Origin: an uncultured Acidobacteriota bacterium
Lineage (GTDB): Bacteria > Acidobacteriota > Thermoanaerobaculia > Multivoradales > DATKCC01
Length of the DNA: 64,000 nt
NCBI GenBank assembly: GCA_963741925.1
Contig: CAVUJU010000005.1
Span: 2,369,447-2,433,446 of the forward strand
Direction of reading: 5' to 3'
The notes beneath the pieces were generated by a model, which was not told where the DNA came from, ran no database searches, and was given only the letters and a program-made list of their open reading frames with translations. The translations under genes were made by a program, and so were the position numbers. Shown here in pieces: positions 1-64,000 of this stretch (positions within the stretch are counted from its first letter, which is position 1; the number at the start of each line of letters is the position of its first letter).

Positions 1-1
1 G

Positions 2-619
2 ATGGACTTCATCCTGGGCAACGACGACCCGTCGGACCCGAACTACGACTTCAACGGGCCGTACGACACCGCCGCCGGGCGCCTCAGCCTGGTGATCAGC
101 CTCTCGGGCGCCCACCGGGGCTCGGAGGGCGCCGACGCGGTGTGCGGCAACTCGAACCTCTTCTGCAACTTCCTGGCCTTCTTCATCCAGGACTGCGACG
201 ACGCCACCTACTGGCTCCGGAGCGACGACTCGGTGCAGGTCAAGACCTATGCCTCGCCGCCGGCGCGCAACGTCTACATGACCGGCGGCTACGAGGCGAT
301 CTTCGGCGCCAGCGCCTGCCTCTCGGGCGAGGACGACGGGATCGTCCAGTACGCCTCGACCTACGCCTGCGGCGGCAGCGCCACCGCCGGCTACGACAAC
401 TCCAACGTGTGCGGGAGCTCGTTCAAGCAGGAGGCCTCCGGCTTCCACAACCTCGACGGCGCGCACGAGAACCACAGCGACATCCGCGACGCCTCCGACT
501 CGGACACGAGGAAGGCGATCCCCGACGGCATCTGGACCTGCGGCGGCGTGCCCTGCTCGCCGAACACCACGGTCCAGAGCTCCATGACCACCGCCGCCTT
601 CGTGGCGCTGCTCTACTGA
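2..619 (+). CDS. Cys/Asp-rich hypothetical protein, C-terminal part (gene probably starts upstream of the window); ends in a hydrophobic tail ...TAAFVALLY
   Basis: ORF runs from the window edge with GC-rich third codon positions; hydrophobic C-terminus; no recognisable family. Confidence 0.4.
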   Translation: MDFILGNDDPSDPNYDFNGPYDTAAGRLSLVISLSGAHRGSEGADAVCGNSNLFCNFLAFFIQDCDDATYWLRSDDSVQVKTYASPPARNVYMTGGYEAIFGASACLSGEDDGIVQYASTYACGGSATAGYDNSNVCGSSFKQEASGFHNLDGAHENHSDIRDASDSDTRKAIPDGIWTCGGVPCSPNTTVQSSMTTAAFVALLY

Positions 620-634
620 GCCGAGGAGAGAGAC

Positions 635-1654
635 ATGACCCGAGCGATCGAGACCCGTATCCGCTTCCGTATCCTCACCCTCGCCCTCTCCGCCCTCCTG
701 GTCATGGCCCTGGCGGTGCCGCCGCCGGCCGCGGCGCAAGGCGCCTCCGCCCTCGCCCGGTCCGCGGCCGCCGACTACCTCCAGGCGGCGCGCTACCCCG
801 CGAGCTCCCGGCCCGTGCCGGCGGGGCGGCCGGACCCGATCCTCGCCGCGCGCACGCCGCAGGCCCACTCGCTGGCCGGTCCCGACGGCGCGCCGCCCCG
901 GCTCGAGGTCTGGCCCGCCCGGGTCGGCTTCGTGGCTCCGGAGCCTGTGGATCTCTACGCCACGCTCCGGGGAGCCGGCGGCACGGCGCTCGCCGGCGCG
1001 GTCGTCACCGGCCGGGTGCGCGACGAGTCGGGAGCCGAGATCGGCTCTGTGACCTACGCCGACGACGGCGTGGGTCCGGACCGGCGCGCCGGCGACGGCG
1101 TCTACTCGGCCCGCTTCGAGATGCCGGTGGGCGCCGCGCCGGCCCTGGCCGCCGCCGACCTGGTGGAGGTCCTCGCCACGCTGCCCGACGGCACGGAGCG
1201 GAAGGTGGCGGCGGGCTTCCTCTACAGCCGGCCCTGGGCGCGCCTGACCGGCCGCTACCGGGACTCGCTGGTGGACGGGAGCCTGGTGGTCGCGACCGAG
1301 GTGGCGGTGGAGAGGGCGGGGCGCTTCTACCTGGAGGGGACGCTGCACACCATGACCGGTGAGCCGGTGGCGTGGGCGCAGCAGGCAACGGAGCTCGCGC
1401 CCGGCCGGCATTGGGTCGACCTGTCGTTCTACGGCCTGGCCCTCCGAGACCGGGGCGTGGCCGGCCCGTACCGGCTGGGGAGCGTGACGCTGGCGACGAC
1501 CGGAGACATGCCCAACGCCCTGGGACCGGTGGTGGCGGACGCCTTCGTCACGCGGCCGGTCCGCCTCGACCGCCTGACGGCGGCGCCGTTCGGCGCGGCG
1601 GGGCTCGAGGAGGCGGCCCGGCGGCTGGCGGGGGAGGGGGGCGGAGAGCGCTGA
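635..1654 (+). CDS. secreted hypothetical protein (N-terminal signal peptide ILTLALSALLVMALAVPPPAAAQG)
   Basis: 339-aa ORF with signal peptide and correct GC3 bias; no family recognised. Confidence 0.5.
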   Translation: MTRAIETRIRFRILTLALSALLVMALAVPPPAAAQGASALARSAAADYLQAARYPASSRPVPAGRPDPILAARTPQAHSLAGPDGAPPRLEVWPARVGFVAPEPVDLYATLRGAGGTALAGAVVTGRVRDESGAEIGSVTYADDGVGPDRRAGDGVYSARFEMPVGAAPALAAADLVEVLATLPDGTERKVAAGFLYSRPWARLTGRYRDSLVDGSLVVATEVAVERAGRFYLEGTLHTMTGEPVAWAQQATELAPGRHWVDLSFYGLALRDRGVAGPYRLGSVTLATTGDMPNALGPVVADAFVTRPVRLDRLTAAPFGAAGLEEAARRLAGEGGGER

Positions 1655-1739
1655 GCCGCGCCCGGATCCGGGGTGAGTCCGGCTTCGGCGTCTCGGCCCC
1701 GGGGACGGGCCGTTGCCAGGGCCACCGTCGGGCCGGCCG

Positions 1740-1960
1740 AGACAGAGCTCGGCCGCTTCACCCGGGATTGCCGTCTCGGCGCGTTCCCGACGGATGAAGC
1801 GGCCGAGCTCCGCCTCGGCCGGGCGATCGGGGTGAGGAGCACCGAGCGCGCCGACCTGCCCGAGGTCCGCCTCGGCCGGTTCACCCGGGATTGCCGTCTC
1901 GGCGCGTTCCCGACGGATGAAGCGGCCGAGCTCCGCCTCGGCCGGGCGATCGGCGTGGTG
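1740..1960. repeat. REP-like hairpin doublet (2 direct copies, ~121 bp period), each carrying the palindromes CGGCCGAG-ACAGAG-CTCGGCCG and GGCCGAGCTCCGCCTCGGCC
   Basis: near-identical direct repeat 1746-1832 / 1867-1953 with perfect short inverted repeats; lies immediately beside the RAYT gene. Confidence 0.75.
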
Positions 1961-1976
1961 AGCACCGAGCGCCTCG

Positions 1977-2462
1977 CTACCCCGATCCCAGCCGTTCCGG
2001 CTTCACCACCGAGTACGGGTACTCCTCGCGGCTTCGCACCAGGCGGGCCCTGACCGGGTTGTCCAGGAGGTAAGCGACCACCGCCTCCAGGCTCTCCCGC
2101 CGGCGGACGACGTGGTCCCAGAACGAGCGCTGCCAGAGGGGCTCGCCGTATCCCGCTCTCCGGACCCGCCGGGTGGAGTAGGACTTGAAGGCCCGGACCG
2201 TCTCGATGACCCGGGCCGCGTCGTCCAGGAGCCAGTGGAGGTGGCCGGGCATGAGGCAGGCCGCGAGAGTGGCCGCGTGCTCCGCGAGGGCCTCGAAGAC
2301 CGGCAGCGCGACTCGGGGAAGGGTGAACGGCTCACCGTCACCCACGGTGCAGAGGGTGACGTGCACCGGCCGCTGGGGCGGATACAGGCCCGGCGGCAGC
2401 CGGTTGCCGCGGCTGCGGCGCCAGGTGCGGTACACGCTGCTGGCCGGGGGCGTGCGCGTCAT
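1977..2462 (-). CDS. rayT: REP-associated tyrosine transposase (RAYT; IS200/IS605-like TnpA_REP)
   Basis: HuH-like HLHWLL, and the C-terminal stretch GEPLWQRSFWDHVVRRRESLEAVVAYLLDNPVRARLV typical of RAYT/IS200 TnpA (WQxxF.DH...Y..NPV); flanked both sides by REP hairpins. Confidence 0.8.
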   Translation of the reverse strand: MTRTPPASSVYRTWRRSRGNRLPPGLYPPQRPVHVTLCTVGDGEPFTLPRVALPVFEALAEHAATLAACLMPGHLHWLLDDAARVIETVRAFKSYSTRRVRRAGYGEPLWQRSFWDHVVRRRESLEAVVAYLLDNPVRARLVRSREEYPYSVVKPERLGSG

Positions 2463-2524
2463 CTCATCCTTCAGGACGCGACGGAGCGGCGGAACCTTGC
2501 AGGTCGGCGGCGTTCGGTGCCCGC

Positions 2525-2745
2525 CGGAGGGCTCGGCCGGCCGAGACAGAGCTCGGCCGCTTCATGGGCCTGGTGAGGTGGCAACGGCGACGCCGGGTGA
2601 AGCGGCCGAGCTCTGCCTCGGCCGGGGCGGGTGGGGGAGACAGAGGTCGATCGCTTCATGGGCCTGGTGAGGTGGCAACGGCGACGCCGGGTGAAGCGGC
2701 CGAGCTCTGCCTCGGCCGGGGCGGGTGGGGGAGCGTCCGGAGGTC
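2525..2745. repeat. REP-like hairpin doublet (2 copies, ~110 bp) related to 1740-1960 (GGCCGAGCTCTGCCTCGGCC palindrome)
   Basis: direct repeat 2530-2640 / 2640-2745 with the same palindromic core; sits between the RAYT gene and the 3' end of the gvp operon. Confidence 0.75.
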
Positions 2746-2880
2746 GCCGGGGTCTCGGGCCGGCACCGAGCTCGCCGGGGCAGGGCGAAGCCGAGGCGCT
2801 CGCCGGCGTTTCACCGCCTCCGAGCGGCGCGCGCCGTGCGCAAGGGCGAAAGCCCCCGGCCCGGCGCGGCCCGGCCCGTG

Positions 2881-3640
2881 TCAGGTGAGCTTGCCGAGGG
2901 GGCCGAGGTCGAGGTTGAGGTCGCCGGGATCGAGGCCGAAGCGGGCGGCGATCTCGACCAGGGTCTCCTCGAGGCGCATCAGGGCGCGGCCGAGGCGCTC
3001 GACCTCCTCCGGCGTCAGCGTCTCCTCCTCCATGCGCCGGATCGCCTGGCGCTCCAGGAGCTGGCGGACGAAGTCCACGAGGGTCAGCACCAGGCGCGCC
3101 ACCGAGCGTTCCACGTCGTCCGGCTCCGGGTTCCAGCGGGCCACCTCGGTCGCCGGGTCGCGGCTCCGGGCCTCGAGCTCGGTGCGGAGCGCCTCGGCGT
3201 CGGCGGGCGCCACCCCGGCCCGCGGGGCGGGACCGGCGGGGGAAGGAGCGGAGGCGGTGGCCGGGGCGGGCGAGGCGACGGCCGGTGACGGCGACGGGGC
3301 GGGTTCTGCTCCCCCCGCGTCCGCCGCCTCGTCCGGCGCGCCCGGTCCGCCCGGGGCGACCGGTCCACCCGGGGCGGGCCCGGTCCCCTCGCCGTCCCGG
3401 CGGCGGAAGACCCGGTCCGCGGCGGCGAGCAGGGTCGAGAGCTTCAGGTAGATCAGGTCCACGTCGGCCAGGCCCAGGACCACGTCGCCGGTGAGCATGA
3501 CGCCGCGCTCGAGGAGCGAGTCCACCACCTCCACCAGGCGGGTATCGGCGTCCTCGAGGACGTGGGCCGTGGCCTCCCGCGTGTGGAGGGCGCCCGCGAC
3601 CCGCTCGCTGGTCCCGTTCGGGTCGCCCTCGCGGCTCACG
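2881..3640 (-). CDS. gvpJ/gvpK: gas vesicle protein GvpJ-like domain fused in frame to a GvpK-like domain (start GTG overlapping the upstream TGA)
   Basis: N-terminal LVEVVDSLLERGVMLTGDVVLGLADVDLIYLKLSTLLAAADRV (GvpA/J fold); Pro/Ala linker; C-terminal ARLVLTLVDFVRQLLERQAIRRMEE...LGRALMRLEETLVEI..LNLDLGPLGKL (GvpK signature); no stop between the two domains. Confidence 0.6.
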
Positions 3641-4403
3641 ACGCCTCCTCGCCGGCGAAGTTGTACGGCGGCCAGGGGCCGGTCAGGACCAGCTCGCACC
3701 CGGCGCCGTCGAGGGTGCGCGCCGCCGCCTCGGCCACCTCGCGAAAGGCGTCCTCGCCGTCGCGCGGCACCAGGAACGCGGCGTCGAGGAGCACGGCGCC
3801 GCCGGGCACAGGATCCTGGCGGCGGGACGCGACCGCCGCGGCGGCGAGCGCGGCGAACGCGCTCTCGACCGCCGCCGTCGTCTCGGCCGAGGGCGCCCGC
3901 CCGGCGTCGCGCAGGCGCTTCTTGCGCTCGAGGAAGGCCCGGCCGGAGGCGGCCGGCCGGGCGGCTCCGCCCGCCTCCGAGAGGACCCGGGCGCGCTCCG
4001 CGTCCCACCGCGCCCGCACCCCCCACTCCCGGCGACCGGTCACCCGGGCGAGAGCGCGGCGCACCTCGTGGCGGCGGGAGCGCACGTCCGCGAGCGCCCG
4101 CTCGTCGCTCGAGAAGAGGGTGAAGAGCTTCATCGGCAGGAGAGCGCCCGCGCCGGTGAAGTGCTCGACCAGCGCCTCGTGGGCGAGGGCCCGGTCGGAG
4201 ACCCAGGAGAGGTCCTGGAGGCGCGCCTCGATCTCGCCCGGGCCGTAGGTCTCGAGCGGGGCGCTCGCGGCGACCAGCCAGAGCCCGCCGCCCACCGCCA
4301 GGAGGCGGGGCGCCGCGGCGTCGGGAAGGCCCCGCGGGGCCCCTTCGAGCGCCGGCGGCTCGGGGTTCTCGACCAGGCAGTAGAGGTAGGTCGCCGTCGT
4401 CAT
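3636..4403 (-). CDS. gvpL: gas vesicle protein GvpF/GvpL family (copy 2)
   Basis: YLYCLV...PWPPYNF motifs; ATG overlaps the upstream stop (ATGA); the 845-aa ORF in the track is an over-extension. Confidence 0.8.
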   Translation of the reverse strand: MTTATYLYCLVENPEPPALEGAPRGLPDAAAPRLLAVGGGLWLVAASAPLETYGPGEIEARLQDLSWVSDRALAHEALVEHFTGAGALLPMKLFTLFSSDERALADVRSRRHEVRRALARVTGRREWGVRARWDAERARVLSEAGGAARPAASGRAFLERKKRLRDAGRAPSAETTAAVESAFAALAAAAVASRRQDPVPGGAVLLDAAFLVPRDGEDAFREVAEAAARTLDGAGCELVLTGPWPPYNFAGEEAS

Positions 4404-6417
4404 TCGAGGCTTGCCTCGGTCCACCGCCGGGCCCAGCGCTCGAGGGCCGCGGCGCCCCGGGGCGGGGGGTACTCGGCAGGGGCGCTCAGTATAGTGCAGC
4501 GGCAGCGCCGGCCGAGCTCCGCGAGGTGCCGGAGGGCGCCTCTCCGGGCCTCCCGGCAGCGGCGGCACGAGCCCTCCGGCAGGACGTTGGCCACCACCGC
4601 GGGAACGTGGACCTCCAGCGCCTCCAGGCGGGCGAGAAGGCGCTCGGTCTCGCGCCCGGGAAGCTCTCCCGCCCGGGTGACGGCCACGAACCGGCAGCGC
4701 GCGCGGTCGGCGAGCAGGGCCCGGAGGCGCTTGAGCGTGGCGGCGAGCTCCAGGAGGTCGCGCGCCAGGTCGCCCAGCCCGACCGCGTCCCGGTACTCGA
4801 GGAGCAGGGCGAGCAGGGCGTGGTCCCACTCGAGGGCGAGCGCGGGCATCTCGAGGAGGCGGAGGGCGTGGCCGGTGGGGGCGGTGTCCACCACCAGCAA
4901 CGGGCCGGCCGGACCGTCGCCGTCTCCGGGTCCGGCGCCGTCGAGGGCGTCGGTCAGCTCGCTCACCGCCACCAGCTCGTCGAGGCCGGGGGGCGTCGCC
5001 TCGAGGAGCCGCTCGAGGACCTCCCGCTCGAAGGGGGTGTCGATCCCCGAGCCGCCGCGGGCGAAGGCGCCGAACCCCCGCTCCAGGGCGTCGCGGTAGC
5101 GCTCCCGGCGGGCCGCGAAGCGGCCTCCGGCGTCGAGCTCCCGGGCGCGGAGCCCCTCCGGGCCGCCGGGCACCGGCCGCTCGGCGTCGCCCAGGTCCGC
5201 CTCGATCGCGTCGCCCAGGGAGTGGGCCGGGTCGGTGGAGAGGAGGACGACCCGCGAGGGCGGTGGCCCGTCGTTGCGGCCGGATCGCGCCAGGAGGAGG
5301 GCGAGGGCGGCGGCGCAGGTGGTCTTGCCGACGCCCCCTTTGCCGCCGACCAGGAGGAGCCGGAGGCCGGGAGGCGCGAGCTCGCTCAGCCAGGCGGGCG
5401 GACGTGCGGCCAGGGGCGGCGAGGGTGGCTGCGGCACCGGCTCCGGCGCCACCGGCTCGGGCGCCGGCAGGGGCCGGAGCGGAGCGCCGAGAGAGCCGCC
5501 GAGCGCGGCCAGGGCCGCCCGTCCCCGGGGCTCGGCGTCGAGCTCGGCCACGACGCGGAGGGGGAGCGTGGGGAAGGCCGCCCCGACCGTGGCCACGATC
5601 TCCGACTCGGCGCGGCGGCGGGCGGCGCACTCGGGGCAGGACGCGTCGGCGGGCAGGGGGTCCGGCGCCAGCCGGTTGACCACCAGCTCGTCGACGGTGA
5701 CGCCGGCGGCGGCGAGCGCGGCCAGGGCGTCGCGCGTCTCGGCGAGCGCCAGGGCCTCGGGCAGGAGGACCCAGACGAAGCGCGTCCGCTCCGGATCGCG
5801 GATCCGGCGGCCGATCTCTTGGGCCTCGGTCGCCACCGCCTCGGCGAGCTCGTCGGCCGCATCGGGCCGGAAGGCTCCGGTCAGGCGCCGGGCGAGCTCC
5901 TCGTGCCGGGCCGCGAAGGCCAGCAGCACGGCGGCGAAGCGCTCGAGGGCGGCGGGCATCTCGAGCAGGCGCAGGGTGTGGGCGGTAGGGGCGGTGTCGA
6001 CGATCACCCGGGTCGCGCCCGAGCCCTGGCCGAGGCGGGCGAGCTCGACCAGGCCCACCAGCTCGTCGACCCCCGGCACGGGCAGGTCGAGGAGCCGCTC
6101 GATCTCGGACGCGTCGAGGAGCGTGCCGCGCTCGGCGAGCGTCCGCAGGCCCGCGCGCCGCTCGCCGAGCCACCGGCGCCAGGCCGCTTCGGCGGCGAGC
6201 TCGGCGGCCAGGAGCCGGCCCCCGGCGCCGGGTGTGCCGGGAAGGAGCCGCGGCTCGGGGCCCAGGGGCACGTCCAGGGCGTCGCCCAGGGAGTGGGCGG
6301 GATCGGTCGAGATCACCAGCACGTCCTCGCCCGCTTCCGCGCGGGCGACGGCGGCCGCGGCGGCGAGGGTGGTCTTGCCGACGCCGCCCTTGCCGGCGAA
6401 GAAGGTATAGCGGATCA
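4400..6417 (-). CDS. ArsA/Get3-family ATPase, two tandem halves (anion-transporting / tail-anchored-protein ATPase-like)
   Basis: two P-loops, FFAGKGGVGKTT and LLLVGGKGGVGKTT; two DTAPTGH/DTAPTAH-TLRLLEMP signatures; STDPAHSLGDA x2. The first P-loop lies upstream of the first ATG and no canonical in-frame start occurs before the gvpG stop, so the start is uncertain (non-canonical CTG/ATC, or an indel). Confidence 0.7.
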
Positions 6418-6708
6418 GGGTCCCTCGTCGGGCCCGAAGCTCACCTCGGCGCCCACCACCTTCGAGGACATGGAGAGGCCCTGCCCCTCGCCCCGCTCCT
6501 CGCGGATCGAGCGCAGCCGGGCCAGGATCTCGCGCTCGGTCGCCGCGAACTCCTCGTCGCTGATCTCGCCGAGCTCGAGCCGCATCTGGGCCGCCAGGAG
6601 CTCCTGCTTCAAGTTGCCCTCGTCGTCCATCTCGGCCTCGACGGCCGCCGCCACCTTCTCGAGCACGAAGCGCAGCGGCGCGGTCAGCAGCCGGTCGATG
6701 ACGATCAC
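6415..6708 (-). CDS. gvpG: gas vesicle protein GvpG
   Basis: 97 aa, MIVIDRLLTAPLRFVLEKVAAAVEAEMDDE...ELGEISDEEFAATEREILARL matches the GvpG pattern; GTG start overlaps the gvpF stop (GTGA). Confidence 0.7.
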   Translation of the reverse strand: MIVIDRLLTAPLRFVLEKVAAAVEAEMDDEGNLKQELLAAQMRLELGEISDEEFAATEREILARLRSIREERGEGQGLSMSSKVVGAEVSFGPDEGP

Positions 6709-7571
6709 TCGTTGCCCACCGCGCGCTCGAGCTTGAGCCGGATGTTGACGAAGTTGTACGGCGGCCAGGGGCCGGTGTACTTGAAGCTCAGGTGGTCGTA
6801 GCGCCCGGCGACCTCCTTGACCCGGGCGTCGAAGTCCTCTTCGCGGTTGCGGCCGACCAGGAACGCGGCGTTGAGGATCATCTTCTCGCCGATCGGCTTG
6901 TTGGCGCGCGAGGCGACCGACACGTCGCCGAGGGAGATCATGATCTCGGAGGCCAGCTCCTCGGAGCGCTCCTGGAGCAGCGAGTCGACCAGGCGGCCGT
7001 ACTGCATCCTGGCGAAGTAGGTGGAGCCCCTCTGGGACTGGATCTCCTGGCGCAGGAGGCGGAGGTTCTCGTCCTCCTTCTCGATCTCCTGGATGATCAG
7101 ATCGGGCTCCCAGAGGACCTTGAGGCCGAACTCGAGCTTGCCCTGCATCTTCACCAACACGTCCTTGAAGGCGTCGTAGGCGCTGCGCAGGAGCTCGACG
7201 ATGTCCTCCTCGGTGCGGAAGACCGTGCCGAAGGACATGGGGATGACCGTGAACTGCTGCATCACGGTCTCGTTGACCCGCTCGTGGGCGAGCACGTTCT
7301 CCCGGGTCGGGTCGTAGACCTCGAGCGGGGTGTCGGAGGCGACCGCAGCGATGTCGCGGTAGCTCACGGTGCTCACCTCGGTGGGCTCGGAGCCGATCCC
7401 GGCGTGTCCGAAGCTGAGGTGCTCGTCGCTCTGGATGATGCAGTAGACGTACTTGCCGCTCGCCTGCGGGGCGGGACGCTCCCTCTCAGGCGAGGCTCCG
7501 GCCGCGGCGTCCGAGCGGCCGAGGGCCTCGGGCCGGCCGGTGGCCAGCGGCTCGTTCGACTGGTCGCTCAC
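6705..7571 (-). CDS. gvpF: gas vesicle protein GvpF/GvpL family (copy 1)
   Basis: KYVYCII...; C-terminal GPWPPYNF; GTG start overlaps the TGA of the upstream receiver gene. Confidence 0.85.
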   Translation of the reverse strand: MSDQSNEPLATGRPEALGRSDAAAGASPERERPAPQASGKYVYCIIQSDEHLSFGHAGIGSEPTEVSTVSYRDIAAVASDTPLEVYDPTRENVLAHERVNETVMQQFTVIPMSFGTVFRTEEDIVELLRSAYDAFKDVLVKMQGKLEFGLKVLWEPDLIIQEIEKEDENLRLLRQEIQSQRGSTYFARMQYGRLVDSLLQERSEELASEIMISLGDVSVASRANKPIGEKMILNAAFLVGRNREEDFDARVKEVAGRYDHLSFKYTGPWPPYNFVNIRLKLERAVGNE

Positions 7572-7981
7572 GATTCTCCTTTCGGCTCGTCGGCGGGTGC
7601 CGAGGACCTGCCGAGCTGGCGCCGTACCTCGCGTTCCAGCTCCTTGGGCACGACCGGCTTGGTGACCACCTCGTCACAGCCCGCGGCCAGGGCGCGGTCC
7701 CGCTCGCGCGACAGGGCGTGGGCCGTCAGGGCCACGATCTTGATGTGGCGGGTGCGCTCTTCGCTGCGCAGGAGGCGGGTCGCCTCCCAGCCGTCGACCT
7801 CGGGCAGCGACAGGTCCATCAGGATCACGTCGGGCAGGAGGTCGCGGGCCTTGGTCAGCGCCTCGGCGCCGTCCGCGGCCGTCGCCACGTCGTAGCCGCG
7901 GAAGGTCAGGTACTCGGCGCACAGCTCGCGCCCCGCGGCGAAGTCGTCGACCACCAGGACGAGCGGCTTCTCGGCGCTCAC
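7568..7981 (-). CDS. single-domain response regulator (CheY-like receiver)
   Basis: LVLVVDDF...D...LMDLSLPEVDGWE...KIVALTAHA receiver motifs; GTG start overlaps the HK stop (GTGA). Confidence 0.8.
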   Translation of the reverse strand: MSAEKPLVLVVDDFAAGRELCAEYLTFRGYDVATAADGAEALTKARDLLPDVILMDLSLPEVDGWEATRLLRSEERTRHIKIVALTAHALSRERDRALAAGCDEVVTKPVVPKELEREVRRQLGRSSAPADEPKGES

Positions 7982-10131
7982 GCGACCCCCAGGCGGCGGG
8001 GCAGCAAGAGGGTGAAGGTGGAGCCGATCCCCACGGTGCTCTCCAGAGTGATGTCTCCTCCGAGGAGGGTGGCGAGACGGCGGCAGATCGAGAGTCCCAG
8101 GCCGGTGCCGGTGTGGCCGGGCGAGTAGAAGCTCTCGCTCTGTCCGAACGCCTCGAAGATGCTCTTCTGGTTGGCCTCCGAGATCCCGATGCCGGTGTCG
8201 GTCACGGCGATCGCCACCCGGTCGGTCTCCGCATCGTACCCGGTTTCGATCGTCACCCTGCCCTCGGGCGTGAACTTCAAGGCGTTCGAGAGCAGGTTGA
8301 GGAGGATCTGTTTGACCTTCTGGCGGTCGCTGATCAGCGCCGGCATGCCCTCGCCGCCGTCGAACTCGACCCGGAGCCCGCTCGAGTGGATCAGCGACTC
8401 GGCCTCGGACCGGACTTCCCGGAAGAGCTCCTCGAGCCGGAACCGCTCGGTCCGGATCGGCATCTTGCCGGACTCGATCCGGGTCAGGTCGAGGAGGTCG
8501 TTGATGATGGTCAGCAGGTGATTGGCGTTCGAGTCGACCCGCTGGAGCTTCTCCTGCTGCGGCTCGGTGAGGTCGCCGGAGATCCCCTCGAGGAGGATCG
8601 AGGTGTAGCCGACGATGGCGTGGAGCGGGGTGCGCAGCTCGTGGGAGACGTTGGCCAGGAACTGCGACTTCATGGCCGAGGCGTGCTCGAGCTGCAGGGC
8701 CTGGCGGCGCAGCAGCTCGTTCTGGTCCGCGAGCTCGCCGGTGGCCTCGCGGATCTTCTCCTGGAGCTCCTCGGAGTGGCGCTTGACCTGCTCGTAGAGG
8801 CGCGCCTTCTCGACCGCCTCGCTCTGGTCGTGGAGGATGGTCACGACCGCCGTGTCTTGCCCCGGCTTCGAGAGGGTCTTGGCGGAGATCGCCTCCATGG
8901 GGATGGCGTCGCCGGTCCGGGGGTCGAGGAGCGAGAGCTCCTTGCGCCAGCGCAGCGAGCGCCCGGCATAGATGTTCGAGGCGAACGACGTGAACACCGC
9001 GTCGTTGGCCCGCAGGCGGCGCTCGGCCTCGAAGTCGGAGCCGTCCGCGGAGGCCGTGAACAGGCGCTCGGCGGGCGGGTTCATGAGCACGATGTTGCCC
9101 ACCGGGTCGGTCACCAGGATCGGATCGAGCACCGAGTTCAGGATCAGGTCGAGGCGGTCCCGCTCGGCGCGGGTCTCGGCCTCCGCCGCCCGCAGCCGCT
9201 GGTAGTTCTCCTCGATCTCCTCGGTGGCCCGGGAGAGGTCGGTGACGTCGCGCAGGACCGAGACCATGCCGGTCTCGGAGTGGCTGATGGGGTAGGGCGT
9301 CGTCAGCAGCTCGAAGACCAGGTCCTGGCCGTCCACCGGGTCGACCAGCAGGAGCTCGCGGCGGCTCGGCCCGCCCTCCTCGGCGTTGGTGAACAGCGAG
9401 GCGGAGAAGAGCATGTTGTTGAGCGCCACCGCCCGGCGCCGGCCCTCGCCCACCTCGTCGCCGGCCGAAAGCAGGTTGTCGGCTCCTCGGTTGGCGATCA
9501 GGATGCGCCCCTCGCCGTCGGTCAGGAGGATCGGGTCGGTGACCGCCTCGATCACCCCGCGCAACCACTCGACCTCTCGCCGGTGCCGCCGGTCGTCCTC
9601 GCGCGCCCGCCGGTACCAGAGCGAGCTGAGCCGTACGCCCAGGGCGCCGGCGGCCCAGCAGAGCATCTCGGGGTCGGGCAGCGAGCTGCCGCCGGCGGCC
9701 AGGAGCAGACCGAAGCCCGGGCCGCTCGGGTCCGTCCCGTCGTTCAGGGCCGCGGCGTAGAAGGGCGCCTCGCCCAGGGGGGTGGCCGGCGGGCGCCGCG
9801 GGCTTCCCGGCTCGGGCCGGCCGAAGGGCACCGGCTCCCGGCTCTCGAGGGCGACGACCAGCGGGTGGGTGCGCTCGGCGAGCGCCACGCGGAGGCCCTC
9901 GACCTCGCCCTCCTCCATGCCCAGGCCCACCAGCCCCTCCAGGGTCTCGCCGGCGAGGTCGACGACCGCGCACAGGCCGGCCGAGACCCCGCCGTGGCGG
10001 CTGAGCCACGCGAGGGTCCGGTCCGCGCAACGGGCCGGGTCGGACTCACCCATGAGCTCCTCGGTCAACGCGAGACGGACCCGGGCGTCGTCGGCGGGCC
10101 TTGCTTCGGGCTGGATTCGGGCGACCTCCAT
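7978..10131 (-). CDS. cytoplasmic GAF/PAS sensor histidine kinase
   Basis: H-box SHELRTPLHAIVGY; N/G boxes LLNLLSNALKFT, GTGLGLSI; upstream PAS/GAF-like segments; 717 aa. Confidence 0.85.
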   Translation of the reverse strand: MEVARIQPEARPADDARVRLALTEELMGESDPARCADRTLAWLSRHGGVSAGLCAVVDLAGETLEGLVGLGMEEGEVEGLRVALAERTHPLVVALESREPVPFGRPEPGSPRRPPATPLGEAPFYAAALNDGTDPSGPGFGLLLAAGGSSLPDPEMLCWAAGALGVRLSSLWYRRAREDDRRHRREVEWLRGVIEAVTDPILLTDGEGRILIANRGADNLLSAGDEVGEGRRRAVALNNMLFSASLFTNAEEGGPSRRELLLVDPVDGQDLVFELLTTPYPISHSETGMVSVLRDVTDLSRATEEIEENYQRLRAAEAETRAERDRLDLILNSVLDPILVTDPVGNIVLMNPPAERLFTASADGSDFEAERRLRANDAVFTSFASNIYAGRSLRWRKELSLLDPRTGDAIPMEAISAKTLSKPGQDTAVVTILHDQSEAVEKARLYEQVKRHSEELQEKIREATGELADQNELLRRQALQLEHASAMKSQFLANVSHELRTPLHAIVGYTSILLEGISGDLTEPQQEKLQRVDSNANHLLTIINDLLDLTRIESGKMPIRTERFRLEELFREVRSEAESLIHSSGLRVEFDGGEGMPALISDRQKVKQILLNLLSNALKFTPEGRVTIETGYDAETDRVAIAVTDTGIGISEANQKSIFEAFGQSESFYSPGHTGTGLGLSICRRLATLLGGDITLESTVGIGSTFTLLLPRRLGVA

Positions 10132-10161
10132 GCTCTGATCGGGTACGACGGGAAACGGTTC

Positions 10162-10494
10162 CTACCGGCGTCCACCCCCGCCGGAACCGCCGGCCTTCGC
10201 CTTGTCCCGTTTCTCGGCGGCGAGCTCGGCGCGGAGCGCGGCGTTCTCCGCTTGCAGCGCTTCCCTCGGTACGGTCTCGATGGCCGGTCGGGACACGGTC
10301 GGCACCTGGCCGACGGCCTCCGAGTACTTCAGATAGGTGTCGATCGAGGCGACCACCACCCGCGCCTCGACGGTGAGCAGGTCGATCCCCACCAGGGAGA
10401 CCCGGACCCACGCATCGATCACGATGCCCTTGTCGAGCACGCGATCGAGCACGTCGATGAGGCTGGTTCCACCCGAAGCTCTTTCAACCGGCAT
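10162..10494 (-). CDS. gvpA: gas vesicle structural protein GvpA
   Basis: [51 protein letters not shown] is the canonical GvpA core; start at the internal ATG (MPVERASGG) with an upstream AGGAGA Shine-Dalgarno. Confidence 0.9.
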
Positions 10495-10495
10495 C

Positions 10496-10894
10496 CTAGT
10501 CTCCTGTCGTTGCCTTTCCGCCCTGTTTGGCCCGGCGTCCGCTCCGTTTCGCCCGAGAGGCCGCGGTGCTTCCGGCACCTTCGCCGGCCGTCGCTTCGAG
10601 CGTGGCGAGGCGGCGCTCGAGGAGGAGCACCTGCTCGCGCAGCTCGCGGTTCTCCGAGGAGAGCCTGCGGGCGGCCATCGAGAGGTTCGGGTCGTCGCGC
10701 CACCAGTCGAGCCCGACCTCCTCCGCCTTGTCGATGGAGCAGACGAGGAGCCGGATCCGGATGGTCAACAGCTCCACCTCGGCGAGCGAGACCCGGATGT
10801 CGCCGGCGATCACCAGCCCCTTGTCGAGCACCCGGTCGAGGACGTCGACCAGGCCGCTCGTCTGGCGATAGGTGGGTTGTATCGCTCCAGCCAT
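10496..10894 (-). CDS. gvpJ: GvpA/GvpJ-family gas vesicle protein (second paralogue)
   Basis: [42 protein letters not shown] core plus a charged C-terminal tail. Confidence 0.8.
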
Positions 10895-11148
10895 CTCTCG
10901 GGACCTCGCTCGCCGGCACCATCTGGCTTCGTGTGGCCGGGATTGTGTCAGACATGCCGATCCCCGGGCCACCGATGATCGACGGGGCAGGGCCTGACTC
11001 GGCGAGTTGCTGAGGGCGCTGCACGAATCGTTCCAGCGCCCGGCGCGGCGAAATGCCCGGAATCCGGCCTCCCCACGGGCCTGGAGGCGTTCCGAAGCGG
11101 CGCTCGGACGCCGCCGCCCGGCCGGAAATGGCAGAGCCTTTGTAGGAA
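10895..11148. promoter_or_regulatory. divergent intergenic region; probable promoter for the gvp operon (minus strand) and for the GT39 gene (plus strand)
   Basis: only sizeable non-coding gap upstream of the overlap-coupled gvp gene chain. Confidence 0.35.
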
Positions 11149-12819
11149 TTGCAGGCCACCGGCGGCGCCACGGCGAGCGAGCGGCGGCTGCTAGCATCCG
11201 CTCGCTTCCGCATGCCGCCCTCTCCCGATCGCTCGCCGCCCGCTCCGCGCGACGCCCGGGGCGCCGCCGCCCTGTTCTCGGCCCTCCTGGCCGGGACGCT
11301 CCTGGTCAAGGCGCTGCTCGCCGCCGCCCTGCCCGTGCTGGGCGACGAAGCCTACGTCTTCCTCTGGGGACGCAACCTCTCCCTCGGCTACTACGACCAT
11401 CCGCCGCTCGCCGGCTGGATGGCGCACCTGCTCTTCCTCTTCGGCGACTCCCTGCCGGTGCTGCGCCTGCCTTCGATCCTCCTCTCCGCCGTCATCGCCC
11501 TCGGCATGGTCGCCCTGCTGCGGCCCTACGGCGAGACGGAGGCGTACCTCGGCGCGAGCCTCTTCCTGCTCGCGCCGGTGAACGTCCTGGGGGTGCTCAC
11601 CCTCACCGACACGCCCCTCATCCTCTTCTCGTTCCTCTCGGGCGCCGCCCTGGTCCACGCCCGGCGGCGCGGCGACCATCTCGGGTGGTACGCCCTCTCC
11701 GGGGTCTTCCTCGGGCTCGCGTTCCTCTCGAAGTACCTGGCCGTCCTGCTCGCCCTGGGCTACCTCGCCTGGTTCCTGGCGGCCCTCGCCGGGAGCGCGG
11801 CGCCGCGCCGGCGCCGGCTGGCGGCGGGCGTCGCCCTGCTGGCAGCCGGCAGCCTGCCGTTCGTCGCCTTCAACCTCTGGTGGAACGCCGGCCACTGCTG
11901 GACGAACGTGATCTTCAACCTCTACTCGCGCCACGTCGGCGAGGGGAGGAACTACTCGGTGCCGCGGAACCTGCTCTTCTACCTCGGCACGCACCTCTAC
12001 ATGGCGACCCCGCCGGTGCTCGTCGTGCTCGCCCGCCGCCGCCGCCGGCTCCGGGAGGTCCTCGCCGATCCGGTCCTGCGCCCGGCGGCGTTCCTCTTCG
12101 CCGTTCCCATGGCGGCCTTCCTGGTGCTGGCCCTGACCGCCGTCTTCGGGGCCTACTGGGTCCTCGCCTTCTACCCGTTCTTCTTCCTCCTCGTGCCGCG
12201 GGTGCTCGAACGCCGCGAGCTCGCCACGGCCTGCCGCTTCATGGCGGTCTTCACGGTGCTCCAGCTGGTGGCGGTGGGGGCGGTCCTCGCCCGGCCCCTC
12301 GAGCGCTTGCGCTCCCTCGGCTTCTACGACTCTCTGGTGACCATGGAGGCCCCGGACGAGCTCCTCCGCGACCTCGCCCCCGACCGCGGCGGCGCCCACC
12401 TGGCGGCGCCGGGCTACACCCTGGCGTCGATCCTTTCCTATCGGCTGGGCGAGACGGTGAGCGTGTTCGGCCCCGGCTCGCACTACGCCCGGGAAGACGA
12501 CCTCCTGACCGACTGGCGCACCCTGGACGGGCGAGCGGTGCTGGTGGTCTCGAAGCGGCCCTTCGAGCTCGCCCGCTACCGGCCCTACTTCCGCTCCCTC
12601 GAGCTCGGCGCCTTCGAGCTTCACGGCGCGACGATCCACCTGCTGCGGGGCGAGGGGTTCGACTACCGGGCCTACCGGGCGGGGGTCCTGCGGCCGATCC
12701 TCGAGCGCTACTACCGGCTCCCCGCCTGGCTGCCCACGACCGGCTGCTACTTCTGCGCGAGGTACTTCCCCGGCCCGGACTGCCCGTCCGGCGAGGCCTC
12801 CCGGCGGGCGACGAAGTAG
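11149..12819 (+). CDS. GT39/GT83-family membrane glycosyltransferase (ArnT/PMT-like)
   Basis: DEAYVFLWGRNLSLGYYDHPPLAGWM motif, many transmembrane segments; start may be the internal ATG at 11212. Confidence 0.75.
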   Translation: MQATGGATASERRLLASARFRMPPSPDRSPPAPRDARGAAALFSALLAGTLLVKALLAAALPVLGDEAYVFLWGRNLSLGYYDHPPLAGWMAHLLFLFGDSLPVLRLPSILLSAVIALGMVALLRPYGETEAYLGASLFLLAPVNVLGVLTLTDTPLILFSFLSGAALVHARRRGDHLGWYALSGVFLGLAFLSKYLAVLLALGYLAWFLAALAGSAAPRRRRLAAGVALLAAGSLPFVAFNLWWNAGHCWTNVIFNLYSRHVGEGRNYSVPRNLLFYLGTHLYMATPPVLVVLARRRRRLREVLADPVLRPAAFLFAVPMAAFLVLALTAVFGAYWVLAFYPFFFLLVPRVLERRELATACRFMAVFTVLQLVAVGAVLARPLERLRSLGFYDSLVTMEAPDELLRDLAPDRGGAHLAAPGYTLASILSYRLGETVSVFGPGSHYAREDDLLTDWRTLDGRAVLVVSKRPFELARYRPYFRSLELGAFELHGATIHLLRGEGFDYRAYRAGVLRPILERYYRLPAWLPTTGCYFCARYFPGPDCPSGEASRRATK

Positions 12820-13592
12820 ACCCAGGCCACCTCCACCGGCTGCGCCGGGTCGGCGTGGCGCCGGGCCTCGACCAGGACCTCCTCCCGTTGCACGGCGTCC
12901 GCTCCGGGGGCGATCCGGGCGATCATCGCCGGGATCTCCGCGAGCTCCATCAGCTCGGCCTGGGGGCCACGGTGGACGAAGCGCCGGCGCTCGACGAGGG
13001 TGAAGCCGGCCTCGGCGAGCTGGCGCCCGATCCTGCCGCTCGCGATCCGATGCGGTGCGGGGACCGTCTCCCGGCCGGCGCGGCGCGCCACGGCGCGGGC
13101 GAGGGCGACCTGGTAGGGATGGACCTCCGACGGCTCGCCGGCAAGGCGCTCGGCGGGGACGTTGAACACGAAGAGGCCGCCCTCCTCGACCAGCCCGCCG
13201 AGGGCGGCGAGCACCGGCGGCCGGGCCGGGAACTGCCAGAAGGCGGCGTTCGAGACCGCCCGGTCGAAGGGCCCCGCCGCCACCCGTTCGACCCGCGCCG
13301 CGGGGGCGACGGCGAAACGGGCGCGGGGGTCTTGCACGCGCTCGCGGGCCACCGCCACCATCGCCGCCGAGCCGTCCACGCCCACGAGCTCGGCGTCGGC
13401 CGGCAGCAGCGCCAGGCAGGCCAGGGCGGTGGCTCCTGCGCCGCACGCCAGGTCGAGGACGCGGTGGGCGCCGGCGAGCTCGGCGAGCTCGGCGAGGTAC
13501 CGGTTGAGCGCCGGGTAGATCGAACGCTCGCGGGAGAAGCTGTCGTAGATCTCGGCGTTGGCGCGGTCGGACCAGGGGGAGTCCCAGGGCAT
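12747..13592 (-). CDS. class I SAM-dependent methyltransferase
   Basis: VLDLACGAGATA motif I. Confidence 0.75.
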   Translation of the reverse strand: MPWDSPWSDRANAEIYDSFSRERSIYPALNRYLAELAELAGAHRVLDLACGAGATALACLALLPADAELVGVDGSAAMVAVARERVQDPRARFAVAPAARVERVAAGPFDRAVSNAAFWQFPARPPVLAALGGLVEEGGLFVFNVPAERLAGEPSEVHPYQVALARAVARRAGRETVPAPHRIASGRIGRQLAEAGFTLVERRRFVHRGPQAELMELAEIPAMIARIAPGADAVQREEVLVEARRHADPAQPVEVAWVYFVARREASPDGQSGPGKYLAQK

Positions 13593-13666
13593 GGGGACAG
13601 TCTCTCATCCGCCGGCCGCGCGGGCGTGGTCTCTGTCACGTACCGGCTTCAGCCCGCACCAACGGG

Positions 13667-14947
13667 TTGAGTGAGCCTCTTGCCCGGGAGCTCCCCGAGA
13701 TGAATCCGATGCCGCGCACGGCGCCGTCCCTCTCGCCTGCCGACGAGGCCGAGAGCCTCGAGACCCCGGCGTTCACCTTCGCCCGCTCCGCCCGCGCCCT
13801 CGAGCGCTCGGGGCTGCGCCAGATCATGGCCGAGGCGGTCCGCCCGGGTGTGCGCTCCTTCGCCATCGGCATGCCGGGCACCGACCTGCTGCCCGCCGCC
13901 GAGCTCCGGGCGGCGGCGGCCGAGGCCCTCGCCGCGGACCCCCGCTCCCTCCAGTACGGAGAGCCGTACGCCCCCCTCAAGCGCCGGGTGGTGGAGCTCA
14001 TGGCCTGGCGCGGCGCGCCGTGCACCGAGGAGCAGGTCTTCCTGACCGCCGGAGCGCAGCAGGGCATGGACCTCGTCGCCCGCCTGCTCCTCGACCCCGG
14101 CGACCCGGTGGTCCTCGAAGAGACGATCTACGACGGCATCCAGCTCGCCCTGGCGAGCCGCGCGCCGGAGGTGGTGCCGGTGCCCACCGCGGCGGGCTCC
14201 GGCGCCGACCTCGACGCGCTGGAGGCGCTCCTCGCGGGCGGCCTGCGCCCCCGCTTCTTCTACACCGTCCCGGTGGGCCACAACCCCCTCGGCTCGACCC
14301 TCTCGGCGCCCGCCCGGCGGCGCCTGGTGACGCTCGCCCGGCGCTACCGGATGCCGGTGGTCGAAGACGACGTCTACGGCTTCCTGAGCTACGGCGACCC
14401 GGCGCCGCCGCTGCGCGCACTCGATCCGGAGTGGGTCGTCTACCTGGGCTCGTTCTCGAAGATCGTGGCGCCGGGCCTGCGCGCCGGCTGGATGGTGGCG
14501 CCCGCCGAGCTGGTCCCCCGCCTGTCGATGGTCAAGCACGCGGGCGACGTCGACACCTGCACCTTCAGCCAGCGCGTCCTGTGCGCCTTCCTCGACCGCG
14601 GCCTGATGGCCGGTCACCTGGCCCGGCTGCGGAGCACCTACCGGGAGCGCCGCGACGCGATGCTCGGGGCGCTCGATCGCTGGTTCCCGGCCGAGGCGCG
14701 CTGGCACCCGCCGGACAGCGGCCTCTTCGTCTGGGTGGAGCTGCCCCGGCGGGTGGATACGCGGAGCCTGCTGCGTAGCGCCGTCGACGAGGCCCGGGTG
14801 GCCTTCTGCCCCGGCGACGCCTTCGCCCTCGGCGCCGCGCGCCACGGGGCCCACTGCATGCGCCTGAGCTTCGCGGACGCGACGCCCGGCGAGATCGACG
14901 AGGGGATGGAGCGCCTCGGCCGGGTGGTGGCGGCCGCCTGCCGCTGA
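13667..14947 (+). CDS. PLP-dependent aminotransferase (2-aminoadipate/MocR-type aminotransferase domain)
   Basis: fold-type I aminotransferase pattern, SFSKIVAPGLRAGW (PLP-binding lysine). Confidence 0.8.
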   Translation: MSEPLARELPEMNPMPRTAPSLSPADEAESLETPAFTFARSARALERSGLRQIMAEAVRPGVRSFAIGMPGTDLLPAAELRAAAAEALAADPRSLQYGEPYAPLKRRVVELMAWRGAPCTEEQVFLTAGAQQGMDLVARLLLDPGDPVVLEETIYDGIQLALASRAPEVVPVPTAAGSGADLDALEALLAGGLRPRFFYTVPVGHNPLGSTLSAPARRRLVTLARRYRMPVVEDDVYGFLSYGDPAPPLRALDPEWVVYLGSFSKIVAPGLRAGWMVAPAELVPRLSMVKHAGDVDTCTFSQRVLCAFLDRGLMAGHLARLRSTYRERRDAMLGALDRWFPAEARWHPPDSGLFVWVELPRRVDTRSLLRSAVDEARVAFCPGDAFALGAARHGAHCMRLSFADATPGEIDEGMERLGRVVAAACR

Positions 14948-15045
14948 CGCCGGGCCCGGCGCAGAGCCCGTGAATCGATCTCCGTCCGTCGCGAGGGGTG
15001 ATTCGGGGGCGCCCGCAGCAGGGCGGAGATGGCTTCACGAGCTCC

Positions 15046-16404
15046 TCAGGCCGGGAGCACGCCGAAGACCTCCGAGAGCAGCCACCAGGCGCCGACCGCC
15101 AGGATCGCGGCCGGGACAACCCAGCGCAGCCAGTAGTAGAGCAGCACGATCGAGCGCCCCGGCTCGCCGCTCGCCAGCTCGCGGAGCGCCCGGCCGCGAT
15201 CGAGCCCCCAGCCGACCGCGACCACGGCGGCGAGCGCTCCCAGGGTCTGCATCCCCGAGCCGAAGGTGAGGTCCCAGGGCACGAAGACCTCGAGGCTCAC
15301 CATCGGCGGCAGGGCGAGGAGGAAGACGCCGCCGGCGACGGCCCAGACCGCGCGGCTGCGCGAGAGGCCGGTCGAATCGGTCAGGGCGGCGACCAGGACC
15401 TCGAAGGCGGCGACGTCGGACAGGTAGGCGGCGCCCGCCAGGCCGGTGAAGAAGAGGAGACCGAAGAGGGCGCCCAGGGGGAGGCGGTCGAAGACCTCGG
15501 GCAGGGTGGAGAAGAGGAGGCCGGGCCCGCTCGCGGGCGCGAACCCGAGGGCGATCACGGCGGGCAGGATCGCGAGCCCGGCGAGGAGGCCCGCCGCCAG
15601 GTCGCCGCCGGCGGTCCAGAAGGCGTCGCGCGCCAAAGGCTCCTCCGGTCCCAGGTAGGAGCCGTAGACCACCATGAAGGTGCCGCCCAGCGACAGGCTG
15701 AAGACCGCCTGGCCCAGGGCCGCGAGCACGGCCTCGGGAGTGAGCGCCGCGAGGTCGACCTTGGCCACGTACCAGGCGACCCCGGCGCCGGCGCCGGGCA
15801 GCGTCAGGGCGCGGGCGACCAGCACCAGGAGGCTCGCGAAGAGGAGCGGCATCAGCACCTTGCTCGCCGCCTCGATGCCCGCGCGCAGGCCCTTGACGAG
15901 CACGGCGGCGCAGGCCGCGATCACCACCGCCGTCGCCGCGGCCTGGAGCGCCAGGGAGCGGAGGTCGAAGCCGGTCGCGGGCGGCAGGATGGCGCCCATC
16001 GGCGCCATCCGGTCGGCGAGGCGGTGGGGCAGGAGCAGCCGGCCGGCCTCGCCGGCGGCGTGGTAGAGCACCCAGCCGACGGCGTTCGTGTAGTACGCGG
16101 TGGCGGCGGCGACCACCGCGAAGAAGAACCAGCCCAGGGGCCGGCCGAACGGCAGGCCGGCGCGCTCGAAGGCGCCCACCGGCCCCCGGCGGGTGGCCCG
16201 GCCGAGCGTCCATTCGGCCATCAGCGCCGGCACGCCCACCAGGAGCGTCGCGAGGACGTAGACGAGGACGAACGGCGCGCCGCCGTAGCGCCCGACCATG
16301 TAGGGGAACCGCCAGACGTTGCCGAGGCCGACGGCGACGCCGATCATGGTCACCACCAGCCCGAGGCGGGAGGCGAAGGTGGCGCGCGGGGAAGGCGGGC
16401 TCAA
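15046..16404 (-). CDS. sodium-dependent transporter, NSS/SNF family
   Basis: SRLGLVVTMIGVAVGLGNVWRFPYMVGRYGG signature; TTG start overlaps the upstream TGA (TTGA). Confidence 0.85.
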   Translation of the reverse strand: MSPPSPRATFASRLGLVVTMIGVAVGLGNVWRFPYMVGRYGGAPFVLVYVLATLLVGVPALMAEWTLGRATRRGPVGAFERAGLPFGRPLGWFFFAVVAAATAYYTNAVGWVLYHAAGEAGRLLLPHRLADRMAPMGAILPPATGFDLRSLALQAAATAVVIAACAAVLVKGLRAGIEAASKVLMPLLFASLLVLVARALTLPGAGAGVAWYVAKVDLAALTPEAVLAALGQAVFSLSLGGTFMVVYGSYLGPEEPLARDAFWTAGGDLAAGLLAGLAILPAVIALGFAPASGPGLLFSTLPEVFDRLPLGALFGLLFFTGLAGAAYLSDVAAFEVLVAALTDSTGLSRSRAVWAVAGGVFLLALPPMVSLEVFVPWDLTFGSGMQTLGALAAVVAVGWGLDRGRALRELASGEPGRSIVLLYYWLRWVVPAAILAVGAWWLLSEVFGVLPA

Positions 16405-17648
16405 CTCCCGCCCCCGCCGCCGTTCCGGACGATCTCGGCCAGGGCGTCCAGGGCCGCGTCCACGTCGGCGGGGGCGGTGAAGAAGTGGGGCGCGAGACGG
16501 ACCGCCGGACCGCGCGCCGAGGCGAGGACGCCGCGCTCGCGCAGCGCCGCCTCGACGCGGTGGGAGTCCCCCGGCACCCGGATGGCCGTCGACGGGGTCT
16601 TGCGCGCCCGGTCGCTCGGGCCGAGCACCTCGAGGCCGCGCTCCCGGGCGCCCGCGAGCAGGCGGCGCGAGAGGCCGCCGGTCCAGCCGGCGACCGCGGC
16701 CGGGCCGACCTCGAGGATCGCGGCGAGCCCGGCGCGGGCGACGTAGGCCGCGCCCACCGGCGGGGTGCCGGTGTCGAGGCGCCGAGCCGTGTCGGCCCAG
16801 TCCAGCCGGTCGGGGCGGAAGGCGAAGGGATCGGCACGGCCGAGCCAGCCGGTGACCGCCGGGCGGAGCTCCTCGACCAGCTCCCGGCGGACGTAGAGGA
16901 AGGCCAGCCCCTCGGGGCCCAGGAGGTACTTGAGCGTGCCCGACGCCAGGAAGTCGACGCCCAGCGCCCGCACGTCGATCGGCACGACGCCCGCGGTCTG
17001 GTAGGCATCGACGAACACCCGCGCCCCGGCGGCGTGGGCCCGCTCGGCGATCGCCGCCACGTCCTGGAGAAAGCCGTTCTGGTAGTAGGCGTGGCAGGCC
17101 GAGACCAGGGCGGTCTCCCGGTCGAGGGCCCGCTCGTAGGCGGCGAGCGCGATCGTCCCGCCGGCCTCGCCCCGGCGGCCGGCGTCCGCCGCGAACGGCA
17201 CCCACTCGACGCGCGCGCCGCGGCCCTCCTGGGCCAGCCAGACGTGGCCGACGGTGGGGAACTCGGCGGCGCTCGCCACGACCTTCCGCCGGCCGCCGCC
17301 GAAGTCGAGGGCGCTCGCCAGCCGCGCGGTGGCGTCGGAGACCGAGGTGCAGACGGCCACCTCGTCGGGCGAGGCGCCGATCAGGCGGGCGAAGGCGGCG
17401 CGCGCCGCCTCGACCTCCTCGAGCCAGGCCTCCCAGTCCATCCCCCGCCGCTCCCACGAGTCGAGCCAGGCGTCGGCCGCCCGCCGCGCCCGATCGAGAA
17501 GCGGCCCGCGCGAGCAGCTCGCCAGGTGGACGTAGCGCGCCAGGATGGGGATGCGCCGGCGCCAGCCCTCGAGGTCGTAGGGCGGTGGGGCGCCCGGGGC
17601 CGGTTCGCCGGCTTCGCGGGATTCGCCGGATGGGGGCATGGCGGGCAT
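16401..17648 (-). CDS. class V aminotransferase-fold PLP enzyme (kynureninase/cysteine-desulfurase-like)
   Basis: ASGTLKYLLGPEG PLP-lysine motif, 415 aa. Confidence 0.8.
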   Translation of the reverse strand: MPAMPPSGESREAGEPAPGAPPPYDLEGWRRRIPILARYVHLASCSRGPLLDRARRAADAWLDSWERRGMDWEAWLEEVEAARAAFARLIGASPDEVAVCTSVSDATARLASALDFGGGRRKVVASAAEFPTVGHVWLAQEGRGARVEWVPFAADAGRRGEAGGTIALAAYERALDRETALVSACHAYYQNGFLQDVAAIAERAHAAGARVFVDAYQTAGVVPIDVRALGVDFLASGTLKYLLGPEGLAFLYVRRELVEELRPAVTGWLGRADPFAFRPDRLDWADTARRLDTGTPPVGAAYVARAGLAAILEVGPAAVAGWTGGLSRRLLAGARERGLEVLGPSDRARKTPSTAIRVPGDSHRVEAALRERGVLASARGPAVRLAPHFFTAPADVDAALDALAEIVRNGGGGGS

Positions 17649-17709
17649 TCTACCGACCGGGTAGACTCACCGCTCTGGCGAACGAGATCCGGGGAGAGAC
17701 GAGGCGACC

Positions 17710-18138
17710 ATGAGCGAGACCGAAGACCTGAAGCGCCGCGTCGAGGGGGGCGACGGCATCTCGGTGCTGCGCGCCAGCGAGACCTTCCGCGGCTGGAACG
17801 GCATCCGCTACAAGGCGGGGCTGTCGGCGAAGAACGTCGGCGCCCGCCAGCTCTCGATGAACGTCGCCACCATCCCGCCCGGGGGCGTGGCCCACGCCCA
17901 CGTCCACGTCGGCTTCGAGGTGATGCTCTACATCCTCGAGGGGCGGGTGCGCCACGAGTACGGCGAGGGCCTGGCGCAGAGCGTCGAGAACCGGGCCGGC
18001 GACTTCCTCTTCATCGAGCCCGGCGTCCCCCACGAGGTGTTCAACCTGAGCGACTCCGAGCCGGTGGTGGCGGTGGTCGCCCGCTCCGACGCCAGCGAGT
18101 GGGAGAACATCGAGCCCTACGAGCGCCCGGCCGGATAG
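17710..18138 (+). CDS. cupin-domain protein
   Basis: HAHVHVGFEV...GD..FIEPGVPHEV cupin motifs. Confidence 0.7.
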   Translation: MSETEDLKRRVEGGDGISVLRASETFRGWNGIRYKAGLSAKNVGARQLSMNVATIPPGGVAHAHVHVGFEVMLYILEGRVRHEYGEGLAQSVENRAGDFLFIEPGVPHEVFNLSDSEPVVAVVARSDASEWENIEPYERPAG

Positions 18139-18167
18139 CCCCGGCCTCCCGGCCCGGCGCGGCGCGC

Positions 18168-18602
18168 TCAGCAGGCGATCTGCTGCTCGGGGGCGGCCGC
18201 GAGGTCCGAGCCCGAGACCAGGTCCTCGATCACCGCCACCAGCTCCTCGAGGTCGAAGGGCTTGTCGAGCATCCGGTCGGCCTGCGAGAAGTCGAGGAAG
18301 ATCCGCTCCCGGTCCGACGCCACGCCGAGGTTGCGCGCCGTCAAGAGGACGATCCTGAGGCCGGCCGGGTAGACCCCCTTCGCCTCATCCTCCCGCAGCA
18401 TGCGCGACACCCGGTAGCCGTTCTCCCGGGGCATCATCACGTCGAGCACCACCAGGTCCGGCTGGTTCGCGCGGGCCGCTCCCAGGGCTTCCACTCCGTC
18501 GCGCGCGGTCAGGACCTCGTAGCCCTCCTGCATCAGCCGGTACTTGACCGTCTCCACCACGTCGTCTTCGTCGTCCACCACCAGAATCTTGACTCCGCTC
18601 AT
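18168..18602 (-). CDS. single-domain response regulator (CheY-like)
   Basis: MSGVKILVVDDEDD...DLVVLDVMMPRENG...LTAR; own Shine-Dalgarno AAGGAGAG 5 nt upstream of the ATG. Confidence 0.8.
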   Translation of the reverse strand: MSGVKILVVDDEDDVVETVKYRLMQEGYEVLTARDGVEALGAARANQPDLVVLDVMMPRENGYRVSRMLREDEAKGVYPAGLRIVLLTARNLGVASDRERIFLDFSQADRMLDKPFDLEELVAVIEDLVSGSDLAAAPEQQIAC

Positions 18603-18605
18603 CAG

Positions 18606-18950
18606 TCTCTCCTTCTCGGTTTCGGTTGGCGTCCCGGCCCGCCTCCGGGGCGGCCGCCGCCGGCAGGCAGGTTGCGACGAGCTCCCGGCCCGACTCGCCG
18701 TCGTCCGGGAAGACGGCGGGCCCCAGGACGCGGGGCGGCGGCACCACGACTCCGTCGCTGCGGATCGCGGTCTCGGCCAGGCGCCGTTCGAGCCGGCGCC
18801 GGACGATCTCGGTGCCCTCCCGCGGCGTGGCCAGGAGGACCAGGACCAGGCGGCGGTGGGCCGGCTGGACGGTGAACAGGTCGCAGTCGCGGGGCAGGAC
18901 CTGGCGCAGGTCGTCGCGGACCGCGAGCAGCACCGAGAGGAGGCTCTCGG
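18606..18950 (-). other. ~115-codon segment with strong coding signal in the -1 frame relative to the HK body and the RR (ESLLSVLLAVRDDLRQVLPRDCDLFTVQPAHRRLVLVLLATPREGTEIVRRRLERRLAE...). Either an HK C-terminal extension or a small gene disrupted by indels
   Basis: third-codon-position G/C bias switches frame at the CGCCCGAG C-run; no start or stop at the junction. Confidence 0.4.
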
Positions 18951-20519
18951 GCGGGCGAGGGGCGCGAGCTTCGCCTCGGCGGTGCTCCAGCCGACCACCA
19001 GGAGGCCGAAGAACGGGTACTTCCGGTGCTCCCGGATCTCGCTCTCGAAGGCGACCGCTTCGTGGGCCCGGGCCAGGTCGGCCGGCAGGCGCACGAGGAA
19101 GCGGCTGCCGAGGCCCTCGGCGCTGGTCACGGAGAGGTCGCCGCCGTGGGCCCGCACCCTCTCCCGGGCGATCGAGAGGCCGAGGCCGGTGCCCCGGACC
19201 GTGCGGGTGAGGCAGTCCTCGGCCTGGTAGAAGGGCTCGAAGATCCGCCGGCGGTGCTCGCGGGAGATGCCCGGCCCGGTGTCCGAGACCGCGAGCTCGG
19301 CCCACCCGCCGTGGCGCCGGACGCCGACCTCGACGCGCCCGCCCGCCGGCGTGAGCTTGAGGGCGTTCGATACCAGGTTGGTGACCACCTGGGCGAGCCG
19401 CTGCGGGTCGGCGAGGACGGTGGGCGTCGGCCGGTCGAGCGCCAGGTCGAGCGTCACCGAGGAGGCCTCGGCCTGCGGGACGAAGGTGGCGCGGAGGTCG
19501 TCGAGGAGCCCGGCGAGGGGCACCGGCTCGAAGCGGTACTCGAGCTTCCCCGCCTCGATCTTCGACAGGTCGAGGAGGTCGTCGATGATCACCGCCAAGC
19601 GCTCGACGTTCCTCCGGGCCATGGCGAGGAACCGCTTCTGGGGCTCGGCGAGCGCTCCGGTCTGCTCGCGCCGGACCAGGTCGATCGAGCTCTTGATCGA
19701 GGTCAGCGGGGTGCGCAGCTCGTGCGACACGGTGGAGACGAAGGCGCTCTTGAGCTCGGAGAGCTTGGCCAGCTCCCGGTTCGCGTGCTGGAGCCGGCCC
19801 TCGACCCGGCGCCGCTCCTCGACCTCTTCCTCGAGGCGGCGGTTGGCGAGCTCCAGGCCGACGCGCACCTCCTCCAGGCGGCGCACGGCCTCGGCCTCGG
19901 AGTGGGCCCGGTTCTGCTCCCGGCGCACCCGGTCGACCAGGTAGCCGTAGAACGAGGCGACGGCGAACAGGAAGGGGATCCGGATGAGCGAAGCGGTGGT
20001 GAGGACGCCGCTCGCCCCCGACGTCGACAGGCCGTAGAGGTAGGCCGAGCAGACGACGACGGAGCCCAGGGCGATGAGCGCCAGGCTCTCGCCGATGGCG
20101 GCGAGGAAGAGGACGAAGAAGTAGAGGTAGAAGAACTCGGTGCCGAAGTGGCGGGTCAGGATCAGGGCGGTGGTGATCCACGCCCTGTCGGCCACCAGCA
20201 CTCCGGCGGTGAAGGGGCGGCTCCCGAGCCAGCGTGCGGGAAGCCTGGCGATCGCCACGTTCGAGGCGATCGCCAGGACGATGAGCGCGGTGAGCCCCGT
20301 CGAGAGCCCGGAGAACCCGGTCTCCGAGAGCACCATGTAGGAGGTCGCGATGATCAGGGTGAAGCGCAGCAGGACGAAGGCGTGGCCCCGGCTGCGGAGG
20401 GCCTGGCTGGATCCCCCCCGGAACCCCTCGACCCCCGTCCCGCCCCCGGGGGGCGAAGGGGATGCCCCCTCCCCGTCGCGATCGGGGCGTCGCTGGTTGC
20501 CCTCGGTCTCTTGGTCCAT
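18950..20519 (-). CDS. membrane sensor histidine kinase (multi-TM N-terminus + HisKA + HATPase_c); 3' end unresolved because of a frame break
   Basis: H-box SHELRTPLTSIK; N/G boxes VTNLVSNALKLT, GTGLGLSIARE; GC3 signal leaves this frame near 18950. Confidence 0.75.
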
Positions 20520-20532
20520 CGCCCGTCCAGGC

Positions 20533-20698
20533 TAGTGGTCCGTCAACCTTCAATTGACGGGTCCCGACGGTCCTTCACGTTGCTGGCGGCGTGGCTCCTC
20601 CTCGACGTAGGCCCCGCTACGCCTGCGTCGGAGCGCCTGGCCAGCGACGCGAAATCCTCGCCGGATACCTCTGTCAAGTGAAGATTGACGGACCACTA
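20533..20698. repeat. MITE-like ~165 bp element, copy 1, with terminal inverted repeats CTAGTGGTCCGTCAA...TTGACGGACCACTAG
   Basis: TIRs at both ends; internal core CTCCTCGACGTAGGCCCCGCTACGCCTGCGTCGG shared with the copies at 24184-24345 and 49700-49870. Confidence 0.7.
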
Positions 20699-20780
20699 GG
20701 GCGGGGCCCGGGCCGCCGCCATCGCGGTCGGTCCGGTTCGGGGGTCGGTGGCGCGGGCGACCCCGGCGTAGGACGGCCGC

Positions 20781-22490
20781 CTACTCGTCCCGGGGCAGGG
20801 GCTTCCTGGGCAGCGGCTCGTCGCGCATGGCGGCGTCGTAGAGGAAGGCCGCCATCACCACCGAGGCCTGCACCATGTCGTCGCGGTTCAGGTGGTCGAA
20901 CGTGTCCGCCGCGGTGTGGTGGGTGAGGGCGAAGTAGTCCCGCATGTCCTGGATGAACTGGAAGCCGGGCAGGCCGACCCGGTCGAAGGAGAGGTGGTCG
21001 GTGCCACCGGTGTCCTGGGTCGACACGGTGGTCGCCCCCAGGTCGTGGAAGGGGGCGAGCCAGGCCTGGAAGATGGGTACCACCGCCGCGTTTTCCTGGG
21101 TGTAGATGCCGCGGATCCGGCCGCCGCCGTTGTCCAGGTTGAAGTAGGCGGCGAGGTCGGCGTGCTCGGGCTTGACGGTGAGCGGCCCGCGCTCCGTGCG
21201 CAGGTAGGAGGGGAGCGCCTTCTGCTCCGGGTCCTCGGGCTCCGGCCGCGAGGCGAAGTGATGGGCCACGTAGGCCTGGGAGCCGAGGAGGCCCTGCTCC
21301 TCGCCGCTCCACAGACCCACCCGGATGGTCCGGCGCGGCTGGACGCCCAGGGCCTCGAGGATGCGCACCGCCTCCATGACCATCGCGCAGCCGGCGGCGT
21401 TGTCGGTCGCCCCGGTCCCGGTATGCCAGGAATCGAGGTGAGCGCCCGCCATGACCACCTGGTCGGCGAGGTCGGTCCCGGGGATCTCGGCGATCGTGTC
21501 GTAGGCCATGGGGTCGTCGTCGTAGAAGCGAGCGGCGACGTCCACCTCGATCAGGAGCGGCGCCACCTCGACCGCCGTCACCTCCTCGACCGCCGGCTCG
21601 CCGGCCGGCCGGGAGGCGCCCGCCATGCCGTCCGCCGCCTCGCCGGCCGCCGCCGAGGTCGTCTCCGCCTCGTCGTGGGCGGCCTCCAGGATCCGGACCA
21701 GCCGGTTGTACTGCTCGGCCTGCACCACCAGCGCCGGCACGCCGGGGCTCTCCCCGGCCTCGCGCGAGCCGCCGCCCGAGACCGACAGGATGCCGGCGTC
21801 CCGGAAGCTCGGCTCGAGGGTGGCGAGGGCCCCCTCCGACGCGAAGAGCTCGTTCATCTTGCGGCGCAGCTCCCAGCGCTTGCGGGCGCGGTCCCGCCAG
21901 TCCCCGCGGCGCGCGCCGGGGATCTCCAGGGTCTCGAGGGCGGCCAGGTGCTCGGCGTCCTCGCGCTGGACCACCGGGTCGTCCCAGCTCCGCAGCTCCC
22001 GGGCGTCGTCGAGGAGCAGGATCTTGCCGGCGAGCTTGCCCCGGTACTGCGCCAGGTCGTCCTCGCTCTCGATCGTCACCCGCATCGCCGGGCCGCGCAC
22101 GGGGCCGTCGGTGCCCGGGGTCCAGGCCTTGGGCAGGGCGATCAGCGGCATCTGGAACGGCTCGAGCTCGGTCACCGAGGCGCGGCTGAACGACCAGCCG
22201 CGGCCGAACGGCCCCCAGGGCTCCAGGTGGGCGTTGGCGAGCCCCCAGCCGGCGAGCTGGTCCCGGGTCCACTCGTTGGCCCGCTTCATGGCGGGCGAGC
22301 CGGTCAGGCGGGCGCCGATCCGAGTGGTGAGGTCGCGGGCGATCTCCATGACGTGGGAGTGGTGCAACCCTTCGTCCCGGATCCGGTTCATGGCGTCCAG
22401 GTTCACCGGCTCCTCGGCGCGGAGTGGGGCGGCGAGGACGCAGGGGACGGTGAGCAGGACGAGGACGAGCAGGAGACGGGCCTGGCGCAT
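20781..22490 (-). CDS. secreted M28-family aminopeptidase with PA domain
   Basis: signal peptide; HLDSW...D..SG...EE...GS (M28 metal ligands); 569 aa. Confidence 0.85.
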   Translation of the reverse strand: MRQARLLLVLVLLTVPCVLAAPLRAEEPVNLDAMNRIRDEGLHHSHVMEIARDLTTRIGARLTGSPAMKRANEWTRDQLAGWGLANAHLEPWGPFGRGWSFSRASVTELEPFQMPLIALPKAWTPGTDGPVRGPAMRVTIESEDDLAQYRGKLAGKILLLDDARELRSWDDPVVQREDAEHLAALETLEIPGARRGDWRDRARKRWELRRKMNELFASEGALATLEPSFRDAGILSVSGGGSREAGESPGVPALVVQAEQYNRLVRILEAAHDEAETTSAAAGEAADGMAGASRPAGEPAVEEVTAVEVAPLLIEVDVAARFYDDDPMAYDTIAEIPGTDLADQVVMAGAHLDSWHTGTGATDNAAGCAMVMEAVRILEALGVQPRRTIRVGLWSGEEQGLLGSQAYVAHHFASRPEPEDPEQKALPSYLRTERGPLTVKPEHADLAAYFNLDNGGGRIRGIYTQENAAVVPIFQAWLAPFHDLGATTVSTQDTGGTDHLSFDRVGLPGFQFIQDMRDYFALTHHTAADTFDHLNRDDMVQASVVMAAFLYDAAMRDEPLPRKPLPRDE

Positions 22491-22694
22491 GGTGGCAGCT
22501 CCGGTGCAGAGGGTGACGGGGATCGGGGAAACCGCCGGAGACTGTATCGCACCCGCGTCCCCCCGGCGGCGAACGCTCGCGGCCGGGCGCGTCCGATCGC
22601 CGGCGGACGGTACTCCGCCGGGCCGCTCTTGTGGTAGGAAGGGCCTCCCGATCCCGGCGCGTCTCGACGCCCGGCCCGGGGAGGAGGCCGCGCC

Positions 22695-23174
22695 ATGAGA
22701 CCGATCACCGCCAGCGACCTGATGAACCCGGAGGTTCTCACCGTCCCCGAGGACATGACCGTCCGCGAGCTCGCCGCCTTCCTGGTGGACAACGAGATCA
22801 CGGGAGCGCCGGTCACCGACCGCGACGGCCGGCTGGTCGGCGTCGTGTCAGTGATGGACATCGCCGAGACCGCCGCCGGCGACGAGGAGTCGCCCCTGGC
22901 CGACGGCCCGGACTACTTCGGCCGCGGCTGGGAGCAGGGCCTGAGCGACGACGAGCGCGAGGAGCTCGACCTCTTCGAGGACGAAGAGGAGCTGCTGGTG
23001 GGGGAGATCATGAACCCGGAGGTCCACTCCGTGCCCGAGGACACCTCGGTCTCGGAGATCGCCATGACCATGCTCTCGAACCACATCCACCGCCTCCTGG
23101 TGATCGACGAGGGAAAGGCGGTGGGGATCATCACCACCTCGGACCTCCTCGGGCTGCTGGTCGACGAGGCGTGA
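22695..23174 (+). CDS. CBS-pair domain protein
   Basis: two CBS motifs. Confidence 0.8.
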   Translation: MRPITASDLMNPEVLTVPEDMTVRELAAFLVDNEITGAPVTDRDGRLVGVVSVMDIAETAAGDEESPLADGPDYFGRGWEQGLSDDEREELDLFEDEEELLVGEIMNPEVHSVPEDTSVSEIAMTMLSNHIHRLLVIDEGKAVGIITTSDLLGLLVDEA

Positions 23175-23914
23175 GCCGGGCCGCTTCGCCGCCCGCGCCG
23201 CCGCTCGGCATCGTCGGAGGGATGGGGCCCCTGGCGTCGGCCGAGCTCCTGGCTACCATCTACCGCCTCGACGTCCCCGAGCGCGAGCAGGAGGCGCCGG
23301 CGGTGGTCCTGCTCTCGGACCCCTCGGTGCCCGACCGCACCGAGGCGATCCTCCGCGGCGAGACCGGCGAGCTGGTGCGGCGCCTGGCGGCGGCGATCCG
23401 CGACCTCGCGGGGATGGGGGCCGAGCGGGTGGTGATCGCCTGCTTCACGATCCATCGCGTGTTGCCCGAGCTGCCGGAGGAGCTGCGGCGGCGAGTCGTC
23501 TCGCTGGTCGACCTGACGGTGGAGGCGCTCCTCGCCGACCCTCGGCCGCGCCTGCTCCTCGCCACCACCGGCTCGCGCCGGAGCGGCCTGTTCACCGGTC
23601 ACCCGCGTTGGGCCGAGGCGGCGGGGCGCGTCGCCGTGCCGTCCGAGGGCGACCAGGAAGCCCTCCACGAGCGCCTCTACCGCCTCAAGAGGGGAGAACC
23701 GCCGGCGGCCATGGTGGCCTGGCTCGAGGAGCTCGCCGGCCGCTACCCGGCCACCGAGGGCTTCGTCTTCGGCTGCACCGAGCTCCACCTGCTCGAGCGC
23801 CCTCTCGCCGAGCGCTGGGGCGAGGCGGCGGCCCGCCGGCGGGTGGTCGACGCCCTCGCCATCGTCGCCCGGCGAGCGCGGGAGCTGGCGGTCGAGCCCA
23901 TGGCGGCCGGCTGA
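23171..23914 (+). CDS. aspartate/glutamate racemase family protein
   Basis: LGIVGGMGPLASAELL...VVIACFTIH motifs; GTG start overlaps the CBS-gene TGA (GTGA). Confidence 0.75.
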   Translation: MSRAASPPAPPLGIVGGMGPLASAELLATIYRLDVPEREQEAPAVVLLSDPSVPDRTEAILRGETGELVRRLAAAIRDLAGMGAERVVIACFTIHRVLPELPEELRRRVVSLVDLTVEALLADPRPRLLLATTGSRRSGLFTGHPRWAEAAGRVAVPSEGDQEALHERLYRLKRGEPPAAMVAWLEELAGRYPATEGFVFGCTELHLLERPLAERWGEAAARRRVVDALAIVARRARELAVEPMAAG

Positions 23915-23926
23915 TAACCTGGCGCT

Positions 23927-24187
23927 ATGGCCGCTCCGCGCCAGGGACCGCTCTCCGGTGTCGTCGGGCGCTTCGCCTCCCGCCTGCGCTTCCCCCAGCT
24001 CTTCGCGTTCTTCCTGGTCGTCTTCCTGGTCGACCTCGTCGTCCCCGACGCCATCCCCTTCGCCGACGAGATCCTGTTCGGGCTGCTCACCGTCCTCCTC
24101 GGCTCCCTGCGCCGCGGCGAGCCGCAGCCACCGCCAGGATCGCCGGGAGAGCGGGTGGAGAAGAACGTCACCCCGCCGAAGCGCTAG
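23927..24187 (+). CDS. small hydrophobic hypothetical protein
   Basis: 86 aa with two hydrophobic helices; weak support. Confidence 0.35.
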   Translation: MAAPRQGPLSGVVGRFASRLRFPQLFAFFLVVFLVDLVVPDAIPFADEILFGLLTVLLGSLRRGEPQPPPGSPGERVEKNVTPPKR

Positions 24188-24345
24188 TGGTCCGTCGACC
24201 CTCAACGGACACGGTATCTGGCGAGGATTTCGCGTCGCTGGCCAGGCGCTCCGACGCAGGCGTAGCAGGGACTACGTCGAGGAGGAGCCACGCCGCCAGC
24301 GGCGTGAAGGACCGTCAAGACCCGTCAGTTGAGGATTGACGGACC
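24184..24345. repeat. MITE-like element copy 2 (inverted relative to copy 1), TIRs GTGGTCCGTCGAC...TTGACGGACCAC
   Basis: reverse-complement match to the copy 1 core, plus TIRs. Confidence 0.65.
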
Positions 24346-24349
24346 ACCC

Positions 24350-24650
24350 GCAGGGCTCGAGCCCAACCGGTACCTGGGAGGGGGCGTCCCCTTCCCCCCC
24401 CTCGGGGGTGGGAAGGGGATCGAGGGGATGCGGGGGGGATCCGGTGGATCGTCCCCTTCCCCCCCCTCGGGGGTGGGAAGGGGATCGAGGGGATGCGGGG
24501 GGGATCCGGTGGATCGTCCCCTTCCCCCCCCTCGGGGGTGGGAAGGGGATCGAGGGGATGCGGGGGGGATCCGGTGGATCGTCCCCTTCCCCCCCCCGCG
24601 GGGGTGGGAAGGGGATCGAGGGGATGCGGGGGGGGGACCTAAAAGACGCG
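24350..24650. repeat. G-tract/C-tract tandem repeat array A (~4.5 units of 61-65 bp)
   Basis: unit GGTGGATCGTCCCCTTCCCCCCCCTCGGGGGTGGGAAGGGGATCGAGGGGATGCGGGGGGGATCC repeated head-to-tail. Confidence 0.9.
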
Positions 24651-25856
24651 GCAGACCAGGCCCTTGAGGTAGGTTCCTTCGGGGAAGGGCAGGGCGGTCG
24701 GATGATCGGGCGCCTGCTCGAGGCGGTGGGTGAGCCGGGCGTCGCGCCCCGCGTCGAGGGCGGCGTCGGCGACGATCTTCTGGAACAGGTCCGTCTTGAG
24801 GGCCCCGGAGCAGGAGAAGGTGACCAGGTACCCCCCCGGCTCGAGGAGCTGGCAGGCGAGGAGGTTGACGTCCTTGTAGCCACGGGCCGCCGCCTCGACG
24901 CGGCTCGGGGAGTCGGCGAACTTCGGCGGGTCGAGGACCACCAGGTCGAACCGGCGGCCCGCGGCCCGGAAGCCGCGCAGCACGGAGAAGGCGTTGCCCT
25001 CGGCCACCTCGAAGCGGTCCGGGCCGAAGCCGTTGAGCTCGGCGGTTCGCGCGAGGATCGCGCCGAGCGCCGGCGACGACTCGACGTGGGTCACGTGCCC
25101 GGCGCCGGCCGCGAGGGCGGCGTGGCCGAAGCCGCCGGTGTAGGCGAAGGCGTTGAGCACGCGGGCGCCCGCCGCCCGCCCGGCGACCAGCTCGCCCAGG
25201 CGGACGCGGTTCTCGCGCTGGTCGAGGTAGCAGCCGGTCTTGTGCCCGTGCCGGACGTCGACCAGGTGCCGGCAGGGGCCCTCGCGGATCTCCAGGAGCT
25301 CGGGCGGCGGCTCGCCCGCCAGCACGCCGGTGGCCGGCTCGAGTCCCTCCTTGGCCCGGGCCTCGGCGTCCGAGCGCTCGAAGACCCCCGCCGCCGGGAC
25401 GAGCTCGGCGAGCCGGCCGACGATCTCCGCCTTCCAGCGCTCCGCACCGGCGGAGAGGAACTGGCCCACCAGGTGATCGCCGTAGCGGTCCACCACCACC
25501 CCCGGAAGGCCGTCGGACTCGCCGTAGACCAGGCGCCGCCCGGCGGGCTCGTCGCCGGCGGGCACCGGCTCGCGGGTGGCGAGGGCCCGCTCCAGCCGGC
25601 GGCGGAAGAAGCCGGAGCCGACCTCCTCGTCGGGATCGAACGTCCAGATCCGCACCCGGATCTGCGAGGCCGGGGAGAGGGCGCCGCGAGCGAGGAAGGA
25701 GCCGTCGGCCGCGCGCACGTCGACGGTCGCGCCGAGGCCCTCCGCACCGCCCGGCGCGCCCTCGACTCGGGCGATCGCCCCGGAGAAGACCCAGGGGTGG
25801 CGGCGCAGGAGCGACTTCTCCCGGCCGCGGGAGAGGGTGACGGTGGGGTACGGCAC
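24639..25856 (-). CDS. rlmI: 23S rRNA m5C methyltransferase RlmI-like (PUA + SAM-MTase)
   Basis: LLRRHPWVFSGAI N-terminus; VLNAFAYTGGFG, LDPPKF motifs; GTG start. Confidence 0.75.
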   Translation of the reverse strand: MPYPTVTLSRGREKSLLRRHPWVFSGAIARVEGAPGGAEGLGATVDVRAADGSFLARGALSPASQIRVRIWTFDPDEEVGSGFFRRRLERALATREPVPAGDEPAGRRLVYGESDGLPGVVVDRYGDHLVGQFLSAGAERWKAEIVGRLAELVPAAGVFERSDAEARAKEGLEPATGVLAGEPPPELLEIREGPCRHLVDVRHGHKTGCYLDQRENRVRLGELVAGRAAGARVLNAFAYTGGFGHAALAAGAGHVTHVESSPALGAILARTAELNGFGPDRFEVAEGNAFSVLRGFRAAGRRFDLVVLDPPKFADSPSRVEAAARGYKDVNLLACQLLEPGGYLVTFSCSGALKTDLFQKIVADAALDAGRDARLTHRLEQAPDHPTALPFPEGTYLKGLVCRVF

Positions 25857-25939
25857 GGCGGTGGGTCCGATCGGGCTGGGCTCAGAACCTGTGAAGAACT
25901 CTCCGCCCGTAGCGGGGCCGGAGATTCTCTCACAGGCTC

Positions 25940-26482
<543 letters not shown>

Positions 26483-26622
26483 CCCGGTGAGTCTACCGCC
26501 GGCCGCGCCGCGAATCGCGGTCCGGATCTTGCTTATAGCGCGGGGAGAATATCCCTGCGCAAGGCCGGCAGCGGCAAAGGGCGATCCGACGATCGGAACA
26601 GGCGGAGAGGTTCGCGGCACAG

Positions 26623-26991
26623 ATGAGCCAGAGGCGATTTCCGAGGGTGGAGGCGGTGCGGCCCGTGGTGCTCGAGACGTTCGACGGTGCCGAGCTCGCC
26701 CGTCACTTCGTGCGCGCCGAGACGATCGGCCTCGGCGGCTGCATGGTGCGCTGCCCGGCGCCCCTGGCCCGCGGCACCGAGGTCGCGGTGCGGATCTGCC
26801 TCGCCGGCGGAGTGATCCGCGCCGAGTCCCGCGTGGCGTACGTCCGGGCGGGGAACGGCCGGGGCTACGAGATCGGGCTGGAGTTCCTGAGCATCCCGGA
26901 AGCCGACCGGCCGCTCCTCGACGCGGTGGTGGCGCGTGGCGGCGTCGCCCGGGCCGCGGCGGGCGAGGGGGCGGCGGAGCCGGCGGAGTAG
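26623..26991 (+). CDS. PilZ-domain protein (c-di-GMP receptor-like)
   Basis: RRFPRV...DLSLGG-type PilZ motifs (RxxxR ... GLGG). Confidence 0.6.
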   Translation: MSQRRFPRVEAVRPVVLETFDGAELARHFVRAETIGLGGCMVRCPAPLARGTEVAVRICLAGGVIRAESRVAYVRAGNGRGYEIGLEFLSIPEADRPLLDAVVARGGVARAAAGEGAAEPAE

Positions 26992-26995
26992 CGCC

Positions 26996-27580
26996 TCAGG
27001 GGTAGAGGAGGGTCGAGGTCCAGCCGGCGCCCTCGCGGGTGTAGAGGCGTCGCTCGTGCAGGCGGTCGGCCCGGTTCCACCAGAGCTCGATCCGCTCCGG
27101 CGCGAGGCGGAAGCCGCCCCAGAACGGGGGACGGGGCACGGCGCGGGCCGCGAAGCGCGCCTCGTACTTGGCCACCCGCACCACCAGGCGGGCCCGGCTG
27201 TCGAGGGGCGAGCTCTGGCGCGAGGCCCAGGCACCGATCTGGCTGCCCCGGGCGCGGCTCGCGAAGTAGGCGTCCGACTCCTCCTCGGGGACCCGGGCCA
27301 CCGGCCCTTCGACCCGCACCTGGAGGGCGAGGGAGGGCCAGTAGATGCACAGCGCGGCGTGCGGGTTCTCGGCAAGCTGCGCCGCCTTGCGGCTGGTGTA
27401 GTTGGTGAAGAAGACGAAGCCGCGCTCGTCGACCTGCTTGAGGAGCACCATCCGGGCCGAGGGCCGCCCCTCGGCGTCGGCCGTGGCGAGGGCCATGGCG
27501 GTGGCGTCGCCGGTCTCGGTCTGCTTCGCCTTCTCGAAGTGGGCGCGGATCTCCGCGATGGGGTCGGACGGGCGGGCCAT
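26996..27580 (-). CDS. pdxH: pyridoxamine 5'-phosphate oxidase
   Basis: PdxH family conservation; C-terminal RLHER.LYTR...W..LYP. Confidence 0.85.
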   Translation of the reverse strand: MARPSDPIAEIRAHFEKAKQTETGDATAMALATADAEGRPSARMVLLKQVDERGFVFFTNYTSRKAAQLAENPHAALCIYWPSLALQVRVEGPVARVPEEESDAYFASRARGSQIGAWASRQSSPLDSRARLVVRVAKYEARFAARAVPRPPFWGGFRLAPERIELWWNRADRLHERRLYTREGAGWTSTLLYP

Positions 27581-27691
27581 GGGTCGTGGGGAGCGTGGCG
27601 GAGGATCACTCCGGGGTGCGGAGTGTAGCAGCGGCGGGTGTTCCATTTACAGCGCGCGTGCAGGAAGTTCCCGCCCGGCCCGGACGGTAGG

Positions 27692-28681
27692 ATGGCCGCC
27701 ATGGACTACGTGAACCTCGGAAAGACCGGGCTCAAGGTCTCGCGCCTGTGCCTGGGATGCATGAGCTTCGGCGATCCGGGCTGGCGCGAGTGGGTGTTGT
27801 CCGAGCCCGAGGCGCGGCCGTTCTTCGAGCGGGCCCTCGAGCACGGGATCAACTTCTTCGACACCGCGGACATGTACTCGCTCGGGGCGAGCGAGGAGGT
27901 GACCGGCCGGGCCCTCGGCGAGCTGGCGCGGCGCGACGAGGTGGTGATCGCCACCAAGGTCTTCTTCCCGGTGAAGAAACACCCCAACGGCGGCGGGCTC
28001 TCGCGCAAGCACATCCTGGATGCGATCGACGGCTCGCTGCGGCGCCTCGGGACGGAGTACGTGGACCTCTACCAGATCCACCGCTGGGACGACGAGACGC
28101 CCATCGACGAGACCCTGGAGGCGCTCCACGACATGGTGCGCGCGGGCAAGGCGCGCTACGTCGGCGCCTCGAGCATGTACGCCTGGCAGTTCGCGAGCGC
28201 CCTCTACCGCGCCGACCTCCACGGCTGGACCCGCTTCGTCTCGATGCAGAACCACTACAACCTGGTCTACCGCGAGGAGGAGCGGGAGATGATCCCGCTG
28301 TGCCGCGCCGAGGGCATCGGCGTGATCCCCTGGAGCCCGATCGCCCGGGGCCTGCTGGCCGGCAACCGGGGGCGCGACGACGAGGGACGGACGAAGCGCG
28401 CGAAGGAGGACGACTACTCGCACCGCATGTACACGCGCGAGAGCGACTTTCAGGTGGTCGACCGGACGGCGGAGGTGGCGGGGGAGCTGGGGGTGTCGCC
28501 GGCGCAGGTGGCGATTGCCTGGCTCCTCCACCGGCCCGGGGTCACGGCGCCGATCGTCGGGGCGACGAAGCTCGAGCACCTGGAGGAGGCGGTGGCGGCG
28601 GTGGGGGTCGAGCTCGGCGACGACCAGATGGCGCGGCTCGAGGAGCCGTACGTGCCGCACCCGGTGCTCGGGCACTCCTGA
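27692..28681 (+). CDS. aldo/keto reductase
   Basis: GINFFDTADMY...; AKR catalytic tetrad context. Confidence 0.85.
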   Translation: MAAMDYVNLGKTGLKVSRLCLGCMSFGDPGWREWVLSEPEARPFFERALEHGINFFDTADMYSLGASEEVTGRALGELARRDEVVIATKVFFPVKKHPNGGGLSRKHILDAIDGSLRRLGTEYVDLYQIHRWDDETPIDETLEALHDMVRAGKARYVGASSMYAWQFASALYRADLHGWTRFVSMQNHYNLVYREEEREMIPLCRAEGIGVIPWSPIARGLLAGNRGRDDEGRTKRAKEDDYSHRMYTRESDFQVVDRTAEVAGELGVSPAQVAIAWLLHRPGVTAPIVGATKLEHLEEAVAAVGVELGDDQMARLEEPYVPHPVLGHS

Positions 28682-28889
28682 AGTCGGCTGGAAGGTTTGG
28701 TGGGTAGCCACGCCCGCGGGGCGGGTGGCTTTCTCGGCGGCAAACTGCGCCGGCGAGAAACCACCGCGCCCCGCGGGCTGCCCCCTCGGCGGTCGAGGCG
28801 GGCCCTTCGCCGGGGGGTACCTCCCCGAGCTGGTGGGAGAGAAGGGGGGATCGGCGGGGTTGCCGGTTTCACCGGCGAGAGGCGTTCTC

Positions 28890-28965
28890 GGGCGGCGGCC
28901 CGGGCGGCCGAGCCACAGCTCGGCTGCTTCATAGGACTCGAACGCGTGAAGCGGCCGACCTCTGC
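28890..28965. repeat. solo REP-like double hairpin between convergent genes (possible terminator)
   Basis: GCCGAGC-CAC-AGCTCGGC and GGCCGAC-CTCTGC-GTCGGCC palindromes resembling the RAYT-flanking REPs. Confidence 0.6.
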
Positions 28966-29030
28966 GTCGGCCGACCGGGCCGGAGGCCCGGCCCCGCCGA
29001 GGTCTCGCAGCCGGGGCGGCAGCCGGGGCG

Positions 29031-29075
29031 GTGGCGTCCCCTGGGGGAGGGAAGGGGATCGAGGGGATGTGGGGA
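29031..29075. repeat. solitary unit of the G-tract repeat family
   Basis: GGGGAGGGAAGGGGATCGAGGGGATGTGGGG. Confidence 0.6.
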
Positions 29076-29083
29076 GATCCGCT

Positions 29084-30598
29084 CTACTGGCTCCTCGCGG
29101 TGCGGATCTCGAGGCCTCGCGTTCGCGGCTCGATCTGGAGGTGCGCCAGCTCGTCCTCGGAGAGCACCCGGTCGAGGGCGATGTCCAGGACGTACTGGTG
29201 GCGCAGCTCCTGGTCGATCTCGGCGTAGGCCCGCGCCAGGTCGTCCCGGCTCTGGATCCGGAGGAAGCGCCCACCGGTCTCCCGGGCGACGCTCGCCAGC
29301 CGCAGCGGCGGCTCGAAGTTCGTCCGCCCGGTCGCCAGGCCGCCGATGCCGAGGACGTAGACCGGCACGCCGGCCCGCCGCGCGTAGAGCGAGGCCTGGC
29401 CGGCGTCGAGGTGGCTGCTCGAGTCCTCGCCGTCGGTGAGCACCACCAGGGCCCGCCGGCCGACCTGGCGCTCGAGCGCGAGGGTGGCGAAGACGATCGA
29501 GTCCCAGAGCGCCGTCTCACCGCCGGCCTCCAGCTCGTCGAAGGCGGCCGCGAGGTCGGCGGGCTCGCCGGTGAGGTCGTGGACCAGCCGGGGCGCGGTG
29601 TCGACGTCGACCAGGAGGGCTCGGTCGCCGGGGATCAGGGTCGCTTCGAGGAACTGCTCCGCGGCGTCCTTCGTCTCGCCCAGTACCGGCGTCATGCTGA
29701 CCGAGGAGTCGACCAGCAGGCCGAGGACCAGGGGGACCTGGCGGGCCTTGCGGAAGCGTTCGATGGCGACCTCTCGGCCGCCCAGACGGACCGCGAAGTC
29801 TTCGGGCCCGAGACTCGCGACGGGGCGCCCGCGCCGGTCGGTCGCGACCGCGAAGAGCTCGACCAGGTTGACGTCCACGTGGCCGGCGGCGCCCTCGCCG
29901 AGCAGGGGGCGAGCGTCTTCGAGGCTGCTCCCGTCGGCGAGGTAGGCGACCGCCCGCAGGTAGTCCCCGGCTCCGGGGTCGGGGGTCGGCACCCGGGCCC
30001 GGAAGGGCGGCCGGTCGAGGCGGGCGACCCGCTCCTGGTTGCGGAAGAGCTCGACGTGGTCGAGGGTCTCGCCCGGAGGCAGGGCGACCGCCATCTCGAC
30101 CTCCACCGCGCCCGTTGCGGGCCGCCCGCTCACCCGTTCGATGGTGACGCCGGAGGCGCTCTGCCGCGGGTCGAGGGTGAGGGAGTCCTCGCCGAGCCGC
30201 CGGCCGTCGGCGCCGTAAGCGACCGCCTGGAGCGTCCGCGGTGCGTCGCCCCCGGGCAGATCGAGGCGCACCGAGAAGGGCCAGTAGCCGTCGGCCGCCG
30301 CCTCGCGCCCGTCGACGAAGAACACCACCCGGTCGATGTCGGAGGAGGTCGAGACGGTGTCGATCCGGACCCGCCCCGCGACCCGCGGCGGGGGAACGAG
30401 GAGGAGCGGCGGGCCGGCGGGAGCGCCGACCGGATCGCGGCTCCGGTCGGCGGCGGCGCCCGGCCGAGCCGCCGGCGCCTGGGCGCGGCTCTCGCGAGGC
30501 CAGGGCCCGAGGGCGGCCAGAAGCGCCAGTGCCAGGACGGCCGCGAAAGCCGGCGACCGCCGCCGGACGAACCGGGCGTCGATCGGCGTCGAGCGCAT
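29084..30598 (-). CDS. secreted von Willebrand factor A (VWA) domain protein
   Basis: signal peptide; VLGLLVDSSVSM...TALWDSI (MIDAS DxSxS...T...D). Confidence 0.75.
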   Translation of the reverse strand: MRSTPIDARFVRRRSPAFAAVLALALLAALGPWPRESRAQAPAARPGAAADRSRDPVGAPAGPPLLLVPPPRVAGRVRIDTVSTSSDIDRVVFFVDGREAAADGYWPFSVRLDLPGGDAPRTLQAVAYGADGRRLGEDSLTLDPRQSASGVTIERVSGRPATGAVEVEMAVALPPGETLDHVELFRNQERVARLDRPPFRARVPTPDPGAGDYLRAVAYLADGSSLEDARPLLGEGAAGHVDVNLVELFAVATDRRGRPVASLGPEDFAVRLGGREVAIERFRKARQVPLVLGLLVDSSVSMTPVLGETKDAAEQFLEATLIPGDRALLVDVDTAPRLVHDLTGEPADLAAAFDELEAGGETALWDSIVFATLALERQVGRRALVVLTDGEDSSSHLDAGQASLYARRAGVPVYVLGIGGLATGRTNFEPPLRLASVARETGGRFLRIQSRDDLARAYAEIDQELRHQYVLDIALDRVLSEDELAHLQIEPRTRGLEIRTARSQ

Positions 30599-30639
30599 GA
30601 TGCTGGTGAGAGTCTACCCGATGCCTGGACTCCCCTGCC

Positions 30640-30895
30640 GAAGCGGTGGTAGGGGGCGTCCCCTTCCCCCCCGGTGGGGAGGGAAGGGAATGGACGGGAT
30701 GTGGGGGGGATGCGGGGGGCATCCGGTCAATCGTCCCCTTCCCCCCCCGTGGGGAGGGAAGGGAATGGACGGGATGTGGGGGGGATGCGGGGGGCATCCG
30801 GTCAATCGTCCCCTTCCCCCCCCCCGCTGGGGTGGGAAGGGAATGGACGGGATGTGGGGGGGGGGATGCGGGAGGCATCCGGAAGACCGGCGGGT
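30640..30895. repeat. G-tract tandem repeat array B (~3.5 units of ~75 bp) in a divergent promoter region
   Basis: unit GTCCCCTTCCCCCCCCGTGGGGAGGGAAGGGAATGGACGGGATGTGGGGGGGATGCGGGGGGCATCCGGTCAATC. Confidence 0.9.
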
Positions 30896-30910
30896 AACAT
30901 CGTCGCCGTC

Positions 30911-31702
30911 ATGGAGCTCCGCCGCCTCGCCTGGACCGTCGTCACCTCGGAGAGCCTCGCCGAGAAGCTGGCGTCCCCGGAGGTGCCGCCGGCCGAGCTC
31001 ACCGACCGCGAGCCCGGGCCGGCGCTGCGCCTCGCGGCCCCGGGGCGGCCGCCGGGGCTCGAGATCCAGCCCGTCGCCCGCGCCCGCGTGCCGTCGATCG
31101 GCGGCATGGCCGACCCGGCGCAGCGCGCCCGGATCCTCCACGCCCTGGCCAACCACGAGCTCCAGGCGGCCGAGCTCTTCGCCTGGGCGCTCCTCGCCTT
31201 CCCCGGAGCCCCGCCGGCCTTCCGGCGCGGCCTGGCGGGCATCCTCCTCGACGAGCAGCGCCACACCCGCATGTACCTCGCCCGGCTGGAGGCCCTGGGC
31301 GAGCGCTTCGGCGCCCATCCGGTCAGCGGTTACTTCTGGAACAAGGTGGAGGCGATCGACTCGCCGGCCGCCTTCGTCGCCGCGATGTCCCTGACCTTCG
31401 AGAACGCCAACCTGGACCACACGGTGGACTACGCCGCCGCCGCCCGGGCGGCCGGCGACGGGGCGACGGCGGCGGTCATCGACCGCGTGCACCGCGACGA
31501 GGTGGAGCACGTGCGCTTCGGCTGGATCTGGCTCGAGCGGCTCAAGCCTCCGGACCAGTCGATGTGGGACGCGTTTCGCGCCCAGCTCACCTGGCCCCTG
31601 CGCCCGGCGAAGGCGCGCGGGGCGACCTTTCATCGCGCGGGGCGGGAGGCCGCCGGGCTCGACCCTGAGTTCATCCGCCGCCTCGAGGAGAGCGAGCCGT
31701 GA
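30911..31702 (+). CDS. ferritin-like DUF455 family protein
   Basis: HALANHELQAAELFAWALLAFP...DEQRHTRMYLARLEALG...GYFWNK. Confidence 0.7.
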   Translation: MELRRLAWTVVTSESLAEKLASPEVPPAELTDREPGPALRLAAPGRPPGLEIQPVARARVPSIGGMADPAQRARILHALANHELQAAELFAWALLAFPGAPPAFRRGLAGILLDEQRHTRMYLARLEALGERFGAHPVSGYFWNKVEAIDSPAAFVAAMSLTFENANLDHTVDYAAAARAAGDGATAAVIDRVHRDEVEHVRFGWIWLERLKPPDQSMWDAFRAQLTWPLRPAKARGATFHRAGREAAGLDPEFIRRLEESEP

Positions 31703-32770
31703 GCCCCAAAGCCGATGGGGGCGCCGATGAGAGCGCCGGCGAGCCGCGCCTGATCGTCGCCAACCTGGGCTGGGAGGAGGAGCTCGCAGGGGGTACCCGG
31801 CCGGGCGAACGAGCCCTGTCGAGGCGGGCGCGATCGGTGGTGGGTTCTGCCGCCGGCTGGCTCCGTCTGCTCGCCCGCGACGGCGACCGCCTCTGGGTAC
31901 CGGACGCCGCAGAGGCCGTCGACGTCGAGCCGCCGGGGGGCCGTCGGCTCGTCCTGCCGCGGGTGCGGCTGGAGCGTGGGGCCGCGGCCGGAATCGCGCC
32001 CGCGACGGAGGTGCTGGCCTGGGGGGAGAGCCCGGCCGTGGCGGCGCTCCGGCGGGGCTCACGGCCTTCCGGGGGAGCCTTCGCAAGCCACGGGTCGCTC
32101 CACCAGGCCCTCTGGTCGCTGGCTCCGGCGCCGCCGGAGGTCGCCGCCGCCTGCCACCATCGCGCCTTCGCCCTGGCGGCGGTCGAGGCGCTCCAGGAGG
32201 CGCGGCCCCGCGAGGAGGGGTGGGCGCTGCCCGGCGCGCGGATGGTCGCTTCCGTCGGCGAGCTCGAGCGGCACCTGGCGGCGGGCGGTGCGGCGGCGGG
32301 CGGCGGGCGCTGGGTGCTGAAATCGCCGTGGTCGGCGGCCGGCCGCGGGCGGCACCTGGGCACGGGGCCGGGCGACCTTCGCGAGCCGGCGAGCCGGCGC
32401 CACGTCGAGCGACTCCTGGAGCGCCACGGATCGCTCCTCTTCGAGCCGTGGGTGGACCGGCTGGCCGACTTCGGCGCCGCCGCCCTGGTGACGCCGGAGG
32501 GCCTCCGGCGGGTCGGCGTCCACGGCCAGGAGGTCGACGGTCGCGGGGTCTTCGCGGCGATCCAGCTCGCTCCGGAGCTCGCCGCCGACGAGCGCCGGCG
32601 CCTGGAGGCGGCCGTCGAGTCGGTGGGGGAGCGCCTGAGGGCCGCCGGCTACGTGGGGCCCTTCGGCGTCGACGCGTACCGCTTCCGGACGCCGGACGGC
32701 CGGCTCGTCTTCCGCCCCCTTTCAGAGGTCAACGCCCGGATGACCTTCGGGCTCCTCGCGCACGTCTTGA
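31699..32770 (+). CDS. hypothetical protein, possibly ATP-grasp-like; 3' end runs into repeat array C, so the true stop is uncertain
   Basis: GC3-biased ORF; GTG start overlaps the DUF455 TGA. Confidence 0.5.
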
Positions 32771-33730
32771 CCGGATGCCCCCCGCATCCCCTCGATCCCC
32801 TTCCCTCCCCACGGGGGGGAAGGGGACGGTTGACCGGATGCCCCCCGCATCCCCTCGATCCCCTTCCCTCCCCACGGGGGGGGGGAAGGGGACGGTTGAC
32901 TGGATGCCCCCCGCATCCCCTCGATCCCCTTCCCTCCCCACGGGGGGGAAGGGGACGGTTGACTGGATGCCCCCCGCATCCCCTCGATCCCCTTCCCTCC
33001 CCACGGGGGGGGAAGGGGACGGTTGACTGGATGCCCCCCGCATCCCCTCGATCCCCTTCCCTCCCCACGGGGGGGGGAAGGGGACGGTTGACTGGATGCC
33101 CCCCGCATCCCCTCGATCCCCTTCCCTCCCCACGGGGGGGAAGGGGACGGTTGACTGGATGCCCCCCGCATCCCCTCGATCCCCTTCCCTCCCCACGGGG
33201 GGGAAGGGGACGGTTGACCGGATGCCCCCCGCATCCCCTCGATCCCCTTCCCTCCCCACGGGGGGGAAGGGGACGGTTGACTGGATGCCCCCCGCATCCC
33301 CTCGATCCCCTTCCCTCCCCACGGGGGGGGGAAGGGGACGGTTGACTGGATGCCCCCCGCATCCCCTCGATCCCCTTCCCTCCCCACGGGGGGGGGAAGG
33401 GGACGGTTGACCGGATGCCCCCCGCATCCCCTCGATCCCCTTCCCTCCCCACGGGGGGGGGAAGGGGACGGTTGACTGGATGCCCCCCGCATCCCCTCGA
33501 TCCCCTTCCCTCCCCACGGGGGGGAAGGGGACGGTTGACTGGATGCCCCCCGCATCCCCTCGATCCCCTTCCCTCCCCACGGGGGGGAAGGGGACGGTTG
33601 ACTGGATGCCCCCCGCATCCCCTCGATCCCCTTCCCTCCCCACGGGGGGGAAGGGGACGGTTGACCGGATGCCCCCCGCATCCCCTCGATCCCCTTCCCT
33701 CCCCACGGGGGGGGGAAGGGGACGCCCCCT
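32760..33730. repeat. C-tract/G-tract tandem repeat array C (~15 units, 62-66 bp; G-run length varies 7-10)
   Basis: unit CCGGATGCCCCCCGCATCCCCTCGATCCCCTTCCCTCCCCACGGGGGGGAAGGGGACGGTTGA is the reverse complement of the array A/B unit; no unique spacers. Confidence 0.95.
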
Positions 33731-33768
33731 CCCGCTCTCTCGGCTCCCCGCGAAACTCGGCTCGTTCG

Positions 33769-35346
33769 TCACGATTCTGGCCGAATCAGACTCCTCGCGT
33801 AGAACTTCGCCAGGTCCTCCTTGAGCTGCTTGCGCGCCTCCGGGTGGATGTAGATCATGTGGCCGGACGGGTAGTAGCCCCACGTGAGGTTCTTCTCGAG
33901 CGAGGGGTCGAGGCCCATGTGCGAGACCGTGTACTCGGTCTCGAAGAAGGGCGTCGCGAAGTCGAAGTAGCCGTTGGCGAAGAAGACCTCGAGCCCCGGG
34001 TTCGCCGACATCGCCTGGCGCAGATCCTCCGCGACGTCGGGCAACGGGGCACCGCGACCGAACCGCCCGCCGCCGTGATGGTCGTCCCAGTCGCGCCCGA
34101 CCTCCGGGTAGTTCGTCGGCTTGTAGAGGTCGTCGCTCTCGTACCCCAGCTCGCCGGTCGAGTACGCGTTCCAGGACGCGACGAACGCCGCCGCGAAGGC
34201 GGCCTCCGAGGCGTCCGACTCCGGGCGCTCGCCGGCCGCGTCGTGATCGATGCCGAGATACCGCGCGTCGAGCCGCCCCACGGTGCGCCGCTCGCCCCGC
34301 AACAGCTCCTTCTGGAAGCGCCCCGGAGCGATGCGCAGGTTCGCCTCGCGCAGGAAGTCCTCGGGCATCGCCGTGTAGCGGTGGAGCTTCGCCACGACCG
34401 CGTTGCGCTCCGCCTCGCCGAGGTGGCTTCCCTTGGCGAGCGCCGCGGCGTAGTCGCCGGAAGCGAACTCGCGCACCTCGTCCAGGAAGGCGTCGAGGTC
34501 GGCGGGCTTCGGATCGATCCGGTCGTGGTACCAGGCCGTCGCGGCCATCGTCGGAAGGTAGAGCTCGTACGGCAGGTCGTTCGAGAAGGGCGGCCCGGCG
34601 AAGTCGTGGTAGGGGTTCAGGTACGAGGAGATCATGACCGCGCCGTTGAACGCCATCCCCTGGTCCTGGAGCCAGGCGAGGAGCCCGGCATTGCGGGTCG
34701 TTCCGTACGACTCGCCGAGGAGGAACTTCGGCGAGTTCCAGCGCCGGTTCTCGCCCACCCAGCGCTCGATGAACTGCCCGAACGCCGCGATGTCCGCGTC
34801 GGTACCGTAGAAGTCCTTCGGCTTGCCTTTGCCGACGATCCGGGAGTAGCCCGTACCCATCGCGTCGATGAAGACGAGATCGGTCACGTCGAGCAGGCTT
34901 TCCGGATTCGGCTCGATCTCGTAAGGAGGCGGGGGCGTCGGCTCGGCGTCCGAGGCGTCGACCCGCACCGGCCCGAACGATCCCATCTCGAGCCACATCG
35001 TCGAGGAGCCCGGGCCGCCGTTGTAGCAAAACGTCACGGGCCGCTTCGTCGCGTCGGTGATCCCGTCTTGGGTGTAGGCGACATAGAACATCCGCCCGAT
35101 CGTCTCGTCCTTGTCGTTCGTGAGATCGATCGTCGCGGCTGTCGCCGTGTACGGGATCGTCCGTGCGCCGAGAGAGATCTTGTGGTGCGTCACCGCGGCC
35201 GCGGGCGCCGGCTCGACTTTCTCCGCCTTCGGTTTCTCCATCTCGCCGGCCTTGCCCATCGGCGGTTCCGCGGCCAGGGCGATCGCCGCGCTGAAAAGAC
35301 CCGCAGAGAGACCACAGCCGATGACGAACCTCGCAAACTGTTTCAT
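33769..35346 (-). CDS. secreted serine carboxypeptidase, peptidase S10 family
   Basis: signal peptide; GESYGT catalytic serine motif. Confidence 0.85.
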   Translation of the reverse strand: MKQFARFVIGCGLSAGLFSAAIALAAEPPMGKAGEMEKPKAEKVEPAPAAAVTHHKISLGARTIPYTATAATIDLTNDKDETIGRMFYVAYTQDGITDATKRPVTFCYNGGPGSSTMWLEMGSFGPVRVDASDAEPTPPPPYEIEPNPESLLDVTDLVFIDAMGTGYSRIVGKGKPKDFYGTDADIAAFGQFIERWVGENRRWNSPKFLLGESYGTTRNAGLLAWLQDQGMAFNGAVMISSYLNPYHDFAGPPFSNDLPYELYLPTMAATAWYHDRIDPKPADLDAFLDEVREFASGDYAAALAKGSHLGEAERNAVVAKLHRYTAMPEDFLREANLRIAPGRFQKELLRGERRTVGRLDARYLGIDHDAAGERPESDASEAAFAAAFVASWNAYSTGELGYESDDLYKPTNYPEVGRDWDDHHGGGRFGRGAPLPDVAEDLRQAMSANPGLEVFFANGYFDFATPFFETEYTVSHMGLDPSLEKNLTWGYYPSGHMIYIHPEARKQLKEDLAKFYARSLIRPES

Positions 35347-35458
35347 GACTCTCCAATCTCCTGAGATGGGGGATCGTGTCGTGCGACCGGTCCCGCCAGG
35401 TCATGGTGGTTCGATCTCAGGGCGCGACGCCGAGACTCGGTCGCGCCCTCGCCGGCCG

Positions 35459-36868
35459 CTACGGGCTCGGCCGGCCCGAGCCCGCGGGCCGAGGCGAGAG
35501 GGCCGGGGACCGGTCTTCGCCCGCGATGTCCGGGTCGCCCAGGTGCTCGGCCTTCCAGCGCATGGCCATCTCGATCCGGGCCCGGCCGCTCGGGTGGTCG
35601 TAGAAGAGCCACTCCTCGAGCCGGCCGGGCTCGAGCTTGCGGTAGTCGGCGAGCTTCAGGGCGACGGTCGCGAAGCCGTCGGGCTCGCGGGCCGCGTTCA
35701 GGCCGAAGATGTCCGCCTCCTGCTCGTTCGAGCGGATGACGGTGTTGATCACCGGCGTCAGCACGAAGAAGTAGATCGAGACCAGGACCACGACCAGCGG
35801 CAGGCCCGCCACGTCGCCGATCCCCCGGATTCCCCAGCGCGCCCCCCAGCGCCGCCGGGCGCGCTCGAAGCCCCAGCGCAGGAAGGCCAGCGCCCCCACC
35901 AGGATCACGCCGAGCTCGACCAGCATCTCGTAGATGTGGTGGAGCACGTAGTGCCCCAGCTCGTGGCCCATGACCGCCTTGATCTCGGGTAGCGTGCAGC
36001 GCTTCAAGAGGTTGTCGTTGAGGCGCACCCGCATGGTGCCGGCGAAGCCGCTGACGTTGGCGGAGATCCGGTTGCTCTGACGCGAGGCGTCGAACTCGTA
36101 GACCTCCTTGGCCGGCACGCCGTTGGCCCGGGCCATGGAGAGGATCGGGTCGCGCACCCGGGGGTCCTCGAGCGGCTTGTAGGTGTTGAACAGCGGATCG
36201 AGGTAGACCGGCGAGATCAGGATGACGACGGTGAGGAAGACGAGGCCGACGGCGCTGCCCCAGATCCACCAGGTGCGGGGCGCCCGCCGGATCACGGCGT
36301 AGAGCGCCACGAGGAGCGCCGTGCCCAGGATCAGCCCGACCCCGAGACCCACCGCCTGGTCCCGCAACCAGCCCGCGAAGCCCTGGGTGGCGAGGCCGTA
36401 GCGGTGCTCCCGGAAGAAGCCCTGGTAGACGGCCAGCGGGAAGGTGAGGGCCGTCGTCAACAGGATGTAGCCGAGGCTGTAGAGGGCGGTCTGGACGGGC
36501 CGGAGCCGCGTGATCCGCTCGGTGCTGTCGCGCAAGCGGGCCGAGAGGCCGGTCCCGAGGAGGAGCCAGGCGACCCCGAGGCCGTAGAGGAAGCCCCAGA
36601 GCTGCAGCCAGTAGCCGCCCTCGAAGTAGGCGTCGGAGCGGGCCTTCTTCTCGGGCGAGAGCGTGTCGAGGTAGGCGCGGGTCGCGGCCTCGGGATCGAA
36701 CTCGCCGACCGGGCGGGCGGCCGCGGGCGGGACCCGGAGGGCGCCGGCCCCGGCCTCGGGGTGGGCGCCGGCGGCGGCGTCACCGCCCTGGGCGAGGGCG
36801 GGTACGGGCGCGAGGGCGGGGACGGCCAGCAGCAGAACGACGGCGAGGACCGGGATTCGGGCACGCAT
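35459..36868 (-). CDS. M48-family zinc metalloprotease (Ste24/HtpX-like)
   Basis: HELGHYVLHH (HExxH), multiple TM segments. Confidence 0.85.
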   Translation of the reverse strand: MRARIPVLAVVLLLAVPALAPVPALAQGGDAAAGAHPEAGAGALRVPPAAARPVGEFDPEAATRAYLDTLSPEKKARSDAYFEGGYWLQLWGFLYGLGVAWLLLGTGLSARLRDSTERITRLRPVQTALYSLGYILLTTALTFPLAVYQGFFREHRYGLATQGFAGWLRDQAVGLGVGLILGTALLVALYAVIRRAPRTWWIWGSAVGLVFLTVVILISPVYLDPLFNTYKPLEDPRVRDPILSMARANGVPAKEVYEFDASRQSNRISANVSGFAGTMRVRLNDNLLKRCTLPEIKAVMGHELGHYVLHHIYEMLVELGVILVGALAFLRWGFERARRRWGARWGIRGIGDVAGLPLVVVLVSIYFFVLTPVINTVIRSNEQEADIFGLNAAREPDGFATVALKLADYRKLEPGRLEEWLFYDHPSGRARIEMAMRWKAEHLGDPDIAGEDRSPALSPRPAGSGRPSP

Positions 36869-36994
36869 CGGGACCTCCGGAAGAGATTGAGTGTCGCGGC
36901 ATCCTACTCGCTGTACGTGGGCGCGACGGGAGAGTTGCCGGCCGGCCGTCGAAGGCTTCGGGGGAACGCGTCCCGAGGCGAGGGGGGCGGCTCG

Positions 36995-39166
36995 TCAGGG
37001 CCCGGAATCGAAGCGGTTGCCGTCGCCGTCGAGCCGGTCGACGAGCTCCGACTCGGGGACCGAACGGGAGAGAAGCCACCCCTGTCCCAGGTTGCACTCG
37101 ATCTCGAGGAGGGCCTCGATCTGCGCCTGGCGCTCGATCCCTTCGGCGACGACCTCGAGCGAGAGACCGTGCCCGAGCTTGACGACGGCCTGCACCAGCG
37201 CGGTCGTCCCCGCGTCGCGGATCAGGCCGTCGACGAACACCCGGTCGATCTTGACCGCGTCCACCGGGAAGCTCCGGACGTAACTGAGCGACGAGTAGCC
37301 GGTGCCGAAGTCGTCGAGCGCCAGCTGGACGCCGAGCTTCTTGAGGCGGCGCAGGATCTGGCCGGCGCTGTCCACGTCCCCGAGGACGGCCCCCTCGGTG
37401 ATCTCCAGGGTGAGCTTCTCCGGCGCCAGGCCCGCCGAGGAGAGGGCGGCGGCCACCTCGTCGATGATCCGCGGGTGGTGGAGACGGCTGGGGGAGAGAT
37501 TGACGTTGACCTGGAGGGGCCGGGCGCCCGCGCCCCGGCGGTCCAGGGCCTCGGCCACCCGGCAGGCCTCGCCGAGCACCCAGCGGTCGATCTCGGCCAG
37601 GATCCCGGCGTGCTCGGCGAACGGCACGAAGGCCGAGGCGGGAAGCAGCCCGCGCTGCGGGTGCAGCCAGCGCACCAGGGCCTCGAAGCCGGTGGCCGAG
37701 AGCTCTCGCAGGTCGTAGATCGGCTGGAAGTGCACCTGGAGCTCGCCCTGGGCGAGGGCGCGCCGCAGCTCGGACTCGAGGTCGAGCTGGCTCAAGGCCC
37801 GGGTGTGCATGGCGCGCTCGAAGATGAGGATCAGGCCCTTGCCCTTCTCCTTGGCCGCGTGGAGGGCGGTGTCGGCGTTGCGCAGCAGCTCCTCCTGGGA
37901 GGTCGAGCCGGGGGACTCGAGGGCGATGCCGACGCTGCCCGTGAGGCTGACCTCGCGGTCGCCCACCGGGAAGGGCCGCGCCAGCACCTCGAGCAGCCGC
38001 TCGGCGGCGGCGACCGCCTCGCCCGCGCCGCGGATGTCCTCGACCAGCACCGCGAACTCGTCGCCGCCGAAGCGCGCCACCGTGTCGGTGGAACGCACCG
38101 AGGTGCGGATGCGCTCGGCGAAGGCGATCAGCACCTCGTCGCCCGCCGCGTGCCCCAGGCTGTCGTTGATCCGCTTGAAGTCGTCGAGGTCGAGGAAGAG
38201 CAGCGCCACCCGGTCCTCTTCGCGCCGGTGGCGGGCCAGGGCCCGGGCGACCCGCTCGAGAAAGAGGGCGCGGTTCGGCAGGCGGGTGAGCGAGTCGTGG
38301 AGGGCCTGGAAGAGCTTCTGGGAGGCGACCAGCCGTTGCGCCTGGTAGAGCTGGGCGTTGGCGATCGCCGAGGCCGCCTGCTCGCCGAACAGGGAGAGGG
38401 CGCGCAGGTCGTGCTCGGTATAGGTGCGGTCGGCGCCGGCGTTCAGGTTGAGCACGCCGAGCAGGTCGTCGCGATGGACCAGCGGCACGGACATGGCGCT
38501 CGACGGCGAGGTCACGCCGGGCTGCTGGGCCGAGGGGTCGCGGTCGAGAGCCCCCGAGATGAGCAGGGGCTCGCCGGTGGCGGCGACCCGGCCGGCGACC
38601 CCCGCGCCGAAGGCGACCCGGGCGCCGTCGGCGGCGCTCCGGCCCGCCGTCGCCACGGTGCGCAGCTCGCGCCCGCCCGAGGCGAGCATGATCGACCCGT
38701 CGCGCCCCCCCAGGAGCTCCATGGCGCAGCGCAGGATGGTCGCGAGGACCTCGTCGAGATCGAGGCCCAGGTTGATCGACTTGCCCGCCTCGAGCAGAGC
38801 GCTGAGCTCGAGCAGGCGGTTGGTCAATGCGGCGGTGAGGACCTTCTCCTCGACCAGGAGGTTGGTCAGCCGCCGGAGCTGGAGCTCCTTCTCGATGGCG
38901 TAGGCGCAGAACAGCCCGATCAGGGCGAGCAGGCCGTACTCGACGACGGCGGGGTCGAGCCAGGCAGGCAGACGACTCTCCGGCAAGAACGTCAGCAGCA
39001 CCAGGGCGGCGGCGACGGTCACGAGCAGCAGCAGGGTCAGGACCCAGAGCTGCAACCGTCGTCGCTCGACGGCCTCCAGAGTGGGGGGTTCCAGCTCGTG
39101 CAGCCCCGCGATCCGCGCGGCGCGCTCGACCAGGCCCACCCCCGACCCGCCGGGGGGTTCAGTCAC
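36995..39166 (-). CDS. GAF-GGDEF-EAL protein (diguanylate cyclase/phosphodiesterase)
   Basis: RFGGDEFAVL (GGDEF); EALVRW, DDFGTGYSSL (EAL); TM N-terminus. Confidence 0.9.
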   Translation of the reverse strand: MTEPPGGSGVGLVERAARIAGLHELEPPTLEAVERRRLQLWVLTLLLLVTVAAALVLLTFLPESRLPAWLDPAVVEYGLLALIGLFCAYAIEKELQLRRLTNLLVEEKVLTAALTNRLLELSALLEAGKSINLGLDLDEVLATILRCAMELLGGRDGSIMLASGGRELRTVATAGRSAADGARVAFGAGVAGRVAATGEPLLISGALDRDPSAQQPGVTSPSSAMSVPLVHRDDLLGVLNLNAGADRTYTEHDLRALSLFGEQAASAIANAQLYQAQRLVASQKLFQALHDSLTRLPNRALFLERVARALARHRREEDRVALLFLDLDDFKRINDSLGHAAGDEVLIAFAERIRTSVRSTDTVARFGGDEFAVLVEDIRGAGEAVAAAERLLEVLARPFPVGDREVSLTGSVGIALESPGSTSQEELLRNADTALHAAKEKGKGLILIFERAMHTRALSQLDLESELRRALAQGELQVHFQPIYDLRELSATGFEALVRWLHPQRGLLPASAFVPFAEHAGILAEIDRWVLGEACRVAEALDRRGAGARPLQVNVNLSPSRLHHPRIIDEVAAALSSAGLAPEKLTLEITEGAVLGDVDSAGQILRRLKKLGVQLALDDFGTGYSSLSYVRSFPVDAVKIDRVFVDGLIRDAGTTALVQAVVKLGHGLSLEVVAEGIERQAQIEALLEIECNLGQGWLLSRSVPESELVDRLDGDGNRFDSGP

Positions 39167-39214
39167 GGCGCCATGCTACCGCGGAAAGGGAGCGGCAAGC
39201 GACGGGTGGTCCCG

Positions 39215-40999
39215 TCAGCTCGAGACGGTCTCGGTGTGGGCGGGGTCCGGCGCCTCCGCACCTTCCGGAGGAGCCGGCACGACCACCGCCGCGACGCCCG
39301 TGACCTGGCCGTCTCCGAGGCGGAAGTGGGCCTCGCCGATCCGCGCGCCGCCGCCCCGCGGGTCGCGGGCGAGGGCGCCGAGCTCGACGGTGCAGCGGAT
39401 CGGGCCATCGACCGGCAGGGTCCCGGTGCAGGTCAGCGAGAGACGGGTGGCCCAGACCGGCCCGGCCTTCTCGGTCCACCCGAGCTCGCGCCCGACGGCG
39501 ATGATCGTGGCGTCGCCGGCCAGGCGCACGGCGAAGGGCATGGCCACGAAGCCGACCTCGGCGCGCGGCTCCATCTCCACCACGTAGGCGCCCGGGCCGG
39601 TGCGGCGGACCTCGGTGACGTCGTAGAGGTCGAGGTTCGCCAGGCGGTGCATGTACGCGCTCTCGAGGGCATGGACCCGGTCCGAGGTCAGGGCCTCGCC
39701 GGTCCCCGGGACGAAGCGCTCGGGCCGCCAGAGGGCCGGCTGGTAGGTCTGGTGGGCCGGGTCGAAGAACGGGTCCTCGCGGGTGCGGGCGAGGCGCGGC
39801 TCGCCGTCGTCGCCGAGGACCACCTGGGCCGGTGCGCGGCGGCCGTTGAAGCGGCTCGAGAGCGCCTCGCAGTAGGCGCCGGCGTGCTGGACCAGGAGCG
39901 GGTCGCCGGTCGCGAGCCCGCCCACGTCGGTCGCGGGGAAGAGCACGTCGCCGGCGAAACAGAGCGGGCCGGCCAGGCCGTCCGGCCCCTCCCGGGGCAG
40001 CGGGCGGTGGTCCGGGCCCACGATCTGGTGCTCCCAGCGCGCGACGGTGAACTTGACGAGCTGGTCGGTGCCCACGTCGACGATCGCCCAGCGCTTGCCG
40101 CGGGTCGTCTTGGTGGCGACCACGCGGGTGAGCAGGGCGGCGCTCTCGCCGACCAGCGAGTTGCCCGGCTCGACCTGGTAGACCAGGCCGGGGCGCAGGT
40201 GCGGGCGGAGCGCGGCGGCGAGCTCCTCGATGGTGGGGAAGGCCTGGTCGTCGAAGAACGGGATCCCCAGGCCGCCGCCCAGGTTCAAGACCTCGATGCG
40301 GTGGCGGGTGCGCTCGGCGACGAGGTCGGCGAGGTGGTGGAGCAGGCCCAGGCCCGCGCCGAAGGCCTCGAGGTTGTCCATCTGGGTGCCGACGTGGAGA
40401 TGGAGCCCGGTGACCGGGAGGGGGTAGCCCAGGAGGTGCTCGACGAGCTCCTCGGACGGGATGCCGAACTGACTGGTCCCGGCGCCGTGGGCGGTGTAGC
40501 GCTGGACGTCGGAGGCCACGCGATAGCCGGGCAGCGAGCCCGGGTTGACCCGGGCGAGCAGCCGGCCGCTCGGCCGGTCCGCCTTCGCCCCCGAGGGGTC
40601 GAGGTGGCGCCGGAGCTCCGGGCGCCCCGCCAGGGCCGCGAGCGCCTGCGGGGAGTCGGCGACCACGCTCGCGCCGGAGGCGAGGAGCCCCGCCCCGAGG
40701 CCCGGGTCGAAGGCCGGCGTGGTGTAGCTGATCCGCTCGAGGGGAATGCCGGCCGCCTGGGCGATCCGCACCTCCGAGGCCGAGGCGCAGTCGGCGCCGC
40801 CTCCCATCTCGGCCAGGGTGCGGACGACGATCGGGGAGGGGTTGGCCTTGACCGGGTAGAGGACGTTGCCCGGCTCACCGACCAGCTCGAGATAGGCGCA
40901 AAAGCGGGAGCGCAGGGTCTCCAGGTGGTGGACGTAGAGCGGCGTCCCGAAGCGGCCGGCGAGGGACCTCAAGTCCAGACTGCGTGACCAGGACTCCAT
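39215..40999 (-). CDS. Orn/DAP/Arg decarboxylase-fold (type III PLP) enzyme with ~170-aa C-terminal extension
   Basis: YPVKANPSP PLP-lysine motif, GGGLGIPF; extra C-terminal domain of unknown (possibly hotdog-like) fold. Confidence 0.75.
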   Translation of the reverse strand: MESWSRSLDLRSLAGRFGTPLYVHHLETLRSRFCAYLELVGEPGNVLYPVKANPSPIVVRTLAEMGGGADCASASEVRIAQAAGIPLERISYTTPAFDPGLGAGLLASGASVVADSPQALAALAGRPELRRHLDPSGAKADRPSGRLLARVNPGSLPGYRVASDVQRYTAHGAGTSQFGIPSEELVEHLLGYPLPVTGLHLHVGTQMDNLEAFGAGLGLLHHLADLVAERTRHRIEVLNLGGGLGIPFFDDQAFPTIEELAAALRPHLRPGLVYQVEPGNSLVGESAALLTRVVATKTTRGKRWAIVDVGTDQLVKFTVARWEHQIVGPDHRPLPREGPDGLAGPLCFAGDVLFPATDVGGLATGDPLLVQHAGAYCEALSSRFNGRRAPAQVVLGDDGEPRLARTREDPFFDPAHQTYQPALWRPERFVPGTGEALTSDRVHALESAYMHRLANLDLYDVTEVRRTGPGAYVVEMEPRAEVGFVAMPFAVRLAGDATIIAVGRELGWTEKAGPVWATRLSLTCTGTLPVDGPIRCTVELGALARDPRGGGARIGEAHFRLGDGQVTGVAAVVVPAPPEGAEAPDPAHTETVSS

Positions 41000-41142
41000 C
41001 TACGCTCCTCGCGGTCCGCCGCGGAGGCGGCTTGCCGCGAAGGTTCTCGGCAATGATTTCGCATGGACAGAGATTTGTCAAGGCGCATAGACCCCCGGCC
41101 CGGCGGGCCGGCTGGCGCCGTTCTTGAATCCTCCCCCGGGAC

Positions 41143-42839
41143 ATGACGCTCTCCCTGCGCCCCGACCAGCTCCGAAGGTACAAGGACGTGGCCCGCCTGC
41201 TGCTCAAGCACGGCCACGCCGACCTCTTCGCCTCGGGCGGGCTCGAGCGGGCGTTGCTGGGCGAGGAGGGCGCCCGGCGCCAGCCGGTCGACGGCGATCC
41301 GGGAGAAGCTCGCCGCGGATCTCGAAGCCCTCGGGCCTACCTTCGTCAAGCTCGGCCAGCTCCTCTCCACCCGCTCCGACCTCCTGCCGGTGCCCTACCT
41401 CGAGGCCCTGGCCCGCCTCCAGGACCACGTCGAGCCGTTTCCCTGGGACGAGGTGGAGCCGCTGGTCGCCGAAGAGCTCGGGGTCCGGGTATCGAAGGCC
41501 TTCGAGTCGTTCGACCGCAAGCCGCTCGCCGCGGCCTCGCTGGGACAGGTGCACCGGGCGATGCTGCACGACGGTCGGGCGGTGGCGGTCAAGGTGCAGC
41601 GCCCGGGGATCCGGCAGGTGATCCTCGACGACCTCGAGGCCTTCGACGCCCTCGCCGAGATCATCGACCGCCACACCGAGGCGGGGCGCCGCCTGGCCCT
41701 GGGCGACCTGCTCGAGGAGTTCCGGCGCGTGCTGCTGCGGGAGCTCGACTACCGCCGCGAGGCGCGGAACCTCGAGACTCTCGCCGACAAGCTCGACGGC
41801 TACTCGCGCCTGGTCGTGCCGCGGCCGATCGGCGACTACACGTCGTCGCGGGTCCTGACCATGAGCTTCATCCCGGGAACCAAGATCACCGAGCTGTCGT
41901 CCATGGCCCGCCTCGACCTGGACGGCGCGGGCTTGGCCGAGGAGCTCGCCGAGGCCTACATCCAGGGCGTCCTGGTGGACGGCTTCTTCCACGCCGATCC
42001 CCATCCGGGCAACATCCTGGTCACCCACGACCATCGCCTGGCCCTGATCGACCTCGGGATGGTGGCGAGGATCGATCCCCACATGCGCGAGCGCCTGCTC
42101 CGGCTGGTCGTGGCGATCACCGGCGGGCGGGGCTACGAGGCGGCCCAGCTCAGCCAGCAGGTGGGCACCCGGCTCGACGACTTCGACGAGGACCGCTACA
42201 TCCGCCAAGTGACCGATCTGGTGGGCGACCTCCAGGACCGGTCGATCACCGAGGTCAACATCGGCCGGGCGGTGCTCGAGCTCGCCCGCCGGGCCGGCGA
42301 GACGGGCCTGCGGCCGGCGCCGGAAGCTCGCCCTGCTCGGCAAGACCATGTTGCAGGTCAACGAGATCGGCCTCCATCTCGATCCGGAGTTCGAGCCCAA
42401 CCAGATCGTGCGGCGCCAGGCGCGCACCATCCTGCGCCACCGGATGGTCCACGGAGTCTCGCCGAACCGGGTCCTCTCGTCGCTGCTCGAGGTCACCGAG
42501 CTCGTCCAGGAGCTGCCGGGGCGGCTGAACCGGCTCTTCGAGTCGCTCCTGCGCGGCGAGCTGGCGATCGACATCGACGTGGTCGACGAGCGCCTGCTCA
42601 TGTCGAACCTGCAGAAGATCGCCAACCGGATCGCCCTCGGCCTGATCCTGGCGGCGCTGATCGTGGGCGCGGCACTGATGATGCGGATCGACACCGAGCT
42701 CACGATCCTCGGCTACCCCGGCATCGCCATGCTCCTGTTCCTGGCCGCGGCCGCCTGCGGCTTCGTGCTGGTCTTCAGCATCCTCTACCACGACTTCTGG
42801 AAGGAGAGGCGGCGCCGCCCCCGCCGGCACCGGCGGTGA
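41143..42839 (+). pseudogene. ubiB: UbiB/ABC1-family atypical kinase interrupted by two +1 frame breaks (~41315 and ~42325)
   Basis: the N-terminus, the GPTFVKLGQLLSTRSDLLP core and the C-terminal TM part lie in three successive frames; breaks at CCGGG and GGAAG runs. Confidence 0.7.
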
Positions 42840-43479
42840 GCGCCGCTCCGGCGTCTCCCCCCTCCAGGAAGGCGCAGATCGCCTCGAACACGTCGCGGCG
42901 GCTCATCAAGAAGGTGTGGACGCCGTGGACCAGGACTCGGGGAACGCCGTCGATGGAGGTCTCGGAGACCCGCACGATGCCGTCGTTGGGCTCCGGTCCG
43001 GGCGGCAGCCAGGAGGCGCGGGGGCCGCGGGTGCCCGCGACCACGAGCGACGGCACGGCCGGGAGCGGCAGGCGCTCGAAAAACGCCGGGTCGGCCAGCT
43101 TCTGCCCGGCGTCGCCCGCCACCAGGCGGTAGACCGGGTTCTTCCTCAGCGCCCGGGCGACCGCCGGGGAGCGGCTCGGGACGCCGAGCATCACGAACCG
43201 GCAGAAGCCGGGCGGCAGCCCGGTCGCCGCCAGACGGGTGACGACGCCGCCCAGGGAGTGGGCGACGACGGCGTACTCCAGGAGCGCCCCGTCGGCGGCG
43301 TCTTCGGCCAGCACCCGGAGCACCCGCTCGACGAAGCGGTGGCCGATCGCCTCGAGGTCGGCGGTGACGACCTGGTAGCCGAAGAGCGTCGTCCGGTGCC
43401 CCGCCCTCTCGAGGCGGTGGGCGAGGAGCGCCATCGAGACGACCGTCCGGCCGAGGCCGTGGAGCAGGAAGACGCGCAC
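42775..43479 (-). CDS. alpha/beta hydrolase (lipase/esterase-like)
   Basis: VAHSLGG nucleophile elbow. Confidence 0.6.
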   Translation of the reverse strand: MRVFLLHGLGRTVVSMALLAHRLERAGHRTTLFGYQVVTADLEAIGHRFVERVLRVLAEDAADGALLEYAVVAHSLGGVVTRLAATGLPPGFCRFVMLGVPSRSPAVARALRKNPVYRLVAGDAGQKLADPAFFERLPLPAVPSLVVAGTRGPRASWLPPGPEPNDGIVRVSETSIDGVPRVLVHGVHTFLMSRRDVFEAICAFLEGGDAGAALTAGAGGGGAASPSRSRGRGC

Positions 43480-43592
43480 GGAGCGGAGGATATGCCAGCC
43501 CGGCTGGGTGGGGCTCGCCGCCCCGGCGGCTGCTATGCTGGCCGTGGAGAGCGGGGCGCGGCGCCCGCCGGCGGCGCCGCGCGACCCGGGAG

Positions 43593-44741
43593 ATGCGACG
43601 CGAGGGAAGGGGGAATCCCGTGTTCGGCAAGAGCTTCGATCTCTTCAGCGTCTTCGGCTTCAAGATCCGGCTCGACCTGAGCTGGTTCGTCATCGCCGCG
43701 CTCATCACCTGGTCGCTCGCGAGGCAGGCGTTCCCCCACCTCGTGCCGGGCCTCGGGACCGCGACCTACTGGGTCATGGGGGTCGCCGGCGCCGTCGGGC
43801 TGTTCGTCTCGGTGGTGGCCCACGAGGTCTCCCACGCCATGGTCGCCCGCCGCTTCGACATGGAGATGCGCGGCATCACGCTCTTCATCTTCGGCGGCGT
43901 CGCCGAGATGAGCGACGAGCCGCCGAGCCCCAAGGCCGAGTTCTGGATGGCCATCGCCGGGCCGATCATGAGCTTCGTGGTGGCCGGGATCTGCGCCGTC
44001 GTCGGCCTGGCCGGCCTGCCGACCGCGGTGGCGGGGGTGGTCGGCTACCTCGCCCTGATCAATGTCATCCTCGGTGTCTTCAACCTCATTCCGGCCTTCC
44101 CGCTCGACGGCGGCCGGGTGCTGCGCTCGATCCTCTGGCAGACGAAGGGCGACCTCAAGCGGGCGACGCGGATCACCTTTATGATCGGCTCGGGCTTCGG
44201 CTTCGCGCTGATCGGCTTCGGCGTCCTCCGGGTCCTGGTCTGGGGCGACCTGATCGGTGGCGTCTGGATGTTCCTGATCGGGCTCTTCCTGCGCAACGCG
44301 GCCCAGATGTCCTACCAGCAGCTCCTGCTGCGCCGGGTCCTCGAGGGCGAGCCGGTCTCCCGGTTCATGCAGGGCGACCCGGTGACCGTACCGCGCGCCA
44401 TCTCGGTCGAGCAGCTCGTCGAGGAGTACGTCTACAAGTACCACTTCAAGATGTTCCCGGTGGTCGACGGCGAGCGCCTCGTCGGGTGCGTGACGACGCG
44501 CCAGATCAAGGAGCTGCCGCGCGAGGAGTGGGACCGGACCAGCGTCGGCGCCCTGGCGAGCGGCTGCTCGCAGGACAACACCGTGCCTCCCGGCGCCGAT
44601 GCCATGGAGGCCCTCGCCACCATGAACCGGAACCAGGCGTCCCGGCTCATGGTGGTCGAGGGCGACCGGCTCTTGGGCGTCCTGACCCTCAAGGACCTGC
44701 TGCAGTTCTTCTCCCTGAAGATCGAGCTCGATAGCGCCTGA
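43593..44741 (+). CDS. site-2 protease (M50) with C-terminal CBS pair
   Basis: HEVSHA (HExxH), LDGG motif, CBS domains. Confidence 0.85.
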   Translation: MRREGRGNPVFGKSFDLFSVFGFKIRLDLSWFVIAALITWSLARQAFPHLVPGLGTATYWVMGVAGAVGLFVSVVAHEVSHAMVARRFDMEMRGITLFIFGGVAEMSDEPPSPKAEFWMAIAGPIMSFVVAGICAVVGLAGLPTAVAGVVGYLALINVILGVFNLIPAFPLDGGRVLRSILWQTKGDLKRATRITFMIGSGFGFALIGFGVLRVLVWGDLIGGVWMFLIGLFLRNAAQMSYQQLLLRRVLEGEPVSRFMQGDPVTVPRAISVEQLVEEYVYKYHFKMFPVVDGERLVGCVTTRQIKELPREEWDRTSVGALASGCSQDNTVPPGADAMEALATMNRNQASRLMVVEGDRLLGVLTLKDLLQFFSLKIELDSA

Positions 44742-46097
44742 TCAGAGCGACATCAGGTAGGCCGCGAGGTCGGCCTTCTCGGCCTCGGTCAGCCCGAGCC
44801 CGAAGTGGTCGTCGTAGTGGTCGATGACCGCCCGCAGGGTCGGGAAGCGGCCGTCGTGGTAGAAGCCGCCCTTGGTGTGGGTCCACAGGCCCTTGAGCGG
44901 TGTCGTCCGGTAGCGCCCGGTGGGTCCGCGGTCGGCCTGGAACGAGTCGATCCCGATCTCCTCGGGGGTGTGGAGGTTCCAGCCCGGCTCGGTGAAGAGC
45001 GGCGGGACGTGGCAGCGCGCGCACTGGGCCTTGCCGGCGAACAGCGTCTCGCCGCGGGCGGCGGCCGCCGGATCGAAGCTCCCGGCCGGCGGCGTCGGGG
45101 CGGCGAGGGCGAGCTGGTAGAAGTGCAAGGGGGCCAGGACGCCGGTCACCACGTCCGGCTCGTCGCGGACGTCGTCGAAGCCGGCGGCCGCGGCCACCGG
45201 GAACTTCGCCGGATCGGCCAGGCGCGGGTCCCAGAAGGTGCCCTTGCCGTTCATCTCGAGGTTGCCGACGAAGGCGTTCCAGTAGGTCACCGAGCCCCAG
45301 CCCTCGTAGGTGTGGAGGTTCACCCCGGCGAGACCGAAGGCCGGCGGGATGAGGACCGACGCGGACTTGCCGTCGGGGCGGAAGGCGACGCCGTCGAGGT
45401 TGAGCTCGGCGTCGAACCTGCCCGGCCCCCAGCTCGTGAGGACCGCCCTGACCGTCGCCACGTCGACGCCCAGCAGGTCGGCCAGCGGCTGGAGGTTGGG
45501 CGCGATCGCGATGATCTTGCCCACGTCGAGGTCGCGGTTCGCCCAGCCGTCGAGACGCTTGCCGACGCCCGGTGCGATCGAATCGTCGACCGTCGAGTGG
45601 CACAGCGCGCAGGTGATGCCCACCTCCCACAGGCCCTGGCCGTTGGGCGTGATCTGGCCCACCACGCCGACCACCGCGTTGAGCTGAATGAGGAGGCGGG
45701 TCACGGCCGGGTCGTCCAGGTTCACCTGGCCCGCCTGCAGGGCCGCGATCACCGCCGGCGGCAGGGCGTCCGCGTCGACCTTGAGGCCGAGGGCGAGGGC
45801 CTGGTTCGGGGTGACGTGGTCGAGGGCGCGGTGGATCTTCAGGGTGCGACTGAAAAAGGTGTGGCTGCCCATCCGGTCGTAGCGGAACACCTGGCGGCCC
45901 TGGCCGATCAGGTCCGCGGCGTGGGCGACCACCGGGTCGTCGGCGCCGGGTCGGGCCGCGGCGGCGGAGCCGGGCTCCGGGCCCGGCCGGACGCCGGGAA
46001 GGTCGGCGGCCACCAGACTGACGGCGGCCAGAGCCAGGCCGGCGGCGATCGCGCCGGTGCGGGCGCGGTGTCTCTTCGTACGATGGGTCATGGGCAT
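44742..46097 (-). CDS. secreted di-haem cytochrome c (cytochrome c peroxidase-like)
   Basis: two CxxCH motifs (CALCH, CARCH); signal peptide. Confidence 0.7.
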   Translation of the reverse strand: MPMTHRTKRHRARTGAIAAGLALAAVSLVAADLPGVRPGPEPGSAAAARPGADDPVVAHAADLIGQGRQVFRYDRMGSHTFFSRTLKIHRALDHVTPNQALALGLKVDADALPPAVIAALQAGQVNLDDPAVTRLLIQLNAVVGVVGQITPNGQGLWEVGITCALCHSTVDDSIAPGVGKRLDGWANRDLDVGKIIAIAPNLQPLADLLGVDVATVRAVLTSWGPGRFDAELNLDGVAFRPDGKSASVLIPPAFGLAGVNLHTYEGWGSVTYWNAFVGNLEMNGKGTFWDPRLADPAKFPVAAAAGFDDVRDEPDVVTGVLAPLHFYQLALAAPTPPAGSFDPAAAARGETLFAGKAQCARCHVPPLFTEPGWNLHTPEEIGIDSFQADRGPTGRYRTTPLKGLWTHTKGGFYHDGRFPTLRAVIDHYDDHFGLGLTEAEKADLAAYLMSL

Positions 46098-46207
46098 CTC
46101 CTCCTGGGTGGGGCTCGGGGAACCGGTAGTTTTCCAAGAATCTTCCTGTTAAACTACAGAGTGTCGAAACCGGCGCCGGTTACACGAAGAGCGAAGGAGG
46201 GGACGAG

Positions 46208-46942
46208 ATGATCGCGAGCCTGGCCGAAGGACGGGAGGAGGTTGCGGGTGGGAAGGGGCTTTCGCCGCAGTCGGCGGGCGTCGCCGATCCGGAGGTGGTC
46301 GCCCGCGTCCTGGCCGGCGAGACCGCCCTGTTCGAGGTCGTCATGCGGCGCTACAACCGGCGGCTGTTCCGGGTGGTCTGGTCGATCCTGCTCGACGAAG
46401 GGGAGGCCGAGGACGTGGTCCAGGACGCCTACGTGCGTGCCTACCAGCACCTGAACCAGTTCGACGGCCGCGCGCCCTTCGCCACCTGGCTGACCAAGAT
46501 CGCGGTCTACGAGGCGAGCGCGCGGCGCAAGCGGCGGCGGCGCCAAGTGCCTCTCGAAGCCCTGGCGCCGCCCGAGAAGGAGGCGTTGATGGCGGAGTCG
46601 GCGAAGGCGCCGGCGAGCGGCGAGGACCGGATGCTCACCCGCGACCTGCGGAACCTGCTCGAGCGCGCGGTGGCGGCCTTGCCCTCGCCGTACCGCCAGG
46701 TGTTCGTGCTGCGCGAGGTCGAGGAGCTGTCGACCGAGGAGACCGCCCAGGTCCTGGGCGTCAGCCGCACGGCGGCCAAGGTCCGCCTGTTCCGGGCCAA
46801 GAGGCTCCTCCGAGGTGAGGTCGAGAGGCTCCTGGGCGCCGGCGCCCGCCAGCTCCTCGCCTTCGCCGGCGAGCGCTGCGACCGGACCGTCGCCCGCGTC
46901 CTCGCCCGTCTCGCGAAGCTCCGCCTCGAACCGACGAGCTGA
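46208..46942 (+). CDS. ECF sigma factor with ~60-aa C-terminal extension
   Basis: sigma-70 regions 2 (VQDAYVRAY) and 4 (LSTEETAQVLGVS..TAKVRL). Confidence 0.8.
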   Translation: MIASLAEGREEVAGGKGLSPQSAGVADPEVVARVLAGETALFEVVMRRYNRRLFRVVWSILLDEGEAEDVVQDAYVRAYQHLNQFDGRAPFATWLTKIAVYEASARRKRRRRQVPLEALAPPEKEALMAESAKAPASGEDRMLTRDLRNLLERAVAALPSPYRQVFVLREVEELSTEETAQVLGVSRTAAKVRLFRAKRLLRGEVERLLGAGARQLLAFAGERCDRTVARVLARLAKLRLEPTS

Positions 46943-47154
46943 GTGGCGGGAAGCGACTCCGGACACGGCGGCCACCGGCCCCGGGGGAACCCGCTCGGCG
47001 CGACCTCACCGGCCCCGGGCCTTGCTCGTCGCAGAGACCTCCCGGATCGTCCCCCGCACCCTCGATCCCTCGCTGCCGATCAGGGCGGGGAGGCGGCGGG
47101 TCGTTCACGACCGGGCAGAGGGGCTTCCCGGTGTAGTCTTGCCCCCCGGTCATC

Positions 47155-49710
47155 ATGCGTCTCTCCCGTACCCTCGGCCCGGTCCTGGGCGTCGCGCTGT
47201 TCGCGGGCGCGCTCTGGATCCTGCGCAGGGAGCTGGGGGCCTACCACTACGCCGACATCGCCCAGGCGATCCGCGAGCTGGCCCCCGTGCAGCTCGCCGC
47301 CGCCCTCGTCCTGACTGTCGCCGGCTACACCCTGCTGGTGGGCTACGACCTCCTCGGCCTGGGCTACGCCGGCCATCGGCTGCCGGTGGGGCGGGTGGCG
47401 GTGGCGGCGTTCACCGGCTACGCCTTCAGCAACTCCTTCGGCAACCCCCTGGTCACCGGCGCGCCGATCCGCTACCGGTTCTATTCGGCCTCGGGGCTCT
47501 CGACCTTCGACATCGCCCGCGTCGTCGGGTTCTCCTTCGTCACCTTCTGGTCCGGCGTCCTGACCCTGGGCGGGATTCTCTTCCTGGTCGAGCCCCTGCC
47601 CATCCCGTCGGCGCTCCGCCTCCACCTCCACCTCGCCTCGGCCCGGCCCCTGGGCGCCCTGCTCCTCGCGATCGAGCTCGCCTACCTCGCGGCGGCGGCC
47701 TCCTGGCGGCGCCCCCTGCGCCTGGGCTCCTGGGAGGCGGCCCTGCCCGGGGTCCGCTTCGCCGCCGGCCAGGCGGTGCTCGCTTCGCTCGAATGGGCGG
47801 TGGCCGGCTCGGTGCTCTACGTCCTGCTGCCGGCCTCGGGGCGCCCGCCCTGGCTCGTGTTCCTCGGCATCTTCCTGTTCGCCCAGGTCGCCGGCGTCCT
47901 CTCCCAGGTGCCGGGTGGCCTCGGCGTGTTCGAGACCGTCGTCGTGCTCCTCATGGGCGACTGGGTGGCGGCCTCCGCGGTCGCCGGCTCGCTGCTGGTC
48001 TACCGCGCCTTCTACTACCTGCTCCCCCTGGTCTGCGGCACGGTCACGCTGGCGGTCTCCGAGATCGCGGAGCGCCGGCACCTCCTGACCCGCGCCGCCC
48101 GGCTGACCGGCAAGTGGGTCTCGCCCCTGGTGCCCGACGCCCTGGCCTTCACGACCTTTCTCGGCGGCGTGGTGCTGCTGGCGTCCGGGGCAACCCCCAG
48201 CCTGCACAGCCGGATGGCGTGGCTCAACGACGTGCTCCCGCTGCCGGTGGTCGAGCTGTCGCACTTCGTCGGCAGCCTCGTCGGGGTCGGCCTGCTGTTC
48301 CTCGCCTGGGGCCTGCAACGGCGGCTCGACGCCGCCTACGATCTGTCGGTCCTGCTCCTCGCGACCGGCATCGTGGTATCGCTCCTGAAGGGCCTCGATT
48401 ACGAGGAGGCGATCGCCCTGGCGGTGATGCTCGCGCTGCTCGTCTCGGCGCGCGACCACTTCTACCGCAAGGCCTCCCTGGTTCACGACCTGCCCACCGT
48501 CCGGTGGTTCGTGGCGATGGGGGTGGTGGTCCTCGCCTCGGTCTGGCTCGGCGCCTTCGCCTTCAAGCACGTCGAGTACTCCGACCAGCTCTGGTGGCGC
48601 TTCAGCATCCACGGCGACGCGCCCCGCTTCCTTCGCGCCTCGGTGGGCGCGGGGGTCCTGACCCTCGTGCTGGCGCTCACCCGCCTGATGCGCCCGGCCC
48701 GCCCCGAGCCCGAGCCACCGACCCCGGAGCTCCGGCGGCGCGTGGACGCCATCGTCGAGGCCTCGCCCCGGACCGAGGCCAGGCTGGCCTACCTGGACGA
48801 CAAGTCGTTCCTCCTCGCCCCCTCGGAGCACGCCTTCATCATGTACGCGGTCCAGGGTTCGAGCTGGGTCGCCATGGGCGACCCGGTAGGCCCCCACGAA
48901 GAGTGGCCGGACCTCGTCTGGCGCTTCCGCGAGCTCGCCGACCAGCACGCCGGCCGGCCGATCTTCTACCAGGTGGGGCCGGAGAACCTGCCGGTCTACG
49001 TCGAGGCCGGCCTCACCCTGCTCAAGCTCGGCGAGGAGGCCCTCGTTCCCCTGGCGACGTTCGACCTCGAGGGCGGAGAGCGCAAGAAGCTGCGCTACGT
49101 CCGCCGCAAGCTGGCGGCGGACGGGTTCGCCTTCGAGGTGCTCTCCGCCCAGGAGGTGCCGGCGCTCCTGCCGGAGCTCGCCCAGGTCTCCAACCGCTGG
49201 CTGGCGGAGAAGGGGGTGCGCGAGAAACGCTTCTCCCTGGGACGCTTCGACCCCACGTACCTGGAACGGCTGCCGATCACCGTCGTGCGGCGGGAGGGCC
49301 GGGTCTACGCCTTCGCCAACCTGTGGCCGGGAGCCGGCCGCGAGGAGATCTCCGTCGACCTGATGCGCCACCTGCCCGAGGCGCCCGCCGGGGTGATGGA
49401 CTTCCTGTTCACCGAGCTCCTGCTCTGGAGTCGCGCGGAGGGCTACCACTGGTTCAACCTGGGGATGGCGCCGCTCTCCGGCCTCCAGGCCCATCCCCTG
49501 GCGCCGGTCTGGAACCGCCTCGGCGCCTTCCTCTTCAGCCACGGGGAGCTCCTCTACCACTTCCAGGGCCTGCGCCACTACAAGGAGAAGTTCGAGCCCG
49601 CCTGGCGGCCGCGCTACCTCGCGTCTCCCGGCGGTCTCGCCCTGCCCCGGGCGCTCGCCGACGTCACGGCCCTGGTCTCGGGCGGCCTGACCGGAGTGCT
49701 CGGGAGGTGA
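47155..49710 (+). CDS. mprF: MprF-like lysylphosphatidylglycerol synthase/flippase
   Basis: N-terminal flippase TM domain plus C-terminal DUF2156 lysyl-transferase domain, 851 aa. Confidence 0.85.
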   Translation: MRLSRTLGPVLGVALFAGALWILRRELGAYHYADIAQAIRELAPVQLAAALVLTVAGYTLLVGYDLLGLGYAGHRLPVGRVAVAAFTGYAFSNSFGNPLVTGAPIRYRFYSASGLSTFDIARVVGFSFVTFWSGVLTLGGILFLVEPLPIPSALRLHLHLASARPLGALLLAIELAYLAAAASWRRPLRLGSWEAALPGVRFAAGQAVLASLEWAVAGSVLYVLLPASGRPPWLVFLGIFLFAQVAGVLSQVPGGLGVFETVVVLLMGDWVAASAVAGSLLVYRAFYYLLPLVCGTVTLAVSEIAERRHLLTRAARLTGKWVSPLVPDALAFTTFLGGVVLLASGATPSLHSRMAWLNDVLPLPVVELSHFVGSLVGVGLLFLAWGLQRRLDAAYDLSVLLLATGIVVSLLKGLDYEEAIALAVMLALLVSARDHFYRKASLVHDLPTVRWFVAMGVVVLASVWLGAFAFKHVEYSDQLWWRFSIHGDAPRFLRASVGAGVLTLVLALTRLMRPARPEPEPPTPELRRRVDAIVEASPRTEARLAYLDDKSFLLAPSEHAFIMYAVQGSSWVAMGDPVGPHEEWPDLVWRFRELADQHAGRPIFYQVGPENLPVYVEAGLTLLKLGEEALVPLATFDLEGGERKKLRYVRRKLAADGFAFEVLSAQEVPALLPELAQVSNRWLAEKGVREKRFSLGRFDPTYLERLPITVVRREGRVYAFANLWPGAGREEISVDLMRHLPEAPAGVMDFLFTELLLWSRAEGYHWFNLGMAPLSGLQAHPLAPVWNRLGAFLFSHGELLYHFQGLRHYKEKFEPAWRPRYLASPGGLALPRALADVTALVSGGLTGVLGR

Positions 49711-49870
49711 GAGCTCGTGAAGGAATCTCCGACCTACTGCGGGCGCCCCCGAATCGCCCCTCGCGGCGTTACGCCTCCTCGACGTAGGCCCCGCTACGCC
49801 TGCGTCGGCGCGCCTTGCGAGGGGCGCCCGGGAACGCCCTCGCGACGGCCGGAGATTCATTCACAAGCTC
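49700..49870. repeat. MITE-like element copy 3 (core conserved, ends diverged)
   Basis: CTCCTCGACGTAGGCCCCGCTACGCCTGCGTCGGCGCGCC core. Confidence 0.55.
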
Positions 49871-49904
49871 TGAGAGCTGCTACGATCGAGAGGAGGGGGA
49901 CACC

Positions 49905-50321
49905 ATGAGCCAGGTCGCCACCCGAAGAGACTCGACCGGCGCCGTGAAGCGCGCCGAGGAGGTGGAGCGGTCCCGCGTCGCGGCGGGGACGGCCACCGAG
50001 GTCCAGGTCCTGATCGACGAGCGCGACGGCGCGCCCGCCTTCCGCATGCGCCGCTTCCTCATGGGCGAGGGCGGCGGGATGCCGCGCCACACCAACCGGG
50101 TCGAGCACGAGCAGTACGTCCTCGCCGGCCGGGCGCGCGTCGGCGTGGGGGAGACGGTGCACGACGTCCAGGCGGGCGACGTGCTCTTCATCCCCGCCGG
50201 CACCCCGCACTTCTACGAGGTGGTCGAGGCCCCCTTCGAGTTCCTGTGCATGGTCCCGTCCCGCGAGGACCGGATCGAGGTGTTGGAGCCGGCGGGCCCG
50301 GGCGAGGCGCGCGGGCGCTGA
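49905..50321 (+). CDS. cupin-domain protein
   Basis: GGGMPRHTNRVEHEQYVLAG...GDVLFIPAGTPH; Shine-Dalgarno GAGGAGG. Confidence 0.7.
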   Translation: MSQVATRRDSTGAVKRAEEVERSRVAAGTATEVQVLIDERDGAPAFRMRRFLMGEGGGMPRHTNRVEHEQYVLAGRARVGVGETVHDVQAGDVLFIPAGTPHFYEVVEAPFEFLCMVPSREDRIEVLEPAGPGEARGR

Positions 50322-50368
50322 GGGCGTCCCGGCCCGTCCGTGGGGCAGGACGCCGGCCGGGTCGAAGG

Positions 50369-51676
50369 TCAGCGGGCTCCGGCCCGGCGATCCTGGTCGA
50401 GCCGGGCGATCGCGGCTTCGAGGAGATCCCGCGTGAGGGCGTCGCGCCGGGCCGCCGCCTCCAGGAGCTCGAGCGACGCGCGAGTCTCGCGCTCGACCTG
50501 CTGCTCGGCGAAGACCTGCACGGCCTCCATCGCCAGCCGTCTCGCCTCGGCCGTTCGGCCCCGGGCCAGGTGAACGAGGGCGAGCTCCAGGCCCACGAGC
50601 CCCGCGTCCCAGGCGATCCCGCGCTCCAAGGCCCGCCCCCGGGCCTCGCTGAACAGCCGCTGGGCGGCGTCGAGGTCAGCTCGGCTCCAGGCGATCCGGG
50701 CCCTCAGCCAGACGAGCAGGTTGGCCAGTTGATCGCTGGCGCCCTGGATCAGGTCTTCGTGAGCCGCGAGCTCGGCCTCGGCCCGGTCGGTCTGGCCGTC
50801 CACGTGGAGGTGGAACGCCAGGTCGTAGTGAGCGTAACCGAGGAGCCAGGACTCTGAGCCAGCATCGAGGAGGCCGAGGGCTTCCTCCGTCACGGCCACG
50901 GCGGCGCTGGACTCGTGACGTGCATAGTAGATCGCCCCGAGCGTCAGGAGGACCCTGGCCTCACTCTCCCGATCGTGGAGAAGGCTATACAGCGCCGCCG
51001 CTCGGCGCAGATGCTGAGTCGCCTCCTCGAAGCGGCCCTGGTCCTTGCGGAGCGAGCCAAGGAAGCTGTAGACCTCGGCCGGAGTCTCCAGGTCCGTCAC
51101 GCCCGACGAGTCGAGGAGCCGCTGAGCCTCTTCGAGATCCGCCTCGCCGTCGAGAAGGCGGCCCAGGGCTCGCCGGGCGTTGCCCCGGACGGCCAGGCTC
51201 GGGGCCTGGATCTCGGGGTCCGGCTTGTAGACCGCGGTCTTCTCGTTCGCCGCCAGGGCGGCGTCGGCCAGGGACTCGGCCTCGGCCGGGTGGCCCGGAA
51301 TCCTCCGCCGGGCGGCCTCCAGGAGCATCAGGCAGAAGAAGGGGCCCTTGAAGCGCACGTAGGCCCTGGAGACCTTGCTGCGGCGCTCCTCTGGTGGCAG
51401 CTTCACCACGTCCTTGACCCACTGGCGGGCCGTGTCCTCGTGGGCCTTGAGTTTCACCTCGGAGAGGTCCAGGCGCTCGCGCAGCCGCTCCAGGCGGTCT
51501 GGCGGCTCCTCGCGGCTCAGCAAGCCCGGCTGGCGCAACCGCGCCTCGTGGGTCGAGAACCTCGCCTCGCACACCTGGCACAGGGCGATGGTGTGCTCCC
51601 TCTCGATCTCGTCGAGAAGCTCCTGGGGCGCCTCGCCCCGGGCCACGGCGTCCAGCAGCTCCAGCGGAACATGCAT
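50369..51676 (-). CDS. TPR-repeat protein with N-terminal CxxC zinc-finger-like motif (possible anti-sigma/regulatory)
   Basis: ALCQVCEARF; multiple TPR-like helices. Confidence 0.55.
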   Translation of the reverse strand: MHVPLELLDAVARGEAPQELLDEIEREHTIALCQVCEARFSTHEARLRQPGLLSREEPPDRLERLRERLDLSEVKLKAHEDTARQWVKDVVKLPPEERRSKVSRAYVRFKGPFFCLMLLEAARRRIPGHPAEAESLADAALAANEKTAVYKPDPEIQAPSLAVRGNARRALGRLLDGEADLEEAQRLLDSSGVTDLETPAEVYSFLGSLRKDQGRFEEATQHLRRAAALYSLLHDRESEARVLLTLGAIYYARHESSAAVAVTEEALGLLDAGSESWLLGYAHYDLAFHLHVDGQTDRAEAELAAHEDLIQGASDQLANLLVWLRARIAWSRADLDAAQRLFSEARGRALERGIAWDAGLVGLELALVHLARGRTAEARRLAMEAVQVFAEQQVERETRASLELLEAAARRDALTRDLLEAAIARLDQDRRAGAR

Positions 51677-51815
51677 GTGCTCCTCCTAGAAAGTACAGGT
51701 GTTCAGCGCTTGCGACTCTATCTCGCCCGGTGCTCCGCTGCAAGAATATGAGACTCGGAGAAGGAGAACCGCCGGCGCCGGTGGGGGAGTGTCGCCGGCG
51801 CCGGCGCTCCAACCG

Positions 51816-52121
51816 CTAGCCGGTGGGGGCGTCGTCCGGGCTCGCCGGCGATGGTGCCGCCCACCCGTCGCCGGCGGGTTGCGGCGCGCCGTTCGGATCG
51901 CCTACAGGTCCCAAGGCTTCCCAAGCTGAACTTGGCGGCGAGGGCTCGCCGAACCCCTGCCAGAGCCCCGCCAGCCAGACGCTCACGGCTTCGATCACCG
52001 GCGTGGCGACGCGTGGCTGATCGGTGGTTCGTCGGGGCGCCGCCGCGGCGGGCCAGGCGGCGGACACCAGGGCGAGGACGACCAGGATGACGGCGACGTT
52101 CCGCACTCCGATCGTGTGCAT
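51816..52121 (-). CDS. small secreted hypothetical protein
   Basis: signal peptide VAVILVVLALVSAAWPAAAAP; weak support. Confidence 0.3.
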   Translation of the reverse strand: MHTIGVRNVAVILVVLALVSAAWPAAAAPRRTTDQPRVATPVIEAVSVWLAGLWQGFGEPSPPSSAWEALGPVGDPNGAPQPAGDGWAAPSPASPDDAPTG

Positions 52122-52439
52122 GGGATCTCCTCCCGGGAGCAGCTCCAGACGGCCGGCGGCAGGCCGGCGCCGTCCGCCCCCGTCAAGATAGTGCACCATC
52201 TTGAGCGTTTGACCTGGAAAGAGTCGCCGAACTCGGGTCCAAATTGAGGGGCAAACTTTTCGTCCCAGCGCCCCCGAATTTGCCCCTCCAGCTCGGCCCA
52301 ACTGGGGGGTTTGCATCTCGCGGCCGGTTCCCTACCCTTGTCGCATGCACGAACGATCTGTCGCCGGACGCCCGCTCGATCCCGCCGGCCCGGCGCTCCA
52401 TACGGCTCGTCGGGACGATCCCGCGCGGGGCGCCCGCCC

Positions 52440-52817
52440 ATGAGCGCCACCCGCAAGCCCCATCCGCCACTCGACCCGAGGGACCGGATCGCCTTCCGGG
52501 AGATCTTCCTCCTCCACGTCCCGGCGGCCGGGGCCGCGACCTTTCGCCAGTTCGGCCGCTACATGTTCGACACGCTGGCCGAGGGGGGACCCCGGGAGGC
52601 GCTCGAGCCTCGGGTGGGCGCCCGGGTGCGGGCACTCGCCGAGGACCTGCGGTTCTCGGCCCAGGCGCTCGCCAGGCTGGGCGGGGCGCGAGCGGAGGGC
52701 GGCCGGCCCCCGGAGGAGGCGGCCCTGGCGAAGAAAGCCGAGTCCTGGGCGCGTGAGGTCTTGGATCTCGTCCGGGCCATGGAAGCCGCGTCTGCCGGCG
52801 CGGGGGAGGTGAGATGA
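52440..52817 (+). CDS. hypothetical protein
   Basis: GC3-biased ORF from the internal ATG. Confidence 0.4.
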   Translation: MSATRKPHPPLDPRDRIAFREIFLLHVPAAGAATFRQFGRYMFDTLAEGGPREALEPRVGARVRALAEDLRFSAQALARLGGARAEGGRPPEEAALAKKAESWAREVLDLVRAMEAASAGAGEVR

Positions 52818-53158
52818 GCGGCTGCGATGGTGTACTCAAGCGACGGGTGAAGACCGCCGAGGACGCCCGCATCGTCGTGGGCACCGCCCTCGCCCTCCTC
52901 GAGGTCGTCGCCGAGGTGCTCGACAAGGTCCCGCCCCCCGAGACGACCTTCCCCTTGGGGGACCGGGGAGCTCTACCGCTACCTCCAGGCAGCCGAGGCC
53001 GCGAGGAGCTGGCTCGTGGGCCACGAGATCGGCAACAGCGTCGAGTGCCCCGCCGTGGGCTCCGCCCTGGGCGACGGCATCACGATCTACGCCTGGGACG
53101 AGGAGGAGACCGCGCGCCACTTCGCGGCCGCCCTCCGCGACTGGAGCGAGCGGCAGTG
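52814..53158 (+). CDS. hypothetical protein with a +1 frame break at the GGGG run (~52968)
   Basis: coding signal continues in the +1 frame (ELYRYLQAAEAARSWLVGHEIG...DWSERQ*). Confidence 0.35.
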
Positions 53159-53181
53159 AGCTGAGCCCGGGAGGCGCCCCG

Positions 53182-53409
53182 GTGAACGTCCTCTACGTCG
53201 CCCCCGACGGCACGGTCCGCTCCGGCCGGCTGATCGACGAGGCCGGGCCGGCAGAGGGCGAGGGCGCCACCGCCCTCGAGAGCCCGGCCGGCGCGCGCCT
53301 CGCTCCGGCCGACGTCCGAGCCCTCCTGGCGCCGCATCATCCGACCGAGCCCCAGCGCGAAGTCCTCTGGCGCGCCCACCTGGCCGGCTATCGGGTGGAG
53401 AAGGCCTGA
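53182..53409 (+). CDS. small hypothetical protein
   Basis: GC3-biased 75-codon ORF. Confidence 0.35.
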   Translation: MNVLYVAPDGTVRSGRLIDEAGPAEGEGATALESPAGARLAPADVRALLAPHHPTEPQREVLWRAHLAGYRVEKA

Positions 53410-53580
53410 GCGCATGGTCCGGATGTCCGCACTACGGATCGCGACACGAGGTCTCGTCGCGGCCCTACGTACACTTCGCGTATACTGCTCAGTGGCATCT
53501 TCGGTACCTTGGGATGATGCGCCGGCCGGGCAGCTCTCCGCTTCCCGGCGCCGGCGGCAGCTTCGAGAGGAGGCCGAAAC

Positions 53581-56500
53581 GTGGCGAATCGAGATGCGGC
53601 GAAGCTCCGTCGCTGTTGGCTCTTCACACTCGCGCCGGTCCCGGTTCGCCCGGTCGCGGCGATTCTGGCCTCGACGCTCCTGGCCTCGACGCTCCTGGCC
53701 TCGACGCTCCTGGTGCCGGCCGCCTCCGGGCAGGCGATTCCTGGAAAGGCGTGTGGCCCCGAGGTGGCAGAGGGGACCACGTTCCACTTCGAGGAGGAGA
53801 CGAGCGCTCAGCTCCCTGCTGGTGTCTGCTTCGTCACCGCGTTCCACTGCGACCAGCCCGAGGAGGATGGAGGGCCGACCTACCAGCTGCTCGACGCCGG
53901 GTGCGACCCGACGGCCGGACCGTGCCGGGTCCAGGTTCGCGTGCCGCTGAAGTTCCCGGGCAACCAGGACAACATCCACGACGGCCCCCTCCACGTCGAG
54001 GAGGTGCGCTGGTACGTCCTGTCGGCGGCCCCGTCGTGCGAGGACTCGGTCCAGTGCGGCCAGGTCTCCACCTGTGGCAAGGAGGGCACCGGCACGGCGA
54101 CCATCAACACCGAGCGCGCGGTGTTCACCGCCACCCGCAGCTTGTCCTGCGCCGACGTCCAGCACACCGACCAGCCGCTGTCGCTCACCGCCTGGGCGTG
54201 CGTCACCACCTCGGGCTGCAAGCAGCGGCTCGACATCAACGGTCTCGACCTCGACGGGCCGGACGTGGCCGCACAGATCGGCTGCCCGGACCCGCCGAAG
54301 CAGAACTGCGGCGCGGGCGACGCGTCGAGCTGCCAGGTGTGCACGCCGGCCGGGGTCGGCCCGGGCTTCGGCCTTCCCGGGTACGGCGGGCCGGGGGACG
54401 GGGCGACCGGCCCGAACGCGACGTTGCGATATTCGTCAAAGGGCGCAGGCCACCCTGGCTACCCCGGCACGCCCTCTAGGAACGTCGCGTTGGGCCGCTA
54501 CTGGAGCCACGACTACGCCGAGCGGATCGTCGCCGTCGGGAGCCCGAACCCGGAGGATCACGTCTGGATGATCACGAAGTACGGGACCTTCCGCGAGTGG
54601 AGCGCTCCGGACGCGGGCACGGGCGTCTACGCGACCGTCTCGCCGTCCGACGAGTACCGCACCCTCACCTGGACCGGCTCGGGCTGGACCTTGACCGACC
54701 TCGACGGGACGGTCGAGGAGTTCGATGCCGCGGGGCTCTGGCGCTCGACCACCGACCGCAATCTCAACCAGAAGATCGCGACCTACACGGCGGGCCAGCT
54801 CACCTCGGTCGCCCTGCCGGACGGCCGCCGGGAGGACTTCACCTACTACCCGGCGGGCGATCCCGCCGAGGGCAAGCTCGCGTCGATCACCGAGTACGGC
54901 ACGGACGGCGTCACCCACTTGCCCGCGTGGGACTACAGGTGGACCGGCGACGACCTGACCGAGATCGACCGCCCCGACGGGACGGCGCTCCTCTTCGAGT
55001 ACGACGGGACGACCGGGTACCTTGCCAAAGTCAGGCTCCGCGAGAGGAACGGCACCGCGACCCGGGTGCTCCGGGCCTGGTCGTACACCCCGGACGGTAA
55101 GGTCTCCGAGACCTGGAAGGGCGGCGACACCCCGGCCGCAGGCACCGAGGACTGGAAGCTCTCCTACGACAGCTCGACCCAGACGACGGTGACCGATCCG
55201 CTGGGCAAGCCCATCGTCTACACCTACGAGCTCGACCCGGCGAGCCCGAACGTCCGGGTGACGCAGATCTCGGGAGATTGCCCCGTCTGCGGCCTCGCCC
55301 CGAACGTCCAGCTCGGCTACAGCGATCCCGCGAACCCTCTCCGCCCCACGGCCACCACCGACGGCCGCGGCATCACCACGGCGATGAGTTACGACACCCA
55401 CGGCCAGGTGACCTCCCGGACCGAGGCCATGGGCGAGCCCGAGGCCCGGACCACCGAGTGGGCCTACGACCCGGCGTTCCCGGCCCTCGCGACCTCGATG
55501 GACCAGCCCTCGGTCGCCGGCGGGGCCTCGCTGCGGACAACCGACTGGACCCGCGACGGCTCCGGCAACCCGACGGACCGGACGATCTCGGGCTCCGAAG
55601 CCGGCTCGGCCTTCACCTTGACGACGGCGAGCAGCTTCAACGCCGCCGGCCTCCCCCTGACGATCGACCCGCCCGGCTACACGACCACCGACCAGACGAG
55701 CTTCACCTACGACGCGACCGGCCTGATTCCCATGACCCGGACCGACCCGCTCGTCGGCACGACCACCTTCGGCCACGACGCCTTCAACCGCCGGACCTCG
55801 GTGACCGACCCGAACGGCCTCGAGACCACCACGGCCTACGACGAGCTCGACCGGGTGACCGAGGTCCGCCAGCTCGGGCCCGCGACGCCCACCGACGACC
55901 TGGTGACCGCCTACGAGTACACGAGCTTCGGGGATCTCTTCCGGACCACCCTGCCCGCCGGCAACGTCGTCGAGTACGCCTACGACCCCGCCGGCCGGTT
56001 GACCTCCGTCGAGCGGCGGCCCGACGCCACCACCCACGGCGAGCGGGTCGTCTACACCCTGGACGCCGCCGGCAACCGGACCCGGGAGGAGCGCCAGCGG
56101 TGGGACGCCGGGAGCTCCACCTGGGTGCCCGTCTCGGCCACCGCCTACGACTACCAGAACCGCTGCCAGGTCGACCAGGTCCGCCAGGGCGCGGACCAGC
56201 CCGAGGAGGCGACGACCGCCTTCGAATACGACTGCGACGGCAACCTGACCTCCGTCTGGGACCCTGACCACGACCGGGCGACCGACCCGCCGACCACCAC
56301 CTATGGCTACGACCTCTTGAACCGCCTGACGAGCGTCTCTCAAGCCTGGCAGCCTCCCGGCGGGACCCCGGGCACGGCCGTCACCACGTACTCCTATGAC
56401 GTCCAGGACCACCTGACAGGCGTCACCGACGCCGAGGGGAACCCGACCACCTACGTCGACTCGGACCGGGACCTCCTGACCCAGGAGGACTCCCTCGTCT

Positions 56501-58701
56501 CGGGGACGACGACCCATCGCTACAACGAGCACGGCGAGGAGGACCGCTCGACCGACGCCCGGGGGATCGTCGTCGCCCGCACGATCGACGCGCTCGACCG
56601 GGTGACGAACGTCGACTACCCCGACGACACCCTGGACACGACCTACCTCTACGACACGGCGCCCGGCTCCTGCGCCGCTCCGGGCTCGCCCGTCGGCCGC
56701 CTGGCCTCCATCACCCGGAACGGCGAGACGCTCGACTTCTGCCACGACCACTTCGGGCGGATGGTGAAGGACGGCGAGCTCGGCTACACCTGGGACGCCA
56801 ACGGCAACCGCACCGGGATCGTCTATCCTGGAGGGGTGAGCGCGGCCTACGGCTTCGACTTCGCCGACCGGGAGACGAGCCTCTCGGTGACGACCCCCGC
56901 GGGGGGCGTCACGCCCACCGGCGTCGTCACGGCCGCCGCCTACCTGCCCTCGGGACCGCTCTCGAGCCTCGCCCTCGGCAACGCCACCACCGAGACCCGG
57001 GCCTTCGACGGCCGCTACGTCCCCTCCGGGATCACCCTCTCGGGCCTGGCCGGAGGCGTCCCCGGCCACACCTGGACGTATGCCACCGACCGGGTGGGCA
57101 ACGTCACCGAGATCGTCGAGACCCCGGAGTGCTCCGGCGGTGGCTCGACCCTCGTCCTCGAGAACCAGACCGTCACGACGGATGAGACCTTCACCTCCTG
57201 CGCCGACCTCCAGGCGGGAAACGGCTTCACCGTCCAGAGCCCCGGGAACGTGACCTTCCAGGCGCAGGGCAAGGTCGTCCTCACCAGCGGCTTCTCGGTG
57301 GGCAACGGCGCCTCCTTCGCCGCCGGCTCCGGGTCGCTGCCAACCTTCTCCGATCGGACCTTCAGCTACCAAGCGCCGCAATACTTCCTCACCTCCGCCG
57401 CCCTCACCCGGGCCGCCGGCTCCTGGGGCACCCGCGACTGGTCGTACGACAAGATCGGCAATCGCCTCAGCGAGAGCCGGGACAGCGGAGCCAGCTCCGA
57501 CGGCTACGTCTACACGACGAACGCCGCCTCCGGCGATACCCCCGTCCTCGACCTCGTGAACCTCACCGTCAGCGGCACCCGCGACTACACCTGGGACGCC
57601 GCCGGCAACCTCGACTCCGTGGCCCCCGGCGGGAACCTCGTCGACTTCACCTTCGACGACGCGAGCCGCTTGTCTGCCGCCGGCCACCCGGCCTCGGGAG
57701 CGAGCGCCGCCTTCCTCTACGACGGCCGAGGCTTCCTCCGGAGCGCCACTCAGACCGCCGGCGGCACCGCCTCCGTCACCCCCCTCTACGACTCCGCCGG
57801 CCTCCTCCACGCCCTCCGCCGCCAGCCCAGCCCCACGGACCCGCTCGACACGACCTACGTCTTCTACCTCGCCGACCGCCCCGTCGCCCAGCTCCAAATC
57901 GACGGCACCGGCACCGAGACCTGGACCTACCTGACCACCGACCACCTCGGCACTCCCCTCATCGCCACCGACCAGAGCGGCGCGATCACCTGGGAAGGCG
58001 GCTTCGAACCCTTCGGTACCGACTACCAGGCGGGGATGACGGGGGTGGGGGCCTCGGAGAACGGGATCGACCTGAGGCTCCCCGGCCAGTGGGTCGACGA
58101 CACCTGGGCCGATGCCACCTCCGGAGCTGGGATCCACTACAACGTCTGGCGGTTCCTCGAAACACAGACTGGACGCTATACCCGGCCCGATCCCAAGCGA
58201 CTCCGGAGCGGAGAGTCGAACCTCTATCTCTACGCTCGGAACAACCCGCTGCTCAGCAGCGACCCCCTCGGGCTCTACACAGTCCTCGGTCCAGGCGCTC
58301 ACAGGGTGCGGGAGGCTTTCGATCTCCTCCGTCCGCTCGTCCTTCCCGGGAACAAGCAGCGCGACCCATGCGATCCGTGCCAGAAGATCTTCCGGAAGCT
58401 CGGGCTGGACCCTCGAATGCTCGACGAGAACGGTGCCGCCCCCATCATCTACACCGCTGCAGCTCCTCTCGATCCATCCCAAGCCTACGGCACCTACAAG
58501 TGCTCCGATTGGATCTGGATCGATCGCCGGCTCACCGAGGGCTCCGACCCGAAAAGACTCCGGTGCCTGGCTGCGAAACTCGCTCATGAGCTCGCCCACT
58601 TCCTGGCGGGTCATTGCCTTACAGAGGGGCCGGAAGGGCAAGGTGCTGAGAAGGCTTGCTTCGGGCGTCTCGTCGAAGGGACCAGCGAATGCGGGTTCTA
58701 G
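53581..58701 (+). CDS. rhs: Sec-secreted Rhs/YD-repeat polymorphic toxin whose C-terminal tip carries an HExxH motif
   Basis: signal peptide; Cys-rich N-domain; dozens of YD repeats; RHS core ending GIHYNVWRFLETQTGRYTRPDP...DPLGL; C-terminal tip with HELAHF. Confidence 0.9.
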   Translation: MANRDAAKLRRCWLFTLAPVPVRPVAAILASTLLASTLLASTLLVPAASGQAIPGKACGPEVAEGTTFHFEEETSAQLPAGVCFVTAFHCDQPEEDGGPTYQLLDAGCDPTAGPCRVQVRVPLKFPGNQDNIHDGPLHVEEVRWYVLSAAPSCEDSVQCGQVSTCGKEGTGTATINTERAVFTATRSLSCADVQHTDQPLSLTAWACVTTSGCKQRLDINGLDLDGPDVAAQIGCPDPPKQNCGAGDASSCQVCTPAGVGPGFGLPGYGGPGDGATGPNATLRYSSKGAGHPGYPGTPSRNVALGRYWSHDYAERIVAVGSPNPEDHVWMITKYGTFREWSAPDAGTGVYATVSPSDEYRTLTWTGSGWTLTDLDGTVEEFDAAGLWRSTTDRNLNQKIATYTAGQLTSVALPDGRREDFTYYPAGDPAEGKLASITEYGTDGVTHLPAWDYRWTGDDLTEIDRPDGTALLFEYDGTTGYLAKVRLRERNGTATRVLRAWSYTPDGKVSETWKGGDTPAAGTEDWKLSYDSSTQTTVTDPLGKPIVYTYELDPASPNVRVTQISGDCPVCGLAPNVQLGYSDPANPLRPTATTDGRGITTAMSYDTHGQVTSRTEAMGEPEARTTEWAYDPAFPALATSMDQPSVAGGASLRTTDWTRDGSGNPTDRTISGSEAGSAFTLTTASSFNAAGLPLTIDPPGYTTTDQTSFTYDATGLIPMTRTDPLVGTTTFGHDAFNRRTSVTDPNGLETTTAYDELDRVTEVRQLGPATPTDDLVTAYEYTSFGDLFRTTLPAGNVVEYAYDPAGRLTSVERRPDATTHGERVVYTLDAAGNRTREERQRWDAGSSTWVPVSATAYDYQNRCQVDQVRQGADQPEEATTAFEYDCDGNLTSVWDPDHDRATDPPTTTYGYDLLNRLTSVSQAWQPPGGTPGTAVTTYSYDVQDHLTGVTDAEGNPTTYVDSDRDLLTQEDSLVSGTTTHRYNEHGEEDRSTDARGIVVARTIDALDRVTNVDYPDDTLDTTYLYDTAPGSCAAPGSPVGRLASITRNGETLDFCHDHFGRMVKDGELGYTWDANGNRTGIVYPGGVSAAYGFDFADRETSLSVTTPAGGVTPTGVVTAAAYLPSGPLSSLALGNATTETRAFDGRYVPSGITLSGLAGGVPGHTWTYATDRVGNVTEIVETPECSGGGSTLVLENQTVTTDETFTSCADLQAGNGFTVQSPGNVTFQAQGKVVLTSGFSVGNGASFAAGSGSLPTFSDRTFSYQAPQYFLTSAALTRAAGSWGTRDWSYDKIGNRLSESRDSGASSDGYVYTTNAASGDTPVLDLVNLTVSGTRDYTWDAAGNLDSVAPGGNLVDFTFDDASRLSAAGHPASGASAAFLYDGRGFLRSATQTAGGTASVTPLYDSAGLLHALRRQPSPTDPLDTTYVFYLADRPVAQLQIDGTGTETWTYLTTDHLGTPLIATDQSGAITWEGGFEPFGTDYQAGMTGVGASENGIDLRLPGQWVDDTWADATSGAGIHYNVWRFLETQTGRYTRPDPKRLRSGESNLYLYARNNPLLSSDPLGLYTVLGPGAHRVREAFDLLRPLVLPGNKQRDPCDPCQKIFRKLGLDPRMLDENGAAPIIYTAAAPLDPSQAYGTYKCSDWIWIDRRLTEGSDPKRLRCLAAKLAHELAHFLAGHCLTEGPEGQGAEKACFGRLVEGTSECGF

Positions 58702-59648
58702 TCCTTTTGGCGTGCGTCTTGCTGCCCACCCGGCCGGCTTGCGCCGAAGACACCCAGAGCCTACGGCTCGAGCTCATCCTCCCCTCGACAACGGTGCCCC
58801 TCGGCGAGCCCTTCATCATCCGAGCCGTCCTGCTCAACGAGTCAACCGCCCCGGTGCGGGTCGCCCCTGTCTTCTTCCTCTCGCATGACAACCTCGAGTT
58901 GCAGCTAACCGATGCCGAAGGCGACAGCGTTGATGCGCCGAGCGGTGCGATCGAGGTCTGTGGCCGCGTGAACCGCGACTGGCTGATTCTTCTCGGCGCC
59001 CGCGAGCTCATCGGCGCGGACTTCAAGATCTCTCCCACACTCCCCGATAGCCTGAATTACATCTACGGGCTGCGGGCGGGCTGCTACACCTTCTCTGCCA
59101 TATTCCATCTCCACGACTTCGCGGACTGCCTCAATGCCCAGGCTGTACCCACTCCAGCGCCGGTACACGGTCCTGTCGCCTCCGAGCCGCAGAAGCTTTG
59201 CTTCGGCCCCCCCCTGCCAGAGCGGGTCACGGAGTTCCGAAACAAGCTCAGCTCGGGTCAATTGGACCAAGTCATCGAAGGACTCCTCTATTTCTCCAAC
59301 GTCGCTGATCCACGGGCAAGTGCCGAGATCCGCTCGCTCCTTGGTGCCGCCGAAGGCTGGCAATCTCGCTTCGTGGACCAGTTCCACGCCCTGACAGCCT
59401 TGCGCCGTCAGCGAGACCCCGCCAATGCACCCTACTTTCGAGAGGCGCTGCATGGTCGCTTCTCCGCACTCGCCGCCAAGGCTCTCCAGGAGGTCCGGGT
59501 TTCTCCCTCCACTTCCGCCAATCCGAACCGCTACCGTGACCGGGGCACGGAGCCCAACGCCAGTAGGAATTCATGCAGCTACGACTACCATGCAGGATTT
59601 CGGAGCGCTCTTGGACCTACCTCTGCGCCGATCACCTGGAGGCGCTAG
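58689..59648 (+). CDS. secreted candidate immunity protein for the Rhs toxin tip
   Basis: ATG lies inside the rhs stop region; signal peptide; paralogue of 63104-63895. Confidence 0.55.
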   Translation: MRVLVLLACVLLPTRPACAEDTQSLRLELILPSTTVPLGEPFIIRAVLLNESTAPVRVAPVFFLSHDNLELQLTDAEGDSVDAPSGAIEVCGRVNRDWLILLGARELIGADFKISPTLPDSLNYIYGLRAGCYTFSAIFHLHDFADCLNAQAVPTPAPVHGPVASEPQKLCFGPPLPERVTEFRNKLSSGQLDQVIEGLLYFSNVADPRASAEIRSLLGAAEGWQSRFVDQFHALTALRRQRDPANAPYFREALHGRFSALAAKALQEVRVSPSTSANPNRYRDRGTEPNASRNSCSYDYHAGFRSALGPTSAPITWRR

Positions 59649-59666
59649 CCGTGGCCGCCAACCGGG

Positions 59667-60401
59667 ATGGCGGCATCACCTGGCAAGGGTAGCTTCGAAC
59701 CCTTCGGCACCGACTACCAGGCCGGCACCGGCAACGGAGCGAGCGACAATGGCATCTCCCTCCGCCTCCCCGGCCAGTGGGAAGACGGCACCTGGGCCGA
59801 CGCGACCTCCGGAGCCGGGATCTACCAGAACACCTGGCGGTTCCTCGAAACGCAGACTGGACGTTATACCCGGCCCGATCCCTTGGGGCTTGACGGTGGC
59901 ATCAACCCCTACCGCTACGCCTTCTCGAATCCCCTTCGCCTTTCCGATCCAACCGGCCGGCATGTGACATGGGTCGACCCTCAGCTTGACCACCTTTTCA
60001 ACTGCGCTATCAAAGGCTCTTCCGAGTTCCGCCATCGTTATCTCGACTGGTTCATCAGGGATTCTCACGACTGGGAGATTCACGTTCACCCTCATCCGGT
60101 GGGTGACCCAGCGCCTCTCCCGGGCTACTGTTCTGGCTCAAGCTGCTGGGTTCGTCCCGGACCTTTCCACGCCGGTCAAGTTTTCATCATTCCTACCGGT
60201 GACTGCCTCACGGATACCAAGTCCCTGATGCACGAGCTCCTGGAGATCTTTGCGAATCGGGCGCTCGGCCTCTCGACAAGCGCTCTGGACGCCGTTGCAG
60301 TCAACGATCCCAACGATCCGTACCAGTCGCCGGCTCACCACTACGCGAAGGCGCACGACAGTGACCTCGCCAAGGAGATTTGCTGCCGGTGCCAACCATA
60401 A
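59667..60401 (+). CDS. orphan Rhs C-terminal fragment (core end + alternative toxin tip)
   Basis: FEPFGTDYQAG...TWRFLETQTGRYTRPDPLGLDG, then an unrelated tip (..MHELLEIF..). Confidence 0.6.
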   Translation: MAASPGKGSFEPFGTDYQAGTGNGASDNGISLRLPGQWEDGTWADATSGAGIYQNTWRFLETQTGRYTRPDPLGLDGGINPYRYAFSNPLRLSDPTGRHVTWVDPQLDHLFNCAIKGSSEFRHRYLDWFIRDSHDWEIHVHPHPVGDPAPLPGYCSGSSCWVRPGPFHAGQVFIIPTGDCLTDTKSLMHELLEIFANRALGLSTSALDAVAVNDPNDPYQSPAHHYAKAHDSDLAKEICCRCQP

Positions 60402-61234
60402 TCGGTAGTAGCTCTGGTCTTTCTTGGGCCTGGCTACTAGAGTTCACGTACTTGTTACCGGCTTCGCTGGCGGCCATGGTGGTCGTCGTCTCTTGTGGAC
60501 TAGCCATCACTCGCAAAGAGCCCTTCTCGGGCTCCGATTATCCGATCTTCGTCAGAGATCTAGCCGTCCTGCTGCCACCTGTCGTAGCCGCACAGACCTT
60601 CCTGGCCTCACTCGATAGATCTACCAGCCTAGACCCGTCGGGCCCCCAGGAGATTCTGCTGGCAAAAGCTTTCCTGGCCGCTGCAGTGACGGCCTACGTC
60701 TCTTGTCTCCTGCTCGCGTTCGCCTATCTTCTCGCCAGGCGGCTCGCCGCCTCCGCGGTGCTTGGAGCGACAAGAAGACGTTCGCTTCTGTCTCTCGGTG
60801 GGATCGTGTTAATCCCGACTGGCACCGCCGCCTTTCAGTTCGAGTGCTTCGGCGTCAAGCTCTTCCCTGGCGACGCCTTTGTCTCACGACAACTCGGCTA
60901 CCCGACGACCCTATTGCGGGTGTCGATCTCGCTCTCGGACGTTCTCGTAGCGGCCCTTCTCCTCGGCTCCGCACTCGTAGCTTTCGCCCTTTGGGGCCTC
61001 GTCTCTCACGGTTCTCGCCCGGCGCTAATCGCCCGTCCTACGACGTACGCTTTCGCGGCTATAGGGGCCCTAGCTGCTCTCGACGTTTACTCCTCCTTTT
61101 TCGCTCACTTCGACTCAGCCCACCCTACTCGTCTTGCTCCTGCTCTCGCGCTTCTATCGACTGTGATTCTAGTTACAGCTTATTATCTGCTCGTGGTTCG
61201 AGTACTGGTGCAGGCTCGCGCTCAGACAAAGTGA
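60380..61234 (+). CDS. multi-pass membrane protein, candidate immunity for orphan tip 1
   Basis: 7-8 TM helices; lower GC than surrounding DNA. Confidence 0.55.
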   Translation: MLPVPTIIGSSSGLSWAWLLEFTYLLPASLAAMVVVVSCGLAITRKEPFSGSDYPIFVRDLAVLLPPVVAAQTFLASLDRSTSLDPSGPQEILLAKAFLAAAVTAYVSCLLLAFAYLLARRLAASAVLGATRRRSLLSLGGIVLIPTGTAAFQFECFGVKLFPGDAFVSRQLGYPTTLLRVSISLSDVLVAALLLGSALVAFALWGLVSHGSRPALIARPTTYAFAAIGALAALDVYSSFFAHFDSAHPTRLAPALALLSTVILVTAYYLLVVRVLVQARAQTK

Positions 61235-61259
61235 AGCCAACGGCCACGGGGCACAGATA

Positions 61260-63116
61260 CGCCAGGTTTCAAGGTGACGTGACCGCCACCTACGGCCTCG
61301 ACTACGCCGACCGGGAGGTAAGCCTCTCGGTCAACACCCCGGCAGGCGGGATGACGCCCCACTCCGTCGTCTCCGGCGCCGCCTACCTGCCCTCGGGACC
61401 GCTTTCGAGCCTGGTCTTCGGCAACGGTGCCACCGAGGACCGCGCCTTCGATCAACGCTACTCCCCCTCTGGCATCACCTTCTCCGGCCTCGCCGCCGGA
61501 GTGCCCGGCCACACCTGGACCTACACCGTCTCGATCCGGTGGGCAACGTGACCGAGATCTTGGAGACCCCGGAGTGCACCGGCGGCGGCTCGGGGCTGGT
61601 CCTCGAGAACCAGACTGTCACGGCGGACAAGACCTTCACCTCCTGCGCGGATCTCCAAGCGGGCAACAACTTCGCCGTCGAGAGCCCCGGGAACGTGACC
61701 TTCCAGGCGCAGGGCAAGGTCGTCCTGACCAGCGGCTTCTCGGTGGGCTCCGGAGCCTCCTTCGCCGCCGGCTCCGGGTCGCTGCCAACCTTCTCCGATC
61801 GGACCTTCAGCTACCAAGCGCCGCAATACTTCCTCACCTCCGCCGCCCTCACCCGGGCCGCCGGCTCCTGGGGCACCCGCGACTGGTCGTACGACAAGAT
61901 CGGCAATCGCCTCAGCGAGAGCCGGGACAGCGGAGCCAGCTCCGACGGCTACGTCTACACGACGAACGCCGCCTCCGGCGACACCCCCGTCCTCGACCTC
62001 GTGAACCTCGCCGTCAGCGGAACCCGCGACTACACCTGGGACGCCGCCGGCAACCTCGACTCCGTGGCCCCCGGCGGGAACCTCGTCGACTTCACCTTCG
62101 ACGACGCGAGCCGCTTGTCTGCCGCCGATCACCCGGCCTCGGGAGCGAGCGCCGCATTCCTCGACGACGGCCGAGGCTTCCTCCGCAGCGCCACCCAGAC
62201 CGCCGGCGGCACCGCCTCCGTCACCCCGCTCTACGACTCCTCCGGCCTCCTCCACGCCCTCCGCCGAAAGCCCAGCCCCACGGACCCGCTCGACACGACC
62301 TACGTCTTCTACCTCGTCGGCCGCCCCGTCGCCCAGCTCCAAATCGACGGCACCGGCACCGAGACGTGGACCTACTTGACGACCGATCACCTGGGAACGC
62401 CGCTCGTTGCCACGAACCAGACCGCGGCCATCACTTGGGAAGGCGGGTTCCGCCCGTTCGGCACCGACTACCAGGCCGGGCTCCCCACTGGCGCTAGCGA
62501 GAACGGGATCGACCTCCGGTTGCCTGGAGAGTGGGACGACACCGCCTGGACCGATGCGACGTCGGGCGCGAGCGTTCACTACAACGTCTGGCGGTGGCTC
62601 GAGCCAGAGACGGGGCGATACACTCGACCCGATCCACTTAGATCTCAGAGACGGGGAACGGATTACCTCTATGCTCAAGACAATCCGATACTCAACACAG
62701 ATGCCACTGGTCGTTATCGAGTCATAGGCGGCGGAGCAGAAAATGTCCACCAGGCATTCCAGGACTTATTGCAGCGGATTCACACAAATTGCGATTGCTA
62801 CCAATTCTTCCATGATCTGGGCCTAGTCCCTTCAATGCTCGACCCTAATGGCGCGCCTCCTTACATCGCCACAGGAGGCTCCCCCCTCTCCCGCAACCAA
62901 ACGCTCTACGGCGCTTATAACTGCCGCACCGACTATATCTTTATCGACGCAAGGCTAGTCCAGGATTCACGTCACCGGCGATGCCTGGAGGCCAAGCTCG
63001 CCCATGAAGTGGCGCACTTTCTTGCACGCTCCTGCGAAGAAGGGCCCGAAGGCACGGGAGCCGAGAAGGCCTGTCTGGGGCGTGTCTACGAGGGCAAAGA
63101 CGATTGCGGATTCTAA
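61260..63116 (+). pseudogene. orphan Rhs 3' fragment (~620 codons homologous to 56820-58701) with an internal frame break ~61540; intact tip with HEVAHF
   Basis: near-identical stretches to the main rhs (SFSYQAPQYFLTSAALTRAAGSWGTRDWSYDKIGNRLSESRDSG...); 2-nt indel relative to the main copy. Confidence 0.7.
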
Positions 63117-63895
63117 CTCTCGCCCTCCTGCTGCTCCAACTCGGTTCCGCCAAGTCAGTCGACCTACGCTTGGTTCTTGCCGGCCCCAAGGAAGCGGTTC
63201 CACTCGGCGAGCCGTTCGCTTACCAAGTCACGCTTGTGAACAAGACTGGGGCTCGAGTGCGAGTAGTCCCGATCTTCTTTCACTCCGAGGATTACTTGGA
63301 CCTCCGACTAAAGAGCTCCACGAACCCATTACCCGAAGTCGCCCAGTTTGCAGCTGATTTCGAAAGCGGTCTCAACCGTGAAGACTTCGTCCTTCTAGGA
63401 GACCGCAACTTTATCGGACAGGAGTTCTTCGTGAGGCCCGAAAATCCCTTCGAATACATCTATGGCCTTCGGGAGGGAACTTACTCGGCGCAAGCCGTTC
63501 TGCACCTTCACTCGTTTTCGAGCAAATTTCAGTGGGATGACCTTCCGGCGGTCGAAGCGACCTTGAGCTCCAACGAAATCACCCTAACCTTCGGCCCACC
63601 CCGACCGACTACCATCGACTACCGCAAGCGAGAACTGAAGTTACACGATGAAACGAAGCAAAGTCAGGCTCTGGCATATTTTTCTAGTGTTCGCGCACCC
63701 GGAGTTGCAGCTGCCGTTCGCGAGATTCTTGGTCAACCTGCCGACTGGCTAAACCGTTTCCACGACCCAGCGGGCGCCCTCCTCGCCCTCCGCCGAAACT
63801 CGGAGGCCGCAAATTTTCCCTATATCAACGCCGCACTGACGTCGAGGTTTCGCGATCTGGCCCGGGAGGCACTCAAGGCGACACCGCCTCGCTAG
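63104..63895 (+). CDS. secreted candidate immunity protein 2 (paralogue of 58689-59648)
   Basis: signal peptide; shared ...PLGEPF...V.VVP.FF.S.D.L.L.L... pattern. Confidence 0.55.
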   Translation: MRILTLALLLLQLGSAKSVDLRLVLAGPKEAVPLGEPFAYQVTLVNKTGARVRVVPIFFHSEDYLDLRLKSSTNPLPEVAQFAADFESGLNREDFVLLGDRNFIGQEFFVRPENPFEYIYGLREGTYSAQAVLHLHSFSSKFQWDDLPAVEATLSSNEITLTFGPPRPTTIDYRKRELKLHDETKQSQALAYFSSVRAPGVAAAVREILGQPADWLNRFHDPAGALLALRRNSEAANFPYINAALTSRFRDLAREALKATPPR

Positions 63896-64000
63896 GACAG
63901 ACGGCTTCCTCCTACGGAGCCGACCAGCGAAGCACCTGGCACCTCCAGGGCGCGGCCTCGAGGAGAACTCCAGCTACGACTCGACGATCGGCAAGCTCGT

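Follow-up and report, generated by a model that had tools for sequence, protein, structure and literature searches.

A 15-unit hairpin array in an uncultured Thermoanaerobaculia chromosome is probably a non-coding interspersed repeat amplified in place

A tandem array of G/C-rich hairpin units, close to 1 kb in length, stands between two convergent genes in the chromosome of an uncultured Acidobacteriota bacterium, and the question it raises is what kind of element it is and how it came to lie there. Here we present an analysis of the whole 64,000-nt stretch that holds the array (the window) and of related loci in other assemblies. The array, which is flanked by housekeeping genes, probably arose by local amplification of a single copy of H, as we designate a family of non-coding interspersed repeats that is spread through uncultured Thermoanaerobaculia (Acidobacteriota) chromosomes. 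The family is undescribed, but it is a familiar kind of repeat, like BOX, MIRU and REP, and no new type of system.

As assembled, the array comprises 15 head-to-tail units, recognized by Tandem Repeats Finder (TRF) with a period of 63, 15.0 copies, 97% matches and a score of 1755. The units conform to the formula (R)TTGAY-CGGATGCCCCCCGCATCC-CCTCGAT-CCCCTTCCCTCCCC-AC-G(7-10)AAGGGG-ACG, in which the hairpin is followed by ACGG or ACGCCCCC, and they follow one another without spacers, joined by a constant linker of 5-6 nt. Splitting at TTGAC gave successive unit lengths of 63, 66, 63, 64, 65, 63, 63, 63, 65, 65, 65, 63, 63, 63 and 63+ nt, with G-runs of 7, 10, 7, 8, 9, 7, 7, 7, 9, 9, 9, 7, 7, 7 and 9. 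The units are otherwise identical, the sole differences being G-run length and C or T at unit position 6; in the first hairpin, the C6 run is invariant across all 15. Both the ~1 kb array of a 63-bp hairpin unit reported in the earlier note on this DNA and its statement that units differ mainly in G-run length are borne out, with 15 units of 63-66 bp, runs of 7-10 and the one C/T site. TRF also returned 384- and 447-bp rows for the array, despite which no clear higher-order periodicity was found in its C/T and G-run pattern. The hairpin pattern has 11 matches in the window, against 0.02 expected from shuffles. RNAfold predicted a free energy of -40.2 kcal/mol (z -4.4) for the + strand of the unit and -39.6 (z -3.4) for the - strand; DNA parameters gave -21.2 and -20.4, respectively.

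Table 1. Features of the window that bear on the array and its repeat family
Feature	Position	Strand	Evidence
RAYT gene	1980..2462	-	NCBIfam REP_Tyr_transpos 79.6 bits; PDB 4ER8 TnpArep E 9e-4
Solitary diverged H copy, upstream of histidine-kinase gene	20407..20464	+	Covariance model 66.5 bits
Four H units, 65-bp variant, right behind TAG stop of RlmI-like methyltransferase gene	24385..24642	-	TRF, covariance model
Truncated H copy, 3' arm lost, right behind TAG stop of VWA gene	29035..29082	-	Covariance model 39.1 bits
Three units of 75-bp H variant, between divergent VWA and DUF455 genes	30657..30871	-	TRF, covariance model
Upstream gene, conserved hypothetical, no Pfam family	31699..32766	+	Translation; native last ~13 codons and stop missing
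H array, 15 units	32767..33724	+	TRF, unit table, 15 full-length covariance-model matches at 75-83 bits
3' cap CCCCCTCCC and module B (GCTCTCTCGG..AACTCGGCTCGTTCGTCACGATTCTGGCCGAATCAGAC)	33725..33796	+	Same module 3' of H in L030 (x3), L064, L036, L074; relatives' homology resumes only at 33797
Convergent Peptidase_S10 gene	33769..35346	-	Pfam; comparison with L076, L077
Decayed H relic (CCGGATCGTCCCCCGCACCCTCGATCCC...)	47042..47093	+	Covariance model 22.6 bits, E about 1e-3

A covariance model identified 24 copies of H at 5 loci in the window, plus one relic (Table 1); the earlier note had rightly seen that the family recurs here but had counted three other loci, where there are four and the relic. 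The genome-wide search for the unit that the note had called for revealed a dispersed family, with at least 75 loci, nearly all in Thermoanaerobaculia/Acidobacteriota MAGs, from short-read and long-read assemblies alike; among the 75 loci listed, covariance-model matches amount to 141 H copies. Viral contigs and plasmids gave no H matches, and the exact left junction of the array had no match in the metagenome scan. The note had also proposed a search of repeat databases and had raised known insertion-sequence and CRISPR families; H matches no Rfam family, insertion sequence or CRISPR. At the gathering score, Rfam had no match in the window and, in 14 family loci, only two tRNA genes, unrelated to H; an E-value scan of the array returned only sub-threshold generic GC-rich hairpins of miRNA type. 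A CRISPR array was ruled out, there being no unique spacers and no cas domains in the Pfam-scanned ORFs of the window, as was an insertion sequence, given the 63-bp unit and repeat translations that yield only spurious Pfam matches.

The generic H unit is ~64 bp long and consists of a 5' end (R)TTGAY-CGGAT, a C-rich segment and then a 12-14-bp G/C hairpin. An element contains one to many such units, head-to-tail, ended by the 3' cap CCCCCNCCC, and is often part of a larger mosaic composed of module A (~140 nt), H(n) and module B (~70 nt). The order A-H(n)-B was found in L064, L036, L074 and L030, the window has H x15 followed by B, and most H copies are without A, B or both. In the window and at the family loci among the matches listed, H arrays are all head-to-tail on one strand. 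Duplicated units of 129-130 bp occur in L029 and L030, evidence that the arrays grow by duplication on the spot and that the ends of the duplicated segment are not fixed. Arrays at independent loci share one linker, GTTGAY, which is not required if each array arose purely locally. Short ORFs opposite module A were considered as a gene and rejected, being only 20-70 codons long and not conserved.

Both of the inverted repeats that had been described in each unit are present, but only the second is conserved across the family. In a covariance-model alignment the second hairpin (CCCCTTCCC.CCC/GGG.GGGAAGGGG) is paired in 97.2% of cells and carries compensatory changes at three pairs, CG to UA in 9 sequences and UA to CG in 8; the observed value was reached by 0 of 500 shuffles. 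It is the only part of H kept by compensatory substitutions, most of which lie within one subfamily and so represent few independent events. Variants with a nested insertion of ~22 nt also retain this stem. The first hairpin was rejected as a conserved structure, its GGATGC/GCATCC and GGATCG/CGATCC registers each being 71% paired, no better than shuffles. Family structure was taken from the covariance-model alignment, the MAFFT/RNAalifold version having misplaced gaps and produced a meaningless 5-bp helix. Mismatches in the stem number 7 G:U against 13 A:C and thus reveal no strand bias. The A-H-B composites fold with weak z-scores: in L064 the end of A pairs with part of B at a z of only -2.1, a pairing that by eye is not repeated in L074 or L036, and modules A and B gave no convincing sign of pairing with each other or of forming a terminal inverted repeat.

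H copies are intergenic and lie in either orientation. Among the matches listed, the family loci comprise 29 convergent, 21 tandem co-oriented, 22 tandem anti-oriented and 2 divergent contexts, an enrichment between convergent genes (OR 2.6, p 0.005, Fisher) and a depletion between divergent ones (OR 0.24, p 0.012, Fisher). The 5' end of H exactly abuts a stop codon in 19 of 99 arrays and a start codon in 7 of 99, and where H lies close to a co-oriented gene, the distance to that gene's stop codon is 0-1 nt in 15 of 27 cases. Such exact abutment could mean site specificity or a function in gene expression, which the selfish-DNA view does not predict. No target-site duplication above permutation expectation was detected for k = 3-8 at all offsets in 96 arrays, and H has no terminal inverted repeats, its ends (R)TTGAYCGGAT and ACGCCCCCNCCC not being complementary. 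Clustering of ORFs revealed no transposase that recurs near H, only histidine kinases, ABC ATPases, sigma-54 activators, HlyD, MMPL and LepA; these recurring families are common housekeeping paralogues.

The array site was compared with that of syntenic relatives. In the relatives (L076/L078 and L077/L079) the site has no H and only a 28-80-bp spacer, whereas in the window H x15 and module B stand in place of about 85 bp that include the 3' ends of both convergent genes. As a result of this replacement, the upstream ORF reads in frame into the array, through units 1-3 and as far as 33345, and public annotation has it as a 548-aa read-through protein (P0001). The homologues P0003, P0005, P0013 and P0017 stop 8-15 aa past ...FGLLAHVL. 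On the other side, the opposite-strand Peptidase_S10 gene takes its last 9 codons and its stop from module B, and its C-terminus is chimeric with B (FY/ARSLIRPES-stop, against FYEAAMH-stop in the relatives). The main point missed by the earlier note is that the array is an amplified copy of a genome-wide interspersed element, present at this site in this lineage only, with two gene ends overwritten. Presence and copy number of H also vary among syntenic relatives elsewhere: the RlmI site holds 4 units in the window and a single decayed copy in L079, and the VWA/DUF455 site holds 3 units in the window, a decayed half-copy in L076 and none in L077.

We infer the following course of events. H would have reached the array site once this lineage had diverged from its closest sampled relative (~92% nt identity) and then grown to 15 units by replication slippage or by unequal recombination between units; G-run slippage would have added length heterogeneity, if that heterogeneity is real. 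H is probably a selfish, non-coding interspersed hairpin repeat, acting as selfish or neutral DNA that may be tolerated at gene 3' ends, and its apparent mobility is read from presence/absence differences and dispersal. Transcripts of a unit, whichever its orientation, would fold into a very stable hairpin, which could incidentally block read-through or 3' exonucleases.

One alternative is that array size, G-run heterogeneity or both are artefacts of assembly and base calling, which we consider possible though doubtful. The source contig is 3.08 Mb long, so that a long-read assembly is probable, and a related long-read MAG has frameshifted genes (P0004; the S10 gene split in L076). G-runs of 9-10 are confined to this window, about 120 other copies having 4-8. 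On the other hand, arrays of 2-12 H units occur in several independent assemblies, short-read contigs break at H as expected of a real multi-copy repeat, the C/T pattern among units is not a homopolymer error, and the flanking genes of the window are intact where those of the relative are frameshifted. The earlier note had taken G-run variation as the signature of slipped-strand mispairing; the variation is present and slippage is plausible, but with the longest runs outside the range seen elsewhere and a probable long-read source, the heterogeneity may be partly sequencing error.

It is unlikely that H is instead a selected cis-acting RNA, namely a terminator without a U-tract, a stabilizer of mRNA 3' ends or a modulator of translation or termination at stop codons, of which the array would be an exaggerated form. 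This reading gains from the very stable predicted hairpin (-40 kcal/mol per unit, z -4.4), the convergent-gene enrichment, the stop codons lying within 0-1 nt of H and a stem kept by compensatory changes. It is set against the near-equal numbers of co-oriented and anti-oriented cases between tandem genes (21 versus 22), the lack of a G:U over A:C excess, relatives whose orthologous sites function without H, and fifteen copies with two overwritten gene ends, which are unlike a tuned regulatory site. An ordinary intrinsic terminator was rejected: there is no U-tract and no terminator-like site in 32000-34500, and the array showed no match to promoter or terminator consensus sequences.

A RAYT gene lies in the same window (Table 1), and H could belong to the REP class, in which case a RAYT or another transposase of the HUH Y1 type would recognize the hairpin and the 5' TTGAY and move H as single-stranded DNA, with arrays as by-products. 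As a palindrome outside genes H is of the size of a REP, its 5' flank is conserved, its target site is not duplicated, its preference for the 3' ends of genes is that of REPs, and the constant linker in arrays at different loci fits a site-specific process. We nevertheless judge this quite unlikely. The window RAYT gene and four homologues on other contigs (L080-L083, 50-81% identity) each lie between inverted copies of another repeat, TGAAGCGGCCG with a covarying hairpin behind it, and never of H, for which the covariance model gave only noise at all five. Furthermore, H is head-to-tail with no inverted doublets, and tblastn with the RAYT against the 64-kb window and 79 loci matched the window copy only. 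H adjoins the true REP family of the genome in L008, in L032 and at 28905-29082 of the window.

Improbable, too, is the proposal that H or A-H(n)-B is the substrate of an undescribed dispersal process, in which an HUH-type or other single-strand enzyme would insert it exactly at stop or start codons and produce head-to-tail concatemers in which GTTGAY is the constant junction, for instance if an excised circle were copied by a rolling-circle mechanism. The array would then be the footprint of that process, and G-run slippage would shift the frame of the fused upstream ORF.

The note had also pointed to a canonical G-quadruplex (G4) motif on the G-rich strand, and such a motif (G3+N1-7 x4) is indeed present once per unit on the - strand (15/15), with none on the + strand of the array. 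We think it very improbable that the array acts through a G4 on the - strand or an i-motif on the + strand, for example as a barrier to replication or transcription or as a switch tuned by G-run length. The array does hold 15 of the 22 - strand motifs of the window, and each unit has five C-tracts on the + strand. The G-tracts nonetheless are no more than the strand opposite the C-rich arm and loop of the hairpin, and what covariation preserves in that hairpin is its pairing, not the length of its tracts; subfamilies like CCCTCTCCC/GGGAGAGGG interrupt them yet retain pairing, and the variable G-run lies on the + strand, where there is no G4 motif. The putative G4/i-motif potential follows from a hairpin made of C-tracts and G-tracts and looks incidental; nothing points to it as a selected feature, and the -40 kcal/mol hairpin competes with it.

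Hardly tenable is the idea that the array encodes a 21-aa Pro/Gly-rich C-terminal repeat domain (LTGCPPHPLDPLPSPRGGRGR) with the apparent frameshifts due to homopolymer sequencing errors: although the 63-bp unit corresponds to 21 codons, no stop interrupts the upstream ORF ahead of the array and the 548-aa product is in public annotation, H is intergenic at about 100 further places, on either strand, homologous proteins, some of them 77-79% identical, end soon after the junction, the unit has a GC3 of ~71% in that frame against 90-97% in the real genes of the window, and the Pfam match of the read-through product, a false Molybdopterin_N, is a sum of sub-threshold repeats. The earlier note was correct in calling the array non-coding but not in arguing from a unit length that is no multiple of 3, as the modal 63-bp unit (8-9 of 15, with one of 66 bp) is 21 codons. 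Its non-coding status is supported by the dispersal of H between genes in both orientations, its absence at the orthologous site of relatives, and homologues that end ~13 aa past the junction.

If the array is an amplified copy of an interspersed repeat, as we favour, its value is mainly for annotation and assembly. H would break short-read assemblies of Thermoanaerobaculia, create spurious read-through ORFs such as the 548-aa "protein" here, and rewrite the C-termini of adjoining genes; its copy-number differences among close relatives could serve as strain markers of VNTR type. The finding opens no long-standing question. It would extend BOX-like modular repeats to an uncultured high-GC lineage that has been little studied, and since the same lineage carries a separate bona fide REP/RAYT system, it offers a natural comparison of two hairpin-repeat families in one genome.

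Among known systems, H resembles MITEs in being small, non-autonomous, dispersed and structured, with presence/absence differences between relatives, but it has no terminal inverted repeats, target-site duplications or related insertion sequence. A classical MITE with terminal inverted repeats is present in the genome of a relative (L077/L079), and it looks quite unlike H. Mycobacterial interspersed repetitive units (MIRU), reportedly described by Supply and colleagues in 1997 and 2000, are said to be co-oriented with operon genes and to contain small ORFs linking stop and start codons. With these H shares 40-100-bp tandem units at many dispersed intergenic loci in a high-GC genome, a copy number that differs by lineage (1 versus 4 and 0 versus 15 units at orthologous sites) and unit ends overlapping the upstream stop codon, the last in only 19 of 99 arrays. 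Unlike MIRU, H occurs equally in both orientations (21 versus 22), mostly at convergent gene ends, and has a strong-hairpin core.

REP, REPIN and BIME elements with their RAYT transposases are short extragenic palindromes near gene 3' ends (Bertels & Rainey 2011, PMC3116915; PMC3337134). H is like REP in being a short palindrome outside genes in many copies: its flank is conserved, it lacks target-site duplications, and it lies near the 3' ends of genes and clusters into mosaics with other motifs. The defining link, a RAYT gene flanked by inverted copies of the repeat, is not found for H, and inverted doublets predominate among REPs and REPINs where H is head-to-tail. The BOX element of Streptococcus pneumoniae is a composite interspersed repeat, boxA-boxB(n)-boxC (Croucher et al. 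2011, PMC3049150), with a stable predicted fold; it is over-represented between convergent genes, varies in size by strain and alters the ends of neighbouring genes (PMC3049150). Unlike BOX, most H copies are without one or both end modules, and the array here has 15 units. No homology is expected between a repeat of a 72% GC Acidobacteriota genome and one of a Firmicutes genome of about 40% GC. Like BOX, H has a variable-number tandem middle module between two different end modules, A-H(n)-B, and shares with it the predicted stable folding, the convergent-gene excess, the size variation and the modified gene ends.

The array under study comprises 15 head-to-tail copies of a GC-rich hairpin repeat, here called H. 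Tandem Repeats Finder resolved it with a period of 63, 15.0 copies, 97% matches and a score of 1755, in agreement with the earlier note, which had described about 15 copies of a 63-bp unit differing mainly in G-run length. When the array is cut at TTGAC, the sole differences among its units are a C/T at position 6 and the G-run, with lengths from unit 1 to unit 15 of 7,10,7,8,9,7,7,7,9,9,9,7,7,7,9; the C6 run is invariant. Our preferred reading, which we consider rather likely, is that the array is an interspersed hairpin repeat, non-coding and probably selfish, that would have entered this site within the lineage of the window, undergone local amplification through slippage or unequal recombination of its units, and been tolerated because it is located between convergent gene ends. 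The repeat itself would be neutral, and any effect on transcripts incidental.

In the window (G+C 72%) there are 11 occurrences of the hairpin pattern, where 0.02 would be expected. A covariance model built on the second hairpin of H, and run on the window without filters, placed the family at four other loci and one relic, rather than at the three other loci noted earlier (see table). A long open reading frame overlapping the solitary copy joins a histidine kinase, a stretch of low complexity that looks out of frame, and a response-regulator receiver, and is probably two genes merged in a high-GC frame with few stops; what looks like its N-terminus is translated H.

Copies of H and neighbouring features (window positions unless a locus from another genome, L0xx, is named)
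Feature	Location	Strand	Description
H array under study	32767-33724	+	15 units; covariance model
H array	24385-24642	-	4 units; covariance model
H array	30657-30871	-	3 units of 75-bp variant; covariance model
Solitary diverged H copy	20407-20464	+	covariance model
Truncated H copy	29035-29082	-	covariance model
Decayed H relic	47042-47093	+	covariance model
Module B	33725-33796		3' of the 15-unit array
Module A	L064 1930-2064; L038 4590-4725; L074 294-427; L054 3522-3655 and 5606-5739		among others
Kinase/receiver frame	18171-20531	-	probably two merged genes
Read-through protein	31699-33345	+	public annotation, 548 aa
RAYT gene	1980-2462	-	locus 1733-2733
RAYT-flanking inverted doublets	1746-1973; 2509-2719		second repeat family
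RAYT-type repeat	28905-28960	-	GAAGCGGCCGAGCT
Third palindromic motif	~28700-28800 (core 28724-28765)	-	GGTGGTTTCTCGCCGGCGCAGTTTGCCGCCGAGAAAGCCACC
GvpL/GvpF	6708-7673	-	gas-vesicle gene
GvpK and Gas_vesicle genes	L080 1-1057		relative
MITE, ~190 bp	L077 ~850-1050; L079 ~1930-2110	- as read	more distant relative

The genes around the array are ordinary chromosomal ones (AKR, VWA, DUF455, a conserved hypothetical, Peptidase_S10, M48 and GGDEF/EAL). Two syntenic relatives, obtained via homologues of the upstream protein, share the gene order of the window at nucleotide identities of ~92% and 82-84%, and neither has H in the interval from the hypothetical gene to S10, a spacer of just 28-80 bp. 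Homology stops at 32766-32774 and restarts at 33797, so that the 15 H units and the adjoining module B (~1,030 bp) stand in for ~85 bp. Lost with it were the stop codons of both genes, along with the final ~13 codons of the upstream gene and the final 5 of S10. The C-terminus of S10 now lies within module B (FY followed by ARSLIRPES and the stop, versus FYEAAMH and the stop in the relatives). After the RlmI-like gene the window has four H units versus one decayed copy in the more distant relative, and at the VWA/DUF455 site it has three units, the close relative half a relic and the distant relative none. Over ~21 kb of shared synteny, 23 H copies in the window compare with 0-1 recognisable in the relatives. 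In the closest relative (L076/L078; MFD01721 contig_14873) frameshifts or splits affect the orthologues of the upstream gene (P0004) and Peptidase_S10, which suggests long-read assembly indel errors, or pseudogenes.

Position relative to genes is biased. Between called genes, 29 arrays lie at convergent and 2 at divergent sites, and those between tandem genes are co-oriented in 21 cases and anti-oriented in 22; compared with element-free gene pairs from those loci, H is over-represented at convergent sites (OR 2.6, p 0.005) and under-represented at divergent ones (OR 0.24, p 0.012). Pneumococcal BOX, RUP, SPRITE and IS elements have been reported to show the same bias, which was read there as tolerance of insertion downstream of genes (PMC3049150). 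The 5' end of H adjoins coding sequence remarkably often: the stop codon of a long co-oriented frame falls within 7 nt of it in 19 of 99 arrays, mostly as a TGA directly before YCGGAT, and the start codon of an opposite-strand frame lies at it in 7 of 99. This abutment of stop codons and the recurring array linker are curious.

A search of one genome per prokaryotic species with the 21-mer CATCCCCTCGATCCCCTTCCC yielded at least 75 loci, which, among the matches listed, come almost entirely from Thermoanaerobaculia/Acidobacteriota MAGs, and from long-read (MFD...) and short-read assemblies alike. The covariance model recognised 141 H copies in these, again among the matches listed; most arrays have 1-5 units, and in that set only L044 (~12 units) nears the 15 of the window. 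Short-read contigs frequently end in H, as expected of a real multi-copy repeat. Nothing H-like was found in Rfam, viral contigs or plasmids, and nothing relevant in the literature on repeats in the class Thermoanaerobaculia.

An assembly artefact is unlikely as an explanation for the existence of the array, but quite possible for some of its G-run lengths. The run is 4-8 nt long, with a mode of 6-7, in ~120 other copies from short- and long-read MAGs, and reaches 9-10 in the window only; moreover, the 3.08-Mb source contig is probably long-read, and a related long-read MAG has frameshifted genes. Against this, the lengths in the window show two modes, 7 (eight units) and 9 (five units), which favours real differences.

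Alignment of copies defined a unit with the 5' end (R)TTGAY-CGGAT, followed by a C-rich stretch, the hairpin CCCCTTCCC-N-CCC / GGG-GGGAAGGGG and ACG; internal units directly adjoin, and CCCCCNCCC closes the final one. Conservation of the second hairpin is structural: 97.2% of cells are paired, both sides have changed at three pairs, the observed values are attained in 0 of 500 shuffles, and sliding the register gives clearly worse results. One subfamily carries CCCTCTCCC/GGGAGAGGG and another CCCTTTCCC/GGGAAAGGG, and since such changes are inherited within subfamilies, independent compensatory events are few. Variants with a ~22-nt nested insertion retain the stem. Of the two inverted repeats per unit proposed earlier, GGATGC/GCATCC (hairpin 1) is present in the window subfamily but is not conserved across the family, where its 71% pairing in both possible registers equals that of shuffles. 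A selected terminator or stabiliser is a less likely reading of H. As RNA the unit is stable (-40.2 kcal/mol, z -4.4), and the opposite strand is nearly as stable. G:U pairs in the stem (7) are not above A:C mismatches (13), which gives no indication that one transcribed strand is under selection.

H is also part of a mosaic. Module A, a conserved non-coding block of ~140 nt, lies directly 5' of H wherever it occurs, in several loci; it has no Rfam family at gathering score and holds a hairpin that is fixed in position and variable in sequence, and may represent either a structured RNA or the left portion of some larger element. Module B (~70 nt) lies 3' of H. Complete A-H(n)-B composites occur in L064, L036, L074 and L030, and the window array has module B without module A, which is absent from the window. 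In L029 and L030, H plus neighbouring sequence forms tandem repeats of 129-130 bp, indicating that amplification can use different local boundaries.

Mobilisation of H by a REP-associated tyrosine transposase (RAYT) is another rival reading. The window encodes a RAYT, which scores 79.6 bits against the NCBIfam model REP_Tyr_transpos (NF047646; cut-off 80), matches PDB 4ER8 TnpArep (E 9e-4), and has an HLH motif and the Y..NPV tyrosine. Inverted doublets of a second family, TGAAGCGGCCGAG-CTCYGC-CTCGGCCGG, lie on either side of this gene; in that family TGAAGCGGCCG precedes a hairpin with a stem that covaries between genomes. Four homologues on other contigs have the same inverted flanking by this non-H repeat, with covarying stems, and H flanks none of the five. 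The window locus is a textbook RAYT/REPIN locus, and in the one RAYT lineage examined H lacks the association that defines a REP; the true REP family of the genome is the TGAAGCGGCCG repeat. Nor was any target-site duplication found at H at any offset, its ends are not inverted repeats, and no gene family recurs nearby besides common housekeeping paralogues. Considered as a REPIN, MITE, CRISPR, IS or intrinsic terminator, H lacks the defining features of each.

Other repeats share the neighbourhood. The RAYT-type repeat adjoins H in the window, and likewise in L007, L008, L030, L032, L037, L044 and L064, forming mosaic clusters of two unrelated hairpin families. A third palindromic non-coding motif, between the AKR and VWA genes, matches no Rfam family, is conserved in a syntenic relative and is repeated elsewhere; it occurs in L077, L079 and L022, and in 3 copies in L050. 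The more distant relative carries, at two sites, a classical MITE with perfect terminal inverted repeats (CTAGCCTGGACTATTCATGAG...CTCATGAATAGTCCAGGCTAG) that is absent from the window. A few kb away from the RAYT locus there are gas-vesicle genes, in the window and in a relative (L080) alike; in the relative a group II intron reverse transcriptase adjoins the RAYT.

A G-quadruplex function would draw on the motif recognised in the earlier note, which is indeed present once per unit, on the minus strand. On the other strand, these G-tracts read as the C-rich arm of the pairing-conserved hairpin; natural subfamilies interrupt the tracts while preserving the pairs, and the variable G-run sits on the strand without the motif. 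From these sequence patterns, we regard the G-quadruplex/i-motif potential as incidental. As for a coding repeat, the upstream gene, left without a stop because TTG ACC sets the TGA of the element out of frame, runs on across units 1-3, is frameshifted at the G8 and G9 units and ends at 33345, so that the last 192 residues of the public 548-aa protein (P0001) are translated repeat. Its precomputed Molybdopterin_N Pfam hit is an artefact, a sum of sub-threshold weak repeat matches.

The H family is undescribed, is of a well-known kind that will not surprise a specialist, and has uses in annotation and assembly, and in the typing of strains, within an uncultured lineage. MIRU minisatellites are similar to H, and REP/BIME mosaics more loosely so. 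By sequence H is a member of neither of these nor of BOX, yet pneumococcal BOX elements are the closest in working and appearance, with end modules around a tandemly variable middle module, as in A-H(n)-B.

Follow-up and report, generated by a model that had tools for sequence, protein, structure and literature searches.

An Acidobacteriota signal-peptide Rhs polymorphic toxin locus with a predicted zincin-like tip and a candidate periplasmic immunity partner

Towards the 3′ end of the window (the whole stretch of 64,000 nucleotides that was analysed) lies an rhs gene encoding a large protein with a predicted signal peptide, followed by an overlapping gene for a secreted partner and by two further sets of toxin tip and candidate immunity gene, all on the forward strand (Table 1). 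The GTG start codon of rhs lies 7 nt downstream of a Shine-Dalgarno sequence read from the DNA, and the product has a mass of 180 kDa. Between a TPR gene and rhs (51.8-53.4 kb) lie small ORFs that matched nothing in a domain search; just two of them show gene-like GC3.

Table 1. Features of the rhs locus, with positions in the window (slashes mark predicted cleavage points)
Feature	Position	Strand	Basis or remark
Shine-Dalgarno sequence GGAGG	53569-53573	+	7 nt 5′ of the rhs GTG; read from sequence
rhs ORF	53581-58701	+	1706 aa, GTG start
Predicted Sec signal peptide of Rhs, aa 1-50, VPAASG/QAIPG	53581-53730	+	hydrophobicity and sequence
Cys-rich N-terminal domain, aa ~51-290	53731-54450	+	no family assignment found
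YD/RHS-repeat shell, aa ~290-1495	54451-58065	+	Pfam RHS_repeat, TIGR01643, solved Rhs structures
RHS-associated core, aa 1496-1565, RPDPKRL...NPLLSSDPLGL	58066-58275	+	TIGR03696
C-terminal toxin tip, small zincin-like domain, 141 aa and stop, 7 Cys	58276-58701	+	
HELAH motif, aa 1669-1673, tip residues 104-108	58585-58599	+	invariant in 11 sequences
Glu1690 (tip E125), candidate third zinc ligand, HExxH-x16-E	58648-58650	+	invariance; gluzincin spacing
Immunity candidate 1, 319 aa, signal peptide MRVLVLLACVLLPTRPACA/ED	58689-59648	+	tip neighbour at all 10 loci examined
Orphan rhs-CT cassette 1, Rhs core fragment and unrelated tip	59667-60401	+	TIGR03696, 7e-14
Immunity candidate 2, an integral membrane protein of ~5-6 hydrophobic helices whose start codon is uncertain	60380-61234	+	hydropathy
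Orphan rhs-CT cassette 2, 3′ rhs fragment and same-family tip	61279-63116	+	DNA identity
Immunity candidate 3, 263 aa, signal peptide	63104-63895	+	13-nt overlap again

Inspected by eye and by hydropathy, the N-terminus of the Rhs protein has a basic n-region and then a 24-residue hydrophobic stretch ending in PAASG/QA. A perfect tandem repeat of 15 nt in 3.3 copies (53665-53713, TRF), encoding (ASTLL)3, lies within this hydrophobic region, and the long h-region could be a membrane anchor instead of a signal peptide. The scan of the genome collection for related loci returned related MAGs, and three Rhs orthologues from two of these, both Acidobacteriota (L005 and L006), likewise start with predicted signal peptides, which end in ARA/A or AQG/A; the signal peptide assigned by an earlier reading of the sequence alone (the sequence-only reading) is predicted beyond this one protein. 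The Cys-rich N-domain of that reading is borne out by 15 cysteines within residues 45-300. Pfam and PDB searches with the N-domain gave no match, and it is only 18-29% identical to that of the L005 orthologue, against 97-100% identity for the tip. We suggest that it probably serves surface display, export or target recognition. The rhs gene is a mosaic, a point absent from the sequence-only reading.

The YD-repeat shell and the RHS core ending in DPLGL are both recovered by profile searches. The shell matches Pfam RHS_repeat (PF05593, E 9.4e-33, five stretches, with a match to the RHS family as well), NCBIfam YD_repeat (TIGR01643, E 3.3e-20) and the solved Rhs cocoons 8qja, 7q97, 8cp6 and 8h8a; it contains paired cysteines, consistent with an extracytoplasmic protein. 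The Rhs_assc_core profile (TIGR03696, E 2.1e-10) ends at residue 1565, and the alignments to PDB Rhs proteins stop at residue 1564/1565, that is, at DPLGL/Y. By analogy with known Rhs and TcC proteins, an autoproteolytic release site is presumed before Y1566. Differing tips sit behind one and the same Rhs core, making the C-terminus polymorphic.

The signal peptides on this protein and its orthologues, together with the absence of T6SS genes from the window, point to a Rhs protein that would be exported by Sec, as had been proposed. The alternative is delivery of the protein by a T6SS, or another dedicated system, whose genes lie outside the window, with an N-terminal hydrophobic region that is no cleaved Sec signal; the window covers 64 kb, the contig at least 3 Mb, and rhs genes are sometimes distant from T6SS clusters. 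However, Pfam and NCBIfam profiles revealed no PAAR, VgrG, DUF4150 or further T6SS adaptor domain at the N-terminus of Rhs or in adjacent genes, here or in L005 and L006, and no T6SS, EagR, PAAR or VgrG domain in the ~30 ORFs upstream (1-53 kb) or in the flanks of L005 and L006. The orthologues, moreover, have canonical AxA-type signal peptides, and the many paired cysteines of the Rhs protein also speak against T6SS delivery, which we regard as scarcely probable.

The C-terminal tip is somewhat shorter, at 141 residues, than the ~150 first estimated, and it does carry the HELAHF sequence, together with 7 cysteines. This cysteine count is odd. Word-indexed protein searches with the tip alone and with the tip profile gave 4-5 proteins, to which an exhaustive HMMER search added five divergent tips. 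The family is very rare (six clusters at 50% identity among 1.84 billion representatives); a Rhs core precedes the tip in every member, and the relatives stem from Acidobacteriota or soil metagenomes. By a rough estimate, a single HExxH in 1706 residues has a probability of a few per cent by chance and is not rare; however, 11 homologues, some as distant as 46% identity, all keep H104, E105, H108 and E125, which supports the motif. Conservation of HExxH among homologues had been set beforehand as one test of the sequence-only reading. Cys32, Cys35, Cys97, Cys128 and Cys139 are also invariant in the 11 tips, and Cys76 and Cys114 are jointly absent from two of them (P0007 and P0008).

The proposed zinc-metallopeptidase-like fold gains support from an AF2 model of the tip. 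Computed from a 6-sequence alignment, the model had a pLDDT of 38; with the alignment enlarged by the five divergent tips, it reached a pLDDT of 82.6 and a pTM of 0.84. The three HExxH residues lie in a predicted helix (92-111), and E125, part of an invariant A124-E125 pair, lies 16 residues past H108 in the next predicted helix (119-129). The gluzincin spacing makes E125 an inferred candidate for the third zinc ligand. The overall fold of the model is similar to solved zincins, with true peptidases as the best and most numerous matches. A Foldseek search of the PDB gave no significant match (best E 0.037), PDB sequence searches with the tip alone and with the tip profile returned only noise, and the tip of the window itself has no hit in Pfam. 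The nearest named family is Tox-MPTase3 (PF15639), matched over the C-terminal half of its profile by the tip of P0009 (22.6 bits, E 1.2e-4) and by a second member (11.7 bits). None of the tip family reaches the gathering threshold of 25 bits, most relatives have no match, and no sequence bridging the two families was found among the 4-5 proteins from the word-indexed searches. The Tox-MPTase3 signature is K, HExxH, F[DE] (Zhang et al. 2012, PMC3482391); in the present tips, K101 and F129 are nearly invariant, HExxH is invariant, and F129 is followed mostly by G, with D in two.

A zincin-like tip need not be a protease of envelope proteins. It could instead hydrolyse the stem peptides or cross-links of peptidoglycan, or its metal site could serve another chemistry, for example that of a YbeY-like nuclease or of an HExxH oxygenase. 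We consider this unlikely: the top and commonest fold matches are true peptidases, the tip has no detected similarity to known peptidoglycan hydrolase families, and a nuclease would need a cytoplasmic immunity protein, yet the partners all bear signal peptides.

The ORF that follows rhs begins in the rhs stop region and encodes a secreted protein of about the size given in the sequence-only reading (~320 residues). Its ATG, at 58689, is preceded by GAAGGGA and produces a 13-nt overlap with rhs that is identical in all 10 loci examined; since this overlap is conserved at related loci, we preferred it to the TTG at 58656 (330 aa) of the program's ORF list. We rejected a lipoprotein reading (LLAC, residues 6-9) because the segment before LLAC is too short and the cysteine is missing from other family members. 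The tip is paired with a homologue of this protein in 10 of 10 loci, always with the 13-nt overlap, and the pairing persists even where tips are no more than 43-55% and immunity proteins 33-38% identical. All the homologues have signal-peptide-like starts. On this strong genomic evidence we assign the ORF as the gene for the predicted cognate periplasmic immunity protein, as had been expected of it. The immunity-family profile has no match in the PDB or Pfam.

The system had been taken to end at 59648. It continues to at least 63895 (the window ends at 64000), as two orphan rhs-CT/immunity cassettes missed in the sequence-only reading lie 3′ of the main pair, at 59667-61234 and ~61279-63895. 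The core fragment of the first is 72% identical to residues 1472-1567 of the main Rhs protein. Its Cys-containing tip has a HELLE...H...HD pattern; we rejected a divergent relationship to the main tip (hhalign probability 2.7%). Its immunity candidate has a copy in L005 that is 99.6% identical. The rhs fragment of the second cassette has 80-91% DNA identity to 56836-58182 and contains a frameshift near 61525-61535, the upstream part being in the frame of ORF 60703-61551; the same two-frame split recurs in L005. Its tip, at 62715-63113, has the sequence HEVAHF and belongs to the family of the main tip (58% identity), and its immunity candidate, 38% identical to immunity candidate 1 (E 3e-50), is 100% identical to the database protein P0017.

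These arrays bear on the nature of the target. It could be argued that the Rhs protein acts on non-bacterial cells (those of protists, fungi or animals, in the manner of Tc toxins or teneurin-like proteins) and that the secreted partner merely shields the envelope of the producer during export; we found no contact-dependent delivery machinery nearby, and two secreted zincin toxins, AsaP1 and anthrax lethal factor, are among the weak fold matches of the tip. Against this stand the orphan tip/immunity arrays and the strict co-variation of tip and immunity protein, hallmarks of interbacterial polymorphic toxins (PMC3482391), and the absence of TcB β-propeller, SpvB and TcA domains from the Rhs protein and its neighbours. 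A non-bacterial target appears to us very unlikely.

We favour, with a probability of roughly 70%, a T6SS-independent, signal-peptide-bearing Rhs polymorphic toxin system whose tip would be a minimal zincin for the target envelope and whose partner would confer periplasmic immunity. The precursor would be exported by Sec, with its tip enclosed by the YD-repeat shell. Judging from solved Rhs and TcC proteins, the aspartyl protease of the Rhs core would cut the tip off after DPLGL(1565). The released tip, a putative minimal gluzincin-like domain with HExxH on one helix and the invariant Glu 16 residues on, in the next, would most likely fold and act in the oxidising periplasm or envelope of the target cell, where its substrate would be an envelope protein or peptide; we suggest this location because the tip cysteines are conserved and co-vary and the cognate partners all have a signal peptide. 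The producer would be protected by the translationally coupled periplasmic immunity protein, which may neutralise the tip. The two orphan cassettes, which appear promoterless, may provide extra immunity as well as material for tip swaps by recombination through the common rhs 3′ sequence. A bolder proposal, which we offer as speculation that may well prove wrong, is that these Acidobacteriota proteins are independent of a T6SS and bacteriocin-like: a Sec-exported cocoon would use its hypervariable Cys-rich N-domain (~20% identity between orthologues whose tips are at 97-100%) as a swappable module for receptor binding or outer-membrane crossing and bring a disulfide-dependent minimal zincin to the periplasm of a rival. 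The partner would then be a periplasmic protease inhibitor and the first immunity family for a Tox-MPTase-like toxin.

The system type, a signal-peptide Rhs with a zincin tip, is already known; the tip family is rare and uncatalogued. The organisation of the locus resembles that of enterobacterial rhs loci (E. coli, Salmonella, Serratia, Dickeya), which Koskiniemi et al. reportedly described in 2013 and 2014 as having orphan CT/immunity cassettes. In both, a polymorphic tip delimited by DPxGL is directly followed by its immunity gene and then by 5′-truncated rhs fragments with alternative tip/immunity pairs and common 3′ rhs homology. At those enterobacterial loci the Rhs protein is the cargo of a T6SS and is partnered by PAAR and VgrG; most of the tips are nucleases that act in the cytoplasm. 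The present system differs from them in its signal peptide, Cys-rich N-domain, predicted periplasmic immunity protein and lack of nearby T6SS genes.

Signal-peptide (T2SS/Sec) RHS toxins and the small zincin tips Tox-MPTase1-5 were catalogued in silico in 2012 (Zhang et al., PMC3482391). These tips, Tox-MPTase3 among them, are like ours C-terminal HExxH domains of ~130-140 residues after RHS repeats, in the T2SS/Sec (signal peptide) export class (PMC3482391), and have in common with ours a Lys, nearly invariant in our family, just before HExxH. Unlike Tox-MPTase3, the present tips have conserved cysteines and a helix with the sequence AE..CFG, invariant at A, E and C. They come from Acidobacteriota or soil metagenomes; the listed sources of Tox-MPTase3 are Alphaproteobacteria and Bacteroidetes (PMC3482391). 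No immunity family is listed for the Tox-MPTase families (PMC3482391); here a dedicated one is evident. The Gram-positive Rhs/YD toxins of the WapA type (Bacillus subtilis; Streptococcus suis, PMC12704120), which depend on Sec, share signal-peptide export and a downstream immunity gene. Their producers have a single membrane, and the toxins are anchored in the cell wall and have tRNase tips; our producer is presumably diderm, and its toxin has an unrelated N-domain and a zincin tip. Salmonella Dublin SED_RS06335 is also a Rhs protein whose antibacterial activity is ascribed to a C-terminal HExxH metallopeptidase domain; its delivery is by a T6SS (SPI-19) and its tip is of the M91/NleD-HopH1 type with a BoNT-like model (PMC13556075). 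We detected no sequence relationship between that M91 tip and the present one. Among minimal zincins with solved structures, the M35 enzymes deuterolysin and peptidyl-Lys metalloendopeptidase and the minigluzincins proabylysin and selecase are only 9-18% identical to the tip; the third ligand of the M35 enzymes is Asp, whereas our candidate is Glu, and these four are neither polymorphic toxin tips nor accompanied by an immunity protein.

Much is known of Rhs toxins as cargo of the T6SS in Proteobacteria. To our knowledge, comparative genomics is the sole source of information on the signal-peptide Rhs toxins of diderm soil phyla, and we know of no small Tox-MPTase-like zincin tip with a known substrate or immunity mechanism. 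The locus offers a compact pair, a 141-residue tip and a 319-residue secreted partner, and the second natural allele pair in the same array (58% tip and 38% immunity identity) suits comparisons of specificity. It also gives an example, from soil bacteria that are abundant but little studied, of an rhs gene whose two ends are both exchanged as modules. Confirmation of the system would enlarge the catalogue of polymorphic toxins by one toxin family and one immunity family and would leave the overall picture unchanged.

The conserved part of the main Rhs protein matches RHS_repeat (E 9.4e-33) and RHS family in Pfam, and YD repeats and an RHS-associated core (residues 1496-1565) in NCBIfam; the solved Rhs cocoons (8qja, 7q97, Tse5 8cp6 and 8h8a/b) align with it up to residue 1564/1565. 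Since the core match and the cocoon alignments end there, we place the end of the conserved part at ...NPLLSSDPLGL and assign residues 1566-1706 to the C-terminal toxin domain, or tip. The sequence-only reading had proposed a tip of ~150 residues with HELAHF; the tip does follow DPLGL, but it is 141 residues long. At the N-terminus, as judged from sequence and hydropathy, a basic stretch leads into a 24-residue hydrophobic segment closing PAASG/QA, with 15 cysteines in the ~240 residues that follow. Two Acidobacteriota MAGs encode three orthologues of the protein, all of which start with canonical signal peptides (ending ARA/A or AQG/A). Profile matches, structure alignments and hydropathy thus place the predicted signal peptide, Cys-rich N-domain, YD shell and DPLGL-terminated core where that reading had put them. 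The hydrophobic core of the predicted signal peptide contains (ASTLL)3, encoded by a perfect 15-nt tandem repeat of 3.3 copies (CTGGCCTCGACGCTC, 53665-53713), a possible length-variable element. We note that the shell cysteines are paired (residues 862/885, 1031/1054, 1184/1207 and 567/570; three pairs are exactly 23 residues apart), consistent with disulfide-stapled loops of an extracytoplasmic protein. GCX_COOH, the "3-coathanger stack domain", gave two matches below the NCBIfam cut-off of 26 bits (20.4 and 21.6 bits), at 57229-57324 (Rhs residues 1217-1248) and, in orphan 2, at 61674-61769; the former lies inside the YD shell beside Cys1184 and Cys1207 and may be a module inserted in the cocoon.

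The tip family is very small. Four relatives (75-80% identity) came out of a word-indexed search over 5.8 billion proteins, and six true clusters out of an exhaustive HMMER search covering 1.84 billion cluster representatives; in every member an Rhs core ending DPLGLY directly precedes the tip. In an alignment of 11 tips, with identities down to 46%, the catalytic-type residues H104, E105 and H108 of the HExxH motif are invariant, as the sequence-only reading expected of homologues, together with A124, E125 and five cysteines (32, 35, 97, 128 and 139). Cys76 and Cys114 are missing jointly from two members, as would be expected of a disulfide pair. An AlphaFold2 model built from this alignment (pLDDT 82.6, pTM 0.84) has as its best 30 fold matches nearly all zincin-fold (HExxH) metallohydrolases, mostly peptidases; the Foldseek E-values were not significant, and its top matches were likewise zincins. 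Predicted helix 92-111 carries HExxH and the next predicted helix, 119-129, carries E125, giving a spacing of HExxH-x16-E, close to the HExxH-x18/19-E of gluzincins of the M1 and thermolysin type. The main tip has no Pfam match, and the family stays below the 25-bit cut-off of PF15639 (Tox-MPTase3), on which the tip of the database homologue P0009 scores 22.6 bits (E 1.2e-4); several members show weak M48 or SprT-like matches around HExxH. The metallopeptidase fold tentatively read from the motif is therefore supported by three independent lines: conservation, predicted fold and sub-threshold profile similarity.

The overlapping downstream gene had been proposed as the immunity partner, and the genomic context supports this. 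At every locus examined (the window's own second copy, 63104 vs 63116, and L001-L003, L004, L005, L008, L009, L010, L011 and L012), the tip is followed by an obligatory partner homologue with a signal-peptide-like N-terminus and the identical 13-nt overlap. The overlap is kept even in the divergent L011 and L012, where tips are 43-55% and partners 33-38% identical. The partner family is rare, like that of the tip (12 clusters in 5.8 billion proteins), and has no relative in Pfam or PDB. From the strict adjacency, co-divergence and translational coupling we infer that the partner is the cognate immunity protein. Its predicted export signal and the conserved tip cysteines suggest that toxin and immunity protein meet in the periplasm or envelope, where the target probably also lies. 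Although immunity 3 is present at 100% identity (P0017), the search of 5.8 billion proteins brought up neither of the window's tip-bearing proteins; their rhs genes may have been left uncalled, or flagged as pseudogenes, in the source annotation.

Features of the rhs locus and its surroundings (window positions unless L005 is named)
Feature	Position	Strand	Description
ECF-type sigma factor / TPR protein region	46130-46942; 50369-51685	+; -	
Same region in L005	8911-9693; 7584-8831	-; +	
Main rhs	53581-58701	+	1706 aa; start GTG, GGAGG 7 nt upstream
Immunity 1	58689-59648	+	ATG 58689, GAAGGGA before; 319 aa, N-terminus MRVLVLLACVLLPTRPACA/ED; overlaps rhs stop by 13 nt
Orphan 1	59667-60401	+	Fragment of the Rhs core (72% identity with main residues 1472-1567), then unrelated tip
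Immunity 2, downstream of orphan 1	60380-61234	+	Membrane protein, ~5-6 helices (hydropathy)
Orphan 2	~61279-63116	+	Last 1.3 kb of rhs repeated at 80-91% DNA identity; ends in tip of main zincin family
Immunity 3, downstream of orphan 2	63104-63895	+	Homologue of immunity 1

The system does not end at 59648, as had been supposed; two 5'-truncated rhs-CT/immunity cassettes, missed by the sequence-only reading, lie beyond. The orphan-1 tip, with an HE(L/M)(L/I)E...H...HD pattern, is unrelated to the main tip and has no Pfam match. It defines a second uncatalogued toxin family, whose copies (window 59958-60398; L005 19010-19444; L006 15760-16192) share invariant H189-E190-x-x-E193, H224, H230-D231 and Cys residues at the C-terminus; in the window and in the identical L005 copy a multi-pass membrane protein follows. 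The orphan-2 tip (HEVAHF) is 58% identical to the main tip. Its rhs fragment is frameshifted near 61523-61535 (repeat families D3 and D2 are offset by 2 nt), and in L005 the tblastn matches change frame at roughly the corresponding point (~17798-17810), which suggests an old, silent cassette. L005 has two further orphans and a transposase-like gene past the point matching the window end, and L001, a metagenome contig, has a similar mixed array.

G+C is ~72% up to 58 kb and 58-65% beyond, and between 58000 and 64000 GC3 falls from ~0.9 to 0.62-0.81 across tips, immunity genes and orphans, a composition that marks these sequences as foreign to the 72% G+C host. Uncultured Acidobacteriota MAGs contain the closest loci; one of these, L005, is collinear with window 54642-62587 (88% DNA identity). 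Rhs identity between the two rises steadily along the gene: it is 18-29% in the N-domain (53581-54450), 46-90% across the shell and 97-100% for the tip; because the Cys-rich N-domain diverges while the tips are near-identical, the polymorphism of rhs extends to its 5' end. In DNA, the cassette made up of orphan 1 and its membrane immunity gene (window 59750-61500, L005 16050-17800) is 99-100% identical and the flanking rhs/immunity sequence 70-93%, pointing to a recent horizontal exchange, or gene conversion, of one cassette. The gradient and this cassette together argue that rhs is modular at both ends and that cassettes have recently moved between lineages.

The neighbours of rhs in the window are ordinary chromosomal genes. 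No T6SS, PAAR, VgrG or Hcp domain was found in ~30 coding-like ORFs of window 1-53 kb or in the L005 and L006 flanks, in agreement with the sequence-only reading, which saw no T6SS, PAAR or VgrG genes nearby. In the window as in L005, genes for an ECF-type sigma factor and for a TPR protein (37% identical across the two genomes) adjoin or lie near rhs, and the two may form a dedicated regulatory pair. L006, from a second Acidobacteriota MAG, has two tandem full-length rhs paralogues (1719-6767 and 9641-14866; 62-65% identical to the window's rhs). Their products have signal peptides and carry other tips; downstream lie orphans, a Transposase_29 gene and a gene for a protein with a Peptidase_S74 (endosialidase chaperone) domain. 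Farther off, a GvpL/GvpF gas-vesicle gene (E 5e-76) adjoins a duplicated ArsA-like ATPase (4400-7673, minus strand), a hint that this Acidobacteriota genome has a gas-vesicle cluster.

We suggest that the Rhs protein would be exported by Sec with its tip encapsulated, and that the tip would be released by aspartyl autoproteolysis between DPLGL and Y, on the model of Rhs and TcC proteins of solved structure. It could then carry out zinc-dependent proteolysis of an envelope substrate and be inhibited by the periplasmic partner; periplasmic serralysin inhibitors offer an analogy, with no demonstrated relationship. Recombination with the orphans could replace the tip.

A specialist would not be surprised by the locus. 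Signal-peptide (T2SS/Sec) RHS toxins were catalogued by Zhang et al. 2012 (PMC3482391), and a Salmonella Rhs with an M91 metallopeptidase tip has experimental support (PMC13556075); the locus therefore adds a rare new tip family, and with it a new immunity family, to a known kind of system, in an under-studied phylum. The tip/partner pair offers a clean way into the substrates of zincin tips and the mechanism of immunity, and also into T6SS-independent Rhs delivery in diderms.

What the first reader, a model, noticed from the sequence alone, without database searches (positions are those of the whole stretch)
59667..61234. Orphan Rhs tip 1 with a different toxin domain and a polytopic membrane immunity gene, in a lower-GC island
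Homology to the main rhs restarts at FEPFGTDYQAG and runs through the core end (RYTRPDPLGLDG), then switches to an unrelated ~150-aa C-terminal domain. A 284-aa membrane protein follows, overlapping by 22 nt. The region is visibly AT-richer than the surrounding DNA, consistent with horizontally acquired displaced-tip cassettes used for toxin switching by recombination.
Basis: partly seen in the sequence, partly recalled or inferred. Interest (0 to 1): 0.55.

Follow-up and report, generated by a model that had tools for sequence, protein, structure and literature searches.

The report
Orphan Rhs toxin tip with membrane immunity
This is a leftover ("orphan") 3' end of an Rhs toxin gene carrying a rare, uncatalogued toxin domain and its own 7-helix membrane immunity gene. 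It is an ordinary kind of bacterial-warfare cassette, but it bears a clear footprint of recent exchange between genomes.

Summary
ORF 59667-60401 (244 aa) matches the main Rhs core end (72% identity, aa 7-100). It then switches to an unrelated 146-aa tip. A polytopic membrane ORF follows. The segment is 60% GC against 73.0 ± 2.4% upstream (z = -5.3).

Refinements:
- DNA homology starts at 59612 in another frame. A 1-nt insertion at 59684 restores the frame.
- The ATG has no Shine-Dalgarno sequence and is ACG in a related Acidobacteriota MAG.
- The membrane gene probably starts at GTG 60389, after AAGGAG (13-nt overlap).

The tip family is very rare: 6 hits among 1.84 billion representative proteins, and none in Pfam, NCBIfam, PHROGs, PADLOC or PDB sequences. 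Every member with upstream sequence sits on an Rhs core end. Relatives are followed by multi-TM proteins, or by lipoproteins in a sister subfamily.

The AlphaFold model (pLDDT 82) weakly resembles minimal zincins (SprT/IrrE-like). The conserved motif is HExxE plus a later His, not HExxH.

Block 59692-61581 is 99.7% identical to the related MAG, while the flanks are 81-94%. This indicates recent recombinational exchange. Switching onto this genome's main rhs looks inefficient (77% over 271 nt, longest exact run 18 nt).

Verdict: a real orphan rhs-CT/immunity module and a new member of a known kind.

The parts
59612..59684 (+). Out-of-frame remnant of the Rhs core (reads WTYLCADHLEALAVAANRDGGITW in frame 2). 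It ends at a 1-nt insertion (C at 59684) that shifts into the frame of the present ORF. This is the true 5' limit of homology to the main rhs.
   Evidence: blastn 59612-59882 vs 57922-58194, 76.8%. Alignment A1. Sequence. The C is absent in L001.
59667..60401 (+). Orphan rhs-CT ORF, 244 aa. The ATG has no Shine-Dalgarno-like sequence upstream and is ACG in the related MAG L001, which uses a different upstream start (270 aa).
59685..59960 (+). In-frame Rhs core end (Rhs_assc_core). It includes the autoproteolysis-type motif DPLGL (59877-59891), 18 residues, then DPTGR (59946-59960).
   Evidence: 72% identity to main Rhs aa 1472-1567. TIGR03696 52 bits vs cutoff 32.5. Motif coordinates.
59961..60398 (+). 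146-aa toxin tip of a rare, uncatalogued family. Conserved features: Cys113 (CAIK), SSCW (60138-60149), Cys180, HELLE (60231-60245), SPAHHYA (60327-60347) and C-terminal CCRC (60381-60392). Predicted alpha+beta minimal-zincin-like fold.
   Evidence: 6 hits among 1.84e9 representatives. 4 hits among 5.8e9. Alignment A3 invariants. AF2 pLDDT 82, pTM 0.81. Foldseek. dN/dS 0.06 vs L008.
60372..60377 (+). Shine-Dalgarno AAGGAG inside the toxin's last codons, 11 nt before GTG 60389. It implies translational coupling of the immunity gene.
60389..61234 (+). Putative immunity gene: a 281-aa protein with 7 predicted TM helices (the longest ORF starts at TTG 60380, 284 aa). Predicted N-out/C-in topology by the positive-inside rule. 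Predicted outward-facing segments are more conserved than inward loops.
   Evidence: Hydropathy. 99% identical P0001. 54% identical homologue after the same tip in L008. Loop conservation 63% vs 42%. No Pfam or NCBIfam family.
59692..61581 (+). 1,890-bp block that is nearly identical (5 differences, 99.7%) to Acidobacteriota MAG contig CAWIQD010000005.1 (L001/L007). It is flanked by DNA only 81-94% identical. It covers the orphan core end, tip, immunity gene and the first ~315 nt of orphan 2.
53581..58701 (+). Context: main rhs (1706 aa) with a Sec-type signal peptide, YD repeats and a cysteine-rich HExxH tip of an unrelated family.
58656..59648 (+). Context: signal-peptide ORF after the main tip (presumed cognate immunity; paralogue at 63104-63895). 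Its 3' end runs into the orphan-1 core remnant.
61267..63116 (+). Context: orphan 2. It has a longer core fragment, split by a frameshift near 61540, and a tip of the same family as the main tip. It shares a 227-nt perfect match with the main rhs.

Best explanation
The segment is a displaced ('orphan') rhs-CT/rhsI module. It is the last ~350 nt of an Rhs core, a 146-aa toxin tip, and a translationally coupled 7-TM immunity gene. It sits second in an array downstream of a Sec-signal-bearing main rhs in a ~72% GC Acidobacteriota genome.

Shown:
- It is collinear with the 3' end of a long rhs ORF plus immunity gene elsewhere (L008).
- It is 5'-truncated and frame-scrambled at the junction.
- Its tip is intact and has evolved under strong purifying selection.
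- The tip-plus-immunity block was recently exchanged between diverged genomes.

Inferred:
- (a) As it stands, the 244-aa product has no shell and no export signal. It cannot be delivered, so it acts as a stored toxin allele. The immunity gene, with its own strong SD, is the part in current use and protects against neighbours that deploy this tip.
- (b) The tip is a small zincin-like metallohydrolase. Its metal site would be H189/E193 (HExxE) plus H224, with E190 as the catalytic base. It may be stabilised by disulfides or by a Cys cluster.
- (c) It acts at the periplasmic face of the inner membrane or in the periplasm, because every cognate partner in the family is a polytopic membrane protein or a lipoprotein. 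The 7-TM protein would neutralise it by binding through its conserved outward-facing loops.

Confidence is about 0.9 for the module identity, about 0.45 for the zincin-like envelope-acting mechanism, and about 0.6 for 'stored allele plus working immunity'. The single figure given (0.75) weights the module identity most heavily.
For: Rhs core-end homology and TIGR03696.

DPxGL-x18-DPxG motif.

Collinearity of 59612-61225 with L008 3665-5283 (71.7%). There the tip ends an ORF with at least 1,000 aa of Rhs core and is followed by a 54%-identical 7-TM protein.

dN/dS is 0.06 for the tip, 0.23 for the core end and 0.34 for the immunity gene.

All family members with upstream sequence carry Rhs core ends.

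Downstream partners: multi-TM ORFs in L001, L003, L004/L005, L006, L008, L010 and L014. A conserved lipoprotein in subfamily B (L001, L002, L012). TM ORFs in L013.

SD AAGGAG lies before GTG 60389. There is none before ATG 59667, and that ATG is not conserved.

The 99.7% block has sharp borders.

The cassette has lower GC than the adjacent core in four other contexts (L001, L003, L008, L010) and in L006 relative to the next rhs fragment.

AF2 model: pLDDT 82, pTM 0.81, with HExxE on helix 87-105 and the later His on the next helix.

Foldseek BFVD hits: E 5e-3 to 5e-2, TM 0.5-0.6. Named hits are SprT-like, IrrE-like and metallopeptidase.

The PDB top list is dominated by zincins, though none is significant.

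Rhs-linked minimal zincin tips (Tox-MPTase1-5) are an established class (PMC3482391).

TM or lipoprotein immunity is used in the literature as an indicator of periplasmic or membrane action (PMC12419801).
Against: - No structural match reaches significance against solved structures (best E 0.48, TM below 0.45).
- The canonical HExxH motif is absent.
- No coordinates were available to check that H189, E193 and H224 converge.
- No immunity or toxicity test exists for any family member.
- The 7-TM proteins of different tip lineages are not detectably homologous to the window's protein. Only window/L008 and L003/L004/L010 group together.
- The tip was not seen on a verified complete Rhs. L008's ORF has an unrelated primase-like 5' part.
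- Two MAGs from related metagenome projects sharing a near-identical block could in principle reflect assembly or binning artefacts.
Confidence: 0.75

Rival explanations
1. Fossil plus orphan immunity. The toxin fragment is a decaying pseudogene with no future use, and only the membrane gene is maintained, as defence against neighbours' toxins.
For: 5' truncation, a frame-shifting 1-nt insertion, indels at the junction, a non-conserved start codon and no SD. Homology to the main rhs is only 76.8% over ~271 nt, with an 18-nt longest exact run. Orphan 2 next door already carries a frameshift.
Against: The tip ORF is intact in both genomes and keeps all family-invariant residues. dN/dS is 0.06 against L008. 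The recently exchanged block includes the toxin part, not just the immunity gene. With 99.7% identity there has been too little time for decay to show, so the two readings are hard to separate.
Confidence: 0.25
2. The tip is not a peptidase or metallohydrolase. It could be a Cys-rich membrane- or lipid-targeting domain, or another enzyme, that only superficially resembles a zincin.
For: HExxE instead of HExxH. Foldseek vs PDB is not significant. No Pfam, NCBIfam, PHROGs or PDB-sequence hit. Polytopic immunity proteins are typical of membrane- or lipid-directed toxins. L002's PLA2-type tip also has a TM partner.
Against: The invariant H-E-x-x-E lies on a predicted helix, with a conserved His on the next helix. 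Named BFVD matches are consistently minimal zincins, with probability up to 1.0. The domain itself is not hydrophobic.
Confidence: 0.3
3. The 244-aa ORF is an independently expressed, self-sufficient small toxin, and the membrane protein is its exporter or partner rather than an immunity protein.
For: An intact ORF with an ATG lies 18 nt after the upstream stop. One relative is fused to its TM partner in a single ORF in two samples (L004/L005).
Against: There is no signal peptide, no SD and no conserved start. The first ~7 codons are a frameshift product. The same tip is found at the end of long Rhs cores (L008, L006). The gene order toxin then small overlapping ORF is the standard toxin-immunity arrangement. 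The L004 fusion lacks the conserved CCxC end, so it looks like a truncation.
Confidence: 0.05
4. The low GC and the near-identical block are artefacts (MAG chimerism or cross-sample assembly) rather than horizontal exchange.
For: The related contigs come from one metagenome series (ERZ250394xx-ERZ250395xx). No mobility gene or tRNA lies in the window.
Against: The same low-GC-tip, high-GC-core mosaic recurs in independent JGI contigs: L003, L008 and L010, and more weakly L006. Block borders fall inside Rhs-homologous DNA, as expected for homologous recombination. The window's protein sits on a 3.08-Mb contig and L001's on a 288-kb contig.
Confidence: 0.05

Closest known systems
rhs-CT(orphan)/rhsI(orphan) module of Salmonella Typhimurium LT2 (STM0292; Koskiniemi et al. 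2014, PMC3967940)
   Same: A 5'-truncated rhs 3' fragment with its own tip and immunity gene lies directly downstream of the main rhs/rhsI pair. It shares core-end homology with the main gene.
   Different: Salmonella shares 522 bp at 95% with the main gene and switches experimentally. Here the homology is ~271 nt at 77% with an 18-nt longest exact run. The junction is frame-scrambled. The host Rhs has a Sec signal rather than a T6SS-type context. The tip and immunity families are unrelated.
Tox-MPTase1-5, small zincin-like tips of RHS polymorphic toxins (Zhang et al. 2012, PMC3482391)
   Same: Small alpha+beta domains of roughly 150 aa at the C-terminus of RHS proteins. They were described as distantly related to Wss1-like minimal metallopeptidases, and the predicted fold here also matches SprT/Wss1/IrrE-like proteins.
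   Different: All listed Tox-MPTases have HExxH. This family has HExxE plus a downstream His and a C-terminal CCxC. No Pfam Tox-MPTase model is hit. No immunity family is listed for the Tox-MPTases in that table, whereas here the partner is a 7-TM protein.
VgrG2b C-terminal metallopeptidase effector of Pseudomonas aeruginosa (Wood et al. 2019, PMC6899460)
   Same: An antibacterial metallopeptidase-type effector that acts in the target's periplasm (paper title and abstract). It is countered by an envelope-located immunity protein (my own recollection, not checked here).
   Different: It is delivered as a VgrG fusion by the T6SS and has a canonical zincin motif. No sequence similarity was detected, and its immunity protein is not a 7-TM protein.
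Lipid/periplasm-directed polymorphic toxins with TM or lipoprotein immunity (Lipocone toxins, Burroughs et al. 2025, PMC12419801)
   Same: The logic is the same: immunity proteins that are all TM proteins or lipoproteins imply action outside the cytoplasm.
   Different: The Lipocone fold is described as a helical domain. The tip here is predicted to be alpha+beta and zincin-like, and no homology was found.

Membership tests
Rhs / YD-repeat polymorphic toxin, C-terminal core | RHS repeat-associated core domain (TIGR03696) immediately before the tip | tested here: met
   52 bits vs cutoff 32.5, aa 41-97. 72% identity to the main Rhs core end.
Rhs / YD-repeat polymorphic toxin, C-terminal core | DPxGL-x(~18)-DPxG[L] aspartyl autoproteolysis motif at the core/tip boundary | tested here: met
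   DPLGL (aa 71-75), 18 residues, DPTGR (aa 94-98). The last position is R rather than L. Cleavage itself is not testable here.
Rhs / YD-repeat polymorphic toxin, complete protein | YD-repeat shell and an N-terminal export or delivery region | tested here: not met
   No RHS_repeat hit in the 244-aa ORF. Homology to the main rhs starts only at 59612. By this test it is a fragment, i.e. an orphan.
Orphan rhs-CT/rhsI module | 5'-truncated rhs fragment downstream of a main rhs/immunity pair, with a different tip | tested here: met
Orphan rhs-CT/rhsI module | Tip followed by a cognate immunity gene that co-varies with the tip | tested here: met
   Gene order is conserved in L001, L003, L004/L005, L006, L008, L010 and L014. 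The pair is collinear and co-transferred. Protection itself was not tested.
Orphan rhs-CT/rhsI module | Enough homology with the main rhs to recombine and be expressed as a chimera | tested here: inconclusive
   76.8% over 271-276 nt, longest exact run 18 nt, against 522 bp at 95% in the experimental model. An inter-genome exchange footprint exists, but no main/orphan-1 chimera was observed.
Zincin metallopeptidases (incl. Tox-MPTase1-5, SprT/Wss1, IrrE) | HExxH zinc-binding/catalytic motif on the active-site helix | tested here: not met
   The family-invariant motif is HExxE (H96, E97, E100 of alignment A3).
Zincin metallopeptidases (incl. Tox-MPTase1-5, SprT/Wss1, IrrE) | Zincin fold: beta-sheet plus active-site helix plus a following helix carrying the third ligand | tested here: inconclusive
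   The order of secondary-structure elements in the AF2 model fits. BFVD: E 5e-3 to 5e-2, TM 0.5-0.6, to SprT/IrrE-like models. PDB: best E 0.48.
Zincin metallopeptidases (incl. Tox-MPTase1-5, SprT/Wss1, IrrE) | Sequence match to a curated family model | tested here: not met
   No hit in Pfam, NCBIfam, PHROGs, PADLOC or PDB sequences, either for the single sequence or for all 10 family members.
Nucleic-acid deaminase toxins (H[AV]E ... PCxxC) | HxE and PCxxC zinc motifs on a deaminase fold | tested here: not met
   The motif is H-E adjacent (HExxE), not HxE. The CCxC lies at the extreme C-terminus without the preceding Pro. No deaminase appears among the fold or family hits.
Horizontally acquired genomic island | Deviant base composition relative to the host | tested here: met
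   60.1% vs 73.0 ± 2.4%, z = -5.3. GC3 0.63-0.68 vs 0.94.
Horizontally acquired genomic island | Mobility genes, a tRNA or att-type borders | tested here: not met
   No tRNA in the window. The only promoter-like site, at 61157-61186, is within chance expectation. A DDE transposase is seen only at the end of the array in L001 and L002. Movement appears to use Rhs-core homology instead.

The most novel reading that the evidence does not exclude
The tip and its sister subfamily define an undescribed, very rare family of envelope-acting Rhs toxins. They would have a minimal-zincin scaffold with a re-wired metal site (HExxE plus a distal His, with conserved Cys pairs and a C-terminal CCxC). They would be neutralised from within the membrane by 7-TM proteins, or by lipoproteins in the sister subfamily. 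The target would be a periplasmic or membrane-embedded substrate not yet known for Rhs toxins.
Probability: 0.35. Interest if true: 0.5.

Novelty: new member of a known kind. Interest (0 to 1): 0.35.

Why it matters
Orphan Rhs modules are well known, so the architecture is not news. Three things add modest value.

(1) The tip belongs to a family with about a dozen detectable members among billions of proteins. It is absent from every curated library searched. It has a non-canonical HExxE motif and membrane-embedded partners, which makes it a candidate new antibacterial activity aimed at the cell envelope.

(2) A 1.9-kb block is 99.7% identical inside loci that are otherwise 81-94% identical, in genomes whose flanking genes are barely related. 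This is a clean natural example of toxin/immunity cassette exchange through Rhs-core homology in uncultured soil Acidobacteriota.

(3) It shows that an orphan can be too diverged from its resident main rhs to switch easily, yet still circulate between genomes.

Tried and rejected
- Family libraries. Pfam, NCBIfam, PADLOC and PHROGs scans of the tip, the membrane protein and all ten family members gave nothing beyond the Rhs core.
- PDB sequence searches with the single sequence and with the profile gave nothing.
- The word-indexed search of 5.8e9 proteins with the tip alone found nothing. Only the exhaustive HMMER search and the profile search found relatives.
- Remote homology between this tip and the main/orphan-2 HExxH tip was rejected (hhalign probability 0.15%).
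- The deaminase reading (HxE...CxxC) was rejected on motif geometry and fold hits.
- A papain-like Cys/His reading was set aside. The invariant His lies in a predicted helix next to an invariant Glu.
- The search for related loci with the 10-sequence alignment failed because no stretch was conserved enough. The single-protein genome scan returned only the L001 MAG.
- P0014/L015, clustered with the orphan protein, shares only Rhs core and lacks the tip.
- Promoter and terminator scans gave counts within chance expectation.
Full report
**1. What is at the coordinates**

The + strand from 53.5 kb to the window end holds an Rhs array:
- a main rhs (53581-58701, 1706 aa; RHS_repeat and RHS Pfam hits);
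- a signal-peptide ORF (58656-59648);
- the finding (ORF 59667-60401, 244 aa, then ORF 60380-61234, 284 aa);
- a second, longer orphan (about 61267-63116, split by a frameshift);
- a paralogue of the signal-peptide ORF (63104-63895).

Residues 7-100 of the 244-aa ORF are 72% identical to main Rhs residues 1472-1567 (E 5e-38). They are 58% identical to orphan 2. They reach 52 bits on TIGR03696 Rhs_assc_core, whose cutoff is 32.5. The boundary motif DPLGL-x18-DPTGR is present. Beyond residue 98 nothing matches the main tip. This holds by BLASTP and by profile-profile comparison.

**2. Refinements to the anatomy**

At the DNA level, homology to the main rhs begins at 59612, not at the ATG (76.8% over 271-276 nt). 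From 59612 to 59683 the ancestral Rhs frame reads WTYLCADHLEALAVAANRDGGITW. That is a different frame from the present ORF. A single inserted C at 59684 brings the downstream FEPFGTDYQAG segment into the frame of ATG 59667. So the first ~7 codons of the ORF are a frameshift by-product.

No Shine-Dalgarno-like sequence precedes the ATG. In the related contig L001 that ATG is ACG, the C insertion is absent, and a different upstream ATG gives a 270-aa ORF.

The membrane gene differs in this respect. It has a perfect AAGGAG at 60372-60377. The GTG at 60389 matches the start called in L001 (281 aa) and the GTG start of the L008 homologue. The likely overlap is therefore 13 nt rather than 22 nt.

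Hydropathy gives seven TM segments. The positive-inside rule suggests an N-out/C-in topology. Predicted outward-facing segments are 63% identical between the window and L008 homologues. Predicted inward-facing loops are 42% identical.

**3. Composition**

The finding is 60.1% GC. Same-sized windows over the first 58 kb give 73.0 ± 2.4% (minimum 67.2%), so z = -5.3. GC3 falls from 0.94 in the main core to 0.68 in the tip and 0.63 in the membrane gene.

The low GC is not one island. It is a mosaic. Rhs core fragments are 66-71% GC, and each tip-plus-immunity pair is 57-63% GC. The same contrast appears around relatives of this cassette:
- L008: core 69%, tip and partner 59-60%.
- L010: 66% against 53%.
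- L006: 53% against 46-48%.
- L003: the next rhs fragment 67.5% against 60%.
- L001: the same mosaic as the window.

**4. Relatives and context**

The word-indexed search with the tip found nothing. An exhaustive HMMER search of 1.84 billion representatives found six proteins at E up to 0.001. A profile search of 5.8 billion found four. A metagenome scan added L008, L010 and L011.

Every member that has sequence upstream of the tip carries an Rhs core end of the type ...GGFEPFG...LRLPGQW...RYT..DP...DPLGL. P0004 has YD repeats. L008 has about 1,000 aa of Rhs core. Its 5' part is primase-like, so it is not a verified complete Rhs.

Two subfamilies exist.

*Subfamily A* is the window's. It includes P0002-P0007 and L008.
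- Every member with downstream sequence available is followed by a multi-TM ORF of 245-290 aa: L003, L006, L008 and L010.
- L014's partner is cut by the contig end.
- In L004/L005 the tip is fused to such a domain.
- The window and L008 partners are 54% identical.
- L003, L004 and L010 form a second homologous group.
- The two groups are not detectably related.

*Subfamily B* comprises L001 orphan 2 and P0008-P0010. It is 26% identical to the window tip (pairwise E 3e-6).
- It is followed by a conserved lipoprotein in L001, L002 and L012.
- It is followed by TM ORFs in L013.

No family in Pfam, NCBIfam, PADLOC or PHROGs, and no PDB sequence, matches any member.

**5. Evidence on function of the tip**

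Alignment A3 (10 sequences) has these invariant positions, in tip numbering: C20, S66, G77, C87, H96, E97 and E100. H131 is nearly invariant, as is a C-terminal CCxC or CxxCC. In ORF numbering these are C113, C180, H189-E190-x-x-E193 and H224.

AlphaFold2 on this alignment gives mean pLDDT 82.1 and pTM 0.81. The model has two N-terminal helices and a small sheet. A long helix (87-105) carries HExxE, and a final helix starts at the conserved His.

Foldseek against the PDB gives nothing significant (best E 0.48). Even so, the list is dominated by zincins: MMPs, 4l7a, M61, PprI and lethal factor. Against BFVD the best matches have E 5e-3 to 5e-2, TM 0.5-0.6 and probability up to 1.0. The named ones are SprT-like, IrrE-like and 'metallopeptidase'.

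Small Wss1-like zincin tips on RHS proteins (Tox-MPTase1-5) are an established class, and all of them have HExxH (PMC3482391). I therefore read the tip as a zincin-like metallohydrolase with a re-wired ligand set. Confidence is moderate (about 0.45). It is not a member of any described Tox-MPTase family.

All partners are polytopic membrane proteins or lipoproteins, and the tip has six or seven conserved cysteines. I infer action in the periplasm or at the outer face of the inner membrane. The literature uses the same reasoning for other toxins with TM or lipoprotein immunity (PMC12419801).

Against L008, dN/dS is 0.06 for the tip, 0.23 for the core end and 0.34 for the membrane protein. The tip has therefore been a functional protein for most of its history.

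**6. Evidence on mobility**

The closest genome is an uncultured Acidobacteriota MAG, CAWIQD010000005.1 (L001/L007). It shares DNA with the window only from inside the rhs gene (54569) to inside orphan 2 (62613). The upstream genes and the first kb of rhs are not homologous, and a neighbouring TPR protein is 36% identical.

Within the shared 8 kb, identity is as follows:

| Segment | Identity |
|---|---|
| Main core (200-nt windows) | 67-92% |
| Main tip | 93.8% |
| Main immunity ORF | 91.6% |
| 59692-61581 | 99.7% (5 differences in 1,890 bp) |
| Beyond 61581 | 84% |

The borders of the 99.7% block are sharp. The left border is exactly where the in-frame Rhs core end begins. The right border lies ~315 nt into the orphan-2 core fragment, so the orphan-2 frameshift is inside the block and shared. 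This is the footprint expected of a recent recombinational replacement using Rhs-core homology on both sides.

No tRNA or mobility gene lies in the window. A DDE transposase closes the array in L001 and L002.

**7. Can it switch onto the resident main rhs?**

Probably only poorly. Main/orphan-1 homology is 76.8% over ~271 nt, with an 18-nt longest perfect match. Main/orphan-2 has about 1.35 kb of homology with a 227-nt perfect match. The Salmonella orphan that switches experimentally shares 522 bp at 95% (PMC3967940).

So in this genome the module is best seen as a stored toxin allele plus a working immunity gene. It circulates between genomes, rather than being a ready intragenomic switch.

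**8. Verdict**

This is a real orphan rhs-CT/immunity module. The architecture is a known kind. The toxin and immunity families are new members of it, uncatalogued and very rare. Interest is moderate to low (0.35). The most novel reading still open is a new envelope-acting zincin-variant toxin family with intramembrane immunity (probability about 0.35).

Noticed in passing
window 61267-63116 (frameshift near 61540); L001 10891-12773: Orphan 2 is split into two ORFs (60703-61551 and 61539-63116) by a frameshift in its core fragment. The same split exists in L001, because it lies inside the 99.7% identical block.
   Followed up: partly
window 57310-57536 and 61755-61981: The main rhs and orphan 2 share a 227-nt perfect match inside ~1.35 kb of homology at roughly 83-85% identity (the figure measured for the equivalent window-vs-L001 cross-matches). 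This suggests recent gene conversion or a ready recombination substrate, unlike orphan 1.
   Followed up: partly
window 53581-54600: The main Rhs starts with a Sec-type signal peptide containing an STLLA x3 repeat. It has no PAAR/VgrG-type domain, and the first 340 aa have no Pfam hit. A homologous signal-peptide N-terminus occurs in L015 7427-9037. The delivery route of these Acidobacteriota Rhs proteins is unclear.
   Followed up: partly
window 58282-58701, 62691-63116; 58656-59648, 63104-63895: The main tip and orphan-2 tip are one cysteine-rich HExxH family (KLAHE[LV]AHFLA...GAEKAC...CGF). Each is followed by a paralogous signal-peptide protein (330 and 263 aa). No Pfam or NCBIfam family matches either.
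   Followed up: partly
window 54569-62613 vs L001 4162-12228: The window and the Acidobacteriota MAG share DNA only inside the rhs array. The rhs 5' kb and the neighbouring genes are unrelated or only distantly related (a TPR protein is 36% identical). Identity along the shared core varies from 67% to 92%, so the rhs gene itself is mosaic.
   Followed up: partly
L001 12300-15760; L002 8001-10088: Related arrays carry further orphans with other tips. These include a subfamily-B relative of the window's tip with a lipoprotein partner, a PLA2-type main tip with a ~4-TM partner, and another HExxH tip. The arrays end at a DDE transposase.
   Followed up: partly
L004 1227-2345 and L005 546-1664: A subfamily-A tip lacking the C-terminal CCxC is fused in one ORF to a multi-TM domain. 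The ORF is identical in two metagenome samples. It may be a truncation that joins toxin and immunity.
   Followed up: no
L013 2-1676; L004 2697-4164: A different zincin-type Rhs tip (FHE[RM]LHRCG) is also followed by a 7-TM ORF in L013 and by a contig-end-truncated 82-aa ORF of unknown topology in L004. This hints that polytopic partners for small metallopeptidase-like tips recur in these soil bacteria.
   Followed up: no
L008 40-1500: The long Rhs ORF carrying the same tip has a primase/CHC2-zinc-finger-like region at its 5' end, joined at about main-Rhs residue 715. This suggests insertion into, or capture by, a mobile element, or a chimeric contig.
   Followed up: no
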